A stretch of DNA of 64,000 bases from an uncultured Rickettsiales bacterium (GTDB lineage Bacteria; Myxococcota_A; UBA796; UBA9615; CAYRNR01): NCBI GenBank assembly GCA_964436045.1, contig CAYTBN010000027.1, positions 1,409 through 65,408 of the forward strand. Reading direction: 5' to 3'. This document shows positions 1-64,000 of this stretch, piece after piece. The number at the start of each line of letters is the position of its first letter. Within the stretch, counting starts at the first letter, position 1. Under the pieces are notes generated by a model. The model ran no database searches. It was not told where the DNA came from and saw only the letters and a program-made list of their open reading frames with translations. A program made the translations under genes and the position numbers.

Positions 1-817
1 GGGCCACGGTGATGGCGTGGACATCCTCGTGCCCCACGTCCAGCCCCTCCTCGATCTCGAAGTGGAAGTCCGACTGGTTGTTGAAGTCCACCAGCAGGTA
101 GCTCCCGTCGGGGTACCACAGGTACTCGGCCTCGTAGAGGTTGCCCGAGGGGTCCTCGTAGTGACGGGCAAGGAAGACGTCATCCGGGGTCTCCACGTTC
201 AGGTAGAGACCGTAGGGCTCGCCGTTGACCGTGACCCAGGCGTACCCGGCGCGCGGGGCGGGGATTCCAAGAGCCGCGAACGCCGCAAAGGCCAGCCGCT
301 CCTTGGCGAAGGAGCAGTCGACGACCATGTTGTTCAGGGTCAGCTTCTCCAGGCCGTGGAGGGTCTGGCCGTCGACGAAGCGGTTGATGTCGATCTTGAA
401 CGCGGCCTTGGCGCTCAGGTCCCGGAACGAACCGATGCGTCCCTTGAGGCGGACGCCCACGTCGTCCACCGGCTCGCCGTCGAACACGATGTCGCCCTGC
501 ACGTAGCCGTAGGGGTCGACCCACAGGGAATCGACGGCGGCCGGCTCCAGCTGGATATCGAGGGTGTGGACCGCGTCGAGGGTGAACATCCAGCCCGCTG
601 GATCGTCGACGCCGCCCACGTGCTCCAGCGGCGGCGAGGCGTCGTCGTCGCCGGAGGTGTCGTCGTCGGAGACGTCGTCGTCGGCCGTGTCGTCATCGGC
701 CGGCTCTCCACCCGTGCCGGGGGTGCTCATCACGCCCACCGGGCTGCAGGCGCAGAGCGTCAGCAGCGGGATGGCCAGCGGGGCGATCGGGAGAAGGGAA
801 GCCGGCTCGGGCAGCAT
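1..817 (-). CDS. CotH kinase family lipoprotein (partial; C-terminus lies beyond window start)
   Basis: Minus-strand frame opens at ATG 815-817 and runs to position 1 without a stop. It has a lipoprotein signal (LLTLCAC lipobox) followed by a poly-Asp linker (PADDDTADDDVSDDDTSGDDD). The CotH-like core (LKGRIGSF...AAFKIDINRF...LTLNNMVVDCSFAKERLAF...VTVNGEPYGLYLNVETPDD) is paralogous to the two plus-strand CotH ORFs downstream. Not in the ORF track because no stop falls in the window. Confidence 0.7.
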   Translation of the reverse strand, partial: MLPEPASLLPIAPLAIPLLTLCACSPVGVMSTPGTGGEPADDDTADDDVSDDDTSGDDDASPPLEHVGGVDDPAGWMFTLDAVHTLDIQLEPAAVDSLWVDPYGYVQGDIVFDGEPVDDVGVRLKGRIGSFRDLSAKAAFKIDINRFVDGQTLHGLEKLTLNNMVVDCSFAKERLAFAAFAALGIPAPRAGYAWVTVNGEPYGLYLNVETPDDVFLARHYEDPSGNLYEAEYLWYPDGSYLLVDFNNQSDFHFEIEEGLDVGHEDVHAITVA

Positions 818-916
818 CCGCTCATTCTACCACCGCGCAACCGCCTACCCCCCATTCGCCCGCATCGGGCGATCCTGGTATCTTCAGGTAGGGTAAGTGG
901 GCTGGAGGCGAGACGA

Positions 917-1507
917 ATGGAAAGCTGGACCCTGTTGCGCGGACTGTTGCCCTGGATCGGCATACTCGCCCTGCTGGGCTGCGACGCCGTGATGGACGAC
1001 GACGACGACGCCACGGGCGATGACGACTCTGCGGGTGATGACGACGACGATGACGACGACGACAGCGCGTCGTTCGCCTGGGAGCTGTGCATCAACGAGT
1101 TCATGGCGGCCAACGCGACCACGATCCAGGACGACACCGGCGTTTTCACGGACTGGATCGAGCTGTACAACATGACCGACGAGGACGTGGATCTGGCCGG
1201 GTTCACGATCACGGACAACCTGGACAATCCGGACAAGCACGTGCTGGCCGCGCCCCTGACCGTGCCGGCCCGGGGGCACCTGCTGCTGTGGGCGGACGGT
1301 CTGCCCGATGTGGGCGCCGAGCACCTGGGGTTCCAGCTGGCCCGCGAGGGCGAGGAGCTGGGCCTCTACGACCCGACTGGAACCGTGCTCAACCACCTGG
1401 AGTACGACGAGCAGGCCACCGACTGGTCGGCGGCGCGGATGCCCGACGGCGAGCTGGATGGCTGGGTCATCGACGCCACGCCCACCCCGGGCCTGTCGAA
1501 CGAATGA
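917..1507 (+). CDS. Lamin-tail-domain (LTD) lipoprotein with poly-Asp linker
   Basis: ATG at 917 is preceded by GGAGG. It has a signal peptide with LLGC lipobox, then a DDDDDATGDDDSAGDDDDDDDDD linker. The LTD-like motif is CINEFMAANATT...DWIELYN...ITDN. Its stop overlaps the next start (ATGA). Confidence 0.7.
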   Translation: MESWTLLRGLLPWIGILALLGCDAVMDDDDDATGDDDSAGDDDDDDDDDSASFAWELCINEFMAANATTIQDDTGVFTDWIELYNMTDEDVDLAGFTITDNLDNPDKHVLAAPLTVPARGHLLLWADGLPDVGAEHLGFQLAREGEELGLYDPTGTVLNHLEYDEQATDWSAARMPDGELDGWVIDATPTPGLSNE

Positions 1508-2781
1508 GCGCGCGCATCCCCGTTGCGGTGACGCTCGGCGGTCTGCTCGCCCTCGCGAGCTGCACCCCGGGCGGCCTGGTGCGGCTGGAGGGCATACCCG
1601 AGGATCCACCCGACGCCCCGCTGGAGCACGTGGGCGGCGCGGACCAGCCGGGCGAGCCTCCGCTGGAGGCCGTGGAGGGCGTCGGCGATCTGAGCGCTCC
1701 CATGTTCGCGGGCGACGAGATCCCGACCTTCCACCTGACCCTGTCGACCGCGGCGATGGAGTCCCTGCACCAGGCCTACCTGGACTGGATCTACTCCGGG
1801 ATCGTGTTCACCGAGTACGTCGAGGGTTCGTTCGAGTACGACGGCGTGGTCTACGAGCCGGTGGGGATCCGGCTCAAGGGGCAGGGGTCGGCGCTGGACG
1901 TGTACGACAAGGCCGCGTTCAAGGTGAAGTTCAACGAGTACACCCCCGGCGCGCGCTTCATGGGCCTCGAGTGCCTGACCCTGAACAACATGTCGGTCGA
2001 CTACAGCATGATGCACGAGCGGCTCGCGTACCGGATCTACCGCGAGGCAGGCGTGCCCGCCTCGCGCTCCGGCCACGCGATGGTGACCGTCAACGGTGAG
2101 CTGTACGGGCTGTACGCCAACGTCGAGACCCCGGACATCCACATGATCGAGCGCTGGTTCGAGCGCACCGACGGCACCCTGTTCGAGGGCTGGGACGTGG
2201 ACTTCACCGCCGAGTACATCCCCTACTTCCAGCTGGAGTTCGGGCCGGACGATCGAGACAACCTGTGGGGGCTGGCCGAGGCGCTGGCGACGCCGGGCCC
2301 GCATGCCCTGGAGGTCGCCGAGGAGTACGTCGACCTGCAGGCCTTCCTGCGCTACTGGGCGGTGGGGGCCGTGGTCGGCCAGTTCGACGCCTACCCCTAC
2401 ACCTGGCCCGGCGACGACTTCCACGTCTACGACGATCCCGAGGCGGGCCAGCTGCGCTTCATCCCCTGGGGCGTGGACGAGACGTTCTACTTTCCGACGA
2501 ACTCGGTGGACTACGTCTACGGAGTGCTGGCCGTCCGCTGCCTGGAGTCGGGCACTTGCCGCCAGGCCTGGGAGGCCGAGGTGTGGGCGGTGCACGACAT
2601 GGCGGTAGCCCTGGACTGGGCCGGCGAGTTCGAGACGATCCAGGCCCAGATCGCACCGCTGGTGGCCCAGGACACCATGAAGCCCTACAGCAACTCCGAT
2701 GTGGCGTACTACCAGGCGGTGATGCAAGGCATGATCGAGACCCGCGCGACGGATCTGATCACCCTGATCGGGCCACCGTGA
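1504..2781 (+). CDS. CotH kinase family lipoprotein
   Basis: ATG 1504 overlaps the upstream stop. Lipobox is LALASC. CotH-like motifs include IRLKGQGS, AAFKVKFNEY, LTLNNMSVDYSMMHERLAY, VTVNGELYGLYANVETPD and FIPWGVDETF. Confidence 0.8.
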   Translation: MSARIPVAVTLGGLLALASCTPGGLVRLEGIPEDPPDAPLEHVGGADQPGEPPLEAVEGVGDLSAPMFAGDEIPTFHLTLSTAAMESLHQAYLDWIYSGIVFTEYVEGSFEYDGVVYEPVGIRLKGQGSALDVYDKAAFKVKFNEYTPGARFMGLECLTLNNMSVDYSMMHERLAYRIYREAGVPASRSGHAMVTVNGELYGLYANVETPDIHMIERWFERTDGTLFEGWDVDFTAEYIPYFQLEFGPDDRDNLWGLAEALATPGPHALEVAEEYVDLQAFLRYWAVGAVVGQFDAYPYTWPGDDFHVYDDPEAGQLRFIPWGVDETFYFPTNSVDYVYGVLAVRCLESGTCRQAWEAEVWAVHDMAVALDWAGEFETIQAQIAPLVAQDTMKPYSNSDVAYYQAVMQGMIETRATDLITLIGPP

Positions 2782-4421
2782 CGCCAGCCGTGTCGCGCTT
2801 CGCTTCCCCCCTCCGTTCGCCGATCTGGACCGCCTGCCTGCTGGGTCTGACGAGTTGCATGGGCCCGGGGGGGATCGTGCTGATGCCCGGATCGGGGGCG
2901 GGGGAGCCGCCGCTGGAACAGGTGGGCCCCGCGGCGGTGTCGTCCTGCGATCCGGAGGCCGTGGTCGATCAGCCCTTCCTGACCGAGGGGGACGAGGTCC
3001 AGCTGTCGTTCCACTGCGCATCCGGCGAGCCGGCCGATGCGTTCGAGGCCGACCTGATCAGCTCCGCCGACGGCGCGGAGCTGGACCCGCTGACGTGGTC
3101 CGTGAGCTGGTCGACGGGGTTCGCGGACGGAGGACGCCACGAGTTCCTGCTGTCCGTGCGGCCCGCCGCGGCGGCGGGCGTGGGCCACGACGCCGTACCC
3201 GAGACCGCGGTGGGCACGGTCTGGGTCGCCGACGCCCTCGGCCACCCGGCGAACGAGCCGGTGGTGCCGTCGCTCTACACCGAGGAGTGGGGGCTACCGG
3301 TGCTTCACCTGTTCCCGGGCGGTGAGCTGACCCAGGAACACGTGCCCACCATCATCACGTTCATGGGGCGGACCTACGACGCCGAGATGAAGATCCGCGG
3401 CGCAGCCAGCGTGTACTACCCCAAGAACAGCTACACCCTGCGCTTCGGTGACGAGGATCTGGACACCGGCGAGCTGGGACTCGGCACCAAGGACCACCTG
3501 GTCCTGATCACCAGCTTCGACGACAACAGCTACGTGCGCCAGAAGCTGGCCTACGACCTGTGGGCGGCCATTGCCGATCACTGGCAGCGCGACCGGCTGA
3601 CGCCGCGGACGTTCTTTGCGGTGGTCTATCTGAACGGCGAGTACTGGGGCCTGTTCACCGCCTGCGACCGCATCGACGACCACTTCGCCGAGGAGATGGG
3701 GCTCAGCCGCGAGGGCAACCTCTACAAGGCGATCAACCACGACGCCAACTTCTACAGCACCGGCTACTCGGGCTGGCCCAAGGAGACCCTGCACCAGGGG
3801 TACACCAAGGAGGAGGGGGAGCCGGCGGACGGCGAACCCGGGGCCTTCGACGACCTGGACGAGCTCGTGGCGTGGGCGTCGACCGCCAGCCAGTCCGACT
3901 TCATCGACCAGATGGAGGGCTGGTTCCGGGTGGACGAGTTCATGGACTGGCTGCTGTTCGTCCACTACACGGCGTCCGGCGACTCCGGTGGCAAGAACGC
4001 CTACCTGTACAACGACCTCGAGGCACCGGAGTTCCGCTACGCCCCCTGGGACTTCAACCACTCCTTCGGCCAGGGGTGGACCACCTACCGCATCGAACCC
4101 TACACGTACGACGACTTCACCTGGACCAACGGCATCTTCGCCCACTTCCAGGCCCACCCGGAGACGAGCGACGAGCTGTGGACGCGCTTCGACGAGCTGT
4201 GCGAATCCGGCCCCCTGCACGCGGACTGGTTCACCTCGCGGCTCGACGAGTACTACGCCCGGATCCATCCCTCGGCGCAGCGCGACTGGTCGGTGTGGGG
4301 GGCGTCCTACCTGAGCTACTGGGCAGCCTACAACGACCTGACCTACCCCGAGGAGCGCGCCTACCTCTACGACTGGCTGGCCGAGCGCGACTCCTGGGCC
4401 TGGGCCGATCACCCCCAGTGA
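2778..4421 (+). CDS. CotH kinase family lipoprotein (longer paralog)
   Basis: GTG 2778 overlaps the upstream stop (GTGA). Lipobox is LLGLTSC. The CotH-like core includes KIRGAASVYYPKNSYTLRF, VYLNGEYWGLF, NLYKAINHDANF and APWDFNHSFGQ. Confidence 0.8.
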   Translation: MTPAVSRFASPLRSPIWTACLLGLTSCMGPGGIVLMPGSGAGEPPLEQVGPAAVSSCDPEAVVDQPFLTEGDEVQLSFHCASGEPADAFEADLISSADGAELDPLTWSVSWSTGFADGGRHEFLLSVRPAAAAGVGHDAVPETAVGTVWVADALGHPANEPVVPSLYTEEWGLPVLHLFPGGELTQEHVPTIITFMGRTYDAEMKIRGAASVYYPKNSYTLRFGDEDLDTGELGLGTKDHLVLITSFDDNSYVRQKLAYDLWAAIADHWQRDRLTPRTFFAVVYLNGEYWGLFTACDRIDDHFAEEMGLSREGNLYKAINHDANFYSTGYSGWPKETLHQGYTKEEGEPADGEPGAFDDLDELVAWASTASQSDFIDQMEGWFRVDEFMDWLLFVHYTASGDSGGKNAYLYNDLEAPEFRYAPWDFNHSFGQGWTTYRIEPYTYDDFTWTNGIFAHFQAHPETSDELWTRFDELCESGPLHADWFTSRLDEYYARIHPSAQRDWSVWGASYLSYWAAYNDLTYPEERAYLYDWLAERDSWAWADHPQ

Positions 4422-4461
4422 TCGGTTGCGCTCCGGGTACCGCTATGGGTAGACCCATGGG

Positions 4462-4926
4462 ATGACCGACCCACCCGCCGACATCCTCGAGATCGTGAAT
4501 TCCCGGCTCAGCGGCTTCAACGAGACCCTCGGCCTGCGCTTCACCCGCGCCACCCCCGAGGAATACGCCGCCGAGCTCACCGTCGACGAGCGTCACCTCC
4601 AGCCCTACGGCCTGGTCCACGGCGGTGTCTACGCGTCGATGGTCGAGACCGTCTGCAGTGTGGGCGCTGCGGTCGGCGTGTTCTTCGAGGGCAAGACCGC
4701 GGTCGGCCTGGACAACAGCACGTCGTTCCTGCACGCCGTCCGCGACGGCAAGCTGCGCTGCAGCGCCTCGCCCATCTACCAGGGCCGGCGCACCCAGGTC
4801 TGGGAGGCCCAGATCCACGACGACCGCGACCGGCTGGCCGCCACCGGGCGAGTGCGGCTGCTGGTGCTCGAGTCCGGGGCCAAGGCGGATGGTGAGCGGG
4901 TGGTGCTGATGGGAAAAAAAGACTGA
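4462..4926 (+). CDS. PaaI-family hotdog-fold thioesterase
   Basis: 154 aa. Motifs LQPYGLVHGGVYASMVETV...G and the overall architecture are typical of the PaaI/YbgC 4HBT family. Confidence 0.75.
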   Translation: MTDPPADILEIVNSRLSGFNETLGLRFTRATPEEYAAELTVDERHLQPYGLVHGGVYASMVETVCSVGAAVGVFFEGKTAVGLDNSTSFLHAVRDGKLRCSASPIYQGRRTQVWEAQIHDDRDRLAATGRVRLLVLESGAKADGERVVLMGKKD

Positions 4927-4933
4927 TCCCAGG

Positions 4934-5800
4934 CTACGGAAACTCCACCGGGAAATCCTGCGCTTCCACCCCCAGGTGGACCGTCATCGGCGTGGTCGTC
5001 TCGCCGACCAGGTGGTGCCAGGCGTGGAGGGTGTAGCTGCCGTCCGGGACGCCGCTGAAGTAGTACTTCCCCTCCCAGTCGGTGGTGCCGCAGTAGCCGT
5101 GCTCGCACACCAGCACGAAGGCGATCTCCCAGGGGCGGAGCATGGACTGGATGCGGACGAGGCCGGGCTGGTCGAGGGTCAGCGTGTGGGTGGTGGCCAT
5201 GTAGGTGACGGTGCTCATCTCGTCCAGGGAGACGTGATCGAGCACGGTCTGTTGCCCCTGGTCCAGCAGCGTCACCCGCAGGACCTCGGGGGTGTACAGG
5301 TAGTTCTCGATGGTCAGGGTGGTGCCGATGCCAGCGATGGACACATGGGGCCACAAGGAGCAGCCGCCGTTGGACAGGGAGACCGCGGTCGGGTAGCCGG
5401 CCATGCCCGCGGACACGCCCTCGAGCCAGACCAGGGTGTCCGGGAGGCCCGACATGCCGCCCCCGGAGGTGTAGGGATAGATCGAGTCGCCGCAGACCAT
5501 CCGGTCGCGGAACACGCGGACCTCGGGCGAGACCACGTTCTCGGTCGTGCTGACCACCGCCGTGAAGGAACGGGAGGGGGATGGGTAGGCGTCCGTGAAT
5601 CCGCCCGGGACCGCGATGCCGCTGGGCACCCGGACCGGAGGCGGCGCGAAGCCGGAGGACAGGTGCAGGGTCGAGTGCGCCATCTCGCCCGCGCGGCGAT
5701 CCAGGTCCACCAGGATCCAGATCGCCATGCCCAGCCCGAGGACGGCGAGCAGGATTCGCAGGACGGTACGCAGGGGGCTTCGTTTTTTGTCCGCGCCCAC
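4934..5800 (-). CDS. Membrane-anchored hypothetical protein with carboxypeptidase-regulatory-like C-terminal domain
   Basis: It has an N-terminal TM segment (LRILLAVLGLGMAIWILV). The C-terminus reads YYFSGVPDGSYTLHAWHH, like a CarboxypepD_reg/Cna-B fold. Its start overlaps the upstream UbiB stop. Confidence 0.5.
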   Translation of the reverse strand: MGADKKRSPLRTVLRILLAVLGLGMAIWILVDLDRRAGEMAHSTLHLSSGFAPPPVRVPSGIAVPGGFTDAYPSPSRSFTAVVSTTENVVSPEVRVFRDRMVCGDSIYPYTSGGGMSGLPDTLVWLEGVSAGMAGYPTAVSLSNGGCSLWPHVSIAGIGTTLTIENYLYTPEVLRVTLLDQGQQTVLDHVSLDEMSTVTYMATTHTLTLDQPGLVRIQSMLRPWEIAFVLVCEHGYCGTTDWEGKYYFSGVPDGSYTLHAWHHLVGETTTPMTVHLGVEAQDFPVEFP

Positions 5801-5801
5801 G

Positions 5802-7613
5802 TCAGACCCGCCCGGAGCGCCAGATACCCCACAGCAGGATGCACCATGTGGAGAATGCCAGCCCGAAGCCGAAGATCGAGAGCAACGGGATGTTCCAGAT
5901 GCGCAGGCTCTGGTCCAGCAGGGCCACCGAGGAACCCAGGACCAGGCCGACCACCACCAGCGCCAGGATGATCCGGTTGACCGATCGTTCGCGCAGATCC
6001 AGCTCCTCGCGCGGGGTCTCGATGATCACCGGCACCTTCATCCGGCCGGCCTGGTAGTCGTCCATCGCCTGGTTGACCAGCACGGGCAGCCGGTCCATCA
6101 CGGTGGTGAACGAAGCGAACATCCCCAGCAGATCGCGGCGCACGCGCTCGGGGGCAAACCGGCGCGCCGCGAGCTGCTGGATGTACGGTGTCATCTCCTC
6201 GACCGGGTTCAGCTCGTGCAGGAGGGTCTTGGCCAGCCCCTCGGTGGTCACCAGCGCCTTCATCAGCATCGTGAACCCGGATGCCATCCGGATCCGGTAG
6301 CGGATGCAGCCGGCGGCCAGCTCGCGCAGGAAGCCGCCGAGCTGGATGTCCTGCATCGACTTGCCGACGAAGTAGCGGTCCATCACCTCGAGCACGTCGT
6401 TCTCGAAGGCCACGTAGTTGACGGGCACCTCCTTGATCCCGATCGCGTAGAAGATCCGCGCGATGGTGCGGAAGTCCCGCCGCTGCAGGGCGAAGATGAT
6501 GGCCACGATCTGGTCGATCATCTCCTCGGACAGCCGGCCGATCATGCCGAAGTCCAGCAGCCCCAGGCCGCCCTCCTTCATCACCAGCACGTTGCCCGGG
6601 TGCAGGTCGCCGTGGAAGAACCCGTCGGCGAACAGCATCTTGAACGCCGACTGCAGGTAGGCCCGGCCGACCACGTCCATGTCGTAGCCCGCGGCGCGGG
6701 CGTCGCGGATCGGGATGCCGCCCAGCCGCTCCATGGTCAGCACGCCGGCCTCGGTCAGATCGTCGACCACCTCGGGGATGTGGATGTCCGGCTCGTCGAC
6801 GAAGTTGTCCCGGATCCGCCGCAGGTTGCCCGCCTCGATGGTGAAGTCGGTCTCGGCCCGCACCGACTTGTCGATCTCGCTGAGGATGCCCGGCAGGTCG
6901 ACCATCCGCGCTTCGGGGAACTGGGACTCCACGGAGCGGGCCAGGAAGGCCAGGATCGAGATGTCGGTGGTGATGCGCTTACGCACACCCGGCCGCCGCA
7001 CCTTGATCACCACCTGGCTGCCGTCGTGGAGCTCGGCGGCGTGGACCTGGGCGATGGAGGCGCTGGCCAGGGGCTCGGGCTCCACGCTGCGGTAGAGTTC
7101 GCTGCTGGGCTTGCCGAGGGAGTCGGAGATGCCCTTCTCGATCACCTCCAGCGGCAACGGATCCACCTGGTCCTGCAGGGAGGAGAACTCCTGGCACCAG
7201 TCGTCCGGGATCAGGTCGGGGCGCGTCGAGAGGATCTGGCCAATCTTGACGAAGGTCGGTCCCAGCTCCACCAGGGTGGAGCGGGCCCGGGCCTTCATCG
7301 GCAGGTTGGCTACCTCCTCGTCGTCCTCCTTGCGCTTCCACAGCCCGAAGGTGGACAGCACCGAGGTCACCAGGTCGGCGGCGCTGCCGAAGAACAACAC
7401 CACCGAGCGGCGGGCGCGGGCGAAGAAGCCTTCGGGTCCCGTGTCCACGAGCCCGGCCTGGTAGGCGATGGCGCCGGAGAGCATCACGTGGCCGACCAGG
7501 TGGCCGAACCCGTGCTTGACAAGCACCTGGATGATCTCGCGCAGCCGGTTGATGTCGACCAGCGCGCGGCGGAGGCCGCGGGTGGTGCGCAGAACCTGGC
7601 GGAAGAGACCCAT
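5802..7613 (-). CDS. ABC1/UbiB-family atypical kinase
   Basis: [24 protein letters not shown] and [10 protein letters not shown] motifs are present. Two C-terminal TM helices are present. The start was chosen at MGLFRQV (7613); the track ORF extends to 7709. Confidence 0.85.
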
Positions 7614-7757
7614 GGGCGGGAGTCTACCGCAATCGGGGTTTCGGCTGCCCGCGGCGGTCCATCCCCCTCGACACCGCGGTAGGGTTCCCGCTCCAGCCGG
7701 CCGTGGCATTCGTCCCGATCGTCCGGCACCAGCGCCACCCGCGGATGGGGTCCGGGG

Positions 7758-9761
7758 TCACTTCAGGTGCTCGTCGAACCAGCGGATCATGTGCCGCAGC
7801 CGCTCCCGACGATGGACCGGCGTGCCGCTGCGCGACAGCCCGTGTCCCTCGCCGGGGAAGACCACCAGCTCGGCCTCGACCCCGTGCACGATCAAGGCGG
7901 TGAACAGCTGCTCGGCCTGGTTCAGGGGCACCCGGACGTCGTTCTCGCTGTGGACCAGCATCGTCGGAGTCTTGATCTGCGGCGCGTAGGTCAGCGGCGA
8001 CCAGCGGGCATAACCGTCGGGGTTGGACCAGGGAGTGCCCTCCAGGTCCCACTCGGCGAAGAACTGCTCGTCGCTGGTGCCGTACTCGCTGACCTGCTCG
8101 GTCACGGCCCGGGCCAGAACCGCCGCGCCGAAGCGGTCGGTCTGGCCGATGGCGTAACCGGCCAGGAAGCCTCCGTAGCTGCCGCCCGTGATGCCCAGCC
8201 GGGCCGGGTCGCCCAGGTGGTTGTCCACGGCCCAGTCGACCGCGGCGACCAGATCCTGGTAGGGCGCGCCGCCCCAGTCGCCGCGGATGGCATCGACGAA
8301 CGCCTGGCCGTATCCCAGCGAGCCGGTGAAGTTGACCGCCAGCACCGCGTAGCCCGCACCGGCCAGGGCCTGGATCTCCGGGTCCCACCGCTCGCCGAAG
8401 CACCACTGCGGTCCGCCGTGGAGAGTCACCACCAGCGGTGGCGGCCGCACCTTGGACGTCCAGGCCGGCGGGTAGTACCAGACCTGGATCCGGGCCCCCG
8501 ACGGACTCTCCACCCATGCCCGGCGTGGTGTCGCCCGCCGGACGTCGTCCTCGAAACCCGCGTTGTGCCCGGTGAGGAACCGCTTGCCCGCGGGATCATC
8601 CCAGGCCAGCGGCACCAGCTCACCGCCCAGCTCCAGCTGCCAGAGCTCGGAGGGGCGATCGGCGGCCGTGGCCAGGCCGACGGTGGTGCCGCCGGACGTG
8701 TGGAAGCCCCAGAGCCAGCCCGCACCCGTGGTCAGGGGGGTCATCTGCCCGGGGTGGGCGGGATCGATCTGACCCAGCTGCCAGGTTCCTTCGTGGTCGA
8801 CCAACAGGATCAGGGTTCCGTCGTCGGCCACCTGATAGCGGAAGACGTGGTGGTCCAGGTTGTCGGTGACCTCGGTGGGCTCGCCCCCGCCCGCCGGCCA
8901 GGCCAGCACCCGCCGCCGGCCACTCTCGTAGCCGGCCTCGAGGATCGAGCGGGTGTAGACCACCGCGCCGTCGGGGGACCAGGCCGGGTAGTGGTCCGGG
9001 CCGCCGTTGTCGGTCAGCAACCGGGCCGCGCCCCCAGTCGCCGGCAACAGCCAGACCCCGGTGTCGATGGAAAAATCGCCCTCGTGCTCGGGCTCGCGGA
9101 CCACGGCCACGGTCCCGCCGTCGGGGCTGACCGCAAACTCGCCGTGCTCGTGGTCCCCGTGGGACAGCCGCCGCCCCTCCCCCCCCGCGGCGGGCACCCG
9201 GTAGAGGTGGGCGAAGCGTCCCTGTTCGCGGAAGGCGCCCTTGCGGTACAGCAGGTCCCGGTGGACCGCCACGTCGTCGCCGGCCAGCACGTCGGCCTCG
9301 GCAGCGGGCTCGCCCCGGCTCAGGTAGAGCAACCCACTGCCGTCGGGCAGCCACACCGGGTGCCAGACACCACCCGGCTGGTCGGTCACCTGCCGCGGCT
9401 CGCCGACCATGCCGTCGAAGCACCAGATCTGCATGCCCCCCGAGCGGTTCGACAGGAACGCCAGCGAGGTGCCGTCGGGGGACCAGCGGGGGGCCTGGTC
9501 GCGGCTGGCCGACGTGGTCAGCTGGACCGGACCGGGCGAATCCGGAGCCGTGGACACGTACCAGAGGTCCCGCTGTATCTCGTTGGCCTCCAGCGAGCAG
9601 CTCCGCAGCACGTAACTGACGGCGGTGCCGTCGGGGGAGACCCTGGCCTCCTCGATGGACGCCGGGCCACAGACGTGGTCCGGACGGAACGCGTCCGCCG
9701 CGGCGGGGGTCCAAAGAAGGACTGCGCCCAGCAGGAGCGGAACGATCAGCAACGCGCGCAT
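7758..9761 (-). CDS. S9-family serine peptidase (prolyl oligopeptidase/acylaminoacyl-peptidase-like), secreted
   Basis: Signal peptide is MRALLIVPLLLGAVLLW. It has beta-propeller repeats (SPDG...). The C-terminal alpha/beta hydrolase carries GGSYGG (Ser) and His/Asp residues. Confidence 0.85.
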   Translation of the reverse strand: MRALLIVPLLLGAVLLWTPAAADAFRPDHVCGPASIEEARVSPDGTAVSYVLRSCSLEANEIQRDLWYVSTAPDSPGPVQLTTSASRDQAPRWSPDGTSLAFLSNRSGGMQIWCFDGMVGEPRQVTDQPGGVWHPVWLPDGSGLLYLSRGEPAAEADVLAGDDVAVHRDLLYRKGAFREQGRFAHLYRVPAAGGEGRRLSHGDHEHGEFAVSPDGGTVAVVREPEHEGDFSIDTGVWLLPATGGAARLLTDNGGPDHYPAWSPDGAVVYTRSILEAGYESGRRRVLAWPAGGGEPTEVTDNLDHHVFRYQVADDGTLILLVDHEGTWQLGQIDPAHPGQMTPLTTGAGWLWGFHTSGGTTVGLATAADRPSELWQLELGGELVPLAWDDPAGKRFLTGHNAGFEDDVRRATPRRAWVESPSGARIQVWYYPPAWTSKVRPPPLVVTLHGGPQWCFGERWDPEIQALAGAGYAVLAVNFTGSLGYGQAFVDAIRGDWGGAPYQDLVAAVDWAVDNHLGDPARLGITGGSYGGFLAGYAIGQTDRFGAAVLARAVTEQVSEYGTSDEQFFAEWDLEGTPWSNPDGYARWSPLTYAPQIKTPTMLVHSENDVRVPLNQAEQLFTALIVHGVEAELVVFPGEGHGLSRSGTPVHRRERLRHMIRWFDEHLK

Positions 9762-9911
9762 GCGAACCTCCGACCGGCGACCACACGAGGGCACCTGGCG
9801 GTCACGCCCATGCTACCGCGGGCCCGACGCAAACCCGAACAGGGCGGGCGGGTTTGACCATCGGCCCGCCGATGACCATAGTGTTCCGGCACAGGGAAGG
9901 AAGACGCCAAC

Positions 9912-11819
9912 ATGGCTCTGAAGGTGCTGTACTGGGCCGAGGTCGTGCTGGGCTTCGGGGCCCTGATCTTCGTACACGAGCTGGGACACTTCCTGGCTGC
10001 CAAGTGGAACGGGGTCAAGGTCCTTCGGTTTGCCATCGGCTTCGACTTCTGGGGGATCCGGCTTTTCCGCAAGACCCTCGGTGAGACCGAGTACGTGATC
10101 GGTGCCTTCCCGCTGGGCGGCTACGTCAAGATGCTGGGCCAGGAGGACTTGCCCAAGAAGGGGGAGGAGGAGCCGGTCTATCCCTCCGGCCACTTCATGA
10201 CCCGTTCGGTCTGGGCCAGGACCCAGATCATCTCGGCGGGGGTGATTGCCAACTTCCTGCTGGCGTTCCTCCTGTGCTACGGCGCCTATCTGGTCGGCTA
10301 CCACCGTTACGTGCCCGAGGTGGGTTCGGTGGGCTTCGAGTCGCTGGAAGCCGGGCTGCGCCCGGGCGACGTGGTGGTGAGCATCGGCGGCGATCACGTG
10401 GAGTCGTGGACCGAGTTGTTCATGGCCTACGCGCTGTCGGAAGCGGGCCAGGACGTGGACGTCGTCGTGGATCGGGATGGGGAGCGGGTCGAGCTGCAGC
10501 TCCCCGTGCTGCGGGACCCCGCCGATCCGATCAACTTCCCCGACTTCGAGCGGGCCATCGGCCTGCAGGTGGCCGGCATCGTCAAGGACTCGCCGGCCGA
10601 GGAGCACGGCGTCCTCGGCGGTGACCACCTGGTCGCCCTGGACGGCGAGACGCTGACGGGCTGGAATCACTTCAGCGCCCTCGTCTCGCGCCGCCCGGGG
10701 GAGACCGTCGCCCTGGAGGTCCAGCACGTCGACGACCGGGGACGTCGGGCGGAGCAGGAGGTCATCCAGCTGACCCTGGACGAGGCGGACGACGTCTACG
10801 CCCCCAGCCGCGGCCTGGGGATGGGCCCGGGCGAGGACCCGACCATCGACGCCGTCCTGTCGGACTCGCCGGCCTCACGGGCCGGGCTCCAGTCCGGCGA
10901 CCGGATCACCGCCGTCGACGGCATCAACACACCCTACTGGCGCGATGTCTGGTTGGCGCTCGAGTACGGCGACGGGGGTCAGCCGCGGGCGCTGAGCATG
11001 GAGCGGGGCGGACAGCCCCTCGCACTGTCCGTGGTCCCCGAGGCCGCCCAGCACTGGGGCATCGGGATCTGGGGCCTGCCGGTCCTCGGTGTGGTCCACC
11101 GCTCGCCCGACGCGCCCCGCATCGGCGTCCTCGAGGTCGGCGGACCGGCGGACGCCTCCGGACTGCAGCGCGGCGACAAGCTGGTCAGCCTGGCCTACGA
11201 CGACGACGAGCAAGGTGAGCAGGTCATCGAGCTGTTCAGCTGGAACCACGTCTACGTGGTGCTCTCGCGCCTGCCGGACGACTCCTGGGTTCGCGTCACC
11301 GTCGACCGCGACGGCCTGGAGATGGTCAAGAGCATCCAGGTCACACCCGACTCCAGCGGCAAGCGACGGGGGATGGTGGGCGTCTACGGCAGCCTCATGC
11401 AGGAGAAGGTCCGCATGGGGCCCATCGAGGCGATCGGGCCCTCGTTGGCCAAACCCTTCACCCTGTTCGACGAGTTCCTCAAGGGCTTCCGGGCGATGTT
11501 CACGGGGCGGGTCAGCCCCAAGACCATCTCCGGCCCGGTGGGCATCCTGTCGATGACCTATTCGGCGGCCTCCCAGGGCATGGGGGACCTGCTGCTGCTA
11601 CTGGCGCTGATCTCGGTGAACCTGGCGATCGTCAACTTCCTGCCGATCCCGATCACCGACGGCGGCCACTTCATGTTCCTGCTGTACGAGAAGATCCGCG
11701 GGCGCAGGATGAGTGAGGAGGTCCAGGGCGTCCTGCTGTGGGCCGGACTGGCGTTCCTGCTGGCGGTCTTCGTCCTGGTCACGTGGAACGATCTGGCGCG
11801 AATCATCTTCAAGCAGTGA
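9912..11819 (+). CDS. rseP: RIP zinc metalloprotease RseP (site-2 protease) with multiple PDZ domains
   Basis: HELGH motif lies in the first TM region. Several PDZ-like segments follow. The C-terminal LDGG-like motif is ITDGGHFMF. Confidence 0.85.
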   Translation: MALKVLYWAEVVLGFGALIFVHELGHFLAAKWNGVKVLRFAIGFDFWGIRLFRKTLGETEYVIGAFPLGGYVKMLGQEDLPKKGEEEPVYPSGHFMTRSVWARTQIISAGVIANFLLAFLLCYGAYLVGYHRYVPEVGSVGFESLEAGLRPGDVVVSIGGDHVESWTELFMAYALSEAGQDVDVVVDRDGERVELQLPVLRDPADPINFPDFERAIGLQVAGIVKDSPAEEHGVLGGDHLVALDGETLTGWNHFSALVSRRPGETVALEVQHVDDRGRRAEQEVIQLTLDEADDVYAPSRGLGMGPGEDPTIDAVLSDSPASRAGLQSGDRITAVDGINTPYWRDVWLALEYGDGGQPRALSMERGGQPLALSVVPEAAQHWGIGIWGLPVLGVVHRSPDAPRIGVLEVGGPADASGLQRGDKLVSLAYDDDEQGEQVIELFSWNHVYVVLSRLPDDSWVRVTVDRDGLEMVKSIQVTPDSSGKRRGMVGVYGSLMQEKVRMGPIEAIGPSLAKPFTLFDEFLKGFRAMFTGRVSPKTISGPVGILSMTYSAASQGMGDLLLLLALISVNLAIVNFLPIPITDGGHFMFLLYEKIRGRRMSEEVQGVLLWAGLAFLLAVFVLVTWNDLARIIFKQ

Positions 11820-11822
11820 AGA

Positions 11823-11843
11823 GGCGTCAGGCGTCAGGCGTCG
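11823..11843. repeat. (GGCGTCA)3 tandem heptamer element, copy A
   Basis: It begins 4 nt after the rseP stop. A GC hairpin GGGGAAGC-GG-GCTTCCCC (11853-11870) plus a short T-run follows. Confidence 0.8.
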
Positions 11844-11852
11844 GGCGGAAGA

Positions 11853-11875
11853 GGGGAAGCGGGCTTCCCCGTCAG
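11853..11875 (+). terminator. Candidate intrinsic terminator after rseP
   Basis: Perfect 8-bp GC-rich stem with a 2-nt loop, followed by GTCAGTTTGG. Confidence 0.4.
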
Positions 11876-11888
11876 TTTGGGGTAGACG

Positions 11889-13595
11889 ATGGGCAAACAA
11901 TCCACGAACGAGACCTCGGCGCCCGCCTGGGCCGACACCCTGCGGCGGCGCTACCTGGCCGAGGAGGCGAGCCTCTTCCTGGTTCACGGCAACGTGCGCG
12001 ACCTGGTGCCCGTGGGCGACGGCTACGCCACCTTGGAGGAGTACATCGAACGGCTGCTGGCCAGGACCAAGGAGGTGGTCTGCTTCTACGACTACAGCCG
12101 CGGACTGCGTTTCTCCCGGCGCGGGATGAAGGAGAAGTTCCTGCTGACCGCCAACACCCGTCGCATCCTGCGTGGCCAGGCGGAGATCGACGACGACTTC
12201 CCCAAGGACCCGCTGCGGCTGTTCCCGATCCTCGAGGACTTCGTCACCGATCCTGCGGCCCACGGCGCGCTGGTGATGGACTACGTGGAAACCGTGGTGC
12301 CGGCGGGCGACATCTCGTTCATGGGCGCCGAGGACCGGAGCTCGCTGGTCACCCTGCAGCGCTGGACCGCGGACCCGGCGATCCTGGGCAGCGACAACCT
12401 GATCATCCTGCTGACCGAGAGCCTGCCCGACGTCAATCGCAAGGTGCTGCACTGCCCCCAGCTGTCGACCATCGAGGTCCCGATGCCGGACCTGGACGCG
12501 CGGAAGGCCTTCATCCGCCACCTGCGGGAGGAGTACCCCGCCCCGGGCATCCGCGCCGAGCTGCTGGCCCAGATCACCGCCGGGCTGACCCTGGTCCAGA
12601 TCGAGGGCATCTTCCGCCAGGTGCGACAGGGCGGTGGCAAGATCTCCTTCGATGTGGTCAGCGAGGCCAAGCGGCGGATCATCGAGCAGGAGTGCTTCGG
12701 GTTGATCGAGTTCGTGCGGTCGGACCACGACTTCAAGGCGGTCGGCGGACTCGACGAGAACAAGGCGGTGCTGAACCGCGTGTCGGACAACCTCAAGAAG
12801 GGGCGCAAGGCGCGGGTGCCGATGGGCATCCTCTTCGTCGGGCCGATGGGGACCGGCAAGACCTTCGTGGCCGAGGCGTTCGCCAACGAGTGCGAGCTGA
12901 CCTGCGTCAAGTTCAAGAACTTCCGCGAGAAGTGGGTCGGTTCCACCGAGGGCAACCTGGAGCGGATCCTCAACGTGATCAAGGCCATGGGTTACGTGCT
13001 GGTGATGATCGACGAGGGCGACCGCTCGATGGGCGGCGGCAGCGGGGAGACCGACGGCGGCACCTCGTCCCGGGTCACCGCACGGCTCAAGGAGTTCATG
13101 AGCGACACCAGCCACCGGGGCTCGATCATCTTCATCATGATGACGAACCGCCCGGACAAGCTGGACGCGGACATGAAACGCCCGGGCCGCTTCGACCTCA
13201 AGCTGCCGTTCTTCTTCCCCCAGACCACCGACGAGCGGGCCAACATCACCCGGGCCCTGGCGCACAAGAACAAGATCAACCACGGGATCCGTAGCTTCAA
13301 GAAGGTGGGCGAGGCCACCGACGGCATGAGCGGGGCCGAGATCGAGGCGGTCCTGCTGTCCGCCATCGGTCTGGCCGAGGAAGAGGGCAAGGACAAGATC
13401 ACCGAAAAGCACGTGCGCGACGCCATCGCCGACTACATCCCCAGCCGCGACACGGTGATGCTGGACTACATGGCGATGCTCGCCGTGTTCGAGTGCTCGT
13501 CCCGCCGGCTCCTCCCCGAACGCTACCAGCGGGTCGATACCGACGAACTCAACAACCGCATCCGCTTGATGCGGACTCAGCTGCTTACGCGCTAG
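11889..13595 (+). CDS. AAA+ ATPase with an N-terminal domain of unknown function
   Basis: Walker A is GPMGTGKT, Walker B is VLVMIDEGD. Sensor/arginine-finger residues are present. The N-terminal half of about 300 aa has no recognisable motif. Confidence 0.7.
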
Positions 13596-13696
13596 CGCCA
13601 GGCTCCGGGCGGCCGGAGCCCGGCGATAGCCGAGCAAGGCCTGGTCCGGGAGCGTCGCGTTTGCTTTTCCGCCGCAGCGGCCTACCTTACTCCACC

Positions 13697-15430
13697 ATGG
13701 ACTGGACGCTGAAGCCGCTGCCGAACGCTCCCGGGCGACCGGGACCCGTGGTGGTCGCCATTCTCGACGGCGTCGGCGTCGGCCGCCGCGACGAGGGCGA
13801 CGCCGTTCACCTGGCCCGCACGCCAGTGCTGGACCGGCTGGCGGCCCAGCACCCCTCCCTCACGCTGCGCGCCCATGGCACCGCCGTCGGCATGCCGTCG
13901 GACAAGGACATGGGGAACTCGGAGGTGGGCCACAACGCCCTGGGCTGCGGCCGGGTGTTCGACCAGGGGGCCAAGCTGGTGGACGCGGCCATCGCCAGCG
14001 GCGCGCTGTTCGATGGCGCGGTCTGGCACGCTGCGTTGGAGCGCTGCGCCCGCGGTGGCGCCATACACCTGATCGGGCTGCTCAGCGACGGCAACGTGCA
14101 CAGCCACATCGACCACCTGCTGGCGTTGATCCGCCGCGCGGACCAGGCGGGTGTTTCCACCCTGTACGTGCACCCGCTGCTGGACGGGCGAGATGTGGGC
14201 GAGACCTCTGCGCTGGAGTACGTGGACGCCCTGCAGGCGGTCCTCGACTCCATCGACGGGCGCGCCGGTCGCCGCTACCGGGTGGCCTCGGGCGGCGGCC
14301 GGATGCTGGTGACCATGGACCGCTACGAGGCGGACTGGTCCATCGTCGAGCGCGGCTGGCGAGCCCATGTGCTGGGGGACGCGCGACGTTTCGGGTCGGC
14401 CCGGGCCGCGGTGGAAGGGTTCCGCGCCGAGCAACGCGGTATCGGCGACCAGTTCCTGCCGGCATTCGTCGTCGCCGATGGCGACGGCCCGGTGGGTACG
14501 GTGCAGGACGGCGACACCGTGCTCTTCTTCAACTTCCGCGGCGACCGGGCGCTGGAGATCAGCCGGGCGTTCGAAGCGGACGACTTCCCCCACTTCGACC
14601 GCGTGCGGCGGCCCGACGTGCTCTACGCCGGCATTATGGAGTACGACGGCGATCGCCACATCCCGTCCAGCTACCTGGTGCGGCCGTCGGCCATCGACCG
14701 CACCCTCGGCGAGTACCTGTGCCACAACGGGGTGACCCAGCTCGCGATCTCCGAGACCCAGAAGTACGGGCACGTGACCTACTTCTGGAACGGCAACAAG
14801 GCCGGCCTGTTCGATCCCGCCAGCGGACGGTTTGTCGACGTGACCCCCGATGCACTGGATGCCGAGCTGTACGACGGCCGGGTTCGGCGCTCGGCGCTCG
14901 AGACCTACATCGAGATCCCCAGCGACCGGCTGGCCTTCGAGCTGCGCCCCTGGATGAAGGCCGCCGAGATCACCGACGCCCTGCTCGACGAGCTGCACCG
15001 CGGCGGCCAGCGCTTCGTCCGGGTGAACTTCGCCAACGGGGACATGGTCGGCCACACCGGCGATCGCCACGCCGCCATCGTGGCGATGGAGGTGGTCGAC
15101 CGCTGTCTGGGCCGACTGCTGGACGCGGTGCGCGAGCTCGACGGCGTCGCCCTGATCACCGCCGATCACGGCAACGCGGACGAGATGTACATGCGGGACA
15201 AGAAGACGGGCGAGTTCACCCGCGACGCGGATGGTCAGATCGTGCCCAAGACCAGCCACACCCTCAACCCGGTGCCACTGGTCCTGTTCGACCCCAGGGA
15301 CGGCGGCGGATTGGCCCTGGATCGGGAGCTGGCCGAACCGGGGCTGGCCAACGTCGCCGCGACGATCCTCGCCCTGCTCGGCCTCGAGGCCCCCGACGGC
15401 TACCGGCCCTCTCTGCTGGCCGCGCGCTGA
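13697..15430 (+). CDS. gpmI: 2,3-bisphosphoglycerate-independent phosphoglycerate mutase
   Basis: ILDGVGVG, the MGNSEVGHNALG (catalytic Ser) region and the ADHGNADEM motif. Start set at MDWTLKP. Confidence 0.9.
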   Translation: MDWTLKPLPNAPGRPGPVVVAILDGVGVGRRDEGDAVHLARTPVLDRLAAQHPSLTLRAHGTAVGMPSDKDMGNSEVGHNALGCGRVFDQGAKLVDAAIASGALFDGAVWHAALERCARGGAIHLIGLLSDGNVHSHIDHLLALIRRADQAGVSTLYVHPLLDGRDVGETSALEYVDALQAVLDSIDGRAGRRYRVASGGGRMLVTMDRYEADWSIVERGWRAHVLGDARRFGSARAAVEGFRAEQRGIGDQFLPAFVVADGDGPVGTVQDGDTVLFFNFRGDRALEISRAFEADDFPHFDRVRRPDVLYAGIMEYDGDRHIPSSYLVRPSAIDRTLGEYLCHNGVTQLAISETQKYGHVTYFWNGNKAGLFDPASGRFVDVTPDALDAELYDGRVRRSALETYIEIPSDRLAFELRPWMKAAEITDALLDELHRGGQRFVRVNFANGDMVGHTGDRHAAIVAMEVVDRCLGRLLDAVRELDGVALITADHGNADEMYMRDKKTGEFTRDADGQIVPKTSHTLNPVPLVLFDPRDGGGLALDRELAEPGLANVAATILALLGLEAPDGYRPSLLAAR

Positions 15431-15552
15431 TCCCGCGACGGGGACCGGGCACACAACTTCCTTTGACATCGCCCATCCGTCGGGAGACATTTATGTCCCC
15501 GGGGGCCCAGGAGCGGGCCTCTAAGCTGTTCGAGTAACGGGCGGAGCCGACC

Positions 15553-16284
15553 ATGCACGTCGACGAACTTGTGCGAGATTTGATGATCGGGGGGATCGCG
15601 GCGCCGGCTGCGGTCACCGCGGGAGACGTCCCGATCGCCGTGGGCAGCCTCAAGCAGGCCATCGCCCGCCAGGTCCGCGCCGCGGGTATCCCCCGGGACG
15701 CAGCGGCCCGGCACCTGGGGGTCACCCCCCGCTCGCTGTCGCGCTGGATGCACGGCGAGGAAGACGCCGTCACCAACCCCCGCAACCGGCAACTGCAGGG
15801 GGAGATCATCGGCCTGCTGCGCCGCCGCAGCCCCGAGCCGGTCTCCCGCAGGGACATCGTCTGCCACCTGATCGACCGCGAGATCGACGCCAGCCCCGAG
15901 GAGGTCCAGGGGATCCTCGACCTCTACCTGAAGCTGGGCCAGATCGAACCGGCGGGGAAGTACCGCTACCGCGCGTCGGAGCGGCGGCGGGTCACCCATA
16001 CTCCCGAACGCACCGAGTCACGTGCCCAGGCGATCTACCGCCGTGTGCAGGCCCTTCCCCGGATGGTCCGCTCCTATATTCGCGGCGAGTCAGGGTCTCG
16101 AGCCCCGATCTGCCGGATGAACATCCCGCCGGATCGGGTCGAGGTGGTCGCCCAGAAAGTCACCGACGCGATCATGACGATCTACAACGAGGAGATGGCG
16201 CGCGAGGTCCCCGAGGACAGCCCGCTGGAGCCGATGACCCTGTTCTTCCTGTCCGCCCGTGGATGGCACGGCGAGCCGGAGTAG
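15553..16284 (+). CDS. Hypothetical protein with HTH-like segment
   Basis: 243 aa ORF with good GC3 bias. AARHLGVTPRSLSRWMHGEE resembles a helix-turn-helix. No other family signature. Confidence 0.5.
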   Translation: MHVDELVRDLMIGGIAAPAAVTAGDVPIAVGSLKQAIARQVRAAGIPRDAAARHLGVTPRSLSRWMHGEEDAVTNPRNRQLQGEIIGLLRRRSPEPVSRRDIVCHLIDREIDASPEEVQGILDLYLKLGQIEPAGKYRYRASERRRVTHTPERTESRAQAIYRRVQALPRMVRSYIRGESGSRAPICRMNIPPDRVEVVAQKVTDAIMTIYNEEMAREVPEDSPLEPMTLFFLSARGWHGEPE

Positions 16285-16298
16285 GGAGGGACAAAGCG

Positions 16299-16550
16299 AT
16301 GCATGTGACCAAGAAAATCCTGATCGTCCTGACCCTTTGCCTGGCCTTCGGAGTGGCATCTGGCGTGGCCGCCCCGGCCGCCGCCGGTCCCCAGAACGGC
16401 GAGGTCAACCACGCCAAGGAGAAGGTCCAGTACCGCACGGGCAAGGCACCCGAGTCGTTCTGGAGCCTGCTGTTCCCCTACGTGGACCTCGTGATCGAGA
16501 TGATGCCGCTGGAATTGCTGTTCCCGGACGCCGGCGATCCCGGCGACTGA
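16299..16550 (+). CDS. Small secreted hypothetical protein
   Basis: GGGAGGG RBS is followed by ATG. Signal peptide is ILIVLTLCLAFGVASGVAAPAAA. 83 aa. Confidence 0.45.
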   Translation: MHVTKKILIVLTLCLAFGVASGVAAPAAAGPQNGEVNHAKEKVQYRTGKAPESFWSLLFPYVDLVIEMMPLELLFPDAGDPGD

Positions 16551-16580
16551 ACGGACCGTTCACGCCCCCCGACATCTCTC

Positions 16581-16609
16581 TTGACATCGAGGTACCTGCT
16601 GCGTAAGTT
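16581..16609 (+). promoter_or_regulatory. Sigma70-type promoter (TTGACA-17 nt-TAAGTT) upstream of rplU
   Basis: Perfect -35 TTGACA at 16581-16586. A 17-nt spacer leads to -10 TAAGTT at 16604-16609, about 50 nt upstream of the rplU ATG. Confidence 0.6.
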
Positions 16610-16660
16610 GCGTCGGCCGTTCGTCCAGCGAGGGCGGACCCATGCACCCGGAGAACGTCC

Positions 16661-16969
16661 ATGTACGCCGTGGTCGAAACCAGTGGACATCAGTTCAAGG
16701 TCGAGCAGGGCTCGACGGTTCGCGTCGACCGGCTGAAGGCCGAGGTCGGCGCCGAGATCACCTTCGATCGCGTCCTGCTCGTGGGTGGCGACGAGGTCGC
16801 CATCGGCAAGCCCACCGTGGCCGAAGCCAAGGTGGTCGGGACCGTTGTCCAGCACGGTCGCGGACCGAAGATCGTTGCGCTCAATTTCAAGCGCCGCAAA
16901 GGCTATCACCGGCGCGTCGGATTCCGCGCCCAGTTCACCGACGTCCGCATCGAGCGGATCGAGGCCTGA
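16661..16969 (+). CDS. rplU: 50S ribosomal protein L21
   Basis: MYAVVETSGHQFKV... is the canonical L21 sequence. Confidence 0.95.
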   Translation: MYAVVETSGHQFKVEQGSTVRVDRLKAEVGAEITFDRVLLVGGDEVAIGKPTVAEAKVVGTVVQHGRGPKIVALNFKRRKGYHRRVGFRAQFTDVRIERIEA

Positions 16970-16984
16970 GCAAGGGAGGTCGCC

Positions 16985-17245
16985 ATGGCTCACAAGAAAG
17001 GTCAGGGAAGCTCCCGCAACGGTCGCGACAGCAATGGTCAGCGACGCGGTGTGAAGCGCTTCGACGGTCAGCACGTGCCGGCGGGCAACATCATCGTGCG
17101 GCAGCTCGGCACCCGGATCCATCCGGGACGGAACGTCGGTTGCGGCCGGGACTACACCCTGTTCGCGCTGGTCGAGGGCAAGGTGAAGTTCGGTACCGAC
17201 CGCTTCGGACGCAAGTGCGTGTCGATCCTGTCCGCGGAAGCCTGA
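16985..17245 (+). CDS. rpmA: 50S ribosomal protein L27
   Basis: [16 protein letters not shown]...GNIIVRQ is the canonical L27 sequence. Confidence 0.95.
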
Positions 17246-17298
17246 TCCCCCATCCGGCGCTCCAGCCAGCCGAGCGCTGACGGGTCATCGGTGGACCC

Positions 17299-18324
17299 GT
17301 GAAGTTCCTCGACGAGGTCATCATCGACGTCCGCTCCGGCAAGGGCGGGGACGGCATGGTGCATTTCCACAGGGAGCGTTTTGTCCCCCGGGGCGGGCCC
17401 GACGGCGGCGACGGCGGACGAGGCGGCGACGTGATCCTCGCCGTCGACGAGGGCTGCAACACCCTGCTCCATCTCCGCTTCAACCCCCACCACCGCGCCG
17501 GGAACGGACAGCCGGGCGGCACGGGCAACCGCAACGGCCGCGGGGGGGAGGACGTGGTGATCCGACTGCCCCAGGGCACGACGGTACGTGAGGTGGATGG
17601 GGAGGGCATGCTCGCGGATCTCACCGCGGTGGGCCAGCGGGTCGTGATCGCCGCTGGCGGCAAGGGTGGCCGGGGCAACGCCGCGTTCAAGAGTCCCACG
17701 AACCGCACGCCGACCCAGGCCGGCGTTGGCCAGCCCGGGCTCCAGTTGCGCCTGGCCCTGGAACTCAGGTTGCTGGCCGACGTGGGGCTGGTCGGCCTGC
17801 CGAACGCCGGCAAGTCGACCCTCCTGTCCCGGCTGTCGGCGGCGCGCCCGCGGATCGCGGACTACCCCTTCACGACACTGGAGCCCTCCCTGGGTGTGGT
17901 GCAAACCGACGACTTCGGCTCCTTCGTGATGGCCGACCTGCCCGGCCTGGTGGAGGGCGCCCACGAGGGACGGGGACTCGGCCACCGCTTCCTGAGGCAC
18001 GTGGAACGCACGGCGGTCTTCCTCTACCTGGTCAGCCTGGAGACGGCGGGGGACGAGGGCGACGATCCCGTGGAGCGCTTCCGGTCGGTGTACGATGAAC
18101 TTCGGGCCTACGAATCGTCCCTGGTCGAGCGGCCGGGGATGGTCGGACTGTCCAAGCTGGATACGCTCTACGCTCGAGGAGAGCTGGAGGAGCTGACCAG
18201 GCGGGTCCAGGAGGGCACCGGGCTGCCGACCATGGCGTTCTCGTCGGTGACTGGCGAGGGGCTGGACGAACTGGTGCGTGCCCTGGCACGGGCCACGAAC
18301 CGGGAGCGGGAGAGTCGGACATGA
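17299..18324 (+). CDS. obg: GTPase Obg/CgtA
   Basis: N-terminal Obg fold (MKFLDEVIIDVRSGKGGDG). GTPase motifs are GLPNAGKST, DLPG and SKLD. Start is GTG. Confidence 0.9.
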   Translation: MKFLDEVIIDVRSGKGGDGMVHFHRERFVPRGGPDGGDGGRGGDVILAVDEGCNTLLHLRFNPHHRAGNGQPGGTGNRNGRGGEDVVIRLPQGTTVREVDGEGMLADLTAVGQRVVIAAGGKGGRGNAAFKSPTNRTPTQAGVGQPGLQLRLALELRLLADVGLVGLPNAGKSTLLSRLSAARPRIADYPFTTLEPSLGVVQTDDFGSFVMADLPGLVEGAHEGRGLGHRFLRHVERTAVFLYLVSLETAGDEGDDPVERFRSVYDELRAYESSLVERPGMVGLSKLDTLYARGELEELTRRVQEGTGLPTMAFSSVTGEGLDELVRALARATNRERESRT

Positions 18325-19184
18325 CGGGTCGCGATGAACGGACAGGCGGGCGACGGGCGCTGGTGCTGGCGCTGGCCCTCGCGCTGTTCGGGTGCAAGGC
18401 GGAGGGGGAGGTCGAGGAAGTCGCGGAACAGCTGAGCGGCACGGAGCTGCCCCCGATGAGTGTCGGGACCGCCCAGGCGATCGGCCCCCATCGCCACTTC
18501 GCCCGCGTGGTGGTGGACGTCGAGCCCGGGACCACGACCGACCCCGAGGAGGAGCAGCTGGAGGTCGTCTGGCTGGACCTGACACGCTACTCGATGGCCC
18601 GCCATGTCGACGGACGTCTCAAGTCCCTGGAGATCCGCGAGGGCGATCAGGCCGCAAAGCGGCTCGCCTCGGGGAAATACACCTGGCGGTCTCCCCGACC
18701 GGGCCCCGACGTCCTGCTCAAGACCCTGAGCGCCTTCGACACCCTGATCGCCCGCTTCCGCAGCCGGCTGCGGGTGGAGACGGTCGACCTGCGCCCCGAG
18801 GATCCCGACGGCTGGACGCGCTACTCGCTGTCGCTCATGCCGCCCCCAGCGGTCGCCGAGGGCGAGTCGCCGATGGAGCAGCTCGAGCGCGACACCTGGA
18901 AGGGCGGCCACTCCGCCCTGCCCCTGAGCCTCATCGGCGAGGTAGTGGTCGACGAGTTCGGCAACCGCCGCGACGTGATCCTCGAGGGCAGCTATCGCAA
19001 GCGATCCGGCGCGTCCTTCGAGAGCGGCGCGGTCACCGTCACCCTCGCCGAGACCCGGGTCGCGCTCGGACCCTCCGATGGGCTGGACATCCCCGTCGAG
19101 ATCGCGGTGATGTTCGCCGAGCGTCGCTCCAAGGAGGAGGAAGCCACCCCGGCGCCCGGTTCGGGTGGCGAGACCATCCCGTGA
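18321..19184 (+). CDS. Hypothetical lipoprotein
   Basis: Signal peptide with LALFGC lipobox. No recognisable domain. It sits between obg and rsfS where proA/proB/nadD are often found. Confidence 0.5.
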   Translation: MTGRDERTGGRRALVLALALALFGCKAEGEVEEVAEQLSGTELPPMSVGTAQAIGPHRHFARVVVDVEPGTTTDPEEEQLEVVWLDLTRYSMARHVDGRLKSLEIREGDQAAKRLASGKYTWRSPRPGPDVLLKTLSAFDTLIARFRSRLRVETVDLRPEDPDGWTRYSLSLMPPPAVAEGESPMEQLERDTWKGGHSALPLSLIGEVVVDEFGNRRDVILEGSYRKRSGASFESGAVTVTLAETRVALGPSDGLDIPVEIAVMFAERRSKEEEATPAPGSGGETIP

Positions 19185-19252
19185 CCCGTCGAGATTGCGC
19201 GCTGGGCCAGGCCCCGATACGATCGATCGCGGACGGGGACTCCACACCTCGC

Positions 19253-19648
19253 ATGGAGGAAGACGCCATTCCCATCGAAGAGAAGGCCAACGAACTGGCC
19301 AACGCCATCCTGGACAAGAAGGGCGAGGACGTCGTGCTACTCGGCGTCACCGAACTCGTCCCCTACGCCGATATCTTCATCATCGCCACGGGCAACAGTC
19401 CACCCCACCTCGATGCCATGACCGACGCGGTCGTGCGCACGGTCAAGGAGTTGACGGGGTTGCCGGCGGGGGTCGAAGGCCGTGGCGGCACGAGCTGGGT
19501 GTTGATCGACTGCGGCGATGTGCTCGTGCATCTGTTCTCGCGGGAGGCCCGCGGGTTCTACGATCTGGATGGCCTGTGGTGCGACGCGACGCGCACGGAG
19601 CTCTCCGGCGAGCCGGACGACGTGCCCGGAGCCAAGGCCAACAGCTGA
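19253..19648 (+). CDS. rsfS: Ribosome silencing factor RsfS (Iojap)
   Basis: About 130 aa. The motif ELANAILDKKGEDVVLLGV...DIFIIATGNSPPHLDAM...WVLIDCGDVLVHLF is typical of RsfS. Confidence 0.85.
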   Translation: MEEDAIPIEEKANELANAILDKKGEDVVLLGVTELVPYADIFIIATGNSPPHLDAMTDAVVRTVKELTGLPAGVEGRGGTSWVLIDCGDVLVHLFSREARGFYDLDGLWCDATRTELSGEPDDVPGAKANS

Positions 19649-19675
19649 CCCGGGGGCGGTAGCCACCGACCACCG

Positions 19676-20143
19676 ATGCGAGTGCAGATCCTCACCGTCG
19701 GCCGGCCCCGCGACCGTGGGCTGAGCGGCCTGTGCGAGACATACCTGCGCCGCTGCGCGCCACTGCTCCGCACCGACTGGTCCGTTGTCAGCGCTGGCGA
19801 TCCCCGGGGGAGCAACCGACCCGAGCGCGCGATCGCGGCCGAGGAGCAACGGTTGCTCAAACGATTGGACTCCGACGCGGTGATCGTGGCGCTGGACGAG
19901 GGGGGCAAACGACGTGACTCCCGGGAGCTGGCGCGCTGGCTCGGGCGACTTCGGGACGACGGCCGCCGGATCCAGCTCGTGGTCGGGGGAGCGTTCGGCC
20001 TGGGGCCCGAGCTCCGCCGCCGCTGCCACCAGCAAATCTCCCTCTCGCCCCTCACCCTGCCCCACGAACTGGCCCTGCTGATCCTCACCGAGCAGCTCTA
20101 CCGGGCCAAGACCATCCTCGCCGGTGAGCCGTATCACCATTGA
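19676..20143 (+). CDS. rlmH: 23S rRNA (pseudouridine1915-N3)-methyltransferase RlmH
   Basis: 155 aa with SPOUT-fold motifs (ALDEGGK...LVVGGAFGL...ISLSPLTLPHELA). Confidence 0.9.
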   Translation: MRVQILTVGRPRDRGLSGLCETYLRRCAPLLRTDWSVVSAGDPRGSNRPERAIAAEEQRLLKRLDSDAVIVALDEGGKRRDSRELARWLGRLRDDGRRIQLVVGGAFGLGPELRRRCHQQISLSPLTLPHELALLILTEQLYRAKTILAGEPYHH

Positions 20144-20148
20144 GGATA

Positions 20149-20169
20149 GGCGTCAGGCGTCAGGCGTCA
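20149..20169. repeat. (GGCGTCA)3 tandem heptamer element, copy B
   Basis: It begins 6 nt after the rlmH stop and is followed by GGTAGGAAAGAGG, similar to GGAAGAGGGGAAG after copy A. Confidence 0.8.
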
Positions 20170-20218
20170 GGTAGGAAAGAGGCATGGGAATTGCTGCGCC
20201 TCCGGGAGGAGGTGGGCG

Positions 20219-20932
20219 ATGGGCTGGCGGGCGACTTGGATCGACGCGGGTCTGGGGTGTCTCGCACCGGATCCCTGCTGTGCGTGTGACAGGACGGCCG
20301 GGACGGCGGCGGGGTGGTGTGACGACTGCTTCGCGTCCCTCCCCTGGCAGGGCTCGGATCGCTGCGGCTTCTGTCTGCTGCCGCTGGCGGGGGGCGTGTG
20401 CGCCAGCTGCCGTCGAGAGCCGTGGGACACGGCCCGGGTGGCAGTCGAATACGGCACCCCGGTCCCGGCGATGGTGGGCCGCTGGAAGTTCCGCCCCGAC
20501 GCGGTCCTCTCCCGCTCGCTGGCCGCGGTGGTCGAGGAGGGGATCGCCCGTGACCCCGCACTCGGCCGGATCGACCTGGTGACCTGCGTCCCCCAACCCG
20601 CGGCGGCCTGGGGTCGGCGCGGGTTCTCACCGGCCCTCGATCTCGCCCGGGTGGTGGCACGGGCTACCCGCGCCCCCCTGGGCCATCCGTTGCGCCGGAC
20701 CCGCAGAGCGCCGCCCCAGGTGGGATTGACCGCCCGGGAGCGGGACCGTAATGTACGGCGCTTGTTCCGTGTACCTCCCTGGCGAAGGCACGCCATCGGC
20801 GGCCGGAGCGTGGTGCTGGTGGATGACGTTCTGACCACTGGCTCGACGGTCCGCGCCTGCGCCAGGGCCTTGCGGGCCGCGGGCGCTGCGCGGGTCGATC
20901 TGGTCGCCCTGGCCCGCGCCCATCACGCGTGA
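20219..20932 (+). CDS. ComF-family protein (zinc-finger plus phosphoribosyltransferase domain)
   Basis: N-terminal Cys-rich zinc finger (CCAC...CDDC...CGFC...CASC). C-terminal PRTase motif is VVLVDDVLTTGST. Confidence 0.75.
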   Translation: MGWRATWIDAGLGCLAPDPCCACDRTAGTAAGWCDDCFASLPWQGSDRCGFCLLPLAGGVCASCRREPWDTARVAVEYGTPVPAMVGRWKFRPDAVLSRSLAAVVEEGIARDPALGRIDLVTCVPQPAAAWGRRGFSPALDLARVVARATRAPLGHPLRRTRRAPPQVGLTARERDRNVRRLFRVPPWRRHAIGGRSVVLVDDVLTTGSTVRACARALRAAGAARVDLVALARAHHA

Positions 20933-20933
20933 G

Positions 20934-22214
20934 GTGTCCTTGTACGACGTACTTCGAGAGCGGCTCCCGGGGGGGCTGTCGGTCCTGGTCCTGAGCCGGG
21001 AGGGTCTCAACTCTCTGGACGTATGCCTCACCTTGTCAGCCGGACCGCGCTTCGAGACTGCCGAGACCAGCGGACTCAGCCACCTGGTCGAGCACATGGT
21101 GTTCAGGGGCACGGAGCAGTACCCCGATTCCCACGCGTTCCACTGGGCGCTGGAGAGCCTGGGCGGCACCTTGCAGGGCAGCACGGGCCGCGACCTGTCC
21201 CTGTTTGGCCTCACCGTCAGCCCCCGGGACCTGGACGAGTCCATCGAGCTGCTGGCCGAGGCGACCCTCCGGCCGACCTTCGCCGATCTGGATGTTGAGC
21301 GGAGCCTGGTGCTCGAGGAGTTGCTCCAGGACCGGGACGAGGACGACCGGGAGCTGAACCTCGAGAACCTCAGCCGCAAGCTGCTGTGGCCCAACGATCC
21401 CCTCGGACTGCCGATCGTGGGTAGCCGGAGCAACGTCGAGGGATTCGACGTGGAGGATATCCGCCGCTGGCACCAGCACCTGATGTGCCAGGGCAACGGT
21501 CTGCTGACGGTGGCGGGGCCGGTGGATCCAGGTGACGCCCTCGATCGGGTCCGGCGGACGTTCTCGTCGATGACCGCAGGGGATGCGCTGCCCCGACGGC
21601 GCCTGCGAAATCGCCGACCGGGACCGCACGTCGACCACGTCGACCACGACGCCAGCCAGGTCGAGGTGATGCTCAGTTTCCCGGCACCGGGCCTGCTGGA
21701 TCCGGATCCCCAGGGCGTCGCCCTGCTGCAGATCATCCTCGCAGACGGCGTGACCTCCCGGCTCCAATGGCGGGTCTGCGAACAGAAGGGGCTGGCCTAC
21801 ACCATCGAGGCTCACTACGACGCGCTCGGGGACGCAGGCGCGCTGGACATCGAGGCCGCTGTGGCGCCCGCCAGAGTGGTCCCGCTGATGCGAGAGGTGA
21901 TCCACACCCTCCTCGAGCTGAAGGAGATGGGGCCGAGCGCCGACGAACTCGAGCGAGCGCGACGGCGTTATCGCCTGGCCCTGGAGTTTGCCCTCGACAG
22001 CCCGACCGCGCTGGCCTCCTACCACATCCCGGCGCTGTACGGTGTCGACCGCACCATCGAGGAGCGGCTGCGGGAACTCGAGGCGTGGACGCCCGCCCGG
22101 CTCCGGGTGCTGATCCGCCGGCTGATCACCCGCGCGGGCGCCACGCTGGTCTCCGTCGGACCCGCGGAGACACTCGACCTGCGCAAGATCCGACGCCTGC
22201 TTCGCCAGATCTGA
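20934..22214 (+). CDS. M16-family (pitrilysin/insulinase-like) zinc peptidase
   Basis: Inverted zincin motif HLVEH is followed by a downstream Glu. The two-domain M16 architecture is present. Confidence 0.8.
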   Translation: MSLYDVLRERLPGGLSVLVLSREGLNSLDVCLTLSAGPRFETAETSGLSHLVEHMVFRGTEQYPDSHAFHWALESLGGTLQGSTGRDLSLFGLTVSPRDLDESIELLAEATLRPTFADLDVERSLVLEELLQDRDEDDRELNLENLSRKLLWPNDPLGLPIVGSRSNVEGFDVEDIRRWHQHLMCQGNGLLTVAGPVDPGDALDRVRRTFSSMTAGDALPRRRLRNRRPGPHVDHVDHDASQVEVMLSFPAPGLLDPDPQGVALLQIILADGVTSRLQWRVCEQKGLAYTIEAHYDALGDAGALDIEAAVAPARVVPLMREVIHTLLELKEMGPSADELERARRRYRLALEFALDSPTALASYHIPALYGVDRTIEERLRELEAWTPARLRVLIRRLITRAGATLVSVGPAETLDLRKIRRLLRQI

Positions 22215-22302
22215 GGTCAGCGGGCGGCCACCGTCCGGAAATCGGTCCCGCAGTCCGGATTCCGGACCCCTGGAATCGAACGCGCGCGCGTGCTCGGACC
22301 GT

Positions 22303-22331
22303 TTGACGGGTGCGCGGGCGGACCGTACGAT
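22303..22331 (+). promoter_or_regulatory. Candidate sigma70 promoter (TTGACG-17 nt-TACGAT) upstream of the Hsp70 gene
   Basis: Hexamers 22303-22308 and 22326-22331 have the correct spacing, about 80 nt upstream of ATG 22409. A perfect palindrome GTCCGGATTCCGGAC (22253-22267) lies just upstream. Confidence 0.35.
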
Positions 22332-22408
22332 GATGGACCGCGATTGGCGTCGAAGATCGACCAGCGCCGGTCGCGGACGCGTCGACACGTCGCTGTAAGG
22401 GGGCCTAC

Positions 22409-24007
22409 ATGGCCAGTGCAATCGGAATCGATCTGGGCACCTCCAACTCGGTTGTCTCCGTGGTCCGAGAGGGCGTCCCCGTGGTGATCCCGGACGCCGA
22501 CGGGAACAAGATCCACCCGTCGATCGTGACCTTCGGCTACGGAGAGTCCGTTCTGGTCGGCTCCTCGGCCAAGGCCCAGCTGGTCTACAACCCCACGGAC
22601 ACCGTGTATTCGGCCAAGCGCTTGCTGGGGCGCACGATCTTCTCGGACGAGGTCTCAAAGGCCCAGGACTTCCTGCCGTTCGAGCTGGTGTCCGGCCCCC
22701 ACAACGACGTGCGCGTCCGGGTCCAGGGCAAGACGTACAGCTTGCAGGAGATCTCGGCCTACATCCTGGCCCACCTCAAGAAGGTGGCCGAGGGCTACCT
22801 CGGCGAGAACGTCACCCAGGCGGTGGTCACGGTGCCGGCCTACTTCAACGACCAGCAGCGCCAGGCAACCAAGGACGCGGGCGCCATCGCGGGTCTGGAG
22901 GTGCTGCGCATCATCAACGAGCCGACGGCGGCGGCGCTGGCCTACGGCTTCGGGGCCGGCATCAACCGGACCATCGGCGTCTACGACCTCGGCGGTGGGA
23001 CCTTCGACATCTCCCTGCTGCGCATCATGGGCGACGTGTTCGAAGTGGTCTCCACGGCCGGCGACACGTACCTGGGCGGCGACGACTTCGACCTGAACGT
23101 GATCGAGCACCTTCTGTCGATGTTCAACGAGGACGAGCGCCGGGCGATCGTCACCAACCTGCCGGTGATGCAGCGGCTCAAGAAGGCCGCCGAGGACGCC
23201 AAGATCGCGCTCAGCGGCACCCAAGAGACCGAGATCCATGTCCAGGGCATCCTCAAGGACAACCGGGGCTTCGATCGTGATCTGACCGCTCCCCTCGGTC
23301 GCAACCAGTTCAACGAGCTGGTCTTCCCGCTGGTGAGCCGCACCTTCGGTGTCTGCGACGACGCGCTGCGCGAGGCCAAGCTGAACCCCCACGAGCTCGA
23401 GGCCGTGATCATGGTGGGCGGCATGACGCGCTGCCCGCTGATCATCGAGGCAGTTGCCACCTACTTCGGCCGCACGCCCGAGGCCGGCGTCAACCCGGAT
23501 GAGGTGGTGGCCGTCGGCGCGGCGATCCAGGCCCACAACCTGACCCACTCCGCGGCCGTACGCTCGGGCAGCGGGCGCTCCGGCAGCGCCCCCGAGTCCA
23601 GCGCGCTGCTGATCGATGTCACGCCCCAATCCCTGGGCGTCGGCACGGTCGGCGGCTACGTGGAGCGCCTCATCGAGCGCAACACCCCGATCCCGACGGG
23701 AATCTCCAAGCTGTTCACGACCAGCGTGGACGACCAGATGGAGGTGCGCATCTCGGTGTACCAGGGGGAGAGCCGCATGTCGGACGACAACGAACTCCTG
23801 GGCGAGTTCGTGCTCGGCGGGATCAACCCGGCGCCCCGTGGCGAGGCGCGCATCGACGTGAATTTCGACATCGACGCCAACGGCATCGTGCACGTGACCG
23901 CCGAGGACGTCGAGAGCCGCAAGTCCCGCACCATCGATCTCCAGGCCTCCACCAGCCTGAGCAATGACGAGATCGAGGGCATGAAGTTTGATAACTTGGA
24001 GTTCTAG
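22409..24007 (+). CDS. Short Hsp70-family chaperone (HscC-like, lacks C-terminal lid extension)
   Basis: IGIDLGTSNS, DLGGGTFD and NEPTAAALAYG Hsp70 signatures. Only 532 aa, similar in size to E. coli HscC. Confidence 0.85.
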   Translation: MASAIGIDLGTSNSVVSVVREGVPVVIPDADGNKIHPSIVTFGYGESVLVGSSAKAQLVYNPTDTVYSAKRLLGRTIFSDEVSKAQDFLPFELVSGPHNDVRVRVQGKTYSLQEISAYILAHLKKVAEGYLGENVTQAVVTVPAYFNDQQRQATKDAGAIAGLEVLRIINEPTAAALAYGFGAGINRTIGVYDLGGGTFDISLLRIMGDVFEVVSTAGDTYLGGDDFDLNVIEHLLSMFNEDERRAIVTNLPVMQRLKKAAEDAKIALSGTQETEIHVQGILKDNRGFDRDLTAPLGRNQFNELVFPLVSRTFGVCDDALREAKLNPHELEAVIMVGGMTRCPLIIEAVATYFGRTPEAGVNPDEVVAVGAAIQAHNLTHSAAVRSGSGRSGSAPESSALLIDVTPQSLGVGTVGGYVERLIERNTPIPTGISKLFTTSVDDQMEVRISVYQGESRMSDDNELLGEFVLGGINPAPRGEARIDVNFDIDANGIVHVTAEDVESRKSRTIDLQASTSLSNDEIEGMKFDNLEF

Positions 24008-24018
24008 GAGCCCCACCG

Positions 24019-24585
24019 ATGGCACAGGATCTGGACCTTCGCACCCGGTTCGAGATCGAGACACTGCACGAGGTTCTCGACGAGGTGGACTTCTACGCCC
24101 TGCTCCAGGTGCCGAAGACCGCGGGCCGTCCCGAGATCGAACAGGCCTTCGCCAAGGAGAGCCGGCGCTTCCACCCTGACGCCTACTTCGGCGTTCGCGA
24201 TCCCCACTTCCTGCGCAAGATCACCGCGATCTACCGCAAGTCCAGCGAAGCCTACTCGGTGCTCAAGGACCCGGAGCTCAAGGCCCGCTACGACTCCCAG
24301 ATGGGCATCGCCGGTCCGGACGCCAACAAGAAGGAGCTGGAGGAAGAACTCGAGGAAGCCAAGGCGGCCGAGGAGGAGGTCTGCAAGACCCGGCAGGGCC
24401 GGCGGTACTACGACCTGGCGATGACCTCCAAGCGCAACAACGACTTCAACAGCATGGCGATGAACCTGCACTTCGCCCTCAGCTTCGAGCGGGGCAACGC
24501 GATCATCGAGGAGCAGCTGGCGGAGGCCAAGGCCGTCCTCGAGGAGAAGAAGGCCAAGCAGGCATTCAAGGTGCGCCTGCGTTAG
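24019..24585 (+). CDS. J-domain protein (dedicated co-chaperone of the adjacent Hsp70; DjlC-like arrangement)
   Basis: J-domain core DFYALLQVPKTAGRPEIEQAFAKESRRFHPDAY contains the HPD tripeptide. It lies 11 nt downstream of the hsp70 stop. Confidence 0.75.
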   Translation: MAQDLDLRTRFEIETLHEVLDEVDFYALLQVPKTAGRPEIEQAFAKESRRFHPDAYFGVRDPHFLRKITAIYRKSSEAYSVLKDPELKARYDSQMGIAGPDANKKELEEELEEAKAAEEEVCKTRQGRRYYDLAMTSKRNNDFNSMAMNLHFALSFERGNAIIEEQLAEAKAVLEEKKAKQAFKVRLR

Positions 24586-24587
24586 TC

Positions 24588-25130
24588 TTGCCCCTCCCCG
24601 CCCCCATCCGCCTCCCACTGGCAGCCCTGGCGACCGGCTGCTGTGTGCTGATCGGCGCTTGCCGGCCGGCTCCCGTCGCCGTGGACACCGAGACGGCAAG
24701 CGACGGTGAGGTTCAAGCGATCATCGAGCTGGGGGACGGCGGGGGGATGCCCTTCCTGGCCGAGCGAGAGGTGATCGCCGCCCTCTACCCGACCGCGAGC
24801 GGGGGCGAGCTGGTGGTCCACGCAGGCAGCGACCTGGACCGGATGGCGCTGTCGCTGGTGCTCGATCTGGGCGATCCCGACCTGCCCGGCGCGATCGACC
24901 TCTCACATCACGCCGTGGTGCTGATCCAGCTGGACCGGGCCGGCGAGCCGGGGTTGCTGCTGGACGGCATACCCCAGGGTACGGCCGAGATCCACGGCCG
25001 GGTGGAACCGGGGCAGGAGATCGCCGGCTCCTTCAACCTGCTGCTCCCGGGTACCGACGAGGTGGGCGCCCCGGTCGTGGCCCGCATCGACGGTACCCTC
25101 GCCGCCGTCATCTCCAGCCCCTCTTTCTGA
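24588..25130 (+). CDS. Hypothetical lipoprotein
   Basis: Signal peptide with LIGAC lipobox. 180 aa, no known motif. Confidence 0.5.
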   Translation: MPLPAPIRLPLAALATGCCVLIGACRPAPVAVDTETASDGEVQAIIELGDGGGMPFLAEREVIAALYPTASGGELVVHAGSDLDRMALSLVLDLGDPDLPGAIDLSHHAVVLIQLDRAGEPGLLLDGIPQGTAEIHGRVEPGQEIAGSFNLLLPGTDEVGAPVVARIDGTLAAVISSPSF

Positions 25131-25131
25131 C

Positions 25132-25572
25132 TCAGGGCGAGTCGATCACCAGGGTGACGGGGCCATCGTTGGTCAGCTGGACGGTCATGTGGGCGCCGAA
25201 CTCGCCCCGGGAGACCGGGACACCCCGGGATTCGAGATCATCGGCGACCAGCGTCACCAGCGGGCTCGCGTGTGCCGGTGGCGCGGCCGCGACGAAGGAC
25301 GGTCGGCGCCCCTTGCGGCAGTCCCCCAGCAAGGTGAACTGGCTGACGACCAGGACCGCACCGCCCACGTCGAGGACCGAGCGATTCATCTTGCCGGAGG
25401 CGTCCTCGAACACCCGCAATCCCGCGAGCTTGCCCGCGATCCACCGCGCATCGGACTCGCGGTCGTCGTGGCCGACGCCGATCAACGCCAGCAGGCCGGG
25501 GCCGATCGCCCCCACCTCCCTTCCCTCCACGGTCACCCGCGCCCCGGATACTCGCTGCACGACGGCTCGCAT
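25132..25572 (-). CDS. dtd: D-aminoacyl-tRNA deacylase
   Basis: MRAVVQRV...SQFTL...G motifs (Gly-cisPro region). Size about 146 aa from the internal start. Confidence 0.85.
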
Positions 25573-25724
25573 CGTCACCTCCCGGATCGACCCACGATCG
25601 AGGGCCCATGCCACGCTGTCAACCGATTCCGGCGGAGCCAGCGGCCGTGTCGCGTGTTAGAATGGCGGGGCTTCGCACTGGGGACACGGATCTTCGGCGC
25701 CGCGCGCCGGGAGCCTCGACACGA

Positions 25725-26888
25725 ATGACCGACGTCAAGCCACTCGACGATCTGCTGCAGGAGCTCGACAACCTGCCGGACGTGGACGAACAGGATGCGC
25801 CCCGGCCGTCACCCCTGACGGCCGCCAAGATCGACTACCGCGACTACCCCGTCCTCGTCGTGGACGACGAGGAGGAGAACATCCTCGCGTTCCAGCTCAA
25901 CTTCCGCCACGACTTCACCGTCGACGCCGCGACCAGCGGCGCCGAGGCCCTCGAGCGCCTCGAACAACGAACCTACGCGGTGGTGGTCACCGACCAGCGG
26001 ATGCCGGGCATGAGCGGGGTCGATCTGCTCGAGCGGACCGTCGACATCTACCCCCACCTGATCCGGATCATCGTGACCGGGTACACGGACAACCAGAGTT
26101 TGATCGACGCGATCAACATGGGGCGTATCTACAAGTACGTCACCAAACCCTGGAGCCGTGACGAGATGGCGATGACGATCAAGCGCGCCATCGAGGCCTA
26201 CTCGCTGGCCCTGGAGAACGATCGCCTGCTCCTGGAGCTACAGAGCAAGAACGAGGAGCTCGAGCAGACCGTCGCCGAACGCACTCGCAAGCTGCGTGAG
26301 GCCAACGCGCGGCTCCACCAGCTGGCCATCACCGACGGTCTGACCGGGCTGTTCAACCACCGCTACTTCCACGAGAAATGGCGCGAGGAGATCAAGCGCA
26401 GCGAACGCTACGGCGAACCCGTGTCCCTGCTGATCGCGGACGTGGACTTCTTCAAGAACTACAACGACCGACGGGGTCATCCCCGGGGCGACGTGCTGCT
26501 GCGCGACCTGTCGATGCTGCTCGAGCAGAACTTCCGCGAGGTGGACGTGGTCGCCCGCTACGGCGGCGAGGAGTTCGCGATCATCCTGCCGCGCACCGCC
26601 AAGGCCGATGCCGCCCAGCTGGCCGATCGGATCCGCGAGCAGATCGCCGACTCGAAGTTCCCCGACCGCGAGGTCCAGCCTGGAGGCCGGGTGACCACCT
26701 CGTTCGGCCTGGCGGCCTTCCCGGAGGACGGCGCCACCGCCTCGACCGTGCTCGAGCGGGCCGACCAGGCGCTGTACGCGGCCAAGCAGCAGGGTCGCAA
26801 CCGGGTGGTGATCTTCCAGCCGGGCCTCCCCATGCCCCACCCGGACGCCCCGATCTTCTCCAGCGGCGAGTTCAGCAGCGAAGAGTAG
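25725..26888 (+). CDS. Response regulator receiver fused to GGDEF diguanylate cyclase
   Basis: REC domain (VLVVDDEEEN...D...). The GGDEF domain has an RYGGEEF active-site motif and an RxxD-like I-site region. Confidence 0.85.
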   Translation: MTDVKPLDDLLQELDNLPDVDEQDAPRPSPLTAAKIDYRDYPVLVVDDEEENILAFQLNFRHDFTVDAATSGAEALERLEQRTYAVVVTDQRMPGMSGVDLLERTVDIYPHLIRIIVTGYTDNQSLIDAINMGRIYKYVTKPWSRDEMAMTIKRAIEAYSLALENDRLLLELQSKNEELEQTVAERTRKLREANARLHQLAITDGLTGLFNHRYFHEKWREEIKRSERYGEPVSLLIADVDFFKNYNDRRGHPRGDVLLRDLSMLLEQNFREVDVVARYGGEEFAIILPRTAKADAAQLADRIREQIADSKFPDREVQPGGRVTTSFGLAAFPEDGATASTVLERADQALYAAKQQGRNRVVIFQPGLPMPHPDAPIFSSGEFSSEE

Positions 26889-26939
26889 CCACCTGCTGCG
26901 GTCTGGTGCCCGATTGGGTATGCTGCCGCGCGGGAGGCT

Positions 26940-28334
26940 GTGGTGCCCAGAAGAACGCTGACCTTCGTTGCTATCGCCCTTCTCCTGTCCGCGACGTCGG
27001 CCTGCCAGGAGTACGAGCTGTCGCCCCTGCCCGGGAACTACGTGGGCAAGGTGTTCTACTCGGTGGACCTGAACAACTACGACGGGGATGCCACGAACTC
27101 CTCGGCGGACGCCGCGCCCTACACGCTGACCATCAGCAACCCGGCCAACAATCAGGAGCGCGCCACCGTCGAGGTACAGCAGCTGGGGGGCGAGGAGCTG
27201 TACATCAAGGAGACCATCGAACCCGGTACCCTCGAGACCTTCGACATGCCCCGCTGGGACGCGGAGGACAGCTTCCTGGGCAACCGGTCGGTGAACGTGA
27301 CCAGCAGCGTCGCAGTGGCGATCCACCAGTTCAACCCTGCCAACAACGTGGGGGTCTACTCCAACGACGCCTCGCTGTTGTTGCCGAGGGTGGCCCTGGG
27401 TACGCGCTACCGGGCCGCCTGCTGGCCCCAGGGCACGTATCCCGAGCTGCTCGGTGCGGCCGACTACGTGACCGTGGTCGCGACCGCCGCCGACACCACC
27501 GTGACCGTGACTCCGACCGCCGACATCCGCGCCGGTCTGTCCGTACCCGCGACCACGGCTGGCACGCCGCTGTTGGTGACCCTCGACGCGGGCGAGGTGC
27601 TGCAGATCGAGGGCGACAACGCGGCCAGTGGGGTGAGCGACCTGACCGGCTCGCTGATCGAGGCCAGCGCGGCAGTGGTGGTGTTCTCGGGCAACGAGTG
27701 CGCCGAGATCCCGGCGGATTTCGACGCCTGCGACCACATCGAGGAGCAGCTTCTGCCGGTACAGGCCTGGGGAACTCGCTACGTGGCGGTCAAGTTCGCC
27801 GCCCGCGGAAGCGAGACCGATGTGTACCGGGTGATCGCCGACACCGCCGGCACCACCGTCGAGACCGACCCCCCGCTGGACGGAATCCCCGCGACGCTGG
27901 ATGCCGGTCAGTTTCTGGAGTTCGACACCGACCAGGACTTCGTGCTCACGGCGAGCGCTCCGGTGGCGATGGTGCAGTACATGACCGGCTCCACCTGGGG
28001 CGAGGCGGACGTGGGCGACCCGGCGATGGTCGTGTTGGTGCCGCAGGAGCAGTATCTGACGGAGTACATGTTCCTCACCCCGTCAGGCTACCAGGCGGAT
28101 TACGCCAACATCGTGGCGCGAGCGGGCACCGAGGTCAGCATCGACGAGCAGCAGGTCGCGGACTCACTGTGGACGGATCTCTCGGCGGAGGACTTCATGC
28201 TGGCGCGGGTCCGCCTGGAGCCCGGGATTCACCACCTCACCGCCGATCGGGAGGTCGGGCTGGTGGCATACGGGTATGACCAGGAGGTCAGCTACGCCTA
28301 TCCCGGTGGCGCCAACCTGGGCGGTACGGACTAG
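26940..28334 (+). CDS. Large secreted lipoprotein, hypothetical
   Basis: Lipobox LLSATSAC. 464 aa, Thr/Val-rich beta-like repeats. Its stop overlaps the stop of the convergent gene. Confidence 0.55.
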   Translation: MVPRRTLTFVAIALLLSATSACQEYELSPLPGNYVGKVFYSVDLNNYDGDATNSSADAAPYTLTISNPANNQERATVEVQQLGGEELYIKETIEPGTLETFDMPRWDAEDSFLGNRSVNVTSSVAVAIHQFNPANNVGVYSNDASLLLPRVALGTRYRAACWPQGTYPELLGAADYVTVVATAADTTVTVTPTADIRAGLSVPATTAGTPLLVTLDAGEVLQIEGDNAASGVSDLTGSLIEASAAVVVFSGNECAEIPADFDACDHIEEQLLPVQAWGTRYVAVKFAARGSETDVYRVIADTAGTTVETDPPLDGIPATLDAGQFLEFDTDQDFVLTASAPVAMVQYMTGSTWGEADVGDPAMVVLVPQEQYLTEYMFLTPSGYQADYANIVARAGTEVSIDEQQVADSLWTDLSAEDFMLARVRLEPGIHHLTADREVGLVAYGYDQEVSYAYPGGANLGGTD

Positions 28335-28651
28335 CGCCCCCACAGGCCTGCGAGATCGGAGAAGATCCCGCCGCGGTCCTTGCCTGCCAGCGTCTCGAGC
28401 TCGCCCTTGTCGAGGTAGACCCCCCCGCAGCCGGGACAGCGCTCGATCTCCACGCCGCGGAAGGCCACGGTCTCCATCGTGACACCGCACTTGCAGCAGC
28501 ACATCCAGTGCGCCTCGCGCAGCCGCTCGGCCGCGGCTCGTTTCTCCGCGTCTTTTTTCTTTGCCGCGGCCTTGTAGAGCTTCTCCTGCTCGACCCGCTG
28601 GAAGTAGTCCTGCTCGTCCGTGCCTGGCTTGCGCTTTGAACCGTCCATCAT
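28331..28651 (-). CDS. Zinc-ribbon domain protein (zf-TFIIB-like)
   Basis: A Lys-rich N-terminus is followed by CCKCG...CPGCGGVYLDKGELE, a four-Cys zinc ribbon. Confidence 0.6.
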   Translation of the reverse strand: MMDGSKRKPGTDEQDYFQRVEQEKLYKAAAKKKDAEKRAAAERLREAHWMCCCKCGVTMETVAFRGVEIERCPGCGGVYLDKGELETLAGKDRGGIFSDLAGLWGR

Positions 28652-28690
28652 GTCGTTCGTCCCGTGGCCGGGGCCCTTACAGGCCTCCGA

Positions 28691-31246
28691 TCAGGTGCCC
28701 CCGTCCATTTCCAGTAGACGCCGCAGGAGGATGCGTACCTCCGTGGCTTCGCGGCCGTTGGGAGCCAATCCAATATAGGTCTGATACTCGTTGATCGCCT
28801 GGTCGTTGCGCCCGAGTTGCTCGTAGGCCAGGCCCAGGCCGTAGTGCGACTCGGCGTTCATCGAATCCAGATTCACCGCGCTGCGGAAGTTGTCCGCGGC
28901 CTGCACCGCGCTTCCGATCTCGATGTAGGCCCAGCCGAGCCCCCGCAGCGCGCGAGCGTCCTTGCGGTTGGCATCCAGCGCCTTCTGATAGGACTGGATG
29001 GCCTCGGCGTACTGCCGCTTCGCGGCCAGCGCGTCGCCCTCCTGGGTGTAGTTGACCACCGGGTCCGAGTCCCCGCCCACCGCCACGAGTTCGAACGCCG
29101 GGCTCGGCGTCGGCGGCTCGGGCGTCGGTGGCTCGGGCGTCGGTGGCTCGGGTGTCGGCGGCTCGGGTGTCGGCGGCTCGGGCGTCGGCGGCTCGGGCGT
29201 GGGGTCCTCGACCTCGGCCTCTCCCCCGGTCTCGGCTCCGGTCTCGGCTCCGATCTCGGCCCCGGTCTCGGCTCCGGTCTCGGCTCCAGCCTCGGACCCG
29301 GCCCCCTCCGCGGGCGCTCCCCCTACCCAGACGCTGCTCCCCTCCTCCGGATCGGCCTCCCCGCCGGCGGCCGCCGCGCCGTCCTCGGCCACCCAGTCCA
29401 GCTGCCGATCGGTGCTGCTCTTCATCGAACGGACCACGTAGGTCGTTCCCAGGCCGATGGCGATGATCAGGACCGCGGCGCCGACGAAGTACCCCAGGCG
29501 GCCGCCGCTCCCCTCCTCTTCCTCGTCATCGTCGAAGTCGAATCCTTGATCAAATCCCTGGTCGTACTCCTCGGGCTTCGACTCCTCCCAGAGGTCTCCA
29601 GCAGACGAGGCTGCACCCACCGACGGCTCGTCTTCCGCGTCCATCCCCTCCCGGAACGACCGCTCGAAGCGCTCGAATTCCTGGCCCAGGTGCTCCATCT
29701 TCTCGCCGGGCGTCTCCGGGGACGGCTCGGTCGATGAATCGAAGCCGGCCGCGGTCTCGTCCATCGAGTCCCACATCGCCGTGATCTTCTCGTCGAGCAC
29801 GGGGCCGGAATCGGGCGCCCCGGGATCCGGCTCGGGCGGCGATGGCAAGGAGTCGTCGAGGCCCGGCTCTTCGGGATCGGAGCCGGGCTCGGGTTGGAAT
29901 TCGGGCTCCGGCTCGGGCTCGGGCTCCGGCTCGGGCTCGGGCTCCGGCTCCGCATCGGGCTCCGGCTCGGGCTCGGGCTCGGGCTCCGCCTCGGCCACGG
30001 ACCCGGACTCCGGATGCCCCGTCGCCCCCAGATCGTCCGAACTCCAGTCGATGCCGGACGCGCTGAAGTCCGGGCTCTGGCCCACACCCACGGCGGATTC
30101 GAGGCTGTCGTCCCCGCCGTCCGACGACCAGGCGATGGGCGATCCGTCGACCGGAGGCGGTTCCGGGACGGGCTCGTCGGCGACGCTGTCGTCGTCCGCG
30201 TCACGTCCCACCTCGTCACCCTGCAACGAGGGCTCCACCACCACGCTCTGTGCCGACGGGTCGTAGCGCGGCTCCTCGATCCCCTGGGCCGCCAGCCGCG
30301 ACATGGTCTCCTTGGCCGCCCGGGGGATCGGCCCCTGGAGACCATCTCCGGTCAACGCCTCTTGCAGTTCGGCCTCGGTGGGTGCCTGGGCGGAAACGAC
30401 CTCCGGAGACTCGGCCGTGACCATCTCGGCGGTGTTGGGTTCGAGTTCGCCGGTGAGCGCCATCGACGCCGTGTCGCCCCCGTCCGGCGCGACCTCCCCC
30501 GAGCTGCTGCCGACGATGCGGTGCTCTAGGCTGGCGATCTCGTCCGACTCACCGAACTCCCCGCTGGAGTCGCCGGTGCCGCTGTCGACGACCTCGGAGT
30601 ATCCTCCGCTGCTGGGGGCCGCCCGGAACTCGGCGCTCTCGGGTTCGACCAGATCCTCGGGATCCGGGGTTGCGGTGGGATGGGCGAGGTGGACCAGCTT
30701 TTCCTCACGGCCCCCCTCCACGTGCTGCATCACCTCGCGGGTGGCATGGATCTCGGGCTCGTCGTCGCCGCCAGCGTCCCCGCTCTCGTCGCCGCTCTCG
30801 TCTCCGGAGGCCTGCCGGTGCTCGCCGGTCACGTAACCCCGCAGCCGGTCCCGGGTGTACTGAAGCTCACGCCGCGTCTCGCGCAGCAGACGGATCAGGT
30901 CGAAGAACGGCCGCAGCTCGGCCACCCGTCGCACCCGCTCCCAGCTCTCGCCGTCCACCGAGACCTGGTCGGTGGCCAGCACGCGCTTCTCGACGATCCA
31001 GCGCTGGAGGACCGACAGGTCCCGCACGGGGTAGGTCTTGCCTTCCTGGCGGAAGAACAGGCCAGGACCACCGGTGGCGTCGGCGTCGAGCCGACGCACC
31101 TCGTCACCGTCGTTCCGTGCCCCCTCTGGGTGGAACACGGTGAACACGTGGCTACAGGCGGAGCACTTGACCTTCGTCCCGCCTCCGGAGATGCGGTCGG
31201 GGTCGAAGGCATATTCGCTTCGGCAATCGGGGCAGGTGATACGCAC
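28691..31246 (-). CDS. MJ0042-type zinc-ribbon / GYF-like / acidic low-complexity / TM / TPR protein
   Basis: N-terminus [10 protein letters not shown]...KCSACSHVF (MJ0042 finger). A GYF/DUF4339-like segment ([14 protein letters not shown]) follows. Then a long acidic region with (EP)n and (PTPEP)7 repeats, one TM helix and C-terminal TPR repeats. Confidence 0.7.
29101..29204. repeat. Seven tandem 15-bp repeats (GGCTCGGGCGTCGGY) encoding (PTPEP)7 on the minus strand
   Basis: Near-perfect direct repeats seen directly in the sequence, in-frame within CDS 28691..31246. Confidence 0.85.
29903..29990. repeat. About 15 tandem hexamer repeats (GGCTCS) encoding a poly-(Glu-Pro) tract
   Basis: Seen directly. 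In-frame within CDS 28691..31246 ([25 protein letters not shown]). Confidence 0.85.
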
Positions 31247-31338
31247 GGTTCGATTGTACCCCCGGTGGATGGGTCCGTGGTACGTGGCCCCCTTGGCGTG
31301 CCGCCGGACGCGGCCGGCGGTACGCTGGGCTCCTCCGA

Positions 31339-33078
31339 TTAGGCTCCGTCAGCTCCCTGGATCTGGTCCAGCAGATCCTGGGCAGCCGGGACGGATCCTG
31401 CCGCCTTCTCCAGGTACGGCACCGCCGAGTCCTTCTTTCCGCAGCGGTGGTACGACAGACCCATCTTGTAATTGTAGTTCGCGTTCCCCGGGGCTTTCTT
31501 GAGGGCCTCGCGGAAACTGTTGATTCCACCGTTGCAGTCACCGCCGCCGAGGGCCGAGTCCCCGAGGAAGGCCCAGTCCTCGGCCGTGGTCTCCTCGATC
31601 TCCACGGTCTGGGCATCTCCATCGATGGATGTGTCGCCGTCATCGGTCTCGGCCGGCGTGGTCTCCGCCTCTTCGCGCTCGCGCCGCTCGCGCGCCGCCT
31701 CCGTCCGCGCCTCGCGCGCCTCCTTCCGCCGCTCTCGCTCGGCGGCCTCGGCCTCGGGATCCAGCGGCGCGGGCGGGGGCGTGGGATCCTCGCGGGTCGT
31801 GGCGTCCTCACGCTCGATGGGCTGGGGAGTGGGGTCGACCGCCACGTCCGCGGTACCGCCGTTGGTCTCTTCCTCGGCCAGGATCTTTTCGCGCTGCTTG
31901 TCGAGCTCACGCTGGATCCGCTCGGCTTCTTCCGTGCGGATCTTCTCCAGCTCGGCTTCCGAGATGCTCGATCGGGTGCGGTTGTCCTCACCGTCGCCAT
32001 CGCCGCGCATCGCGCTGCGGACGACGACCCCGATCAACAGGAGTGCCAGCACCACCACGACGCCCACGAGCAAGGGGTTGCCCAGGGGCAGTGACCCGCG
32101 CTTGGTGGCCGCCGCAGGTTTCTTGCGGCGGGGGCGGCGGCGACGGGACAGGTCGACCTTCAGGGCGTCGCCACCCTGGAGCTCGTCGAGGGCCGCCTTG
32201 TTCAGCGCAGCCAGGCTGGCGCTGGAGGCCCCGATCGCGACGGCGGCATTCTGCGGCGCCCCCTCGGCGGGAGCTCCTGCGTCCTCCCCGGAGCCCGACT
32301 CGCTCGCAGGCGGCGTCGGCGCAGACCTGGCTGGGGCGGCGTCCGCCAGATCCTCGGCCGCCTGGATCTGCCCGAAGAGCCGGGCGAGGTAGTCCTCGAG
32401 TTCGTCGTCGTTGCCGATGCGCGACCACTCGCGGCCATCGTGGGATATCTGGTCCTCCGCGTTCACCTTGCCGTTGCGGATCGAGCGGCGCAGGGTCGCG
32501 ATATCGGCGAAGTCGTAGGTCAGGCCGATGGCGACCTTGACCTTCCAACGGTCGATCCCCAGCCCCTGGAAGTCCAGGGCCTCGGAAGCCCGCACCGTCT
32601 GGGATCCGGATGGACCCTCCACGTCGGCGGCGACAACCACCTTCTCGGTCACGACCTGCGGTCCCGACGGGACCTCCTCGGGCGACGGCCGGCCGCGCTG
32701 GACGCCGAAGCTCGGCGGCTCGCGGGAACCACCTGGGACCACGTCGGGCTCGCCGCGCGCATCGGCCTCTTCCGCGTAGTCCGTCGAGAAGAGGTCCTCG
32801 GCGCGGAGCCCGCCGGGGAGCTGGGCCGTCATCGGCGTCGGAGCCGTGCCGGAGACCGAGCCACGGGCCGGTCCGGGCGGCGTCACACGCCGGGAGGCCG
32901 GCTGGATCGCGTCGGTCTCCAGCGACACCACGGAGTGGGGGCCCGTCGCCTCCCGATCCTTGTTGAAGATGACGAACACGTGAGAACAACGGGGACAAGT
33001 GATCTTGGCCCCCCTGCCCTCGAGCTTCTTGCCCGGGAGCTTGTATTTCGCCTGGCAGTTCGGACAGGTGATGACCAT
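31339..33078 (-). CDS. MJ0042-type zinc-ribbon / GYF-like / TM / TPR protein (paralog of upstream gene)
   Basis: Start at [12 protein letters not shown]...CPRCSHVF (33078). A GYF-like segment ([14 protein letters not shown]) follows. Then a K/R-rich segment and TM ([18 protein letters not shown]), an acidic/ER-rich region and C-terminal TPR-like repeats. Confidence 0.7.
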
Positions 33079-33285
33079 TTGTTTCCCGAAACGTCTCCGA
33101 GTGGCCGATCTCGACCCTCTACCGTTGGACTCCCCGTCGCGCCGTTTGTTCCAACCGCCGCTCCGTGCCCTTCCCCCGCGAACCCAGTTCGTAAGATTAC
33201 CACACCCAGCACCGTCCCCACGGCCCCCCGGGGGCGGATTTCGCACTTGGATCCATCGTCCACCGCCAGGCTTCCTTGACCCGAA

Positions 33286-35505
33286 CTACCCGATGATCTC
33301 CAGGTTGGCGAAGCGAGCGACGAGCAACCGCATACCCGCGTTACGGAAGAATACGTTCAGTTTGAGCTGCGGACCCGCGCCCTCGACATGGCGGATCTCA
33401 CCGAGGCCGAACGACGGGTGGCTGACCCGCATCCCCGGGCGGAAGGGCTGATCGCCCTCGGGCTCGTACACGACCACGTAGTCGTCATCCACCCCGTCGT
33501 TGGCCGGTTGCGCCACGGTCGCCGGGGACGCGAACGGAAGGGAGGGCCCGGCGGACGGCGGCATCAGCCAGCGCACGAAGGGCGACGGGCGGGTCGCCTG
33601 CCAGCGTCGGTAGGTCTGCCGGTCGCCCTGGACCATCAACATCCGTCGGCGGGAGCGGTACAGGTACAGCCGGTCCCGGGCCCGGGTCGCGGCCACGTAG
33701 CACAGACGATGCTCCTCCTCGGTGCCCGACTGGGTGGCCGCCGCCCGGCTGTTGGGGAAGATCCCCTCGTCGAGCCCGACCAGGCAGACCACGGGGAACT
33801 CGAGCCCCTTGGCGCAGTGGATGGTCATCAGATGTACACGCTCGGAGGGCGACTTGCCCTCGACCCCTGTGCCCTCGCCGAGGTCGTCGGCGTCCGACCG
33901 CAGTGACGACCGGTCGAGCATCTCGGCGATGGCGTCCAGGCCGACCAGGTGCCCCGGGTTCTCGATGGCCGATCGCACCAGCTCTGCCAGGTTGTCAGCC
34001 CGGCCGAGGGCCTCGTGGGAGCCATCCTCGCGGAAGGCGGCCTCCATCCCGCTGCGCTCGATGACCCGTTCGATCGCCTCGGGCAGGGCCAGCCCCTCGA
34101 CCTCGGCTCGCGTGGCAGCGATCAACTCGCCGAAGGCCGTCAACCGGCCGCCGATCGCCTTGCCGACCTTGCGGTCCGCAACGACCGCTGCCATCGCTTC
34201 TTCCGCGGTCAGGCCGCGTCCGCTCGCGGCGGCGCGAACCTTGGTCACGGTGGTGTCGCCGATGCCCCGCGGCGGGGCGCGGACGGCGCGTTCGAACGAG
34301 ACCAGGTCCCGCGGGTTGATCAGAAGACGCAAGTACGCCAGCGCCTCCTTGATCTCCCGTCGCTCGTAGAACCGCATCCCCCCCACCAGCAAGAAGGGCA
34401 GGTCGGCGTGGTCGAAGGCCTCCTCCAGGGAGCGGGACTGGGCGTTGGTGCGGTAGAGCACGGCGATGTCGGCGGGCGACACGCCGCCCGCGATCTCCTC
34501 GCGCACCCGCCACGCTACCTTGCGCGCCTCGTCGGCTTCGTCCTGGCCCTCCCGCATGCGCGGGGCTTCTCCATCCCCCCGATCGGTCCACAGCTGCTTG
34601 GGATCCTGGCTACCGCCACCGCTGTTGACGACCCGGGCGGCGGCGGCGAGGATCGCCGTGGTCGAACGGTAGTTCTGCTGCAGCTTGACCACCCGCGCCC
34701 CCGGGTAATCGTGGGCAAAACCGCGGATGTTGCCCACGTCGGCGCCGCGGAAGGAGTAGATCGATTGGTCATCGTCGCCGACAGCGCAGAGGTTGTCCTC
34801 GGGCTGGGCGAGCCGTCGGACCAGATCGTACTGCTGTCCGTCGGTGTCCTGGAACTCGTCCACCAGCAGGAAACGGAAGCGTCGCTGGTATCGCTCGAGC
34901 ACGTCGGGGTGCTCGTCGAACAGCTCGACCACCCGCGAGATCAGGTCGGAGAAGTCGACGGCGTTGGCCGCCCGCAGCTCCCGCTCGTAGGCGTCGAAGG
35001 CGTCCTGCAGGGTTCCCCGTAGGCGGCCGCGCTCCGACACGCCGACCTCGCCCCCGCTCCGCTTGGCCTGCTCGATGCGGCTCCGGACCAGCCCCGGCGC
35101 CAGCTTGCGGGAGGGATCGACCTCCTTGAGTACCCGCCGGATCACCTCGCGCTGGTCGCGGTCGTCGTAGATGACGAAGTTGCGCTCCAGGCCAATACGC
35201 TCCCCGTCCATCCGGAGGATCCGCAGGCAGGCCGAGTGGAAGGTCTGGACCCAGGCCTCGCGGGCGGCGGAACCGCAGATGGACTCGACCCGCCGCTTCA
35301 TCTCGCCAGCGGCCTTGTTGGTGAAGGTGACCGCCAGGATCTGCCAGGGTTCCGCGATCCCGTCGTGGATCAGCCGCGCCAACCGGTAGGTGAGCACCCG
35401 GGTCTTGCCCGAGCCCGCGCCCGCGAACACCAGCAGCGGACCCTGGTCGTGTTCGACGGCCTCCCGCTGGGGGTCGTTGAGGGACGACAGGTCGAGGGGC
35501 GTCAC
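33286..35505 (-). CDS. uvrD: ATP-dependent DNA helicase UvrD/PcrA family
   Basis: LNDPQREAV, GAGSGKTRVLTYR and VTFTNKAAGEM motifs, plus the full SF1 motif set. GTG start; 4-nt overlap with glmU stop. Confidence 0.9.
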   Translation of the reverse strand: MTPLDLSSLNDPQREAVEHDQGPLLVFAGAGSGKTRVLTYRLARLIHDGIAEPWQILAVTFTNKAAGEMKRRVESICGSAAREAWVQTFHSACLRILRMDGERIGLERNFVIYDDRDQREVIRRVLKEVDPSRKLAPGLVRSRIEQAKRSGGEVGVSERGRLRGTLQDAFDAYERELRAANAVDFSDLISRVVELFDEHPDVLERYQRRFRFLLVDEFQDTDGQQYDLVRRLAQPEDNLCAVGDDDQSIYSFRGADVGNIRGFAHDYPGARVVKLQQNYRSTTAILAAAARVVNSGGGSQDPKQLWTDRGDGEAPRMREGQDEADEARKVAWRVREEIAGGVSPADIAVLYRTNAQSRSLEEAFDHADLPFLLVGGMRFYERREIKEALAYLRLLINPRDLVSFERAVRAPPRGIGDTTVTKVRAAASGRGLTAEEAMAAVVADRKVGKAIGGRLTAFGELIAATRAEVEGLALPEAIERVIERSGMEAAFREDGSHEALGRADNLAELVRSAIENPGHLVGLDAIAEMLDRSSLRSDADDLGEGTGVEGKSPSERVHLMTIHCAKGLEFPVVCLVGLDEGIFPNSRAAATQSGTEEEHRLCYVAATRARDRLYLYRSRRRMLMVQGDRQTYRRWQATRPSPFVRWLMPPSAGPSLPFASPATVAQPANDGVDDDYVVVYEPEGDQPFRPGMRVSHPSFGLGEIRHVEGAGPQLKLNVFFRNAGMRLLVARFANLEIIG

Positions 35506-37043
35506 TTCCCCCCCCCCTCGACATCCGCACGCCGCGCGGCTCTTGCGGCCAGGATCCGGTCGTGCTTGCGGTCGCCGACCCCCTTGAGCATCTTCTCCTT
35601 GGCCCGGGTCACCACCAGCGCGCCGTCGGGCACCTCCCGGGTGACCGTCGTGCCCGAGCCGACGTAGGCCCGATCGCCAACGCGCACGGGGGCCACCAGC
35701 TGCGAGTCGCTGCCGACGAAGGCGTCCTCACCGATTTCGGTGAGGTTCTTGTCCAGGCCGTCGTAGTTGCAGAAGATGACGCCGGCGCCCACGTTCGAAC
35801 GGGCGCCCACGCGGCCGTCGCCCAGGTAGGCCAGGTGGTTGGCCTTGGCGCCGTCGTCCATCTCGGTGTTCTTGGTCTCGACGAAGTTTCCCAGGTGGAC
35901 CCCGGCGGCCAGCCGGCTCCGCATCCGCAGGTGGGAGAAGGGACCGATGCGGGCGTCTGCCCCCACCCGGACCCGGTCCGCGTCGGTGCTCTCGTGGGGT
36001 TCCTTCTCGTTGATGCCGACCATCAGCGTATAAGGCCGCACCTGGGCGTCCTCGGCCACGTCCGCCGACCGGAGCACCGAGCCGACGCCAATGCGCGCGC
36101 CCTCCCCCACCACCGTATCGCGGAGCACGGCGCCGGTCTCGATCACGGCGCCGGTGGCGATCCGGGTATCCCCTTGCAGCTGGACCCGGGGCTCGAGTAC
36201 CACGTCGGCGGACAGTTCCACCTCCGGATCGACGCGCACGGAATGCGGCGCCTGGATGGTCACTCCGTCGGCCATCCAGGCCGACGCCGTGCGGGCGTAC
36301 AGCAGGTCCTCGACCCGGGCCAACTCCGCCCGGTCGTTGACCCCCAGCACCTCGCTCGGATCGCCGTGGATCCGGGCGCTGGCGCCGGCGCTGGCCGCGG
36401 CGGCCGCGATGATGTCGGTCAGGTAGAGCTCGCCCTGGTCGTTCTCGGGGCTGAGGGAGGCCAGCGCCCCCCCGCTGCCGTCCGCGCCGAACAGGAAGGT
36501 CAGATCCGCGGCGTACAGGCCACTGTTGACCTCCTTGACCGCCAGCTGGGCCGGATCGCAGTCCCGTGCCTCGACGATGGCGCTCACGCGGTCGTCGGTC
36601 CCGCGGACGACCCGCCCGTACCACTTGGGTTCGTCGATCTCCATGCTCAGGACCGTGGCCAGCGCGCCGTCTCGTTCCCGGGCCGCTGCGAGCGCCTCCA
36701 GGGTGGCGGAGCGGATCAGCGGCACATCGCCGGGCAACAGCAGGGCGGTGCCATCGAACCGATCGAGGGCCGGCGCGGCGCAGCGTACGGCGTCGCCCGT
36801 GCCCCGCTGCTCGGCCTGCACCGCGAACCGCACGCCCGGCACGTCGGCCAGGGACCGGCGGACCTGCTCACCCTGGCGCCCGACCACCACGATCACCGGG
36901 TCGCAGCCGGCGCCGCGGGCGGCCTCCACGACGCGCCGGACCATCGGCCGCCCGGCCACCGGGTGCAGGACCTTGATCAAGGACGACTTCATCCGCGTTC
37001 CCTGGCCTGCCGCCAGGACGATCGCGCAGCGCGTTTCGCTCAT
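35502..37043 (-). CDS. glmU: Bifunctional UDP-N-acetylglucosamine pyrophosphorylase / glucosamine-1-phosphate N-acetyltransferase
   Basis: N-terminal LAAGQGTRMKS nucleotidyltransferase motif. C-terminal left-handed beta-helix hexapeptide repeats. Confidence 0.9.
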   Translation of the reverse strand: MSETRCAIVLAAGQGTRMKSSLIKVLHPVAGRPMVRRVVEAARGAGCDPVIVVVGRQGEQVRRSLADVPGVRFAVQAEQRGTGDAVRCAAPALDRFDGTALLLPGDVPLIRSATLEALAAARERDGALATVLSMEIDEPKWYGRVVRGTDDRVSAIVEARDCDPAQLAVKEVNSGLYAADLTFLFGADGSGGALASLSPENDQGELYLTDIIAAAAASAGASARIHGDPSEVLGVNDRAELARVEDLLYARTASAWMADGVTIQAPHSVRVDPEVELSADVVLEPRVQLQGDTRIATGAVIETGAVLRDTVVGEGARIGVGSVLRSADVAEDAQVRPYTLMVGINEKEPHESTDADRVRVGADARIGPFSHLRMRSRLAAGVHLGNFVETKNTEMDDGAKANHLAYLGDGRVGARSNVGAGVIFCNYDGLDKNLTEIGEDAFVGSDSQLVAPVRVGDRAYVGSGTTVTREVPDGALVVTRAKEKMLKGVGDRKHDRILAARAARRADVEGGGK

Positions 37044-37104
37044 CGCAACTCCTCGTGTCGAAGGGGCGGATTGTACCGCCTCAGCCGGGGGATGGCAGGG
37101 AGGT

Positions 37105-37902
37105 TCAGTCTATCAGCAGGACGTAGGTGACGGGGGCGCCGTACGTGCCGGAGACGGCGACGCTGTACGCGCTGCCCCCCTCCAGCGGCGAGGACATGGT
37201 CTCGGGGGGGTAGAGGGTGTACTCGTCGGCTCCGGACTTGAACGCGCCGCTGCCCTCCAGCAGGAACATCCCGAGGTCGTTGTCCTTGGTGGGCCAGTAG
37301 AGGGTGAACGCCCAGGTGCCGCCCTGGATCGGCGCAAACCGGTAGTAGTCCATGTCGCCGTCGTAGTCGCCCTGGCCGTCCATCGCCAGCACGGTCAGGT
37401 CGCCGACGATGGCCATCGGGGTCGTGACGCCCCCCATGTTCTGGGATTCCTGGGGGATATCGTTGGGCTCGACCTCGAAGTAGAACGTGCGCCCCAGGTC
37501 CACCTCTCCGGCCAGGGCGCCGGAGGCGTTGCTGTCGGTGTCGACCAGCACGATCCCGATCTGCACAGAGTCGTTGGTCGCGAAGGGAGTCAAGTCGGTC
37601 TTGACCTCGCCCACGTCCGAGAACATCACCACCGCGGTGTCCGGCAGGTCGTAGACCGCCACTTGTTCGCCGTCCACCGACACCCGCAGCTCGCCCTCGC
37701 GGACGTTCTTCTGGGGATCGGTCCAGGCGAACTGGGCCCGCAACAACCACTTCTCGTAGTCCGGCTCCACCTCGAGCTCGCTGAGCACCGGAGCATTCGC
37801 AGGATCGCCGCCCAGGCCACCGTCCACCGCCACGAATCCCACCTGGCAGCCCGCGAGGGCCGCCGCGAGGGTGAACGTGAGCCCGATGATCGCGACACGC
37901 AT
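37105..37902 (-). CDS. Hypothetical lipoprotein
   Basis: Start at MRVAIIGLTFTLAAALAGC (LAGC lipobox). No known domain. Confidence 0.5.
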   Translation of the reverse strand: MRVAIIGLTFTLAAALAGCQVGFVAVDGGLGGDPANAPVLSELEVEPDYEKWLLRAQFAWTDPQKNVREGELRVSVDGEQVAVYDLPDTAVVMFSDVGEVKTDLTPFATNDSVQIGIVLVDTDSNASGALAGEVDLGRTFYFEVEPNDIPQESQNMGGVTTPMAIVGDLTVLAMDGQGDYDGDMDYYRFAPIQGGTWAFTLYWPTKDNDLGMFLLEGSGAFKSGADEYTLYPPETMSSPLEGGSAYSVAVSGTYGAPVTYVLLID

Positions 37903-38041
37903 GACGGTTCCTCCACGGTGACCGACGGTCCCGTGCATCTACTGAATGGAACCCGCCGCGGGGCAGGCTGTCAAGGGCGAGCCGGTGCGTGACGGCCCCT
38001 GGGAGCGCTGGTAAGATGCGTGCCTCATCGAGGAGGTTGTC

Positions 38042-38659
38042 ATGGCCGGACAGGGCGTAAACAAGGTGTTCCTGCTGGGGAACGTGGGCCGGGATCCGGA
38101 GCTTCGCTACACCGGAAGCGGCAAGGCCGTGGCCAACTTCACGCTGGCGACCTCCGAGGGCAGAGCGGGCGAGGGCGGCGAGGCCCGCACCGAGTGGCAC
38201 CGGATCGTGGTCTGGGACCGGCTGGCAGAGCAGTGCAACAACTACGTCACCAAGGGCCGGCAGGTGTTCATCGAGGGGCGGCTCCAGACCCGCTCGTGGG
38301 AGGACCGCAGTAATCAGAAGCGGCAGACCACCGAGATCGTCGCCCACAACGTGCAGTTCCTCGGCACCGGTCGCGGTGAGGGCGCCAACCGGCCACCTCC
38401 GCACGGAGACGATGAGTACGCGTCCTTCGACGCTCGCAAGGGCGGCGGCAGCGGCGGGTATCGCCAGGCGGGGCCGCAGGGCGGTGACGGCGGTGGCGGT
38501 GATGGCGGTGGCGGTGGCGGTGGCGGTGGCGGTGGATACCGTCAAGGACCGCCCCAGGACCGCGGCGGACCGCCTCCCCAGCGCGAGCAGGCCCCCCCGG
38601 CCCGCAAGGAGCCCGAGATCCCCTACGTGGACGAGGACGACGAGGACATCCCGTTCTAG
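38042..38659 (+). CDS. ssb: Single-stranded DNA-binding protein
   Basis: OB-fold N-terminus (NKVFLLGNVGRDPELRYT...WHRIVVW). Gly-rich linker. Acidic C-terminal tip DEDDEDIPF. Confidence 0.9.
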   Translation: MAGQGVNKVFLLGNVGRDPELRYTGSGKAVANFTLATSEGRAGEGGEARTEWHRIVVWDRLAEQCNNYVTKGRQVFIEGRLQTRSWEDRSNQKRQTTEIVAHNVQFLGTGRGEGANRPPPHGDDEYASFDARKGGGSGGYRQAGPQGGDGGGGDGGGGGGGGGGGYRQGPPQDRGGPPPQREQAPPARKEPEIPYVDEDDEDIPF

Positions 38660-38660
38660 A

Positions 38661-38696
38661 GCCGAGTCCGAGTCCGAGTCCGAGTCCGAGTCCGAG
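38661..38696. repeat. (GAGTCC) hexanucleotide microsatellite, about 5.5 copies
   Basis: Perfect tandem hexamers directly after the ssb stop, between convergent genes. Confidence 0.85.
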
Positions 38697-38704
38697 ACGG
38701 ATCC

Positions 38705-39196
38705 CTACTCGGGTTCCAGAGCCACCACCGGAACCAGGAACCAGTCCTTGGGCAGACTGCGGTCCGACAGGTACCACAGCTGCGTTTCGGTCCGATCCAC
38801 CAGGTTCAGGGTGGTCGATTCCACCTCGCGTAACGAGATGCGTATCTCGGCGCGGGTGTTCTCCTCGTCCACCAGCACGAAGTCGACGACAGCCTCGTCG
38901 ACCGTGGGATGCTGGGCCAGTGGATCCGTCATCCGCTGCAGGAAGGTCACCTGGTCGTTGGTGTCCTCGTAGTACTTGGAGGCCTCCTGGAAGTCGCGCC
39001 AGCGCATGGCGATCAGGTACTCGTCCACGCGCTTGCGGACCGCCTTGATCGCCTTCTCGTGCAGGCGCTGCTTCTTGCGGTACTCGACCTTGGCCTTGCG
39101 CTCCGGGTTGGCGGGCGCGAGGGTCGGGGTGGCCAGGGTCAGCGCGATGGCGGTCGCCAGCCAGCCCAGGTGAATGCGGGCTCTAGATGCCGTCAT
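38705..39196 (-). CDS. Small secreted hypothetical protein
   Basis: Signal peptide is MTASRARIHLGWLATAIALTLATPTLAPA. About 160 aa. It overlaps the upstream gene end by 14 nt. Confidence 0.45.
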   Translation of the reverse strand: MTASRARIHLGWLATAIALTLATPTLAPANPERKAKVEYRKKQRLHEKAIKAVRKRVDEYLIAMRWRDFQEASKYYEDTNDQVTFLQRMTDPLAQHPTVDEAVVDFVLVDEENTRAEIRISLREVESTTLNLVDRTETQLWYLSDRSLPKDWFLVPVVALEPE

Positions 39197-40808
39197 CGAT
39201 GAGGTCCTTTGTGGGCGCCTCGGGGAACCGGGGCATGGTGGGACGGATCTGCAGGCCGATGCGGAACCCCACGTAGCCCGGCTTGGGTAGCGCGGGTGGG
39301 TCCACGTAGGCGTCAAGCAGGGCCGAGTCGGGATAGGGGTCGACGGTGAACACCCGCGCCTGGGGCGGCCGCGCGCTCACCGCGATCGGCAGGTTGGCGG
39401 TGAGCGCGACGTTGGGCGTGAACTCGATCACCACACCTGGCTCGATCACGAAGGTCTGGTCGTTGTAGCGCTCGGACGGGGCCCAGTACCAGGGCCCGCT
39501 GAATTCGTAGCGCTCCGGGTTCCCCAGGTCGGGCCACAGCATCACGCCAAACCCGCCGGCGATGGTGGGTTTCACGCGCCACACCGCCACCGGGTAGAAG
39601 CGTAGCTTCCAGGCCATCCCGTAGGTACGGATCTGGCTGCTGCTCTCGATGGGGATCGGGTACGGCTGGACCGCGCCCGGCTCGTCGCCGAATTCGTATT
39701 TCTGCAGGATCACGTTCAGCCGGCTGAAGGTCATCGTGCCGGTGAACTCGAAGTCCAGGAAGGGCGTGATGCCGAAGCCGAGGGTGGCGCCCATCGAAAA
39801 ACCGCTTCCGCGGCGCGGCTGCAGGGTGGACACGCTGTCGGCCACGTTCCGCGGATCGTCCTGCTCGAAGATATAGCTGCCAGTGAAGTCCAGCTCCAGC
39901 GGTCCGAACAGCGAGCCGAACTCGATGCCGATGATCGGCTGGCCGAAGTGGTTGGCGGCCCGGGTCTTCCAGGTGTCCAGGTCCAGACGCGAGTTGTGCC
40001 AGCGGATGTACTGGCTCTTGGTCAGGCCCGCCTCTTCCCAGACGGTGGAGACCAGCTCGGCATCGTCCTGTTCGGCCAGGTCCTGTTCGCTGATGTGTGT
40101 GCGCCGGACCTCGATGCTGCCCGCCAGGGGCTGGTAGGCGCTGTCCGGGAGCATCAGGTCCAGCACCCGCAGCGCCGCGCGCTCCTTCTGGCGGCGGCGG
40201 CGATCCAGCTCCTGACCGTCGAGGCGCGTCTCGTCGGTGAGCTCGTTGCGGTCGTAGGGATCGGCGAGCTCCTCCAGGGTGAGCTCGACCGCCTCGATCA
40301 GGGTGGCGTCATCCTCGACCCCCAGCTGGACCTCGAAGCTGTACTCGAGCTCGGCGAGGCCCACGCCGAGGAAGGTGATAGTCACGATCCGGCGTTCGCC
40401 GTCCAGTCGCACGGAACCGCTGACCACCCGGTCGGCCTCGGCATTCTCGCCCACGATCAGCTGGCAGCCCAGCTCCTGGTCTGGCGGGCAGCCGCGCATG
40501 TAGAGCGACGCGCCGATGGTGGAGTTGCCGTCGTAGATCGCCGGGACGTCGCTGAGTCGGCGGACCGTCAGGTGATCGCGAAGCTCGAGGCCCTCGATCA
40601 GCACCCGGGTCATGCCGGTGGTCGCGTCGACCGAATCCACGTTGGCGGGGAGCAGCGGCACGACCAGCACCGCCTGGGCGGTCCGATCGCCCCGGGGAAG
40701 GGAGTAGTCTTCGGGGCTGTCCTCGTACGACCGGTCGGCGTCCTGCGCTGCCGCCGGACCGCCGATCAGCAGCCCCACCAGGGGCAGCAACCACCTCAGC
40801 TCACGCAC
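39183..40808 (-). CDS. Secreted/outer-membrane-associated hypothetical protein
   Basis: Signal peptide is MRELRWLLPLVGLLIGGPAAAQ. 541 aa. The C-terminal half is rich in alternating aromatic/Gly beta-strand-like segments, suggesting a possible beta-barrel. Confidence 0.5.
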   Translation of the reverse strand: MRELRWLLPLVGLLIGGPAAAQDADRSYEDSPEDYSLPRGDRTAQAVLVVPLLPANVDSVDATTGMTRVLIEGLELRDHLTVRRLSDVPAIYDGNSTIGASLYMRGCPPDQELGCQLIVGENAEADRVVSGSVRLDGERRIVTITFLGVGLAELEYSFEVQLGVEDDATLIEAVELTLEELADPYDRNELTDETRLDGQELDRRRRQKERAALRVLDLMLPDSAYQPLAGSIEVRRTHISEQDLAEQDDAELVSTVWEEAGLTKSQYIRWHNSRLDLDTWKTRAANHFGQPIIGIEFGSLFGPLELDFTGSYIFEQDDPRNVADSVSTLQPRRGSGFSMGATLGFGITPFLDFEFTGTMTFSRLNVILQKYEFGDEPGAVQPYPIPIESSSQIRTYGMAWKLRFYPVAVWRVKPTIAGGFGVMLWPDLGNPERYEFSGPWYWAPSERYNDQTFVIEPGVVIEFTPNVALTANLPIAVSARPPQARVFTVDPYPDSALLDAYVDPPALPKPGYVGFRIGLQIRPTMPRFPEAPTKDLIDDGI

Positions 40809-40876
40809 TGCACTCCCACAGCCATGTCCACGAACGCTGGCAAGAGCCTAGCACACCCCGGAAACACGCCCCCGGA

Positions 40877-41719
40877 TCAGGGGCTCAGGGCAACCCGGTG
40901 GGCGGAGATGTCCCCGGTCATGACGACGCCCAGGATCTCACCCTCGAAGCTGCCCTCCATCTCGTCGGAGGCCACGAACGAACCGGCGTAAGCGGTCGGC
41001 AGATCGAACCAGCCGAGGACGGAGATGCCGATCTCCCCGTCGATGGAGTCGCCGAGGATGTCGCCGCTGATCACCAGGTCCAGATCCAGATCCAGGTAGC
41101 CCGCGATGCTGGCGATGCAGGCGCCGGTACCGTCCAGCACCTCGCCGTAGGGGTCGACGATGAAGTCCACGGCCCCCACGCAGGCGCCGGAGATCGGGAC
41201 GCCCTGGATATCGAGGGCGATGCCGACGTTGACCGTTCCCGAGTAGACGCCGGCGTACTCGTGCTGGACCAGGATCCCACCGACCGCGTAGGTCAGCCGG
41301 TCCCCGTTGGGCAGCTCGGTCTCGGCCTTGATCACGTGCTCGCCGACCGGGAAGTCCTCGAACTCGCCGCTGGCGCCCACGTACTCGAAGGACTCGTCCT
41401 GATCGGTGGTCCAGAGGATCTCGTCGTAGCCCGTGGGATCGCCGTTCTCGTCCAGCACCTCGGCGTCCAGCAGCATCGGCGTGCCCAGCGGCACGAAGTC
41501 GCCCGACTCGGGCGAGTACACGACCAGCTCCGCGCCGTCCCACATGGAGTCGTCGTCCCCTGTGTCGTCGTCGTCGTCATCGTCATCGTCGGTCGGCGTG
41601 TCGTCGTCGCCGGTGTCGTCGTCATCGGCCGGAGGTGCCACGAGCCCCGTCTCCGAGCATCCCGCCAGTCCGAAGAGCAGCACGACAGCGAACACGAACA
41701 TGGTGTGCCAGCGACTCAT
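40877..41719 (-). CDS. Lipoprotein with poly-Asp linker
   Basis: Start MSRWHTMFVFAVVLLFGLAGC (lipobox). The linker PPADDDDTGDDDTPTDDDDDDDDDTGDDD follows. Then a beta-rich domain. Confidence 0.55.
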   Translation of the reverse strand: MSRWHTMFVFAVVLLFGLAGCSETGLVAPPADDDDTGDDDTPTDDDDDDDDDTGDDDSMWDGAELVVYSPESGDFVPLGTPMLLDAEVLDENGDPTGYDEILWTTDQDESFEYVGASGEFEDFPVGEHVIKAETELPNGDRLTYAVGGILVQHEYAGVYSGTVNVGIALDIQGVPISGACVGAVDFIVDPYGEVLDGTGACIASIAGYLDLDLDLVISGDILGDSIDGEIGISVLGWFDLPTAYAGSFVASDEMEGSFEGEILGVVMTGDISAHRVALSP

Positions 41720-41854
41720 CTTCACCTCCTGGCCCGTGAACCCGGCACGCAGTATGGCCCACCCACCCCCCACCGACAAGGGCGCAGCGTGGCCTGGGGC
41801 GGGCTGAATCAGCCTTTTCCTCTCCCCTCCCGGAGCTGCCGTATACTGCCGCTC

Positions 41855-42112
41855 ATGACGAAAAAAACGATGGAGAAGCTGTCGTTCGAGCAGGCGCTGG
41901 TGCGGCTGGAGGAGATCGTGGGGCAGATGGAGGCCGGCGAGGTGACGCTGGATGCCTCGCTGTCGCTGTTCGAGGAGGGGACCGCGCTGTCGCGCCACTG
42001 CACGGGCAAGCTCGACGCGGCGGAGGAGCGGATCCGGGTCCTGACGGACGATGGCGCGGGCGGTATCGCCGAACAGGATCTGGACGGACCCGCCGACGGC
42101 GGGGGCAGCTGA
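41855..42112 (+). CDS. xseB: Exodeoxyribonuclease VII small subunit
   Basis: 85 aa. SFEQALVRLEEIVGQME...LDASLSLFEEG is the canonical XseB sequence. Confidence 0.85.
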   Translation: MTKKTMEKLSFEQALVRLEEIVGQMEAGEVTLDASLSLFEEGTALSRHCTGKLDAAEERIRVLTDDGAGGIAEQDLDGPADGGGS

Positions 42113-42120
42113 GCCCCCCC

Positions 42121-42867
42121 GTGGCCAGGGATCGGCTGCGACTGGATGCCCTGCTGGTGCAGCGGGGAGACGTGCCGTCGAGGGAGCGGGCCCGGGCACT
42201 GATCATGGCGGGCGACGTGCTGGTGGACGACCGGCCGGTGGACAAGCCGGGGACCCGGATCGCGGCGGACGCCACCATCCGGCTGCGGGTCCCCGACCAT
42301 CCCTACGTAGGCCGCGGCGGCGTCAAGCTGGCCGGGGCCCTCGACGACCTGGACGTCTCGGTGTCAGGCCTGCGCTGCCTGGACGTGGGTGCCAGCACCG
42401 GGGGCTTCACCGACTGCCTGCTACAGCGTGGGGCGATCTCGGTGACCGCGGTGGACGTGGGCACCAATCAGCTGGACTGGCGGCTACGCTCCGATCCGCG
42501 GGTCCGCGTCCTGGAGCGAACCGACATCCGCAAGCTGGACCCCGCCGAGGCCGGCGGGCCCTACCCCCTGATCACCATCGACGTCAGCTTCATCTCCCTG
42601 CGCCTGGTCCTGCCGCCGGTCATCGGCCTGCTGGAGCGGTCCGGGCGCGTGCTGGCGATAATCAAGCCCCAGTTCGAGGTGGGACGGGAGCGGGTGGGCA
42701 AGGGCGGCGTGGTGCGGGACCCGGCCGTCCGTCAGGAAGCCATCGACGCTGTGATCGGTGTCGGCGACTCCCTCGGAATGGCGTTCGTGGGCTCGGCCGA
42801 CGCGCGGATCGCCGGCGCGAAGAAGGGCAATCGCGAACACTTCGCGCTGTGGATCTCGGGGGGGTAG
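42121..42867 (+). CDS. tlyA: TlyA-family rRNA 2'-O-methyltransferase
   Basis: S4-like N-terminus (RLDALLVQRG). FtsJ-like MTase motif is LDVGASTGGFTD. Confidence 0.85.
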   Translation: MARDRLRLDALLVQRGDVPSRERARALIMAGDVLVDDRPVDKPGTRIAADATIRLRVPDHPYVGRGGVKLAGALDDLDVSVSGLRCLDVGASTGGFTDCLLQRGAISVTAVDVGTNQLDWRLRSDPRVRVLERTDIRKLDPAEAGGPYPLITIDVSFISLRLVLPPVIGLLERSGRVLAIIKPQFEVGRERVGKGGVVRDPAVRQEAIDAVIGVGDSLGMAFVGSADARIAGAKKGNREHFALWISGG

Positions 42868-42919
42868 CGGAAGGCGGGGCGGTGGGCGGGGCCCGCCGGG
42901 GCCCGCCCCTACCGGTTCC

Positions 42920-43516
42920 CTACAGGTCTTCCATGGGGTGCATCGTGCACTCCGCGAAGTTCCCATCGTAGAAATCGGTGCAGCAGTACCAGACCTCGAA
43001 GTTGTGGCCCAGATTCTCGCAGACGAACAGGGACTCGTCAACCAGCGGCGGCCAGGTCATCGTGTAGTCCAGGTCCAGCCACCAGCTGTCCCAGAAGCCG
43101 TTCAGGTCGTCCCAGCCGAAGCTGTACTCGTCCGTTACCATCTCCCAACCGGGACGCTCGATGCCGCCGTAGTTGCAGGGATCGCCGGCAACGTCGAACC
43201 CCTCGCAGTAGCCCGGGTCCTCGGTCAGGTCCCACATCTCGACCCAGCAGTCCTCGGCCCAACCGTCCATCTCGACGAAGAAGTCGAACGTGCCGCTGGG
43301 CGGCGGCTCGTCCGACGAGCTCGGCACGTCGACCGTGCAGCCGGTCTCCAGATACGCGTTGCCCATGTCGATGGTGCCCGTGTAATCGGGCCGGTCGTCA
43401 TCCGTCGTGTCGTCGTCGTCACCGGCGGAATCGTCGTCATCCTCGACGGTCGGACAACCCCACATGATCAATCCCAAGCCCAGCATCAGCACGAGGAACA
43501 GGTTCGTGTTCTTCAT
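42920..43516 (-). CDS. Lipoprotein with poly-Asp linker and Trp/Cys-rich C-terminal domain
   Basis: GGGAGAGGA RBS precedes the start MKNTNLFLVLMLGLGLIMWGC. The linker is EDDDDSAGDDDDTTDDD. The C-terminal domain has many W/C/D residues (WDDLNGFWDSWWLDLDYTMTW). Confidence 0.55.
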   Translation of the reverse strand: MKNTNLFLVLMLGLGLIMWGCPTVEDDDDSAGDDDDTTDDDRPDYTGTIDMGNAYLETGCTVDVPSSSDEPPPSGTFDFFVEMDGWAEDCWVEMWDLTEDPGYCEGFDVAGDPCNYGGIERPGWEMVTDEYSFGWDDLNGFWDSWWLDLDYTMTWPPLVDESLFVCENLGHNFEVWYCCTDFYDGNFAECTMHPMEDL

Positions 43517-43672
43517 TTGGTCCTCTCCCTTTTTCTCGTTGGCTTCCCCACCGACCCATGAACGGGTCGATACACGCCTCGTATTTTGCGGCAATTTAGC
43601 ATGGGGTCGAGGGCCCTGAACAGGGCACTTCGTTTCCCCATACCGATTTCAGGTTGCTAACATCGCTGATCG

Positions 43673-44083
43673 ATGATGGCAACCCCCCGCCGCCTCCCCA
43701 CCCTGCTCCCGTTGACAGCGCTGTTGCTGATCTCGACCGCCTCCCTCGGCGGGTGCGCCCACCGCCATACCGAAGAGGGCAAGGCCACCTGGTACGGCCC
43801 GGGCTTCGTGGGCAAGCACACCGCCAACGGCGAACGGTTCTGGCCCTGCCGGCTGACGGCCGCGCACAAGACCCTGCCCTTCGACACCCGGGTCAAGGTC
43901 ACCAACCTGGAGAACGGAAAGGTCGTCCGGGTCCGAATCAACGATCGTGGCCCCTTCGGCGAGGGCAGGATCATCGACCTGTCCCGGGCGGCGGCGGCGG
44001 CGATCAAGATGGTACGAGCGGGGGTAGTGAAGGTGGAGATCGAGGTGATCAAGTGGCCGAAGGGGCACAAACCGGAGTCATGA
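43673..44083 (+). CDS. RlpA-like lipoprotein (double-psi beta-barrel)
   Basis: Lipobox SLGGC, then [21 protein letters not shown]...[26 protein letters not shown] (DPBB). Confidence 0.75.
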
Positions 44084-44122
44084 CTCGGACTCGGCCACCA
44101 GAAGGAGCCAGAAGGAATATGA

Positions 44123-44222
44123 ACCACAGAGGACACAGAGGACACCGAGAGGAGGGATGGGAACGACGATTCCCTACCCCTTCCCAACCCCTCCTCTGTG
44201 CCCTCTGAGCCCTCTGTGGTTA
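44123..44222. repeat. Long imperfect inverted repeat (about 33-nt arms, about 30-nt loop), purine-rich arm / pyrimidine-rich arm
   Basis: Arm 1 is AACCACAGAGGACACAGAGGACACCGAGAGGAGGG. Arm 2 is CCCCTCCTCTGTGCCCTCTGAGCCCTCTGTGGTT. Arms are largely complementary with a few mismatches/bulges, and each is internally built of 9-mer direct repeats. Confidence 0.6.
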
Positions 44223-44246
44223 ACTTCTTTCCGGACTTGGAGAACG

Positions 44247-45170
44247 ATGCGGCTGCTCGCAACCACCTTCCTCCTCCTCGCCCTACCCTCCCCCGCCCAG
44301 GCACAGCTGGCCAACGACAAGGGGCCGTCGCTGGCGGTGGTGGTGGAGCGGTGTTTCCGTGGGACCGGGGACGACGGGAGCTGGCTGGACCAGCTGGACT
44401 GGGCGGTCCTGTGTGACCTGGCCCAGGATGCCTTCGAGGGCGGCGGGCGCTCGGAGCGCGACGGCTCGGGCGACCCGACCTGGGCGTCTCCTGCGCGAGC
44501 TGCCTTCGACGCCCAGTGGCCCACCGAGCCCGAAGACGACATCGCTCTGCTCGCGCGCGAGCGGCAGCGGCGAGCGTTGGACGCCGGCGTCGAGGCGATC
44601 CAGTCGCTGACCGAACCCTGGGACGCCCGCGGCTCCGCCGACACCGTCCGGGGTGCCACGCTGGAGCTCCACCTCTACGCGCGGATCCTGGATGACGCCA
44701 TCGACGAGGGCGGGCGAGTACACCGACAGCAGGCGCTCATGGCCCAGAATCTGCTGTGGCGCTCGTGCACCACCCTGGCGCTGGCCAGCCCCGGCCGGCG
44801 GACCGCCGTCGAGGGGATCATCGCCGAGACCGTGGAGGCCGCCGCCCCGCACTCGGCTGCCGGCAGCGTGGCCCGCTGGGGCAAGAAGAACCACCACCTG
44901 CTGGTCGCCCCGGCGCTGCTGGCGCCGGCGTCCGCGGACTTCGACGGCCTCCGCACGGAGCTCTCGTGGGGCATCTGGGCGCTACAGGTCAGCTCCGAGC
45001 TGCGCGAGCAACTCTCCCCCGCCGACATCGCGGCCATCCGCGACGTGCTCACGGCCCACAATCACCCCGCCCACATCCGCGCGCTGCGCGACGGCGGCTG
45101 GTCACGCCTCTCCGAGGTCTACCTGATCGGCGTCCTGCAGGCCATCGCCGTCGTGCGCGAGAACGAGTAG
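44247..45170 (+). CDS. Secreted hypothetical protein
   Basis: Signal peptide MRLLATTFLLLALPSPAQA. About 307 aa, alpha-helical, no known motif. Confidence 0.45.
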   Translation: MRLLATTFLLLALPSPAQAQLANDKGPSLAVVVERCFRGTGDDGSWLDQLDWAVLCDLAQDAFEGGGRSERDGSGDPTWASPARAAFDAQWPTEPEDDIALLARERQRRALDAGVEAIQSLTEPWDARGSADTVRGATLELHLYARILDDAIDEGGRVHRQQALMAQNLLWRSCTTLALASPGRRTAVEGIIAETVEAAAPHSAAGSVARWGKKNHHLLVAPALLAPASADFDGLRTELSWGIWALQVSSELREQLSPADIAAIRDVLTAHNHPAHIRALRDGGWSRLSEVYLIGVLQAIAVVRENE

Positions 45171-45179
45171 GGAGGTTGA

Positions 45180-45485
45180 CTAGTACTTGACCCGCTGGAA
45201 GATCAAGGTCTCCTCCTTCTGATCGGTCAGGTAGAGGGTGTTGCCCTCCACGCGGTAGGTCATCGTGACCTCCATGCCGTTCCAGCCGTCGATGGTGATG
45301 TTCGACCCGGCGGTCGAATACGAGCCCACCTGTTCCTGGAACATCACGACGCCACCCGCCGAGAACTCGATCCGCAGCATGGCTCCGGTATCGGCGTTCC
45401 CCATCTGCCATTTGCCGATCAGGGTGCCAGCGGCCAGGGCCTGGGTGGAGAAGACCGCCAGCGCGACCAGCGCCAGCACGATCAT
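45180..45485 (-). CDS. Small secreted hypothetical protein
   Basis: Signal peptide MIVLALVALAVFSTQALA. About 100 aa. Confidence 0.4.
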   Translation of the reverse strand: MIVLALVALAVFSTQALAAGTLIGKWQMGNADTGAMLRIEFSAGGVVMFQEQVGSYSTAGSNITIDGWNGMEVTMTYRVEGNTLYLTDQKEETLIFQRVKY

Positions 45486-45620
45486 CCAAGGGCGACGAGG
45501 TGTCACGGAGACCTCCAGAACGACGCGCGAATCCCTTGCTCGGATGGTAGCACATCCGGCTGTGGGGTCTGCAGACACCGATGGTGAAACCGGAGCGCGG
45601 GGTGGGCGGGTGCTAGCGCA

Positions 45621-46001
45621 TCAGAGGCTCGGGCCGGTGGGATCCTCGTCTTCCAGATCCTGGAAGGATGGCTGCTCGGGCAGCTCGAGATCCTCGCAGG
45701 TCGGCGCCGCGGCCACCGAGAGGTTGGCGGTGATACACCAATCGTAGAGCGCGTTGCGATCCTCGGTCCGGGCCACGACGAGGGCGCGCTCGAAGCGGTC
45801 CAGGCACTTGGAGTGGTACTCCTCCGCCGAATCCGCGCCCACGCTCTGCCACGTGAGGTCCTCGGTACCGCTGTCGTCGGGCGGCACCACACACCCATTG
45901 TAGAAGTCAGTGATGCTGTCGCAGTAGGTCTGGCACGGCGTGTTGCAGCCGGCGAGCACCAGTCCGGCCAGCGCCGGGATCCACCACCATCGTATGTTCA
46001 T
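45621..46001 (-). CDS. Hypothetical lipoprotein (last gene of Tad-like locus operon)
   Basis: Start MNIRWWWIPALAGLVLAGC. Cys-rich. Its start overlaps the cpaF2 stop (ATGA). Confidence 0.5.
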   Translation of the reverse strand: MNIRWWWIPALAGLVLAGCNTPCQTYCDSITDFYNGCVVPPDDSGTEDLTWQSVGADSAEEYHSKCLDRFERALVVARTEDRNALYDWCITANLSVAAAPTCEDLELPEQPSFQDLEDEDPTGPSL

Positions 46002-47134
46002 TTTTTCAGATCCTCCTTGCGCCGGGCCGCCTCGGCCATGTCGGCCATGGCCTTGGGGAGCGCGATCCCTTGAAGCCGGATGTCCTCGGCGAACGCGGGT
46101 ACCCCGCGACATTCGAGACGGCCGATGGGGCCATCCTTGCCCCGGGCCACCACGCGGTACCGGTAGATATCTGTCACCTGATACGAGTTGTCCTTGGTAA
46201 GCGTCAGCACCTCGGAGACGTGGGTCACCTTGCGGGTCCCGTCGGGGAAGCGCTGGATCTGAACCAGCAGGTCGATGGACGACGAGATCTGGGACCGCAG
46301 CGCATGGAGCGGCAGTTGCACATCGCTCATCATGCACAGGGTCTCGATTCGGGCCAGGGCATCGTGGGGGTTGTTGGCGTGGGTGGTGCTCATCGAGCCC
46401 CGGTGACCCGATGTCATCGCCTGGACCAGGTCCAGCGCCTCGGGACCGCGCACCTCGCCGATCACGATCCGATCGGGCCGCATCCGCAGGCTCGTGCGCA
46501 GCAGATCGCGCATGGAGACCTCGCCCCTGCCGTCCCGGTCCGGCGGCCGCGTCTCCAGCGTGATCACGTGGGGCTGCTGCAGCTGGAGCTCGCTGCTGTC
46601 CTCGAGCACGAGGATCCGCTGGTCGAGGGGGATGCGCGTCGACAGCACGTTGAGCAGCGAGGTCTTCCCCGAGCCGGTCCCACCGGTGACCAGCAGGTTG
46701 CGGGAGCTCGCGACGCAGACGCCGAGGAACTCCGCCGTCTCCTCCGACAAGGTCTGCAGCTGGACCAGCTTTTCGATGTTCATCACCTCGCGCTGGAACT
46801 TGCGGATCGCCAGGTAGATGCCTTGCCGGGCAACCGGCGGCATGATCACGGTCACCCGGGCACCGTCGGGCAGGCGGGCGTCGAGCAAGGGCTGCTCGGC
46901 ACTGATGCTCTTGCCCACGAACTGGGCGATGTTGCGCACCGCGGAATCCAGCGCGGCCTCGTCGGGGAACCGCAGCTGGGTCTGGTGCAGTCGCCCCGCC
47001 CGCTCGACGTACACCTCGCTGGCGCCGTTCACCAGGATGTCGGAGACCTTGGGATCCGCCAGCGCCTGGGACACCGGTTGGAGGTGGTCCCGCAGGGTCT
47101 GCGCGAAGATCTCGTTCAGGGATACCTGCGCCAC
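45998..47134 (-). CDS. CpaF/TadA-family secretion ATPase (paralog 2, no FHA domain)
   Basis: Walker A is GGTGSGKTSLLNVL. T2SSE motifs are IVIGEVRGPEALD and MTSGHRGSMSTTHAN. GTG start at 47134 is supported by GGGGAG 7 nt upstream; the track ATG at 47191 would overlap the upstream gene by 56 nt. Confidence 0.8.
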   Translation of the reverse strand: MAQVSLNEIFAQTLRDHLQPVSQALADPKVSDILVNGASEVYVERAGRLHQTQLRFPDEAALDSAVRNIAQFVGKSISAEQPLLDARLPDGARVTVIMPPVARQGIYLAIRKFQREVMNIEKLVQLQTLSEETAEFLGVCVASSRNLLVTGGTGSGKTSLLNVLSTRIPLDQRILVLEDSSELQLQQPHVITLETRPPDRDGRGEVSMRDLLRTSLRMRPDRIVIGEVRGPEALDLVQAMTSGHRGSMSTTHANNPHDALARIETLCMMSDVQLPLHALRSQISSSIDLLVQIQRFPDGTRKVTHVSEVLTLTKDNSYQVTDIYRYRVVARGKDGPIGRLECRGVPAFAEDIRLQGIALPKAMADMAEAARRKEDLKK

Positions 47135-47135
47135 G

Positions 47136-49601
47136 TCACAGCTCCCCCAGGCGTGAGGCCGCCTTGTCGTAGTACGTGAACCCGTCGCCACGGGGGGCGA
47201 TCGCCATCACCTGCTCGTACGACTCGCGCGCGGACTCGACGCCCCCGCCGCGTTCGGTCTGGTACCCCTCCAGGTAGATACCCTTGGCGATCTCCTCGAG
47301 CTCCTTGCGTCCGGCCGAGATGCCCTTGTGGCTCGACCACGCCTTGCGCCCCGAGCTCCATTCGAAGTTGGCCTTGGCGTACTTGCCGTTGTCGAAGGCC
47401 TCCCGACCACGCCGGTAGCGGCACTCGGCCAAGCCCTGTCGGATCTCGTCCCGCCGGTTGTTGCTGCCTTCCATCCGCGTGACGTTCTTGTACGAGGACT
47501 CGAAGCGGTCCAACGCCGCGTCCAGCTCACCGCGGTCCATCGCCTTGTTGCCGGCGGCGAAGGCCCGCTCGACGCGGTCGAGGCGGCCGAGCACGTCCTG
47601 CAGCTCGAGCTTCTGCCCGGGATCGGAGGCCGTGTCGATGGCCCGCTCGAGGGTGGATCGCGCCTGCTCGACATCGCCCGCCGTATAGGCCGATATTGCC
47701 TGTTCGGCGACCTTCTCGGCCGAGCTCGAGGAGCGGCGTTCGTCCCGCGACGAGCGATCGCGGTCACGGTCCCGATCGCGGTCACGGTCACGGCCCGCCT
47801 CCTGCGCGGGGGTACTGTCCTCGGTCGCCACCGTTTCGGGGATGCCAGCGGTGTCCAGCTCCCGCCCCAGGTTCTCCTTGTACTGCTCGATCAGCTTCTT
47901 GCGCTTCCGCGGCTTGGCCTCGGCGATGGACCTCAGCTCATCGGGCCCGCTGACCGCGGGGTCGTAGGCCTCCGCCCCGTCCAGCGAAGCGAGGGCGTCG
48001 TCGATGTTGTCGTTCTCGAGGGCCACCACCGCCTCGTCCACCATCCGGCGGGCCACCAGCGGGATCATCGGCTCCACCAGCGACTTGGCCTGGATGAAGT
48101 AGCAGGAGGTGGCCGGAATACTCTTGTAGGCCTCGTAGGCACGGCCGAAGTCCAGATGCACGCTGGACTGGCTGTACAGCTTGACGAACTCCTGGACGTC
48201 CCCCAGCCGGGACAGGTTGTCCCGCTCCTGGGCGATGTTCTGGAGGTAGGCCTGGGCCTCGGTGTAGCGGGGATCGATATCGATCAACTGAACCAGGTAG
48301 CCCTCGGCGGTGTCCCAGTCCTGCTCGTCGTACGAGGCCGCCCCCGCCAGGTACATCGGCTCCATGTCGCGGCGGGTGTTGCCCGCACCGAAGTTGAACA
48401 TGTAGCCGGCGGCCTGGAACAACAGCGCGAGCACGATCACGACGCCGACAGATCCCAGGATCGCCAGCTGCCAGGTGCGGAACTGGAGCCCCCCCACCGC
48501 CACGAGCCCCTTCTTCGCGGGCTTGGCTGCGGTCTGGGCAACCGGCGCGGCCTGACGCGGAGGCGCCGTCTGGGGCCCCAGGGTCGCGCCGGCCTGGACG
48601 CTCGGTGGCAACGCGCTCACTTCGCGCATGGTCGCCGCGGTGCGACCGCTGCGAGAGGGCGGGCCGGGTGTCAGTGCCTGGGTCGGATGGCCGGACGGCG
48701 GCAGCGGCGCCGCCGCACTCATCTGGGCTGCGAGGGACGCTGGCGCAGCCTCGCCTGGCCGCCGGAAGAGCATCAGCACGCCGCCGATCTGCAGGCGCGT
48801 CCCGTTGATCAGCTCCGCCTGGGCGACGTCCTGGCTGTCCACCCGGATTCCGTTGGTGGACCCGGTGTCCTTGACCACGTACCGTCCGCCGTCCAGGTCG
48901 ACCCTGGCGTGCTGGCGGGACACGAACGGGTCGTCCAGTACCAGGTTGTTGCGGCTGCCGGCGCCGATGGTCACACCCCGACTCCCGACCGTGATCATGT
49001 GCCCCTTGCCGTCGCCGTCGACGATCTCGAGATAGGCGTGACCCTCGCGCGCGGTCATTCCACTCTCGGTCGCCCGCACGACGTCGGCCGGCGAGGCCCC
49101 CCCCGGCGCCCGTCCGGCGAGGGGGTCGGTCATGGGCATCGAGCGGGCGAACTGGCCCGGCGGAGTGGCGGGGGGCTGTGCCGGTGCCGCCTCCACGGGA
49201 TCCAGCAGGTCGGAGACATCCGCGTCCGCCGGCGAAGGGGCGCCCGGATCGAAGGCCTCGGGGACCGGCGAGCTGCCCTTGGGCCGCAGGTAGCCCGGCA
49301 GCCCCTCGTCGCCCTCGGCGAACACCAGTTCGTAGGGGCCTACCCGGATCCGGTCGCCGGTGGAGATGGCCACCTCGCCGTCGACCCGGATCCCGTTGAT
49401 CAGGGTGCCGTTGGACGAGTTGAGGTCCTTTGCGGCAAACCCGCCATCCTGCTTGATGATCTGACAATGGAACTTGCTGACCTGGCGGTCGCCGAGCACG
49501 AGGTGGTTGCGACTGTCCCGGCCGACGGCGAACTCGTCCCGGTCGACCGGGCGGGAGAAGCTCCGCCCGTCGGCCGTACTGACGGTGATCTGCGCCGTCA
49601 T
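47136..49601 (-). CDS. Double-FHA-domain membrane protein with C-terminal TPR-like domain
   Basis: Two FHA cores are present: FAVGRDSRNHLVL...SSNGTLINGIRV and ITVGSRGVTIGAGSRNNLVL...STNGIRV. A Pro/Ala-rich linker follows. One TM helix is present (LAILGSVGVVIVLALLF). A (DR)5 low-complexity tract and helical TPR-like repeats follow. Confidence 0.75.
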   Translation of the reverse strand: MTAQITVSTADGRSFSRPVDRDEFAVGRDSRNHLVLGDRQVSKFHCQIIKQDGGFAAKDLNSSNGTLINGIRVDGEVAISTGDRIRVGPYELVFAEGDEGLPGYLRPKGSSPVPEAFDPGAPSPADADVSDLLDPVEAAPAQPPATPPGQFARSMPMTDPLAGRAPGGASPADVVRATESGMTAREGHAYLEIVDGDGKGHMITVGSRGVTIGAGSRNNLVLDDPFVSRQHARVDLDGGRYVVKDTGSTNGIRVDSQDVAQAELINGTRLQIGGVLMLFRRPGEAAPASLAAQMSAAAPLPPSGHPTQALTPGPPSRSGRTAATMREVSALPPSVQAGATLGPQTAPPRQAAPVAQTAAKPAKKGLVAVGGLQFRTWQLAILGSVGVVIVLALLFQAAGYMFNFGAGNTRRDMEPMYLAGAASYDEQDWDTAEGYLVQLIDIDPRYTEAQAYLQNIAQERDNLSRLGDVQEFVKLYSQSSVHLDFGRAYEAYKSIPATSCYFIQAKSLVEPMIPLVARRMVDEAVVALENDNIDDALASLDGAEAYDPAVSGPDELRSIAEAKPRKRKKLIEQYKENLGRELDTAGIPETVATEDSTPAQEAGRDRDRDRDRDRDRSSRDERRSSSSAEKVAEQAISAYTAGDVEQARSTLERAIDTASDPGQKLELQDVLGRLDRVERAFAAGNKAMDRGELDAALDRFESSYKNVTRMEGSNNRRDEIRQGLAECRYRRGREAFDNGKYAKANFEWSSGRKAWSSHKGISAGRKELEEIAKGIYLEGYQTERGGGVESARESYEQVMAIAPRGDGFTYYDKAASRLGEL

Positions 49602-51019
49602 CTACGGGCGTCCTTCATCGCCTGCTCGATCTGCGCAAGCTCGCGGGCGGCGTACTGGAAGCGCTCATCGGTCTCATCGTCGATGAGCCGCATGATGAAT
49701 CCCAGCTCCTCCTGGCCCTCCCGGTAGTTCCCGGCGCGCTTGAGCTTCTGGTAGTGAAACAGCGCGTCCCGATGCTTCTGGTCGCGCAGGTCCTCGGCCT
49801 CCCGCAGCTTGGCCTCCACGTCCGCGACCAGCGAGCCGGGCTCCCCCAGCAGTTGCAGGGTGGCATTGGAGTTTCGCAGCTGCTGGATCGCCTGCGTCAG
49901 GTTCCCGTCCTGGAGGTGGTGCTCCTCGAGCTTCTTGCTGCCCACGTCCAGGTACTTCTGTGCGTCCGCCCGCAATTCGGCGTCCGACCGTCCCGCCCGG
50001 TCGCCCACGATCACCGGTGCCGACGAGCCACCCGCCTCGCCCCGGTCATAGGTCGCGGTGCCGGCGGTGCCGGCTCCCGGCACGATGGCATCCTTCCAGG
50101 CCCAGAGCGCCAGCAGCAGCATCACCAGCAACATCGCGGCGCGCACACCGTTGCTCTGCAGCGGGGACTTCTTGCTCTTCTGGCGGGCGGTGACCCCGTC
50201 GGCCATGCCGTCGGTCGCCTCCTGGATCGCCACCGACAATCGGCGCGGGTCCAGCTCGTCGAGCTCTGCTTGATCCTGGGCCGGTTTGCTGGGATCGGTC
50301 AGGATGACCGCCTGGCTGGGGCCCGGCTGCGCGACCGGCGCGGGCGCGCAGCCGGGCAGCACCCGTGTGTGCTCGTCGTCGCCGCGCCCGGGCACGCCGA
50401 GCTGGGCCGCGCCGCTGGCTGCGGCGGGCTGGGCCACCGGGCTGCCGAGGAGCTGGGGGGCCGCGGGGGCACTCTCCTTGGACCGGCCGCGCGGCAGCAC
50501 CTGGGTGTGCTGGTCGTCGGGCCGTCCGGGATCCTCCAGGTCGTCCGCCGGCTCCAGCGGTGCGTTGGGCACCAGATCCAGCGAGTCCTCGTCGTCGTCG
50601 TCGAGGCCGTCCAGGCTGATCTCGGGCATCGCCGGGCCGGGCGCCAGCGGATCGGGCGCGCTCCTCGCCCCGGCACCCCGGCTGGCGCGGTAATCCAGCG
50701 TCCGCGGCCCGGTCTGCTCCGGCCGGCTCAGATCGGGGTCGAAGCGCAGCTTGTAGTCGCAGACCGTGATCTCGTCGCCGGCCTTCAGCTCGACGTTGCT
50801 GACCTTCTCGCCATTGACGTGGGTCGGGTTGCGGCTGTGGCCCACCACCAGCACCGCCCGGGCGGCCTGGGCGTGGATCGCGCAGTGCACCCGGGAGACC
50901 GACGGGTCGTCGAAGACGATCTCGCAGCCGCGATCCCTGCCGATCCGGATCACCTGGGAGCGGAAGGTCACCAGCGGACCGGTCTCACGCTTGTCCAGGA
51001 TCTGGATCTTCACCGGCAT
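49598..51019 (-). CDS. FHA-domain membrane protein
   Basis: Start MPVKIQILDK. The FHA core is IRIGRDRGCEIVFDDPSVSRVHCAI...NPTHVNGEKV. An acidic disordered region and one TM helix (AAMLLVMLLLALWAW) follow. The C-terminus is coiled-coil-like. Confidence 0.7.
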   Translation of the reverse strand: MPVKIQILDKRETGPLVTFRSQVIRIGRDRGCEIVFDDPSVSRVHCAIHAQAARAVLVVGHSRNPTHVNGEKVSNVELKAGDEITVCDYKLRFDPDLSRPEQTGPRTLDYRASRGAGARSAPDPLAPGPAMPEISLDGLDDDDEDSLDLVPNAPLEPADDLEDPGRPDDQHTQVLPRGRSKESAPAAPQLLGSPVAQPAAASGAAQLGVPGRGDDEHTRVLPGCAPAPVAQPGPSQAVILTDPSKPAQDQAELDELDPRRLSVAIQEATDGMADGVTARQKSKKSPLQSNGVRAAMLLVMLLLALWAWKDAIVPGAGTAGTATYDRGEAGGSSAPVIVGDRAGRSDAELRADAQKYLDVGSKKLEEHHLQDGNLTQAIQQLRNSNATLQLLGEPGSLVADVEAKLREAEDLRDQKHRDALFHYQKLKRAGNYREGQEELGFIMRLIDDETDERFQYAARELAQIEQAMKDARR

Positions 51020-51036
51020 GGGTCCGCGCTGCTCGT

Positions 51037-51945
51037 TCACACCAGGTCCCCGTTCATGTAACGCACGATCAGCGGGCCGAACATGGTCAGGAACACCGCG
51101 ATCAAGATCATCAGGATCGGGAACAGGATCTTGATGGTCGCCTCGGCTGCGATCTTCTCGGCCCGCTGGGTCCGCTTCAACCGGTTGGCCTGGGCCTGCA
51201 CCTGGAGGATCCGGGACAGCGGCGTCCCCATCGCCTCGGCCTGCACCACCGCGCCGACCACGGAGGTGACGTACTCGGACTGGATTCGATCCGACATGTT
51301 CAGCAGGGCCTCGCGCCGGGTCACACCGAGCCGGATCTCCTGCAGCACGTAGTGCAGCTCCTCGATCAGCGGGCCCTTCTGGCTCTCCTTGCTGACCACC
51401 GAGTCCAGGGCGGTGTTGAAGTCCAGCCCGGCCCCCAGGCTCAAGCTCAGCAGGTCGAGCACGAAGGGCAGGTGGCGGTTGACCGCCGACAGCCGGCGAA
51501 TGATCAGATCCTCCATGTAGAGGAAGGGCAGGTAGGCGCTGATCATCCCCGGGATCATCGCCAGCAATGGGCTGGCGCCGCCGAGCCCCACCGCGGTGAA
51601 GGCGATGCCGAACAGCATGCCGCTGATCCCGGCACACACGCAGGTGGCCAGGAACTCGTCGGGGGTGAATCCGCCCGGGTGACCGGCGCGGGCCAGCTTG
51701 ACCTTGAGTCCCGCTCGGACCTTGTCCAGATCCAGCGTCCCGATCCAGTAGGTGGGGATGAAGATCAGGATCCGGAGCATCACGTAGGCCTGGTTGCTGT
51801 CGGCCAGCTGCTGGCGCTTGAAAGCAACGAACCCCTTCTCGGGCGCCTCGCCGTCCCAGTCCTCGTCGGGGGCCATCGCCCGCACGGCCGCGTAGACCGC
51901 CAGGAACAGGACCGCGGATGCGAACAGGCCGTAGATGTACAGCAT
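51037..51945 (-). CDS. TadC/GspF-like inner-membrane platform protein
   Basis: T2SSF-domain features (LGAGLDFNTALDSV...QAEAMGTPLSRIL) and three TM segments. Confidence 0.8.
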   Translation of the reverse strand: MLYIYGLFASAVLFLAVYAAVRAMAPDEDWDGEAPEKGFVAFKRQQLADSNQAYVMLRILIFIPTYWIGTLDLDKVRAGLKVKLARAGHPGGFTPDEFLATCVCAGISGMLFGIAFTAVGLGGASPLLAMIPGMISAYLPFLYMEDLIIRRLSAVNRHLPFVLDLLSLSLGAGLDFNTALDSVVSKESQKGPLIEELHYVLQEIRLGVTRREALLNMSDRIQSEYVTSVVGAVVQAEAMGTPLSRILQVQAQANRLKRTQRAEKIAAEATIKILFPILMILIAVFLTMFGPLIVRYMNGDLV

Positions 51946-52805
51946 CAGATGTCCGCCGCCAGGATCCGCCGGATGAGGAACACGCCGACGGCCTCGAAGG
52001 CCAGGATCAGGAAGATGATCACGTAGCCCTTTGGATCGGTGAACAGCTCGGAGATGTACTCGGGATCGATCAGATAGACGGCGAAGGCGAAGGCGGCCGG
52101 CATGCCACCGATGACCCAGCCCTGGAGCTTACCCTGGGCGGTCATGGTCTTGATCTTCTCCTCCAGGCGGAAGATCTCGCGGATCGCCGACGAGGTGTCC
52201 TCGAACACCTGGGGCACGTTGCCGCCGTGGACCCGGGTGATCAGGATCCCGGTCATCACCATGTCGAAGAACCGGCTGCGCAGCCGGTTGCCCATCTTGA
52301 CCAGCGCCTCCTCCAGGGTCAGCCCCAGCTTGTGCTCCTTGAGCATCAGCCGGAACTCCTGGTTGATGGGCGGCTCCATGGAGTCGGAGACCACGTCCAT
52401 TGCCTGGGTCAGCACCAGGCCGGCGCGCATGGAGTTGGCCATCGACTGCAGGGCGTCGATCAGCTGCTGGTCGAACTTCTCCATCCGCTTCTGGCGGGCG
52501 CGTCGCAGCAGGAAGGTGGGCACGAAGTAGGCCAGCCCGGCGATCACGATGGCCCCGAACCAGCCGATGAAGTTGGCCACACCCAGGAAGACCAGGATCA
52601 TGAAGGCGATGTGGTAGACGAAGAACCGCTTGGGCGAGAACTCGATGTACAGGTCGTCCAGCTGGGAGCCGACCCAGTCCACGTAGCGCGCATAGAAGTC
52701 GTCGAGCTTCTGGGTCACCCAGCGTCCGTTGAGCGCCACCACCAGGAGCATGGTCACCAGGAAGCCCAGCACCACCAGGATCAGGAACGGGGTCGAGGTC
52801 CACAT
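51945..52805 (-). CDS. TadB/GspF-like inner-membrane platform protein
   Basis: T2SSF-domain features (MANSMRAGLVLTQAMD...) and TM segments. Its stop and start are adjacent to the flanking genes. Confidence 0.8.
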   Translation of the reverse strand: MWTSTPFLILVVLGFLVTMLLVVALNGRWVTQKLDDFYARYVDWVGSQLDDLYIEFSPKRFFVYHIAFMILVFLGVANFIGWFGAIVIAGLAYFVPTFLLRRARQKRMEKFDQQLIDALQSMANSMRAGLVLTQAMDVVSDSMEPPINQEFRLMLKEHKLGLTLEEALVKMGNRLRSRFFDMVMTGILITRVHGGNVPQVFEDTSSAIREIFRLEEKIKTMTAQGKLQGWVIGGMPAAFAFAVYLIDPEYISELFTDPKGYVIIFLILAFEAVGVFLIRRILAADI

Positions 52806-54406
52806 CAGAGGAACTCCCCGTCGGTGATGATGCCGCGCGCCACCAGGTCGGGGATGAAGGTCGGGATGTAGCCGGTGGTCTTGGTCTCCCCCATCACCGT
52901 GCCGTCCTCGGCCAGCCCATGCCGCAGGAAACGGAAGATCGGCTCGACCACGAAGTCGCCGTGCTCGTCCAACCGGGTCACCTCGGCGACCTCGGTGACC
53001 TTTCGGCTGCCGTCGCTCAGCCGCTCCTGGTGGACGATCAGATCGATCGCCGACGTGATCTGGTGGCGGACCGCGGAGATGGGCAGATCCATGCCGCTCA
53101 TCAGCACCATGGTCTCCAGCCGCGCGAGCATGTCCGACGTGGAGTTGGAGTGGCCGGTGGTCAGCGAGCCGTCGTGACCGGTGTTCATCGCCTGGAGCAT
53201 GTCCAGGGCCTCACCGCCGCGGCACTCTCCGACGATGATGCGGTCGGGCCGCATGCGCAGGGAGTTCTTGACCAGGTCGCGGATCGTGAATTCGCCCCGG
53301 CCCTCGATGTTGGCCGGCCGCGCCTCCAGGCAGACCACGTGCTCCTGGTCCAGTCGCAGCTCCGCCGAGTCCTCGATGGTGACGATCCGCTCCTTGTCAG
53401 GGATGAAGGTACTCAGCACGTTGAGCAGGGTGGTCTTGCCGCTACCGGTTCCGCCGCTGACCAGCACGTTGCAGCGCCCGCGCACCGCCCGCTGCAGGAA
53501 GCGGGCGATCTGGGGGGTCATCGTGTTGAACCCGATCAGGTCTTTCATCGTCAGCGGGTCGCGGCGGAACTTGCGGATGGTGATGCACGGGCCACGGATC
53601 GCCAGCGGCGGGATGATCGCGTTGACGCGGCTGCCGTCCTTGAGCCGGGCGTCCACCAGCGGCGATGACTCGTCGATCCGCCGGCCCAGCGGGGTGACGA
53701 TCCGCTCGATGACCGCCCGGATGGCATCGTTGCTGGTGAAGGTCTTGTCCGTCAGGGTGATCTTGCCGAGCTTCTCGATGTAGATCAGGTCCTTGCAGAC
53801 CACCATCACCTCGGTGATGTCGTCGTCCTTGAGGAAGTCCTCCAGCGGGCCGAGCCCCAGTGCCTCGTCGAGGATCTCCTTGACCAGCACCGCCCGGTCG
53901 ACGTGCTCCGGGATGGAGACCTTGCCGGCTCCGATGATCTCCTCGAGGGCCTGCTTGGACTGGCGGAAGACCTCCTCCTCGCCCAGGGCCTCGATATCGA
54001 GCCGCTTGAGGTCCAGGTGGTCCAGCAGCGTGTCGTGCATCGTGCGCTTGGTCTGCAGAACCGGGTCGTCCGCGCGCCGTTCGGCGATGGACGGGCCGCC
54101 GACCCGCGCGTCGGCGCTCACCAGGTCGACCTCGACCCGGCAGTCGCCGAGGATCACGTCGTCGCCCTCGCGCAGCATGACGTAGGAGTCGATGGGGGCA
54201 CCGTTGACCAGCGTGCCGTTGACGCTGGCGTCGATCAGCGACACCTCCTCGTCGTTGAAGAACACCCGTGCGTGCTGGCGGGAGACCGCCGGCGAGTTGA
54301 GCACGAGCTCGTTGGCATTGGGATCACGGCCGATGCGCACGGGCGAATTGGCGAACACCCGTTCCTGGACCTGACCATCCGAGCCGAGGTACCGCACTCT
54401 GAGCAT
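52805..54406 (-). CDS. FHA-domain-fused CpaF/TadA-family secretion ATPase
   Basis: The N-terminal FHA is VRIGRDPNANELVLNSPAVSRQHARVFF...SVNGTLVNGAPI. The C-terminal ATPase has Walker A GGTGSGKTTLLNVL, IIVGECRGGEALD and MNTGHDGSLTTGHSNS. Confidence 0.85.
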   Translation of the reverse strand: MLRVRYLGSDGQVQERVFANSPVRIGRDPNANELVLNSPAVSRQHARVFFNDEEVSLIDASVNGTLVNGAPIDSYVMLREGDDVILGDCRVEVDLVSADARVGGPSIAERRADDPVLQTKRTMHDTLLDHLDLKRLDIEALGEEEVFRQSKQALEEIIGAGKVSIPEHVDRAVLVKEILDEALGLGPLEDFLKDDDITEVMVVCKDLIYIEKLGKITLTDKTFTSNDAIRAVIERIVTPLGRRIDESSPLVDARLKDGSRVNAIIPPLAIRGPCITIRKFRRDPLTMKDLIGFNTMTPQIARFLQRAVRGRCNVLVSGGTGSGKTTLLNVLSTFIPDKERIVTIEDSAELRLDQEHVVCLEARPANIEGRGEFTIRDLVKNSLRMRPDRIIVGECRGGEALDMLQAMNTGHDGSLTTGHSNSTSDMLARLETMVLMSGMDLPISAVRHQITSAIDLIVHQERLSDGSRKVTEVAEVTRLDEHGDFVVEPIFRFLRHGLAEDGTVMGETKTTGYIPTFIPDLVARGIITDGEFL

Positions 54407-54443
54407 CGCTAACCGATCCTCCGTTCGTCGCGCCGACGGGCCA

Positions 54444-55613
54444 CTAGGGCCACATCTTCATCTCGCGATACTCCTCGATGTTGCGGTCGATCAGGTCCCG
54501 GTTCTCATCGCCGTCGGGCTCGATCAGGTACGGGGTGATGAAGATCACGCCGTCGGTGTCGTCCTTGCTGAAGTTCCGGGTGCTGAAGAAAGCGCCGAGC
54601 AGTGGGACCTCGGACAGCCAGGGCATGCCCGCGACCTCACGCTTGCTCTTGTGCCGTACCACCCCGGCCAGGGCCAGGCTCTGGCCCTCCTTGAGCAGCA
54701 CGGTGGTCTCCTGCTTCTTGTTGCTCAGGGTGTAGACACCGGACTCGAACGAGGTGATGTCGGAGATCTCGTAGTTGACCTGCAGGTGAACGTTGTCGCG
54801 CCGGTCGATGCGCGGCGTGGCCTCCAGGATGACCCCGAACGGCCGCTCGACCAGGTTGACCGTGCTCTGGGTCTGCACCGGGATCAGCAACACGCCGCCG
54901 TACTCGTAGTGGGTCGTCTCGCCGTGGAGCACCGTGGCCTCGTGGGACTCCCACACCCGGGTGAAGGCCTGCTGGGCGTCGAAGTTGACCAACTGATCCA
55001 GCTGCACGGTCGGGCCGTTTCGGACCACGTCCATCCAGTTGAAGACCATCGTGGCCAGGTTGCCCGACAGGTTCATCCCGTATTCCTTGGCCTTCTCGCG
55101 ATCGACCTCGACGAAGTCGAACGCCAGCCGGAACATGGGCTTGAGGTCCACGGCCTTGGGATCCAGCCGGGCCAGGTTGACCACCACGTCGTAGGCCGCG
55201 GCGATCCCGTTGATGCGCTCCATGTCGTCCGAGGTCAGCACCTCGCCGGAGACCAGCAACCTGCCGCCGACGATGTTGACCGAGATGCCCTCGACGTCGA
55301 TCAGCATGTCCTCGATCGTGTCGCGCAGCTCGTCGAGGCTGTCCTCGGAATAGACCGTGATCTTGTAGGTCGTGTCGCCGACGGTGACCGACGAGTAGCC
55401 GGCCGCAATCGCCTTGAGCACCACCTGATTCCCCTTGGCGATGACCTTGACGATCTTCTCGTTGCCGGGGATCACCGTGGTGCGCTGGGACACAGAGACC
55501 ACGTGGGTGTCCCCGACCTTCATCGAGAGTGTCTCCTCCTCGGCGCTCGCCGTCGCGGCGAGAATCAGCAGGAGGAGGAACAACAGCGGCGCGATTGCGT
55601 TTCGTACCTTCAC
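54444..55613 (-). CDS. Secretin (CpaC/RcpA-like), short form
   Basis: Signal peptide MKVRNAIAPLLFLLLLILAATASA. The C-terminal secretin domain contains GMPWLSEVPLLGAFFS...VIFITP. 389 aa. Confidence 0.8.
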   Translation of the reverse strand: MKVRNAIAPLLFLLLLILAATASAEEETLSMKVGDTHVVSVSQRTTVIPGNEKIVKVIAKGNQVVLKAIAAGYSSVTVGDTTYKITVYSEDSLDELRDTIEDMLIDVEGISVNIVGGRLLVSGEVLTSDDMERINGIAAAYDVVVNLARLDPKAVDLKPMFRLAFDFVEVDREKAKEYGMNLSGNLATMVFNWMDVVRNGPTVQLDQLVNFDAQQAFTRVWESHEATVLHGETTHYEYGGVLLIPVQTQSTVNLVERPFGVILEATPRIDRRDNVHLQVNYEISDITSFESGVYTLSNKKQETTVLLKEGQSLALAGVVRHKSKREVAGMPWLSEVPLLGAFFSTRNFSKDDTDGVIFITPYLIEPDGDENRDLIDRNIEEYREMKMWP

Positions 55614-55620
55614 GTCAACC

Positions 55621-56439
55621 TCAGCGGATGATGTTGATCAGCTCGTTGCGCTTCGTCTGGACCTGGTTGCGCTTCTTCTCGCCGAAGACGTCGCTGAAGT
55701 CCTTGGGCGGCAGCGCCAACTCGGTGGTGATGTCGTTCTCGTTGCGCAGGGACAGCGCGATCTTGCCCTTGTCGACCGAGAAGGTGAGCAGCTCCGCCTC
55801 CTCGGGGGTGACCAGCACGGTCACGGTCTGGTAGCCGCGGCCCGAGGTGGACTCCGACGAGCCCCGCTCCTTGCTGCCCAGGCGGGCACCCACCGCCAGC
55901 ACGGTCACGTTCTGCAGCAGGGTGATGGTGACCCACTCCTTCTTCTCGGGCTTCATGAAGGTGCCGAGGATGTCCACGTGGTCGTTGGGCTGGAGCAGGC
56001 CGCCCATGGAGGAGACCTGGTCGACCGGGATCGACATCGCCCGCCACCCCTCCTTGACCACCTGGTCCAGCTCCACGTCGGAGCGCGGGTCGGAGAAGTC
56101 TGTCCACAGCAGGGTCTGCCCCTCGCGGATGGTATGGGCCACCCGCTGGCCGACGATCCGCTCCCACTCGTTGATGAACACCGACTGCGGGTGCACGTAG
56201 GACTCGGGCACCTCGATCTGCGTCAGCATGTCGTGGGAGATGGGTTTGTCTGCTGCGATGTCGAACTTGGCGGCGACCAGGGTCACCTTCTCACCGGCGA
56301 CGCCGTACTTGGCCGCCAGCTGCTGGGTATAGATGTACAAGAGCAGCACCGCGAGGATCGCCAGACCGAGGGAGACCAGCAACACCTTCCGTCGATTGGA
56401 GGGTACACCGCTGGTCGCATTCTGCTTGTTGTCCGCCAC
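55621..56439 (-). CDS. CpaB/RcpC-like Flp pilus assembly protein
   Basis: N-terminal TM (VLLVSLGLAILAVLLLYIY) and a SAF/CpaB-like periplasmic region. Confidence 0.65.
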   Translation of the reverse strand: MADNKQNATSGVPSNRRKVLLVSLGLAILAVLLLYIYTQQLAAKYGVAGEKVTLVAAKFDIAADKPISHDMLTQIEVPESYVHPQSVFINEWERIVGQRVAHTIREGQTLLWTDFSDPRSDVELDQVVKEGWRAMSIPVDQVSSMGGLLQPNDHVDILGTFMKPEKKEWVTITLLQNVTVLAVGARLGSKERGSSESTSGRGYQTVTVLVTPEEAELLTFSVDKGKIALSLRNENDITTELALPPKDFSDVFGEKKRNQVQTKRNELINIIR

Positions 56440-56503
56440 AGGACCTCCCTGGGGATCGATTCCGGATTCCAGGAGCGCGGGGATTGGGGACGCCCCGAAG
56501 GCG

Positions 56504-57535
56504 TCAGTTCAGCGAGCCCGGCGGGCCGGTGACCACCACGGTGGTCACCGTGGTGCGGGTCTCCGGATCCTCCGTCGCCGTCACATGACACTGCTGCCGT
56601 CCGCGGACGAAGAGTGCCGACGGGGCGGAGCCACCCGCCGCTGCCGCCTCCGCGACCCTGGAATCTTCCGACCAATCGTACTGCGGAAGCTGGGTCGAAT
56701 AGAAGTCCAGGACCGACATTGCGTCGCGCGCGGACTGATACTGGCCCATGTGGACCAGCATCGAGCCGCTGTCCTGGGAGAACGACAGGAGGCGCACGTC
56801 ACCGGGTACGCGGGGTACGTCGGGGGGATCGGAACCGGGGGCGTCGTCCTCGCCATCGGTGGACACGGCGCGCACGTCGAAGTCCTCGGAGGGCCAGGCG
56901 GCCATCACGGTGGTCGAGCGGGCGCCGGGCTGGCGCAGGGCCAGGACGAACTTGGCGTCGCCCAGGTCCGAGATGCGCCCGCTGGCCGCGGCGGCCTCGG
57001 CCCGGCGGTTCATCTCCTCGGCCCAGCCCGGCTCGTCCCAGTCCGGGATCACGGCGGTGCCGTAGATCCCCCAGGTGCCGGCGTCGATGCGGGTCCCGCG
57101 GCGGCCGATGCGCTCGTTCATCTGCTCGCGGAGCCGATCCCAGTCCTCGCCTTCGATGTCGGGGTTCTTCGGGCTGTCCCCTCCCAGTTCGCCGGGAGGT
57201 CCCCCGTAGAGGTCCTCGTAGTAGTCCAGGACCTCGTCGACGGTGCGCCAGTCGTTCTCGAGGGTGTAGTAGATGCGGTTTCCGTTGAGGGTCGCGGCCT
57301 GTACCGAGCCCGGATCGACCTGCAGGTCCCACACCGACGGCACGCCAGCGAACGCGTCTCCCAGGGACTGGAAGACCGTGGCCTCGGCCGGCGGATTCAG
57401 CGGGGAGTTGGCATGACCGAACCAGAACACGGCCAGCGCGAAGGCGACGATCGCCGCCAGCCGCCAGGCCCGGTCCAGGATCGACCTGGACCCGCCCGAA
57501 CTAGAAGCACCAGTCGCAGAGTCCGTAGATCTCAT
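56504..57535 (-). CDS. Hypothetical single-pass membrane protein within Tad-like locus
   Basis: TM (LAAIVAFALAVFWF) then an acidic periplasmic domain of about 290 aa. No known motif. The start may be downstream of the track start, which overlaps tadE by 35 nt. Confidence 0.45.
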   Translation of the reverse strand: MRSTDSATGASSSGGSRSILDRAWRLAAIVAFALAVFWFGHANSPLNPPAEATVFQSLGDAFAGVPSVWDLQVDPGSVQAATLNGNRIYYTLENDWRTVDEVLDYYEDLYGGPPGELGGDSPKNPDIEGEDWDRLREQMNERIGRRGTRIDAGTWGIYGTAVIPDWDEPGWAEEMNRRAEAAAASGRISDLGDAKFVLALRQPGARSTTVMAAWPSEDFDVRAVSTDGEDDAPGSDPPDVPRVPGDVRLLSFSQDSGSMLVHMGQYQSARDAMSVLDFYSTQLPQYDWSEDSRVAEAAAAGGSAPSALFVRGRQQCHVTATEDPETRTTVTTVVVTGPPGSLN

Positions 57536-58121
57536 TGTATGCCCACATGTCCAGGTACGCCTCGTAGCCCCAGAGCACCACGTTGCCCTCGATGTCCTCG
57601 TAGTCCCAGTTCCCGATCGCGATCTTGTGCGTGCGCGTCACGTTGATGTTGCTGGCGTAGGGCAGCAGCGAGTTGCGGATCGGCTGGACCACCGTGGCCT
57701 CGTAGTGAGTGTCGACGGGCGCGATCCCGGTGGCCAGCATGGTGGCGATCTGGCTGTAGTTGATCAGCCCGGTCGGGTTGGTGAGGCCGCCCGGATCGGG
57801 GAATTGCAGAAAGATCGACGGGTCGAAGTCGCTGAGGTTCTCCAGGGTGTCGTTGGAGGCACTGCCGGAGATCGACGCCCCGGCCAGCTTGAAGTCGTTC
57901 TGTGCCTTGGCGGACGCCGCCGACAGGCTGTGGTTCGGGTCGTGGCGCCCGGCCTTCCAGGCCACGTAGCGTACGGCGATCTGGGCGTTCTGCTCCTGAT
58001 AGTAGGCCTTGCCGAAGTGGATGATCCCCATGATCAGGACCAGGAAGATCGGCAGGGTCACGGCGAACTCGACCGTGGCCTGCCCGCGGACGTCTTCGCG
58101 CAGTCGGCGGATGGCTCTCAT
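57501..58121 (-). CDS. TadE-like pseudopilin
   Basis: N-terminus MRAIRRLREDVRGQATVEFAVTLPIFLVLIMGII is the TadE signature. Confidence 0.75.
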   Translation of the reverse strand: MRAIRRLREDVRGQATVEFAVTLPIFLVLIMGIIHFGKAYYQEQNAQIAVRYVAWKAGRHDPNHSLSAASAKAQNDFKLAGASISGSASNDTLENLSDFDPSIFLQFPDPGGLTNPTGLINYSQIATMLATGIAPVDTHYEATVVQPIRNSLLPYASNINVTRTHKIAIGNWDYEDIEGNVVLWGYEAYLDMWAYNEIYGLCDWCF

Positions 58122-59455
58122 CAGTGGGTGATCACGATCTGGGTAAGGTCACTGAGGCCCGCGACCCACAACGATATCCGACCCGCCGCGCCGATGTCCG
58201 GGGGCATCGGCAGCCCCGGCGTCGTCAGCATGTAGTCGGTCATGAACAGGGGCATGTCTCCCAGCTTGGACACGGGCACCAAGTGGGCGTGCCAGCGGGG
58301 GACGAACATGTTGCCGTCTTGGGTGTTGGTGACCTCGGCCTGGGCCACCGTGATCATCCCGAACACCTCGTTGTACGGGTTGTTGAAGTGGTCGGGCAGG
58401 GCGATGACCTCGCCCTGCTCGGGCGAATCGTAGCCGATGGCGACGTACTGGGCGGAGTCCGGGAACTCGTCGTCCAGGATCAGCGGATTGGCCTTGCCGG
58501 TGTCCGTGTAGTCCGACAGGCTCGGGTACCACCACAGCCCCTGGCACTCGACCAGGTAGTACCAGGCCACGTTGGTCTCCCACCACGTGTTGCCCTTGGC
58601 CAGGGGCGCCATCTTGCCGAACAGCATCTGGTAGGGCAGCTGCTGGGTCGGGCTGCCCAGCGGACCGTTGGCCCAGTGGGGATAGGCCGCCAACGCCGGG
58701 GCGTACGCGTCCTCGGGATAGGCCGTGATGGCGTAGTACAACATCGCAGACACGGCGGCGGTCTTGATGCCGGCGTCCTCCCACAGGTCGTAGCCGCCGT
58801 CGTCGCCGTTGGCCATCGTCTCGCACAGATCGGTCATCTCCCCCTCTTTGAGGGGCATCTCGTTGGGCCACACGAAGGCGTAGTCCAGCCCGTTCTCCTG
58901 GGCCAGCATCGTGCCCTCGGTCATCGCCATCGCCTCGAAGCCGTCGCGTACCCCCTCGGCGACGGTCGTCAGATCGTCCATCCGTGTGAAGAGGAACTCG
59001 ATCTGATCGTCCAGCGGTGGCCAGCCGGCCATCAGCAGCTGGATCCCGACCATCGCGCAGTTCCACTCCTCGATGATCGACTGCCAGCAGCGGCCGAAGT
59101 CGAGGTCGCACCAGGGATCGCAGAAGCACGAGGCGTTGGCTGCGGCCATGTCGGCCGACTCCAGCACCGCCCAGGTGATGGACTCGGTGAAGATCGCCTC
59201 GGCGAGCAACATCGACTTCATGATGTTGGTCATCGCGATCAGGTTCATGCCGCGGGCTTCCCAGGTGGCCGCGCTGATGGCGGCCGAGTCGACCGCGTTC
59301 TGCGCCGTCACCTTGTGGGTCAGGTGGCGGCCATTGTTCAGCATCAGGATCACGAACGAACAGATCAGGAACCCGGTCAGGGCCACGAAGGCCATGGTCT
59401 GGCCGTCGCGCCTGTGGTGGAGCGACATCGCCCGGCGAACCAGCGTGCGCATCAC
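58121..59455 (-). CDS. TadG-like (Tad_N) pilus-associated protein
   Basis: N-terminus RRDGQTMAFVALTGFLICSFVILML is the TadG/Tad_N-type hydrophobic start. Large Cys/Trp-rich periplasmic domain. Confidence 0.65.
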   Translation of the reverse strand: MMRTLVRRAMSLHHRRDGQTMAFVALTGFLICSFVILMLNNGRHLTHKVTAQNAVDSAAISAATWEARGMNLIAMTNIMKSMLLAEAIFTESITWAVLESADMAAANASCFCDPWCDLDFGRCWQSIIEEWNCAMVGIQLLMAGWPPLDDQIEFLFTRMDDLTTVAEGVRDGFEAMAMTEGTMLAQENGLDYAFVWPNEMPLKEGEMTDLCETMANGDDGGYDLWEDAGIKTAAVSAMLYYAITAYPEDAYAPALAAYPHWANGPLGSPTQQLPYQMLFGKMAPLAKGNTWWETNVAWYYLVECQGLWWYPSLSDYTDTGKANPLILDDEFPDSAQYVAIGYDSPEQGEVIALPDHFNNPYNEVFGMITVAQAEVTNTQDGNMFVPRWHAHLVPVSKLGDMPLFMTDYMLTTPGLPMPPDIGAAGRISLWVAGLSDLTQIVITH

Positions 59456-60423
59456 GGGGTCTCCAGGGTCAGGGTGCAGGTGGCGTTGATCGCCGTGTAG
59501 CTACCCGGCGCGAACTCCAGCAACGAGAACTCCGAGGGCAGGGTGCCCATCTCGTCGATCAGCTGGGCCGCCAGCGGGATGTTGAGGTGGAAGCAGTGGG
59601 TGACCTGCACGGTGATGTCGTCGTGGGGATTGAAGGTGACCACGTCGCCCGGGGCGGCCACCACCGAGGTGCCGCCTCCGCTGACGGTGACGAACTTCAC
59701 CACGGTGCAGAAGTACGAGTAGGCGAACCGATCCGCATAGTCGAGCACCTGGACCGCGCCCGGGATCACCGACAACATGCTGGTGATGGCGTTGACCACG
59801 TCCATCACCAGCCCTCCCACCAGGGGCAGCCCGGCCAGCACGTGGCTGGCGCGCCGGGAGATCGGCACGCAGGCGATGACCGCGGAGTTCTTGATGTTGG
59901 AGTACTTCTCGTTGCCGGTCGACAGGGTGATCTTGTTGACCTCCTCGTCGGCCTCCATCGGGATCCAGACGATGGCGGAGCGGGCGGCGGCGTAGGCGGC
60001 GTACAGCGTCACGTTCTTGGCGTTGTACATCAGCGACATCTGGGCCACGCCCATCACGACCATCATCAGCGCCCAGAAGATGATCACGAACTCGGTGATC
60101 GCCTGACCGGCCTGGGCCCGTCGCAGCTTGACCAGCCCGCGGAAGGGCGACATCGGGCTGGAGACCAGCAGCGACATCCGCCACACCAGCAGGACCAGCG
60201 ATCCCACGGCCAGGGAGATCCCGATCGCGAGGCCGGTCGGGGCGCCGGTGAACGAGACGTTGGCGATCACCCCCGGTGCCACCGGCCCCGACCCGGAGAG
60301 CAGGCGCGCAGGCGAGGGTGCGAACAGCTGGATGCTCGCGAAGCAGGCGGCGGACACCCCCACGAAGGTCAGCAGGATCCGGAGGACTGTGGTCAAGCGG
60401 TTCGGCATTTTTCCCGCAACCAT
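59452..60423 (-). CDS. TadE-like protein with unusual N-terminal two-TM extension
   Basis: The TadE motif RRAQAGQAITEFVIIFWALMMVVMGV is internal, about 120 aa into the ORF. The preceding in-frame region has strong GC3 coding bias and two TM helices. Start uncertain (candidates 60474, 60423, 60408, 60177, 60153). Confidence 0.55.
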   Translation of the reverse strand: MVAGKMPNRLTTVLRILLTFVGVSAACFASIQLFAPSPARLLSGSGPVAPGVIANVSFTGAPTGLAIGISLAVGSLVLLVWRMSLLVSSPMSPFRGLVKLRRAQAGQAITEFVIIFWALMMVVMGVAQMSLMYNAKNVTLYAAYAAARSAIVWIPMEADEEVNKITLSTGNEKYSNIKNSAVIACVPISRRASHVLAGLPLVGGLVMDVVNAITSMLSVIPGAVQVLDYADRFAYSYFCTVVKFVTVSGGGTSVVAAPGDVVTFNPHDDITVQVTHCFHLNIPLAAQLIDEMGTLPSEFSLLEFAPGSYTAINATCTLTLETP

Positions 60424-60520
60424 CTTATCGGGGCCCTGGCGCTGCCGGGACGGTTTTTTGCAAACTCCTCGCATCCGCGCTGCCCGCGCACGGGGTTGCG
60501 CACGGAGGCGCACACGTTTC

Positions 60521-60540
60521 TTTAATATTTACAGTAACTT
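60521..60540 (-). promoter_or_regulatory. AT-rich island (TTTAATATTTACAGTAACTT) in about 190-nt intergenic gap; candidate promoter for the pseudopilin/secretin operon
   Basis: This is the only strongly AT-rich 20-mer in a >68% GC context. It lies upstream (minus-strand sense) of the 59452..60423 gene. Confidence 0.35.
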
Positions 60541-60616
60541 GGGAGGGGCTGGCCCATAGTGAACTACATACAGAACACCCCTGGGGCCGGCACTGTACGG
60601 GGGCAGATGGCGGGTT

Positions 60617-62155
60617 TCAGCGTTTCCGGGGTGCAACCGAGACCCGGCAGTCGCCCGCAGGCGGCGGGATCCCGGAATCGCGCCGCAGGTAGAGCAACCG
60701 GCCGTAGAGCGGGGTCCGCCCGTAGTCCGGGATCAGGGCGCGGTGCAGCCGGTAATCGCGGCCGAGCCGAGGACCGCCGTGAACCCGGCGTTCGACGCTG
60801 GCGCGCAGATCCTCCGCAGCCACCGTCCCCTCGCAGCCCGGGTCCAGCGGCGGCTCGCGCTCGAGGCGCAGCACGATGGCGTCCGGCGCCCGCTCGTCGA
60901 ACAGATAGTCGAGGTCGAAGCGCTTGGCCAGCCGCCCACCGGGGGCGCGGCCGATGACCGGGTCGGTCAGCCCCCCCAGGTCCGTGATCTCCAGGGTGCC
61001 CCGGAAGCCGATCTCGCCGATGTCGATCAGGGCCACGCTGTCGGCGCCTGCTTCGGCCAGCCACTCCTCGATCCGCCGATCCTCGTGGCGGATCGTGCGG
61101 AGGCTGGCGTCCGCCAGTCCGACCACGCGGCTGGCCTCGAGCGCCCCACCGCCGATACAGAGCATGATCAGGGGTAGCACGATGAGCCGCGGTCTCCGGG
61201 ACCCGGTCAGCAGCGCGGACGATCCCGCAGCAGCGACCGCCAGGGCAGCGTAGCAGGGCAACAGGAAGCGGCCGGCGGGCATCCAGTCGCCGCCCTCGAG
61301 GACCGCCGCGAGGGCCCAGGCCAGGGCCACCGCCAACCACGCCCGGGGCCATTTGCCTCCCACGGCGGCGCCGATCACCGCCAGCGCCAGCAACGGCAGC
61401 GCCCAGGGATCGAGCAGACCATCGAGGAGGTAACGCAGGCCCTCGAGCCGATCTGGCGGCTTGGCAAAGTAGGTATTGGGCAGCCACTCCTCGAACACCG
61501 CGCGGCGGACCACCAGCAGTGCGAGCGCGCTGCCCGCGGCCGCGGTGGCCAGGATCGCCCCCCGCCGGATCACGTCACGCTCCCGGACCACGGTGAGCGC
61601 CGCCGCGAGGGCCACGGGGATCCACATTCCCTCGGGGCGGCACAGGGGCCCGCCCATCGCGGCGGCGGCACCCAGCCAGAGGGGCACGCGGCCCGTCAGC
61701 CCTGCCACCGCCACCAGCGTCAGCGCCACGAACGCCAGGGTCTCCAGCCCGGTCGCGGTGTGGTAGGCCACCGGGCCGCTGATCGCCAGCAACAGACAGG
61801 CGATCCAGGGCGCTGGCCTCCGGGTCTGGTCGGTCACCGCCGCCAGCGCTGCCATCGAGAGCAGCAGGGCCAGACAACCCGCCACGGACGCCGCCCGGGG
61901 GATCGCCTCGACGCCGAAGAACGCGCCAGCGGCCAGATCCAGCGCGAGCCACAGGGGGCTCGAGAACCCCTCGGCGGGCGCGGCCGCCGGCTCGAATGTG
62001 GGTCCATGCCCCGCCAGTACGTTGGCGGCGTAGCGGTGGGTGATGAAGGCGTCATCCAGCTGAAACGGGAGCACCGCCAGTGCCAGCCCGAGACCGCCGA
62101 GCCCGGCCACGAGGGCCGCCAGCATCGCCGTCCGTGTCCCGCGACCGCTGACCAT
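60617..62155 (-). CDS. Multi-pass membrane glycosyltransferase, GT-C fold (PMT_2/ArnT-like)
   Basis: At least 10 predicted TM helices. The first-loop motif FQLDDAFITHRYAANVL resembles the DE/DD-x-x-RYA catalytic loop of GT39/GT83 (PMT/ArnT). A soluble C-terminal domain follows. Start at MVSGRG (62155). Confidence 0.55.
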   Translation of the reverse strand: MVSGRGTRTAMLAALVAGLGGLGLALAVLPFQLDDAFITHRYAANVLAGHGPTFEPAAAPAEGFSSPLWLALDLAAGAFFGVEAIPRAASVAGCLALLLSMAALAAVTDQTRRPAPWIACLLLAISGPVAYHTATGLETLAFVALTLVAVAGLTGRVPLWLGAAAAMGGPLCRPEGMWIPVALAAALTVVRERDVIRRGAILATAAAGSALALLVVRRAVFEEWLPNTYFAKPPDRLEGLRYLLDGLLDPWALPLLALAVIGAAVGGKWPRAWLAVALAWALAAVLEGGDWMPAGRFLLPCYAALAVAAAGSSALLTGSRRPRLIVLPLIMLCIGGGALEASRVVGLADASLRTIRHEDRRIEEWLAEAGADSVALIDIGEIGFRGTLEITDLGGLTDPVIGRAPGGRLAKRFDLDYLFDERAPDAIVLRLEREPPLDPGCEGTVAAEDLRASVERRVHGGPRLGRDYRLHRALIPDYGRTPLYGRLLYLRRDSGIPPPAGDCRVSVAPRKR

Positions 62156-62190
62156 GGCCTCCGCCCGCACCTGCCGCCCAGTGGGGGTTG

Positions 62191-62730
62191 TCAGAACAGG
62201 TCCATGTGTCGCAGCAGGTCCAGGTTCTCCAGGCTGGCCCAGATCGTCCCCACCGCGATCGCCACCCCGAAGGGAACCCGCTGGCTGTTGGCCGGATCCA
62301 GCTTCTGGGTCTGCATCGGCATCGCCCAGGTGACCACGGTCCACAGGGTGTTGCGGATCCCCCGCCACAGCACACCCTTCCACAGCATCACCGACACCGC
62401 GAGCACTCCCCCGACCAGGATCGTGTGGAAGAGTCCGCCCACGATCGCGGGATACCCCACGATCGCCCCCGCAGCTCCCATCAGCTTGACGTCGCCGCCC
62501 CCCATGCCGCCGAACAGGAACACCAGGAAGAAGGGCACGAAGCCCACCGCGAGCCCCAGGCCGTGCTGGCCCAGCTCGGGCAAGCCGCCGGCCACCACGG
62601 CCAGGACGAGCCCCAGCGCCACCGCGGGGTAGGTGATCTGGTTGAAGATCTTGCCGGTCGCCAGGTCGCTCAACGCGCACAGCACCATCACGCCGTACAA
62701 GAGCACCTTTTCGGCGACCTCATAGGGCAT
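62191..62730 (-). CDS. Prepilin peptidase CpaA/TadV (A24 family)
   Basis: 179 aa polytopic protein. Asp-containing motifs (LSDLATGKI...GGGDVKLMGAAGA) are typical of TadV/CpaA. Confidence 0.8.
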   Translation of the reverse strand: MPYEVAEKVLLYGVMVLCALSDLATGKIFNQITYPAVALGLVLAVVAGGLPELGQHGLGLAVGFVPFFLVFLFGGMGGGDVKLMGAAGAIVGYPAIVGGLFHTILVGGVLAVSVMLWKGVLWRGIRNTLWTVVTWAMPMQTQKLDPANSQRVPFGVAIAVGTIWASLENLDLLRHMDLF

Positions 62731-62859
62731 CGGTCGGGCCCGCGCAGCCTATGGTGAAACGAGTAGAGAACAAGAGGACGACTCCGAGAAAACGTGCGCT
62801 GGATCCCCAATGGCCTGTGCTATGGTTCCGCTGCACGGAATAGCGGGAAGGTACCACAG

Positions 62860-63054
62860 GTGCATCCGAGCAGCGACGCAACCGAGCGCCGCCCAGTGAG
62901 GCGACGCGACGAGTCGGGTCAGGCGATGACGGAGTACATCCTCGTCGTCGCGATCGCGGTCGTCGGACTGATCCTGGTCAGCAACGCGCTGACCCGCTCG
63001 GTCCTCGCGTACTTCACGATGCAAGCCCTGTGGATCTCTCTGCCCATCATGTGA
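62860..63054 (+). CDS. Flp-family pilin 1
   Basis: The leader ends ...DESG|QAMTEY, with Glu at +5 and Tyr at +6 of the mature peptide and a hydrophobic stretch ILVVAIAVVGLILV. GGGAAGG RBS precedes the GTG start. Confidence 0.75.
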   Translation: MHPSSDATERRPVRRRDESGQAMTEYILVVAIAVVGLILVSNALTRSVLAYFTMQALWISLPIM

Positions 63055-63076
63055 ACAACGTATGGGAGGTCGATCG

Positions 63077-63262
63077 ATGAACGCGCTGGCCAGGCTCCAC
63101 CGGGACGAGACCGGACAGGGGATGACCGAGTACATCCTGATCGTGGTCTTCATCGCGATCGCGGTACTGATCGTGCTGGGCATCTTCAAGGAGCAGATCA
63201 AGCGACTGTTCCGCGGCACCAACACGGAGCTGCAGAACGTCAACGTCGCGCCGACCTCCTAG
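63077..63262 (+). CDS. Flp-family pilin 2
   Basis: Leader MNALARLHRDETG|QGMTEYILIVVFIAIAVLIVLGIF. GGGAGG RBS 7 nt upstream of ATG. Confidence 0.75.
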   Translation: MNALARLHRDETGQGMTEYILIVVFIAIAVLIVLGIFKEQIKRLFRGTNTELQNVNVAPTS

Positions 63263-63437
63263 TCGGTCCGATCCTCACGCCCGCGCCGATCGCCGGGGTT
63301 TGCCCTGGCGGTCCGCGCGTACCCTAGCGCTGTTGCCCCCGCCCGTTCGGGGGTGAACTGCGACCATTCCGTCAGATTCTTGTCGGTTCCCTGCCGGATC
63401 CCGCGTGGGCTTGCGCTACAATCAATCGGACCTATCT

Positions 63438-63460
63438 CGATGCACAAGGATGCATCGATG
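63438..63460. promoter_or_regulatory. Palindrome TCGATGCA-N6-TGCATCGA upstream of Ser/Thr kinase gene
   Basis: Perfect 8-bp inverted arms, preceded by a TACAAT -10-like hexamer (~63416). Candidate operator. Confidence 0.35.
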
Positions 63461-63702
63461 CCGTACCGTGCGCCGCGCCAGCCGACTGGAGTCCCTTGAA
63501 TCCAGGCCAGCCCAACCACGATCCGCCCGCCGACGGCCGCCTGCCCCAGGCGACACCGGTCGATGACAACCTGTCGACGACGGATGGCGAGCTGGCCGAA
63601 GAGCTGGAGCCCGATCTGGAGCCGGTGGAGCCCGTGCTGCAGGCCACTCCGGTGGACGGCATCCCGGTGGTACCCGGCGGTGGCCCGCCCGACGACGGCG
63701 AG

Positions 63703-64000
63703 ATGATCCCGGCGGCGGTGGTCGAGGGAGTCGCCCGCCAGCATCCGGGGGCGAACACCATCTCCGATGCGGTCTTCCAGTCCGACGAGTTCCTGGCCAA
63801 ACGTTACGACATGATCCGCCGTGTCGGCCGCGGGGGCATGTCGGTGGTCTACCTGGCCCACGATCGCCAGCTCCACCGGAACGTGGCGGTCAAGGTGACG
63901 CGCCCGTTCGGCGCCGAGGAGCTCGACGTCCAGACCGCGCGTTTTGTCAACGAGGCGCGAATCCTCGCCCGGCTGAACCACCCCAACATCGTCCAGGTCT
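63703..64000 (+). CDS. Hanks-type Ser/Thr protein kinase (partial; continues past window end)
   Basis: YDMIRRVGRGGMSVVYLAHDRQLHRNVAVKV contains the Gly-rich loop and the VAVK Lys. The frame is open from 63328. The start is uncertain (ATG 63703; in-frame TTG 63496 / GTG 63625 upstream). Confidence 0.6.
   Translation, partial: MIPAAVVEGVARQHPGANTISDAVFQSDEFLAKRYDMIRRVGRGGMSVVYLAHDRQLHRNVAVKVTRPFGAEELDVQTARFVNEARILARLNHPNIVQV

Follow-up and report, generated by a model that had tools for sequence, protein, structure and literature searches.

Glycosylation of pilins by enzymes encoded in the pilus locus is established for type IVa pili, with consequences for the stability of the pilus and for resistance to phages (TfpW, TfpO and PglL). 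One of these enzymes, the GT-C protein TfpW of Pseudomonas aeruginosa (group IV type IVa pili), is encoded beside pilA and adds D-arabinofuranose (D-Araf) to serine and threonine residues of the pilin (bioRxiv 10.1101/2020.04.19.049825). Another GT-C enzyme, the mycobacterial terminal β-1,2 arabinofuranosyltransferase AftB, glycosylates a polysaccharide, not a protein (PMC12041299). The Kil system of Myxococcus xanthus is a Tad-like contact-dependent killing apparatus whose features have been described in detail (PMC8460266, PMC12075869). The string 'glycosyl' occurs nowhere in these two Kil descriptions, so neither glycosylation nor a glycosyltransferase is discussed there, and nowhere in the literature that we searched is a Tad (type IVc) or Kil locus described as having a dedicated glycosyltransferase.

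The window, by which we mean the whole 64,000-nucleotide stretch of DNA analyzed, contains a tad operon with a predicted GT-C glycosyltransferase gene in its midst. Its features are as follows.

49598..51022, minus strand: FHA-domain protein, end of the conserved operon block (Pfam FHA, 1.4e-16)
51037..56439, minus strand: Tad machinery core (Pfam matches), comprising the five entries below
51037-51945, minus strand: TadC (T2SSF; Pfam)
51945-52805, minus strand: TadB (T2SSF; Pfam)
52805-54406, minus strand: FHA-fused TadA/CpaF ATPase (FHA-T2SSE; Pfam)
54444-55613, minus strand: short secretin, 389 aa (Pfam)
55621-56439, minus strand: RcpC/CpaB (Pfam)
56504..57535, minus strand: conserved operon protein, 343 aa, with an N-terminal membrane anchor (no Pfam match)
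57501..58121, minus strand: TadE-like minor pilin 2, 206 aa (Pfam TadE, 6.6e-13)
58121..59455, minus strand: TadG-like minor pilin, 444 aa (Pfam Tad, 3.1e-5)
59452..60513, minus strand: TadE-like minor pilin 1 (Pfam TadE, 7e-9, residues 136-178 of the long ORF)
60617..62155, minus strand: predicted AftB-like GT-C glycosyltransferase gene, 512 aa (translation, profile match and model)
62191..62730, minus strand: prepilin peptidase, Peptidase_A24, CpaA/TadV/KilA-like (Pfam, E=6e-18)
62794..63054, plus strand: Flp-like pilin 1 (ORF with prepilin motif G/QAMTEY; start codon uncertain)
63062..63262, plus strand: Flp pilin 2 (motif G/QGMTEY; Pfam Flp_Fap, 8.3e-6, below the gathering score)

The initial annotation had placed the gene between a prepilin peptidase and minor-pilin genes inside a pilus locus; Pfam matches confirm this position, with the TadE/TadG/TadE trio downstream, and the placement inside the tad locus is kept in relatives. 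The same matches give the operon a Kil-type character: its ATPase is fused to an FHA domain, its secretin is short, and it has several FHA proteins besides a trio of minor pilins. All of these, as well as the short prepilin peptidase, are common to the M. xanthus Kil system, although the likeness is one of shared signatures and the M. xanthus genes lie in two clusters whereas the window holds a single operon. The glycosyltransferase gene starts 35 bp downstream of the prepilin peptidase gene on the same strand, and in one syntenic locus (L001) the peptidase stop overlaps the glycosyltransferase start. No terminator-like site was found on the coding strand, and the two genes are probably co-transcribed. 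The two Flp genes (62794-63262) are divergent and lie about 640 bp from the glycosyltransferase gene. Flp-like pilin 1 has no Pfam match, and its orthologues occupy the same position in the syntenic loci. Homologues of Flp pilin 2 start at Met6 (63077), and its mature form of ~48 aa ends in the C-terminal tail GTNTELQNVNVAPTS. TadE-like minor pilin 1 probably starts at 60423 (323 aa), and an N-terminal region of ~105 aa precedes its G/QAITEF motif. A homologue of the TadG-like pilin is named TadG-related protein [Myxococcota bacterium]. The 343-aa protein is kept in all syntenic loci, those lacking the glycosyltransferase included, and the FHA-domain protein sits at the same position in L001, L004 and L062.

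The minus-strand translation of 60617-62155 comprises 512 codons and a stop and begins MVSGRGTRTAM. The mechanical ORF is longer, reaching 5' to 62680 (687 aa), but the added part runs across the Peptidase_A24 gene (62191-62730) in a different frame and is absent from all glycosyltransferase homologues, which start at or near the ATG at 62155 (one, P0001, begins at Met11). This is a real gene and not a chance ORF, because it has 21 homologues in a word-index search, 27,831 cluster representatives match its family (E<=1e-3), its dN/dS against syntenic orthologues is 0.40-0.52 and its AF2 model has a pLDDT of 93.4 (pTM 0.92). With dN/dS of about 0.4-0.5, the gene is under purifying selection. 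Relative to the tad genes, GC1 and GC2 are higher and GC3 is slightly lower; its base composition, which we checked for horizontal acquisition, resembles that of the window housekeeping genes GlmU and Obg.

The initial annotation proposed a polytopic GT-C-type enzyme resembling PMT and ArnT (GT39/GT83) that might mannosylate Flp pilins. The general fold class is well supported, and the family is a different one. On its own, the sequence matched nothing in Pfam or NCBIfam; because no Pfam family was returned even at E<=10, it matches neither PF13231 nor PF02366, and phmmer against the PDB was also negative. When a profile built from the 21 homologue sequences (A1) was run against the PDB with hmmsearch, it matched only AftB (9dlf/9dlh; E=2.1e-37, 132 bits, profile positions 13-367); no PMT or ArnT was matched, and the next entry was an unrelated ribosomal protein at E=2.6. 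In Foldseek searches of the PDB, the model likewise ranked AftB first (E=2e-9, TM 0.61, 539 alignment columns), and the first 22 places are taken by GT-C enzymes throughout (AftB, ALG12, ArnT, ALG9, AftD, OST/AglB, AftA and Emb), as expected of the GT-C_A fold with its conserved N-terminal TM module and loop-1 juxtamembrane helices. A transporter reading was rejected, as all non-GT-C fold matches had probability <0.5 and TM <0.2. Three homologues are labelled 'arabinofuranosyltransferase' by JGI. From profile and model, we assign the window protein to the GT-C(A) glycosyltransferases of the AftB-like family, with a predicted inner-membrane location; AftB itself belongs to CAZy family GT89. No model in the Pfam copy searched covers this family of 27,831 cluster representatives, of which roughly 2,000 reach E<=1e-30. 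The source is not one of the mycolata: window proteins have counterparts at 90% identity or more that carry the label Myxococcota bacterium, and the homologues of the glycosyltransferase are spread over Myxococcota, Acidobacteriota, Aminicenantes and Anaerolineae.

A PMT/ArnT-type enzyme that O-mannosylates Flp pilins from polyprenyl-phosphate-mannose would resemble the window protein in its GT-C(A) fold and in having an acidic motif (here DD) in the first loop on the periplasmic or luminal side. ArnT is the fourth fold match (E=7e-7, TM 0.57), and one distant relative of the 21 touches PMT_2 in Pfam, weakly (E=2.3e-4). Against this stand the absence of Pfam and PDB profile matches to these families, the low ranking of the PMT structures (Pmt4 and Pmt1-Pmt2 at rank 26 or lower, E about 0.1, TM 0.30-0.46), which are distant fold matches, and donor-site residues that correspond one for one to those of AftB. 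With AftB as the only PDB profile relative and the PMTs ranked so low, nothing points to mannosylation, and we consider the PMT/ArnT reading very improbable.

The model has 11 transmembrane (TM) helices followed by a C-terminal α/β domain, in agreement with the polytopic architecture first proposed, and an N-in, C-out orientation fits the hydropathy peaks and Arg-rich loops. The DD-AFITHRYA motif noted at the outset is present as LDDAFITHRYA at residues 33-43, and by alignment to AftB it matches the motif of periplasmic loop 1 that holds the catalytic Asp. The sites concerned are as follows.

62051..62056, minus strand: codons of D34-D35, the DD motif, at the start of periplasmic loop 1 (HMM alignment to AftB)
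61268..61963, minus strand: donor-contact counterparts S65, E138, R173, T228 and R296 (HMM alignment against the residues of PMC12041299)
60620..61051, minus strand: C-terminal periplasmic α/β domain, residues 369-512 (model secondary structure)

D34-D35 come after TM1 (residues 10-29), on the side of the periplasm, and their equivalents in the AftB alignment are D61-D62, with D35 the counterpart of D62, whose mutation to alanine abolishes AftB activity (PMC12041299). We counted the remaining correspondences from the alignment between profile A1 and AftB, against the donor-contacting residues named for AftB (T91, E172, R221, T274 and R372; PMC12041299), and obtained T91=S65, E172=E138, R221=R173, T274=T228 and R372=R296. 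D34, D35, E138, R173 and R296 are invariant in the 21 sequences of alignment A1; alignment A2 shows no change at T228, and at least 90% of its sequences keep S65. In the model, the C-terminal domain has a mixed α/β fold with seven strands, and it carries a conserved DIG...DLGGLTD motif, of which D378, I379, G380, D392 and G395-D398 are invariant in alignment A2. A weak second HMM stretch (i-E=12) connects this cap to AftB residues 516-555.

AftB and the window protein thus have in common the 11 TM helices, the periplasmic C-terminal domain, the DD motif and the five donor-contact positions (T91 being replaced by S65), at ~19% identity in the structural alignment. The window protein is smaller (512 aa, against 669 residues in the deposited AftB chain), and so is its C-terminal domain. 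AftB operates in mycolata that build arabinogalactan or LAM, whereas the window host is a diderm Myxococcota for which neither is known; given the place of its gene in a pilus operon, the window enzyme cannot have mycobacterial arabinan as its acceptor. The AftB donor is decaprenyl-phosphate-D-arabinofuranose, and genes for its synthesis were not found among the window genes scanned: Pfam searches of ~55 of them identified no DprE1, DprE2, UbiA-type, GtrA or polyprenyl-phosphate glycosyltransferase gene.

TfpW (AAM52060.1), which we compared by its published description, offers a likeness of context. Both it and the window enzyme are GT-C proteins with 11 TM helices, both have a DD motif in periplasmic loop 1 (an essential DDx in TfpW) and both are encoded by lineage-specific accessory genes in pilus gene clusters. 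They differ in that TfpW resembles the Emb enzymes and the window protein resembles AftB. TfpW has a C-terminal TPR domain, whereas the window protein has no TPR match and an α/β domain instead. The Emb-like YX6PFX7P motif in periplasmic loop 4 of TfpW is absent from the window protein, as judged by a regular-expression search and a looser version of it. Finally, the TfpW gene comes immediately after pilA in a type IVa locus, whereas the window gene follows the prepilin peptidase gene in a type IVc (Tad) locus.

Eight variants of the glycosyltransferase, 49-100% identical, share this slot in one Myxococcota lineage. Genomes that carry the enzyme include CAZBPN01 and CAZITQ01; the sister genomes GCA_023150875.1 and GCA_964558555.1 lack it. 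For the tad-clade variants, from 49% to 81% identity, the order PepA24-GT-TadE-TadG-TadE is found in each of the contexts recovered. In two sister operons the slot is empty (L063) or holds an unrelated pseudokinase/DUF4388 gene (L062). The Tad machine does not need the glycosyltransferase, because these sister operons exist without it. The glycosyltransferase is therefore a lineage-specific accessory insert in the tad operon of uncultured Myxococcota. None of the homologues examined at <=41% identity lies by tad genes (48 fetched loci and P0009, P0012 and P0011). Their neighbors are heterogeneous and include oxidoreductases, hydrolases, a sulfatase, sigma factors and occasional other GT-C genes; at 34-41% identity, one homologue (L007) adjoins GT87 and PMT genes and another (L013) adjoins a PMT_2 gene. 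The AftB-like family thus has no general tie to pili.

The gene has also diverged far more than its surroundings. In a comparison with the orthologous operon L009, the glycosyltransferase is 60% identical, against 87-100% for its neighbors, and its dN is 0.32, against 0.00-0.09. This contrast, and the empty slot in a sister lineage whose machine works without the gene, would be expected of a decaying or non-catalytic passenger whose low identity reflects loss of function. Such a passenger is highly unlikely: dN/dS is well away from ~1, the frame is intact in 8/8 variants, the catalytic and donor-binding residues are invariant (the S65 position in at least 90%) and the structural model is very confident. 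The distribution of changes points the same way. The periplasmic loops bearing the active-site residues are the best-conserved parts (mean pairwise identity 0.69-1.0), whereas the divergence falls in the lipid-facing TM helices (0.33-0.70, most 0.47-0.64) and in the cytoplasmic loops (four of five at 0.24-0.69). Diversifying selection as the cause of the divergence is unsupported for the same reason, as the changes sit in TM helices and cytoplasmic loops and the periplasmic loops are conserved.

We searched the operon's own proteins for an acceptor by comparing operons with and without the glycosyltransferase. Neither Flp1 nor Flp2 has a specific Ser/Thr-rich insertion or tail in enzyme-bearing operons, and in TadE1, TadG, TadE2 and the 343-aa protein the presence of the enzyme is not accompanied by any Ser/Thr-rich insertion. 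The Ser/Thr-containing tail of Flp2 is equally conserved in sister operons that lack the gene.

The one difference seen in this comparison is the end of Flp2, which reads PTS in enzyme-bearing loci and SPSP or PLSP elsewhere; it is confounded by phylogeny and drawn from too few loci.

That no pilin feature correlates with the enzyme would be in keeping with an AftB-like enzyme whose acceptor is not a protein but, for example, an envelope polysaccharide, an exopolysaccharide, an adhesin glycan or a glycolipid, its placement among tad genes reflecting neutral insertion or co-regulation (for example, of a surface glycan needed at pilus deployment). AftB, the only characterized relative, extends a polysaccharide (PMC12041299), and the homologues at 34-41% identity occupy unrelated contexts, some beside other GT-C genes, which suggests glycan assembly lines; the slot is also permissive, as seen in L063 and L062. 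On the other side, the same slot is kept down to 49% identity under purifying selection, the gene is tightly coupled to that of the prepilin peptidase, to the point of overlap in L001, and no other polysaccharide-synthesis genes were seen in the window or within ±10 kb of the syntenic loci. We regard a non-protein acceptor as a substantial possibility, if a somewhat less than probable one. Were the enzyme to make an envelope glycan, it would be an accessory gene in a permissive operon slot, and the finding would be of modest importance.

A plausible, and in our view the best, reading of the gene is that its product serves a Kil-type Tad pilus as an accessory glycosyltransferase in the manner of TfpW. 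An AftB-like accessory GT-C enzyme acting on a Tad pilus subunit is accordingly the explanation that we favor overall, tentatively and at not quite an even chance. The C-termini of pilins face the periplasm, and the modelled active site does too, so that the predicted topology fits pilin glycosylation. The enzyme probably takes a single sugar from a polyprenyl-monophosphate carrier on the periplasmic face, with R173 and R296 likely to hold the donor phosphate and D35 likely to serve as the catalytic nucleophile or base. The acceptor might be a subunit of the Tad pilus that still resides in the inner membrane; candidates are the tail of Flp pilin 2, which is exposed to the periplasm, and a TadE/TadG pilin of the tip. 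D-arabinofuranose, or some other monosaccharide carried on polyprenyl phosphate, could be the sugar transferred. In that case the enzyme might be the Tad counterpart of TfpW, the arabinosylator of the Pseudomonas type IVa pilin. The fuller proposal, in which an AftB-like GT-C enzyme dependent on polyprenyl-phosphate sugars was recruited by one lineage of uncultured Myxococcota into its Kil-type Tad operon and glycosylates the Flp tail or tip minor pilins, possibly with a pentofuranose (D-Araf), is rather unlikely to hold in all its parts.

If Tad pilins are indeed glycosylated by this enzyme, it would be the first glycosyltransferase dedicated to a type IVc (Tad) pilus, and it would have converged independently on the role of TfpW from another GT-C family. 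The unusual depth of its divergence within the operon would in that case stem from shifts in glycan or acceptor specificity on a surface organelle that is exposed to phages or prey. Modification of Tad subunits would extend locus-encoded pilin glycosylation to a third pilus class and to a predation-type machine, and it would provide the first functional handle on the large AftB-like family outside mycolata.

The glycosyltransferase gene occupies positions 60617–62155 on the minus strand of the window. Translation gives 512 amino acids plus a stop and places LDDAFITHRYA at residues 33–43, in agreement with the coordinates and motif given in the initial annotation. Pfam matches likewise place it where that annotation had put it, inside a Tad pilus operon, with a prepilin peptidase upstream and TadE/TadG/TadE genes downstream:

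62794–63262, divergent from the glycosyltransferase and peptidase: two Flp-type genes
62191–62730, minus strand, same strand as the glycosyltransferase and 35 bp upstream: Peptidase_A24 (PepA24)
60617–62155, minus strand: glycosyltransferase
Downstream, in order: TadE, Tad/TadG, TadE, a conserved unknown protein, RcpC, secretin, an FHA-fused T2SSE ATPase and two T2SSF genes

A mechanical ORF list gave a longer, 687-aa version reaching 62680. This start was rejected because the extension overlaps the peptidase gene in another frame and is absent from all homologues. No terminator-like site was found on the coding strand between the genes of the window operon. The ~190-bp gap between the glycosyltransferase and TadE1 (60424–60616, minus strand) holds an AT-rich stretch, TTACTGTAAATATTAAAGAAAC, in surroundings of ~70% GC, and could serve as a promoter within the operon or as a regulatory site; a gap of about 160–200 bp before TadE1 is also kept in three homologous loci (L001, L004 and L058). 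TadE1 itself (59452–60513, minus strand) has a ~105-residue N-terminal region with two hydrophobic segments ahead of its G|QAITEF prepilin motif, which far exceeds normal leader length and is conserved across all syntenic loci.

No Pfam family, PF13231 (PMT_2) and PF02366 included, was detected in the protein even at E ≤ 10, nor was any NCBIfam family, and a single-sequence phmmer search of the PDB gave no match. A word index returned 21 homologues, three of them labeled ‘arabinofuranosyltransferase’ by JGI, and an exhaustive profile search recovered 27,831 cluster representatives at E ≤ 1e-3 and 1,984 at E ≤ 1e-30; the family is large, yet has no model in the Pfam copy used. The 21-sequence profile matched a single protein in the PDB, Mycobacterium chubuense AftB (9dlf/9dlh; E = 2.1e-37, profile positions 13–367), followed by ribosomal proteins at E > 2. 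An AlphaFold model built from the alignment (pLDDT 93.4, pTM 0.92) comprises 11 TM helices and a C-terminal α/β domain.

Foldseek matches of the model in the PDB
Ranks 1–2: AftB (E = 2e-9, TM 0.61)
Ranks 3–22: ALG12, ArnT, ALG9, AftD, OST/AglB, AftA and Emb, all GT-C enzymes
Interspersed from rank 23: transporters (TM below 0.2)
Rank 26 and lower: PMT structures (E about 0.1)

The initial annotation had read the protein as a PMT/ArnT-like GT-C enzyme in a tad locus and had suggested O-glycosylation, for example mannosylation, of the Flp pilins or other Tad components. The tad location holds, and so does the GT-C reading, with AftB at the top and only GT-C enzymes through rank 22. Membership in the PMT/ArnT family was rejected on the Pfam result, the PDB profile match to AftB alone and the low rank of PMT folds, and the mannosylation idea loses its support along with it.

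The catalytic residue of AftB is D62 of the DD motif, and D62A is inactive; its donor-analogue contacts are T91, E172, R221, T274 and R372, and R221 and R372 mutants are also inactive (PMC12041299). The AftB chain numbering reproduces D61-D62 and is therefore the same as in that report. Counting along the profile–AftB HMM alignment gave the following pairs.

AftB residues and their counterparts in the window protein
D61/D62: D34/D35
T91: S65
E172: E138
R221: R173
T274: T228
R372: R296

D34, D35, E138, R173 and R296 do not vary across the 21 homologues; in the 12 closer ones the same holds for T228, and at least 90% keep S65. Short Arg-rich loops (109–113, 155–158, 188–198, 266–271 and 316–323) alternate with the conserved-motif loops, and the N terminus bears R5 and R8, which together indicate an N-in topology. 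The periplasmic face, as in AftB, carries the DD motif, TGLET, RPEG, LPNTYFAK, EGGDWMPxxR and the C-terminal domain. Because active-site residues and topology match, the protein is, as judged from sequence and model, an AftB-like GT-C(A) enzyme with a donor pocket built for a polyprenyl-monophosphate sugar, D-arabinofuranose being one candidate. The likeness to AftB extends to sequence, fold, architecture and active site, although the taxonomic setting differs. Among about 55 window genes, Pfam detected no DprE1, DprE2, UbiA-type or GtrA gene and no polyprenyl-phosphate glycosyltransferase gene.

Placement inside the tad locus is kept in homologues from 81% to 49% identity, all with the same gene order: P0002 (81%), P0003 (60%), P0004 (57%), the homologue at locus L008 (55%) and P0008 (49%). 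That order is Flp, Flp, then divergently PepA24, glycosyltransferase, TadE, TadG, TadE, unknown, RcpC, secretin, FHA-ATPase, TadB, TadC and FHA; at L001 the glycosyltransferase start overlaps the peptidase stop. Homologues at 34–41% identity lie outside tad loci, amid ABC-transporter and methyltransferase genes (P0009), next to GT87 and PMT genes on a Myxococcota contig (P0012) or amid sigma factors (P0011), and none of 48 more distant loci in the genome collection has a recognizable tad operon within 10 kb. Some non-tad homologues adjoin other GT-C genes (GT87 and PMT/PMT_2 in L007, 1838–4660; PMT_2 in L013, 11673–13307), a hint that some family members take part in glycan assembly lines with several GT-C enzymes.

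A search starting from the TadG-like gene located two sister operons without the enzyme. In a Myxococcota MAG (L063; TadG 46% identical), the slot is empty and TadE directly follows the peptidase after a 137-bp gap (6899–7036); in L062 (TadG 57% identical), the slot holds a 686-aa soluble pseudokinase/DUF4388 protein (4834–6894). The peptidase–TadE slot is thus variable, and the glycosyltransferase in it is a lineage-specific accessory insert, not a core Tad component. We are highly confident that the protein is a GT-C enzyme resembling AftB and that its gene is an accessory of this Tad operon.

Compared with the syntenic operon L009, tad proteins are 87–100% identical (Flp2, 100%; RcpC and secretin, 97%; Flp1, 96%; TadB and TadC, 95%; TadG, 94%; TadA and TadE2, 93%; PepA24, 92%; TadE1, 89%; the 343-aa unknown protein, 87%), whereas the glycosyltransferase is only 60% identical. 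Its Nei–Gojobori estimates (dN 0.32, dS 0.77, dN/dS 0.42) contrast with those of neighboring tad genes (dN 0.00–0.09, dS 0.06–0.45, dN/dS 0.00–0.22), and both dN and dS exceed those of every flanking tad gene (51037–60513 and 62191–63262). The gene is under purifying selection and hence functional, and its constraint is much weaker and its divergence deeper than elsewhere in the operon. Weaker codon bias or allele exchange could account for the higher dS; GC3 is 0.885, versus 0.92–0.96 in the tad genes. Within the tad-embedded clade, mean pairwise identity is 0.69–1.0 in periplasmic loops, 0.33–0.70 in TM helices (most between 0.47 and 0.64) and 0.24–0.69 in four of five cytoplasmic loops. The catalytic face is not where the divergence lies, and conserved periplasmic loops against diverged TM and cytoplasmic parts argue against both decay of the enzyme and diversifying selection on its active site.

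The window operon resembles the Myxococcus xanthus Kil system, whose signatures it shares: an FHA-fused ATPase, a short secretin, many FHA proteins and a minor-pilin trio (PMC8460266 and PMC12075869); these two accounts make no mention of glycosylation. Just beyond the tad operon lie a second T2SSE-family ATPase (45998–47191, minus strand) and a protein of 821 aa (47136–49601, minus strand) that combines two FHA domains with TPR repeats; these make the region still more FHA-rich and Kil-like. The window DnaK, Obg and CpaF match, at 90% identity or more, proteins labeled ‘Myxococcota bacterium’. The two GTDB representative MAGs with the syntenic operon (L008 and L009) are titled ‘uncultured Rickettsiales bacterium’, a label that looks wrong; a Myxococcota origin also agrees with 64–74% GC and with the gene content (Zn-ribbon/TPR proteins, FHA, Ser/Thr kinases). 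Elsewhere in the window, three adjacent genes carry a CotH kinase-like domain (2–817, minus strand; 1087–2781 and 2265–4421, plus strand), the latter two overlapping in coordinates, with provisional boundaries. A 464-aa protein (26940–28334, plus strand) matches IgGFc_binding very strongly (PF17517, E = 1.8e-83) and adjoins a response-regulator diguanylate cyclase (25608–26888).

Pilins are anchored in the inner membrane and extend their C-terminal parts into the periplasm. The five pilin-like proteins, all with a G|Q-x-x-x-E-[YF] processing motif, would in this arrangement be within reach of the GT-C active site. Mature Flp2 is about 48 aa long and ends in GTNTELQNVNVAPTS, and the same kind of tail occurs in both sister operons without the enzyme (GTNAELQNVDVSPSP and GTNSELQGVDTAPLSP). 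Operon comparison revealed no Ser/Thr-rich insertion tracking enzyme presence in the minor pilins or the 343-aa protein. Because no acceptor signature emerged, the acceptor is proposed from gene position only. On that ground the enzyme could glycosylate a Tad pilus subunit, a reading we favor tentatively and place short of probable; a non-protein envelope acceptor seems to us a little more doubtful. In the literature searched, no glycosyltransferase was described as dedicated to a Tad or Flp locus. For its putative role, the window enzyme has its nearest model in Pseudomonas aeruginosa TfpW, a GT-C enzyme whose gene lies beside pilA; TfpW links D-Araf oligomers to Ser/Thr of pilin and requires a DPA gene cluster (bioRxiv 10.1101/2020.04.19.049825). 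The window protein lacks the TPR domain and Emb-like proline motif of TfpW, and its system is type IVc where that of TfpW is type IVa, so any likeness in role would be convergent.
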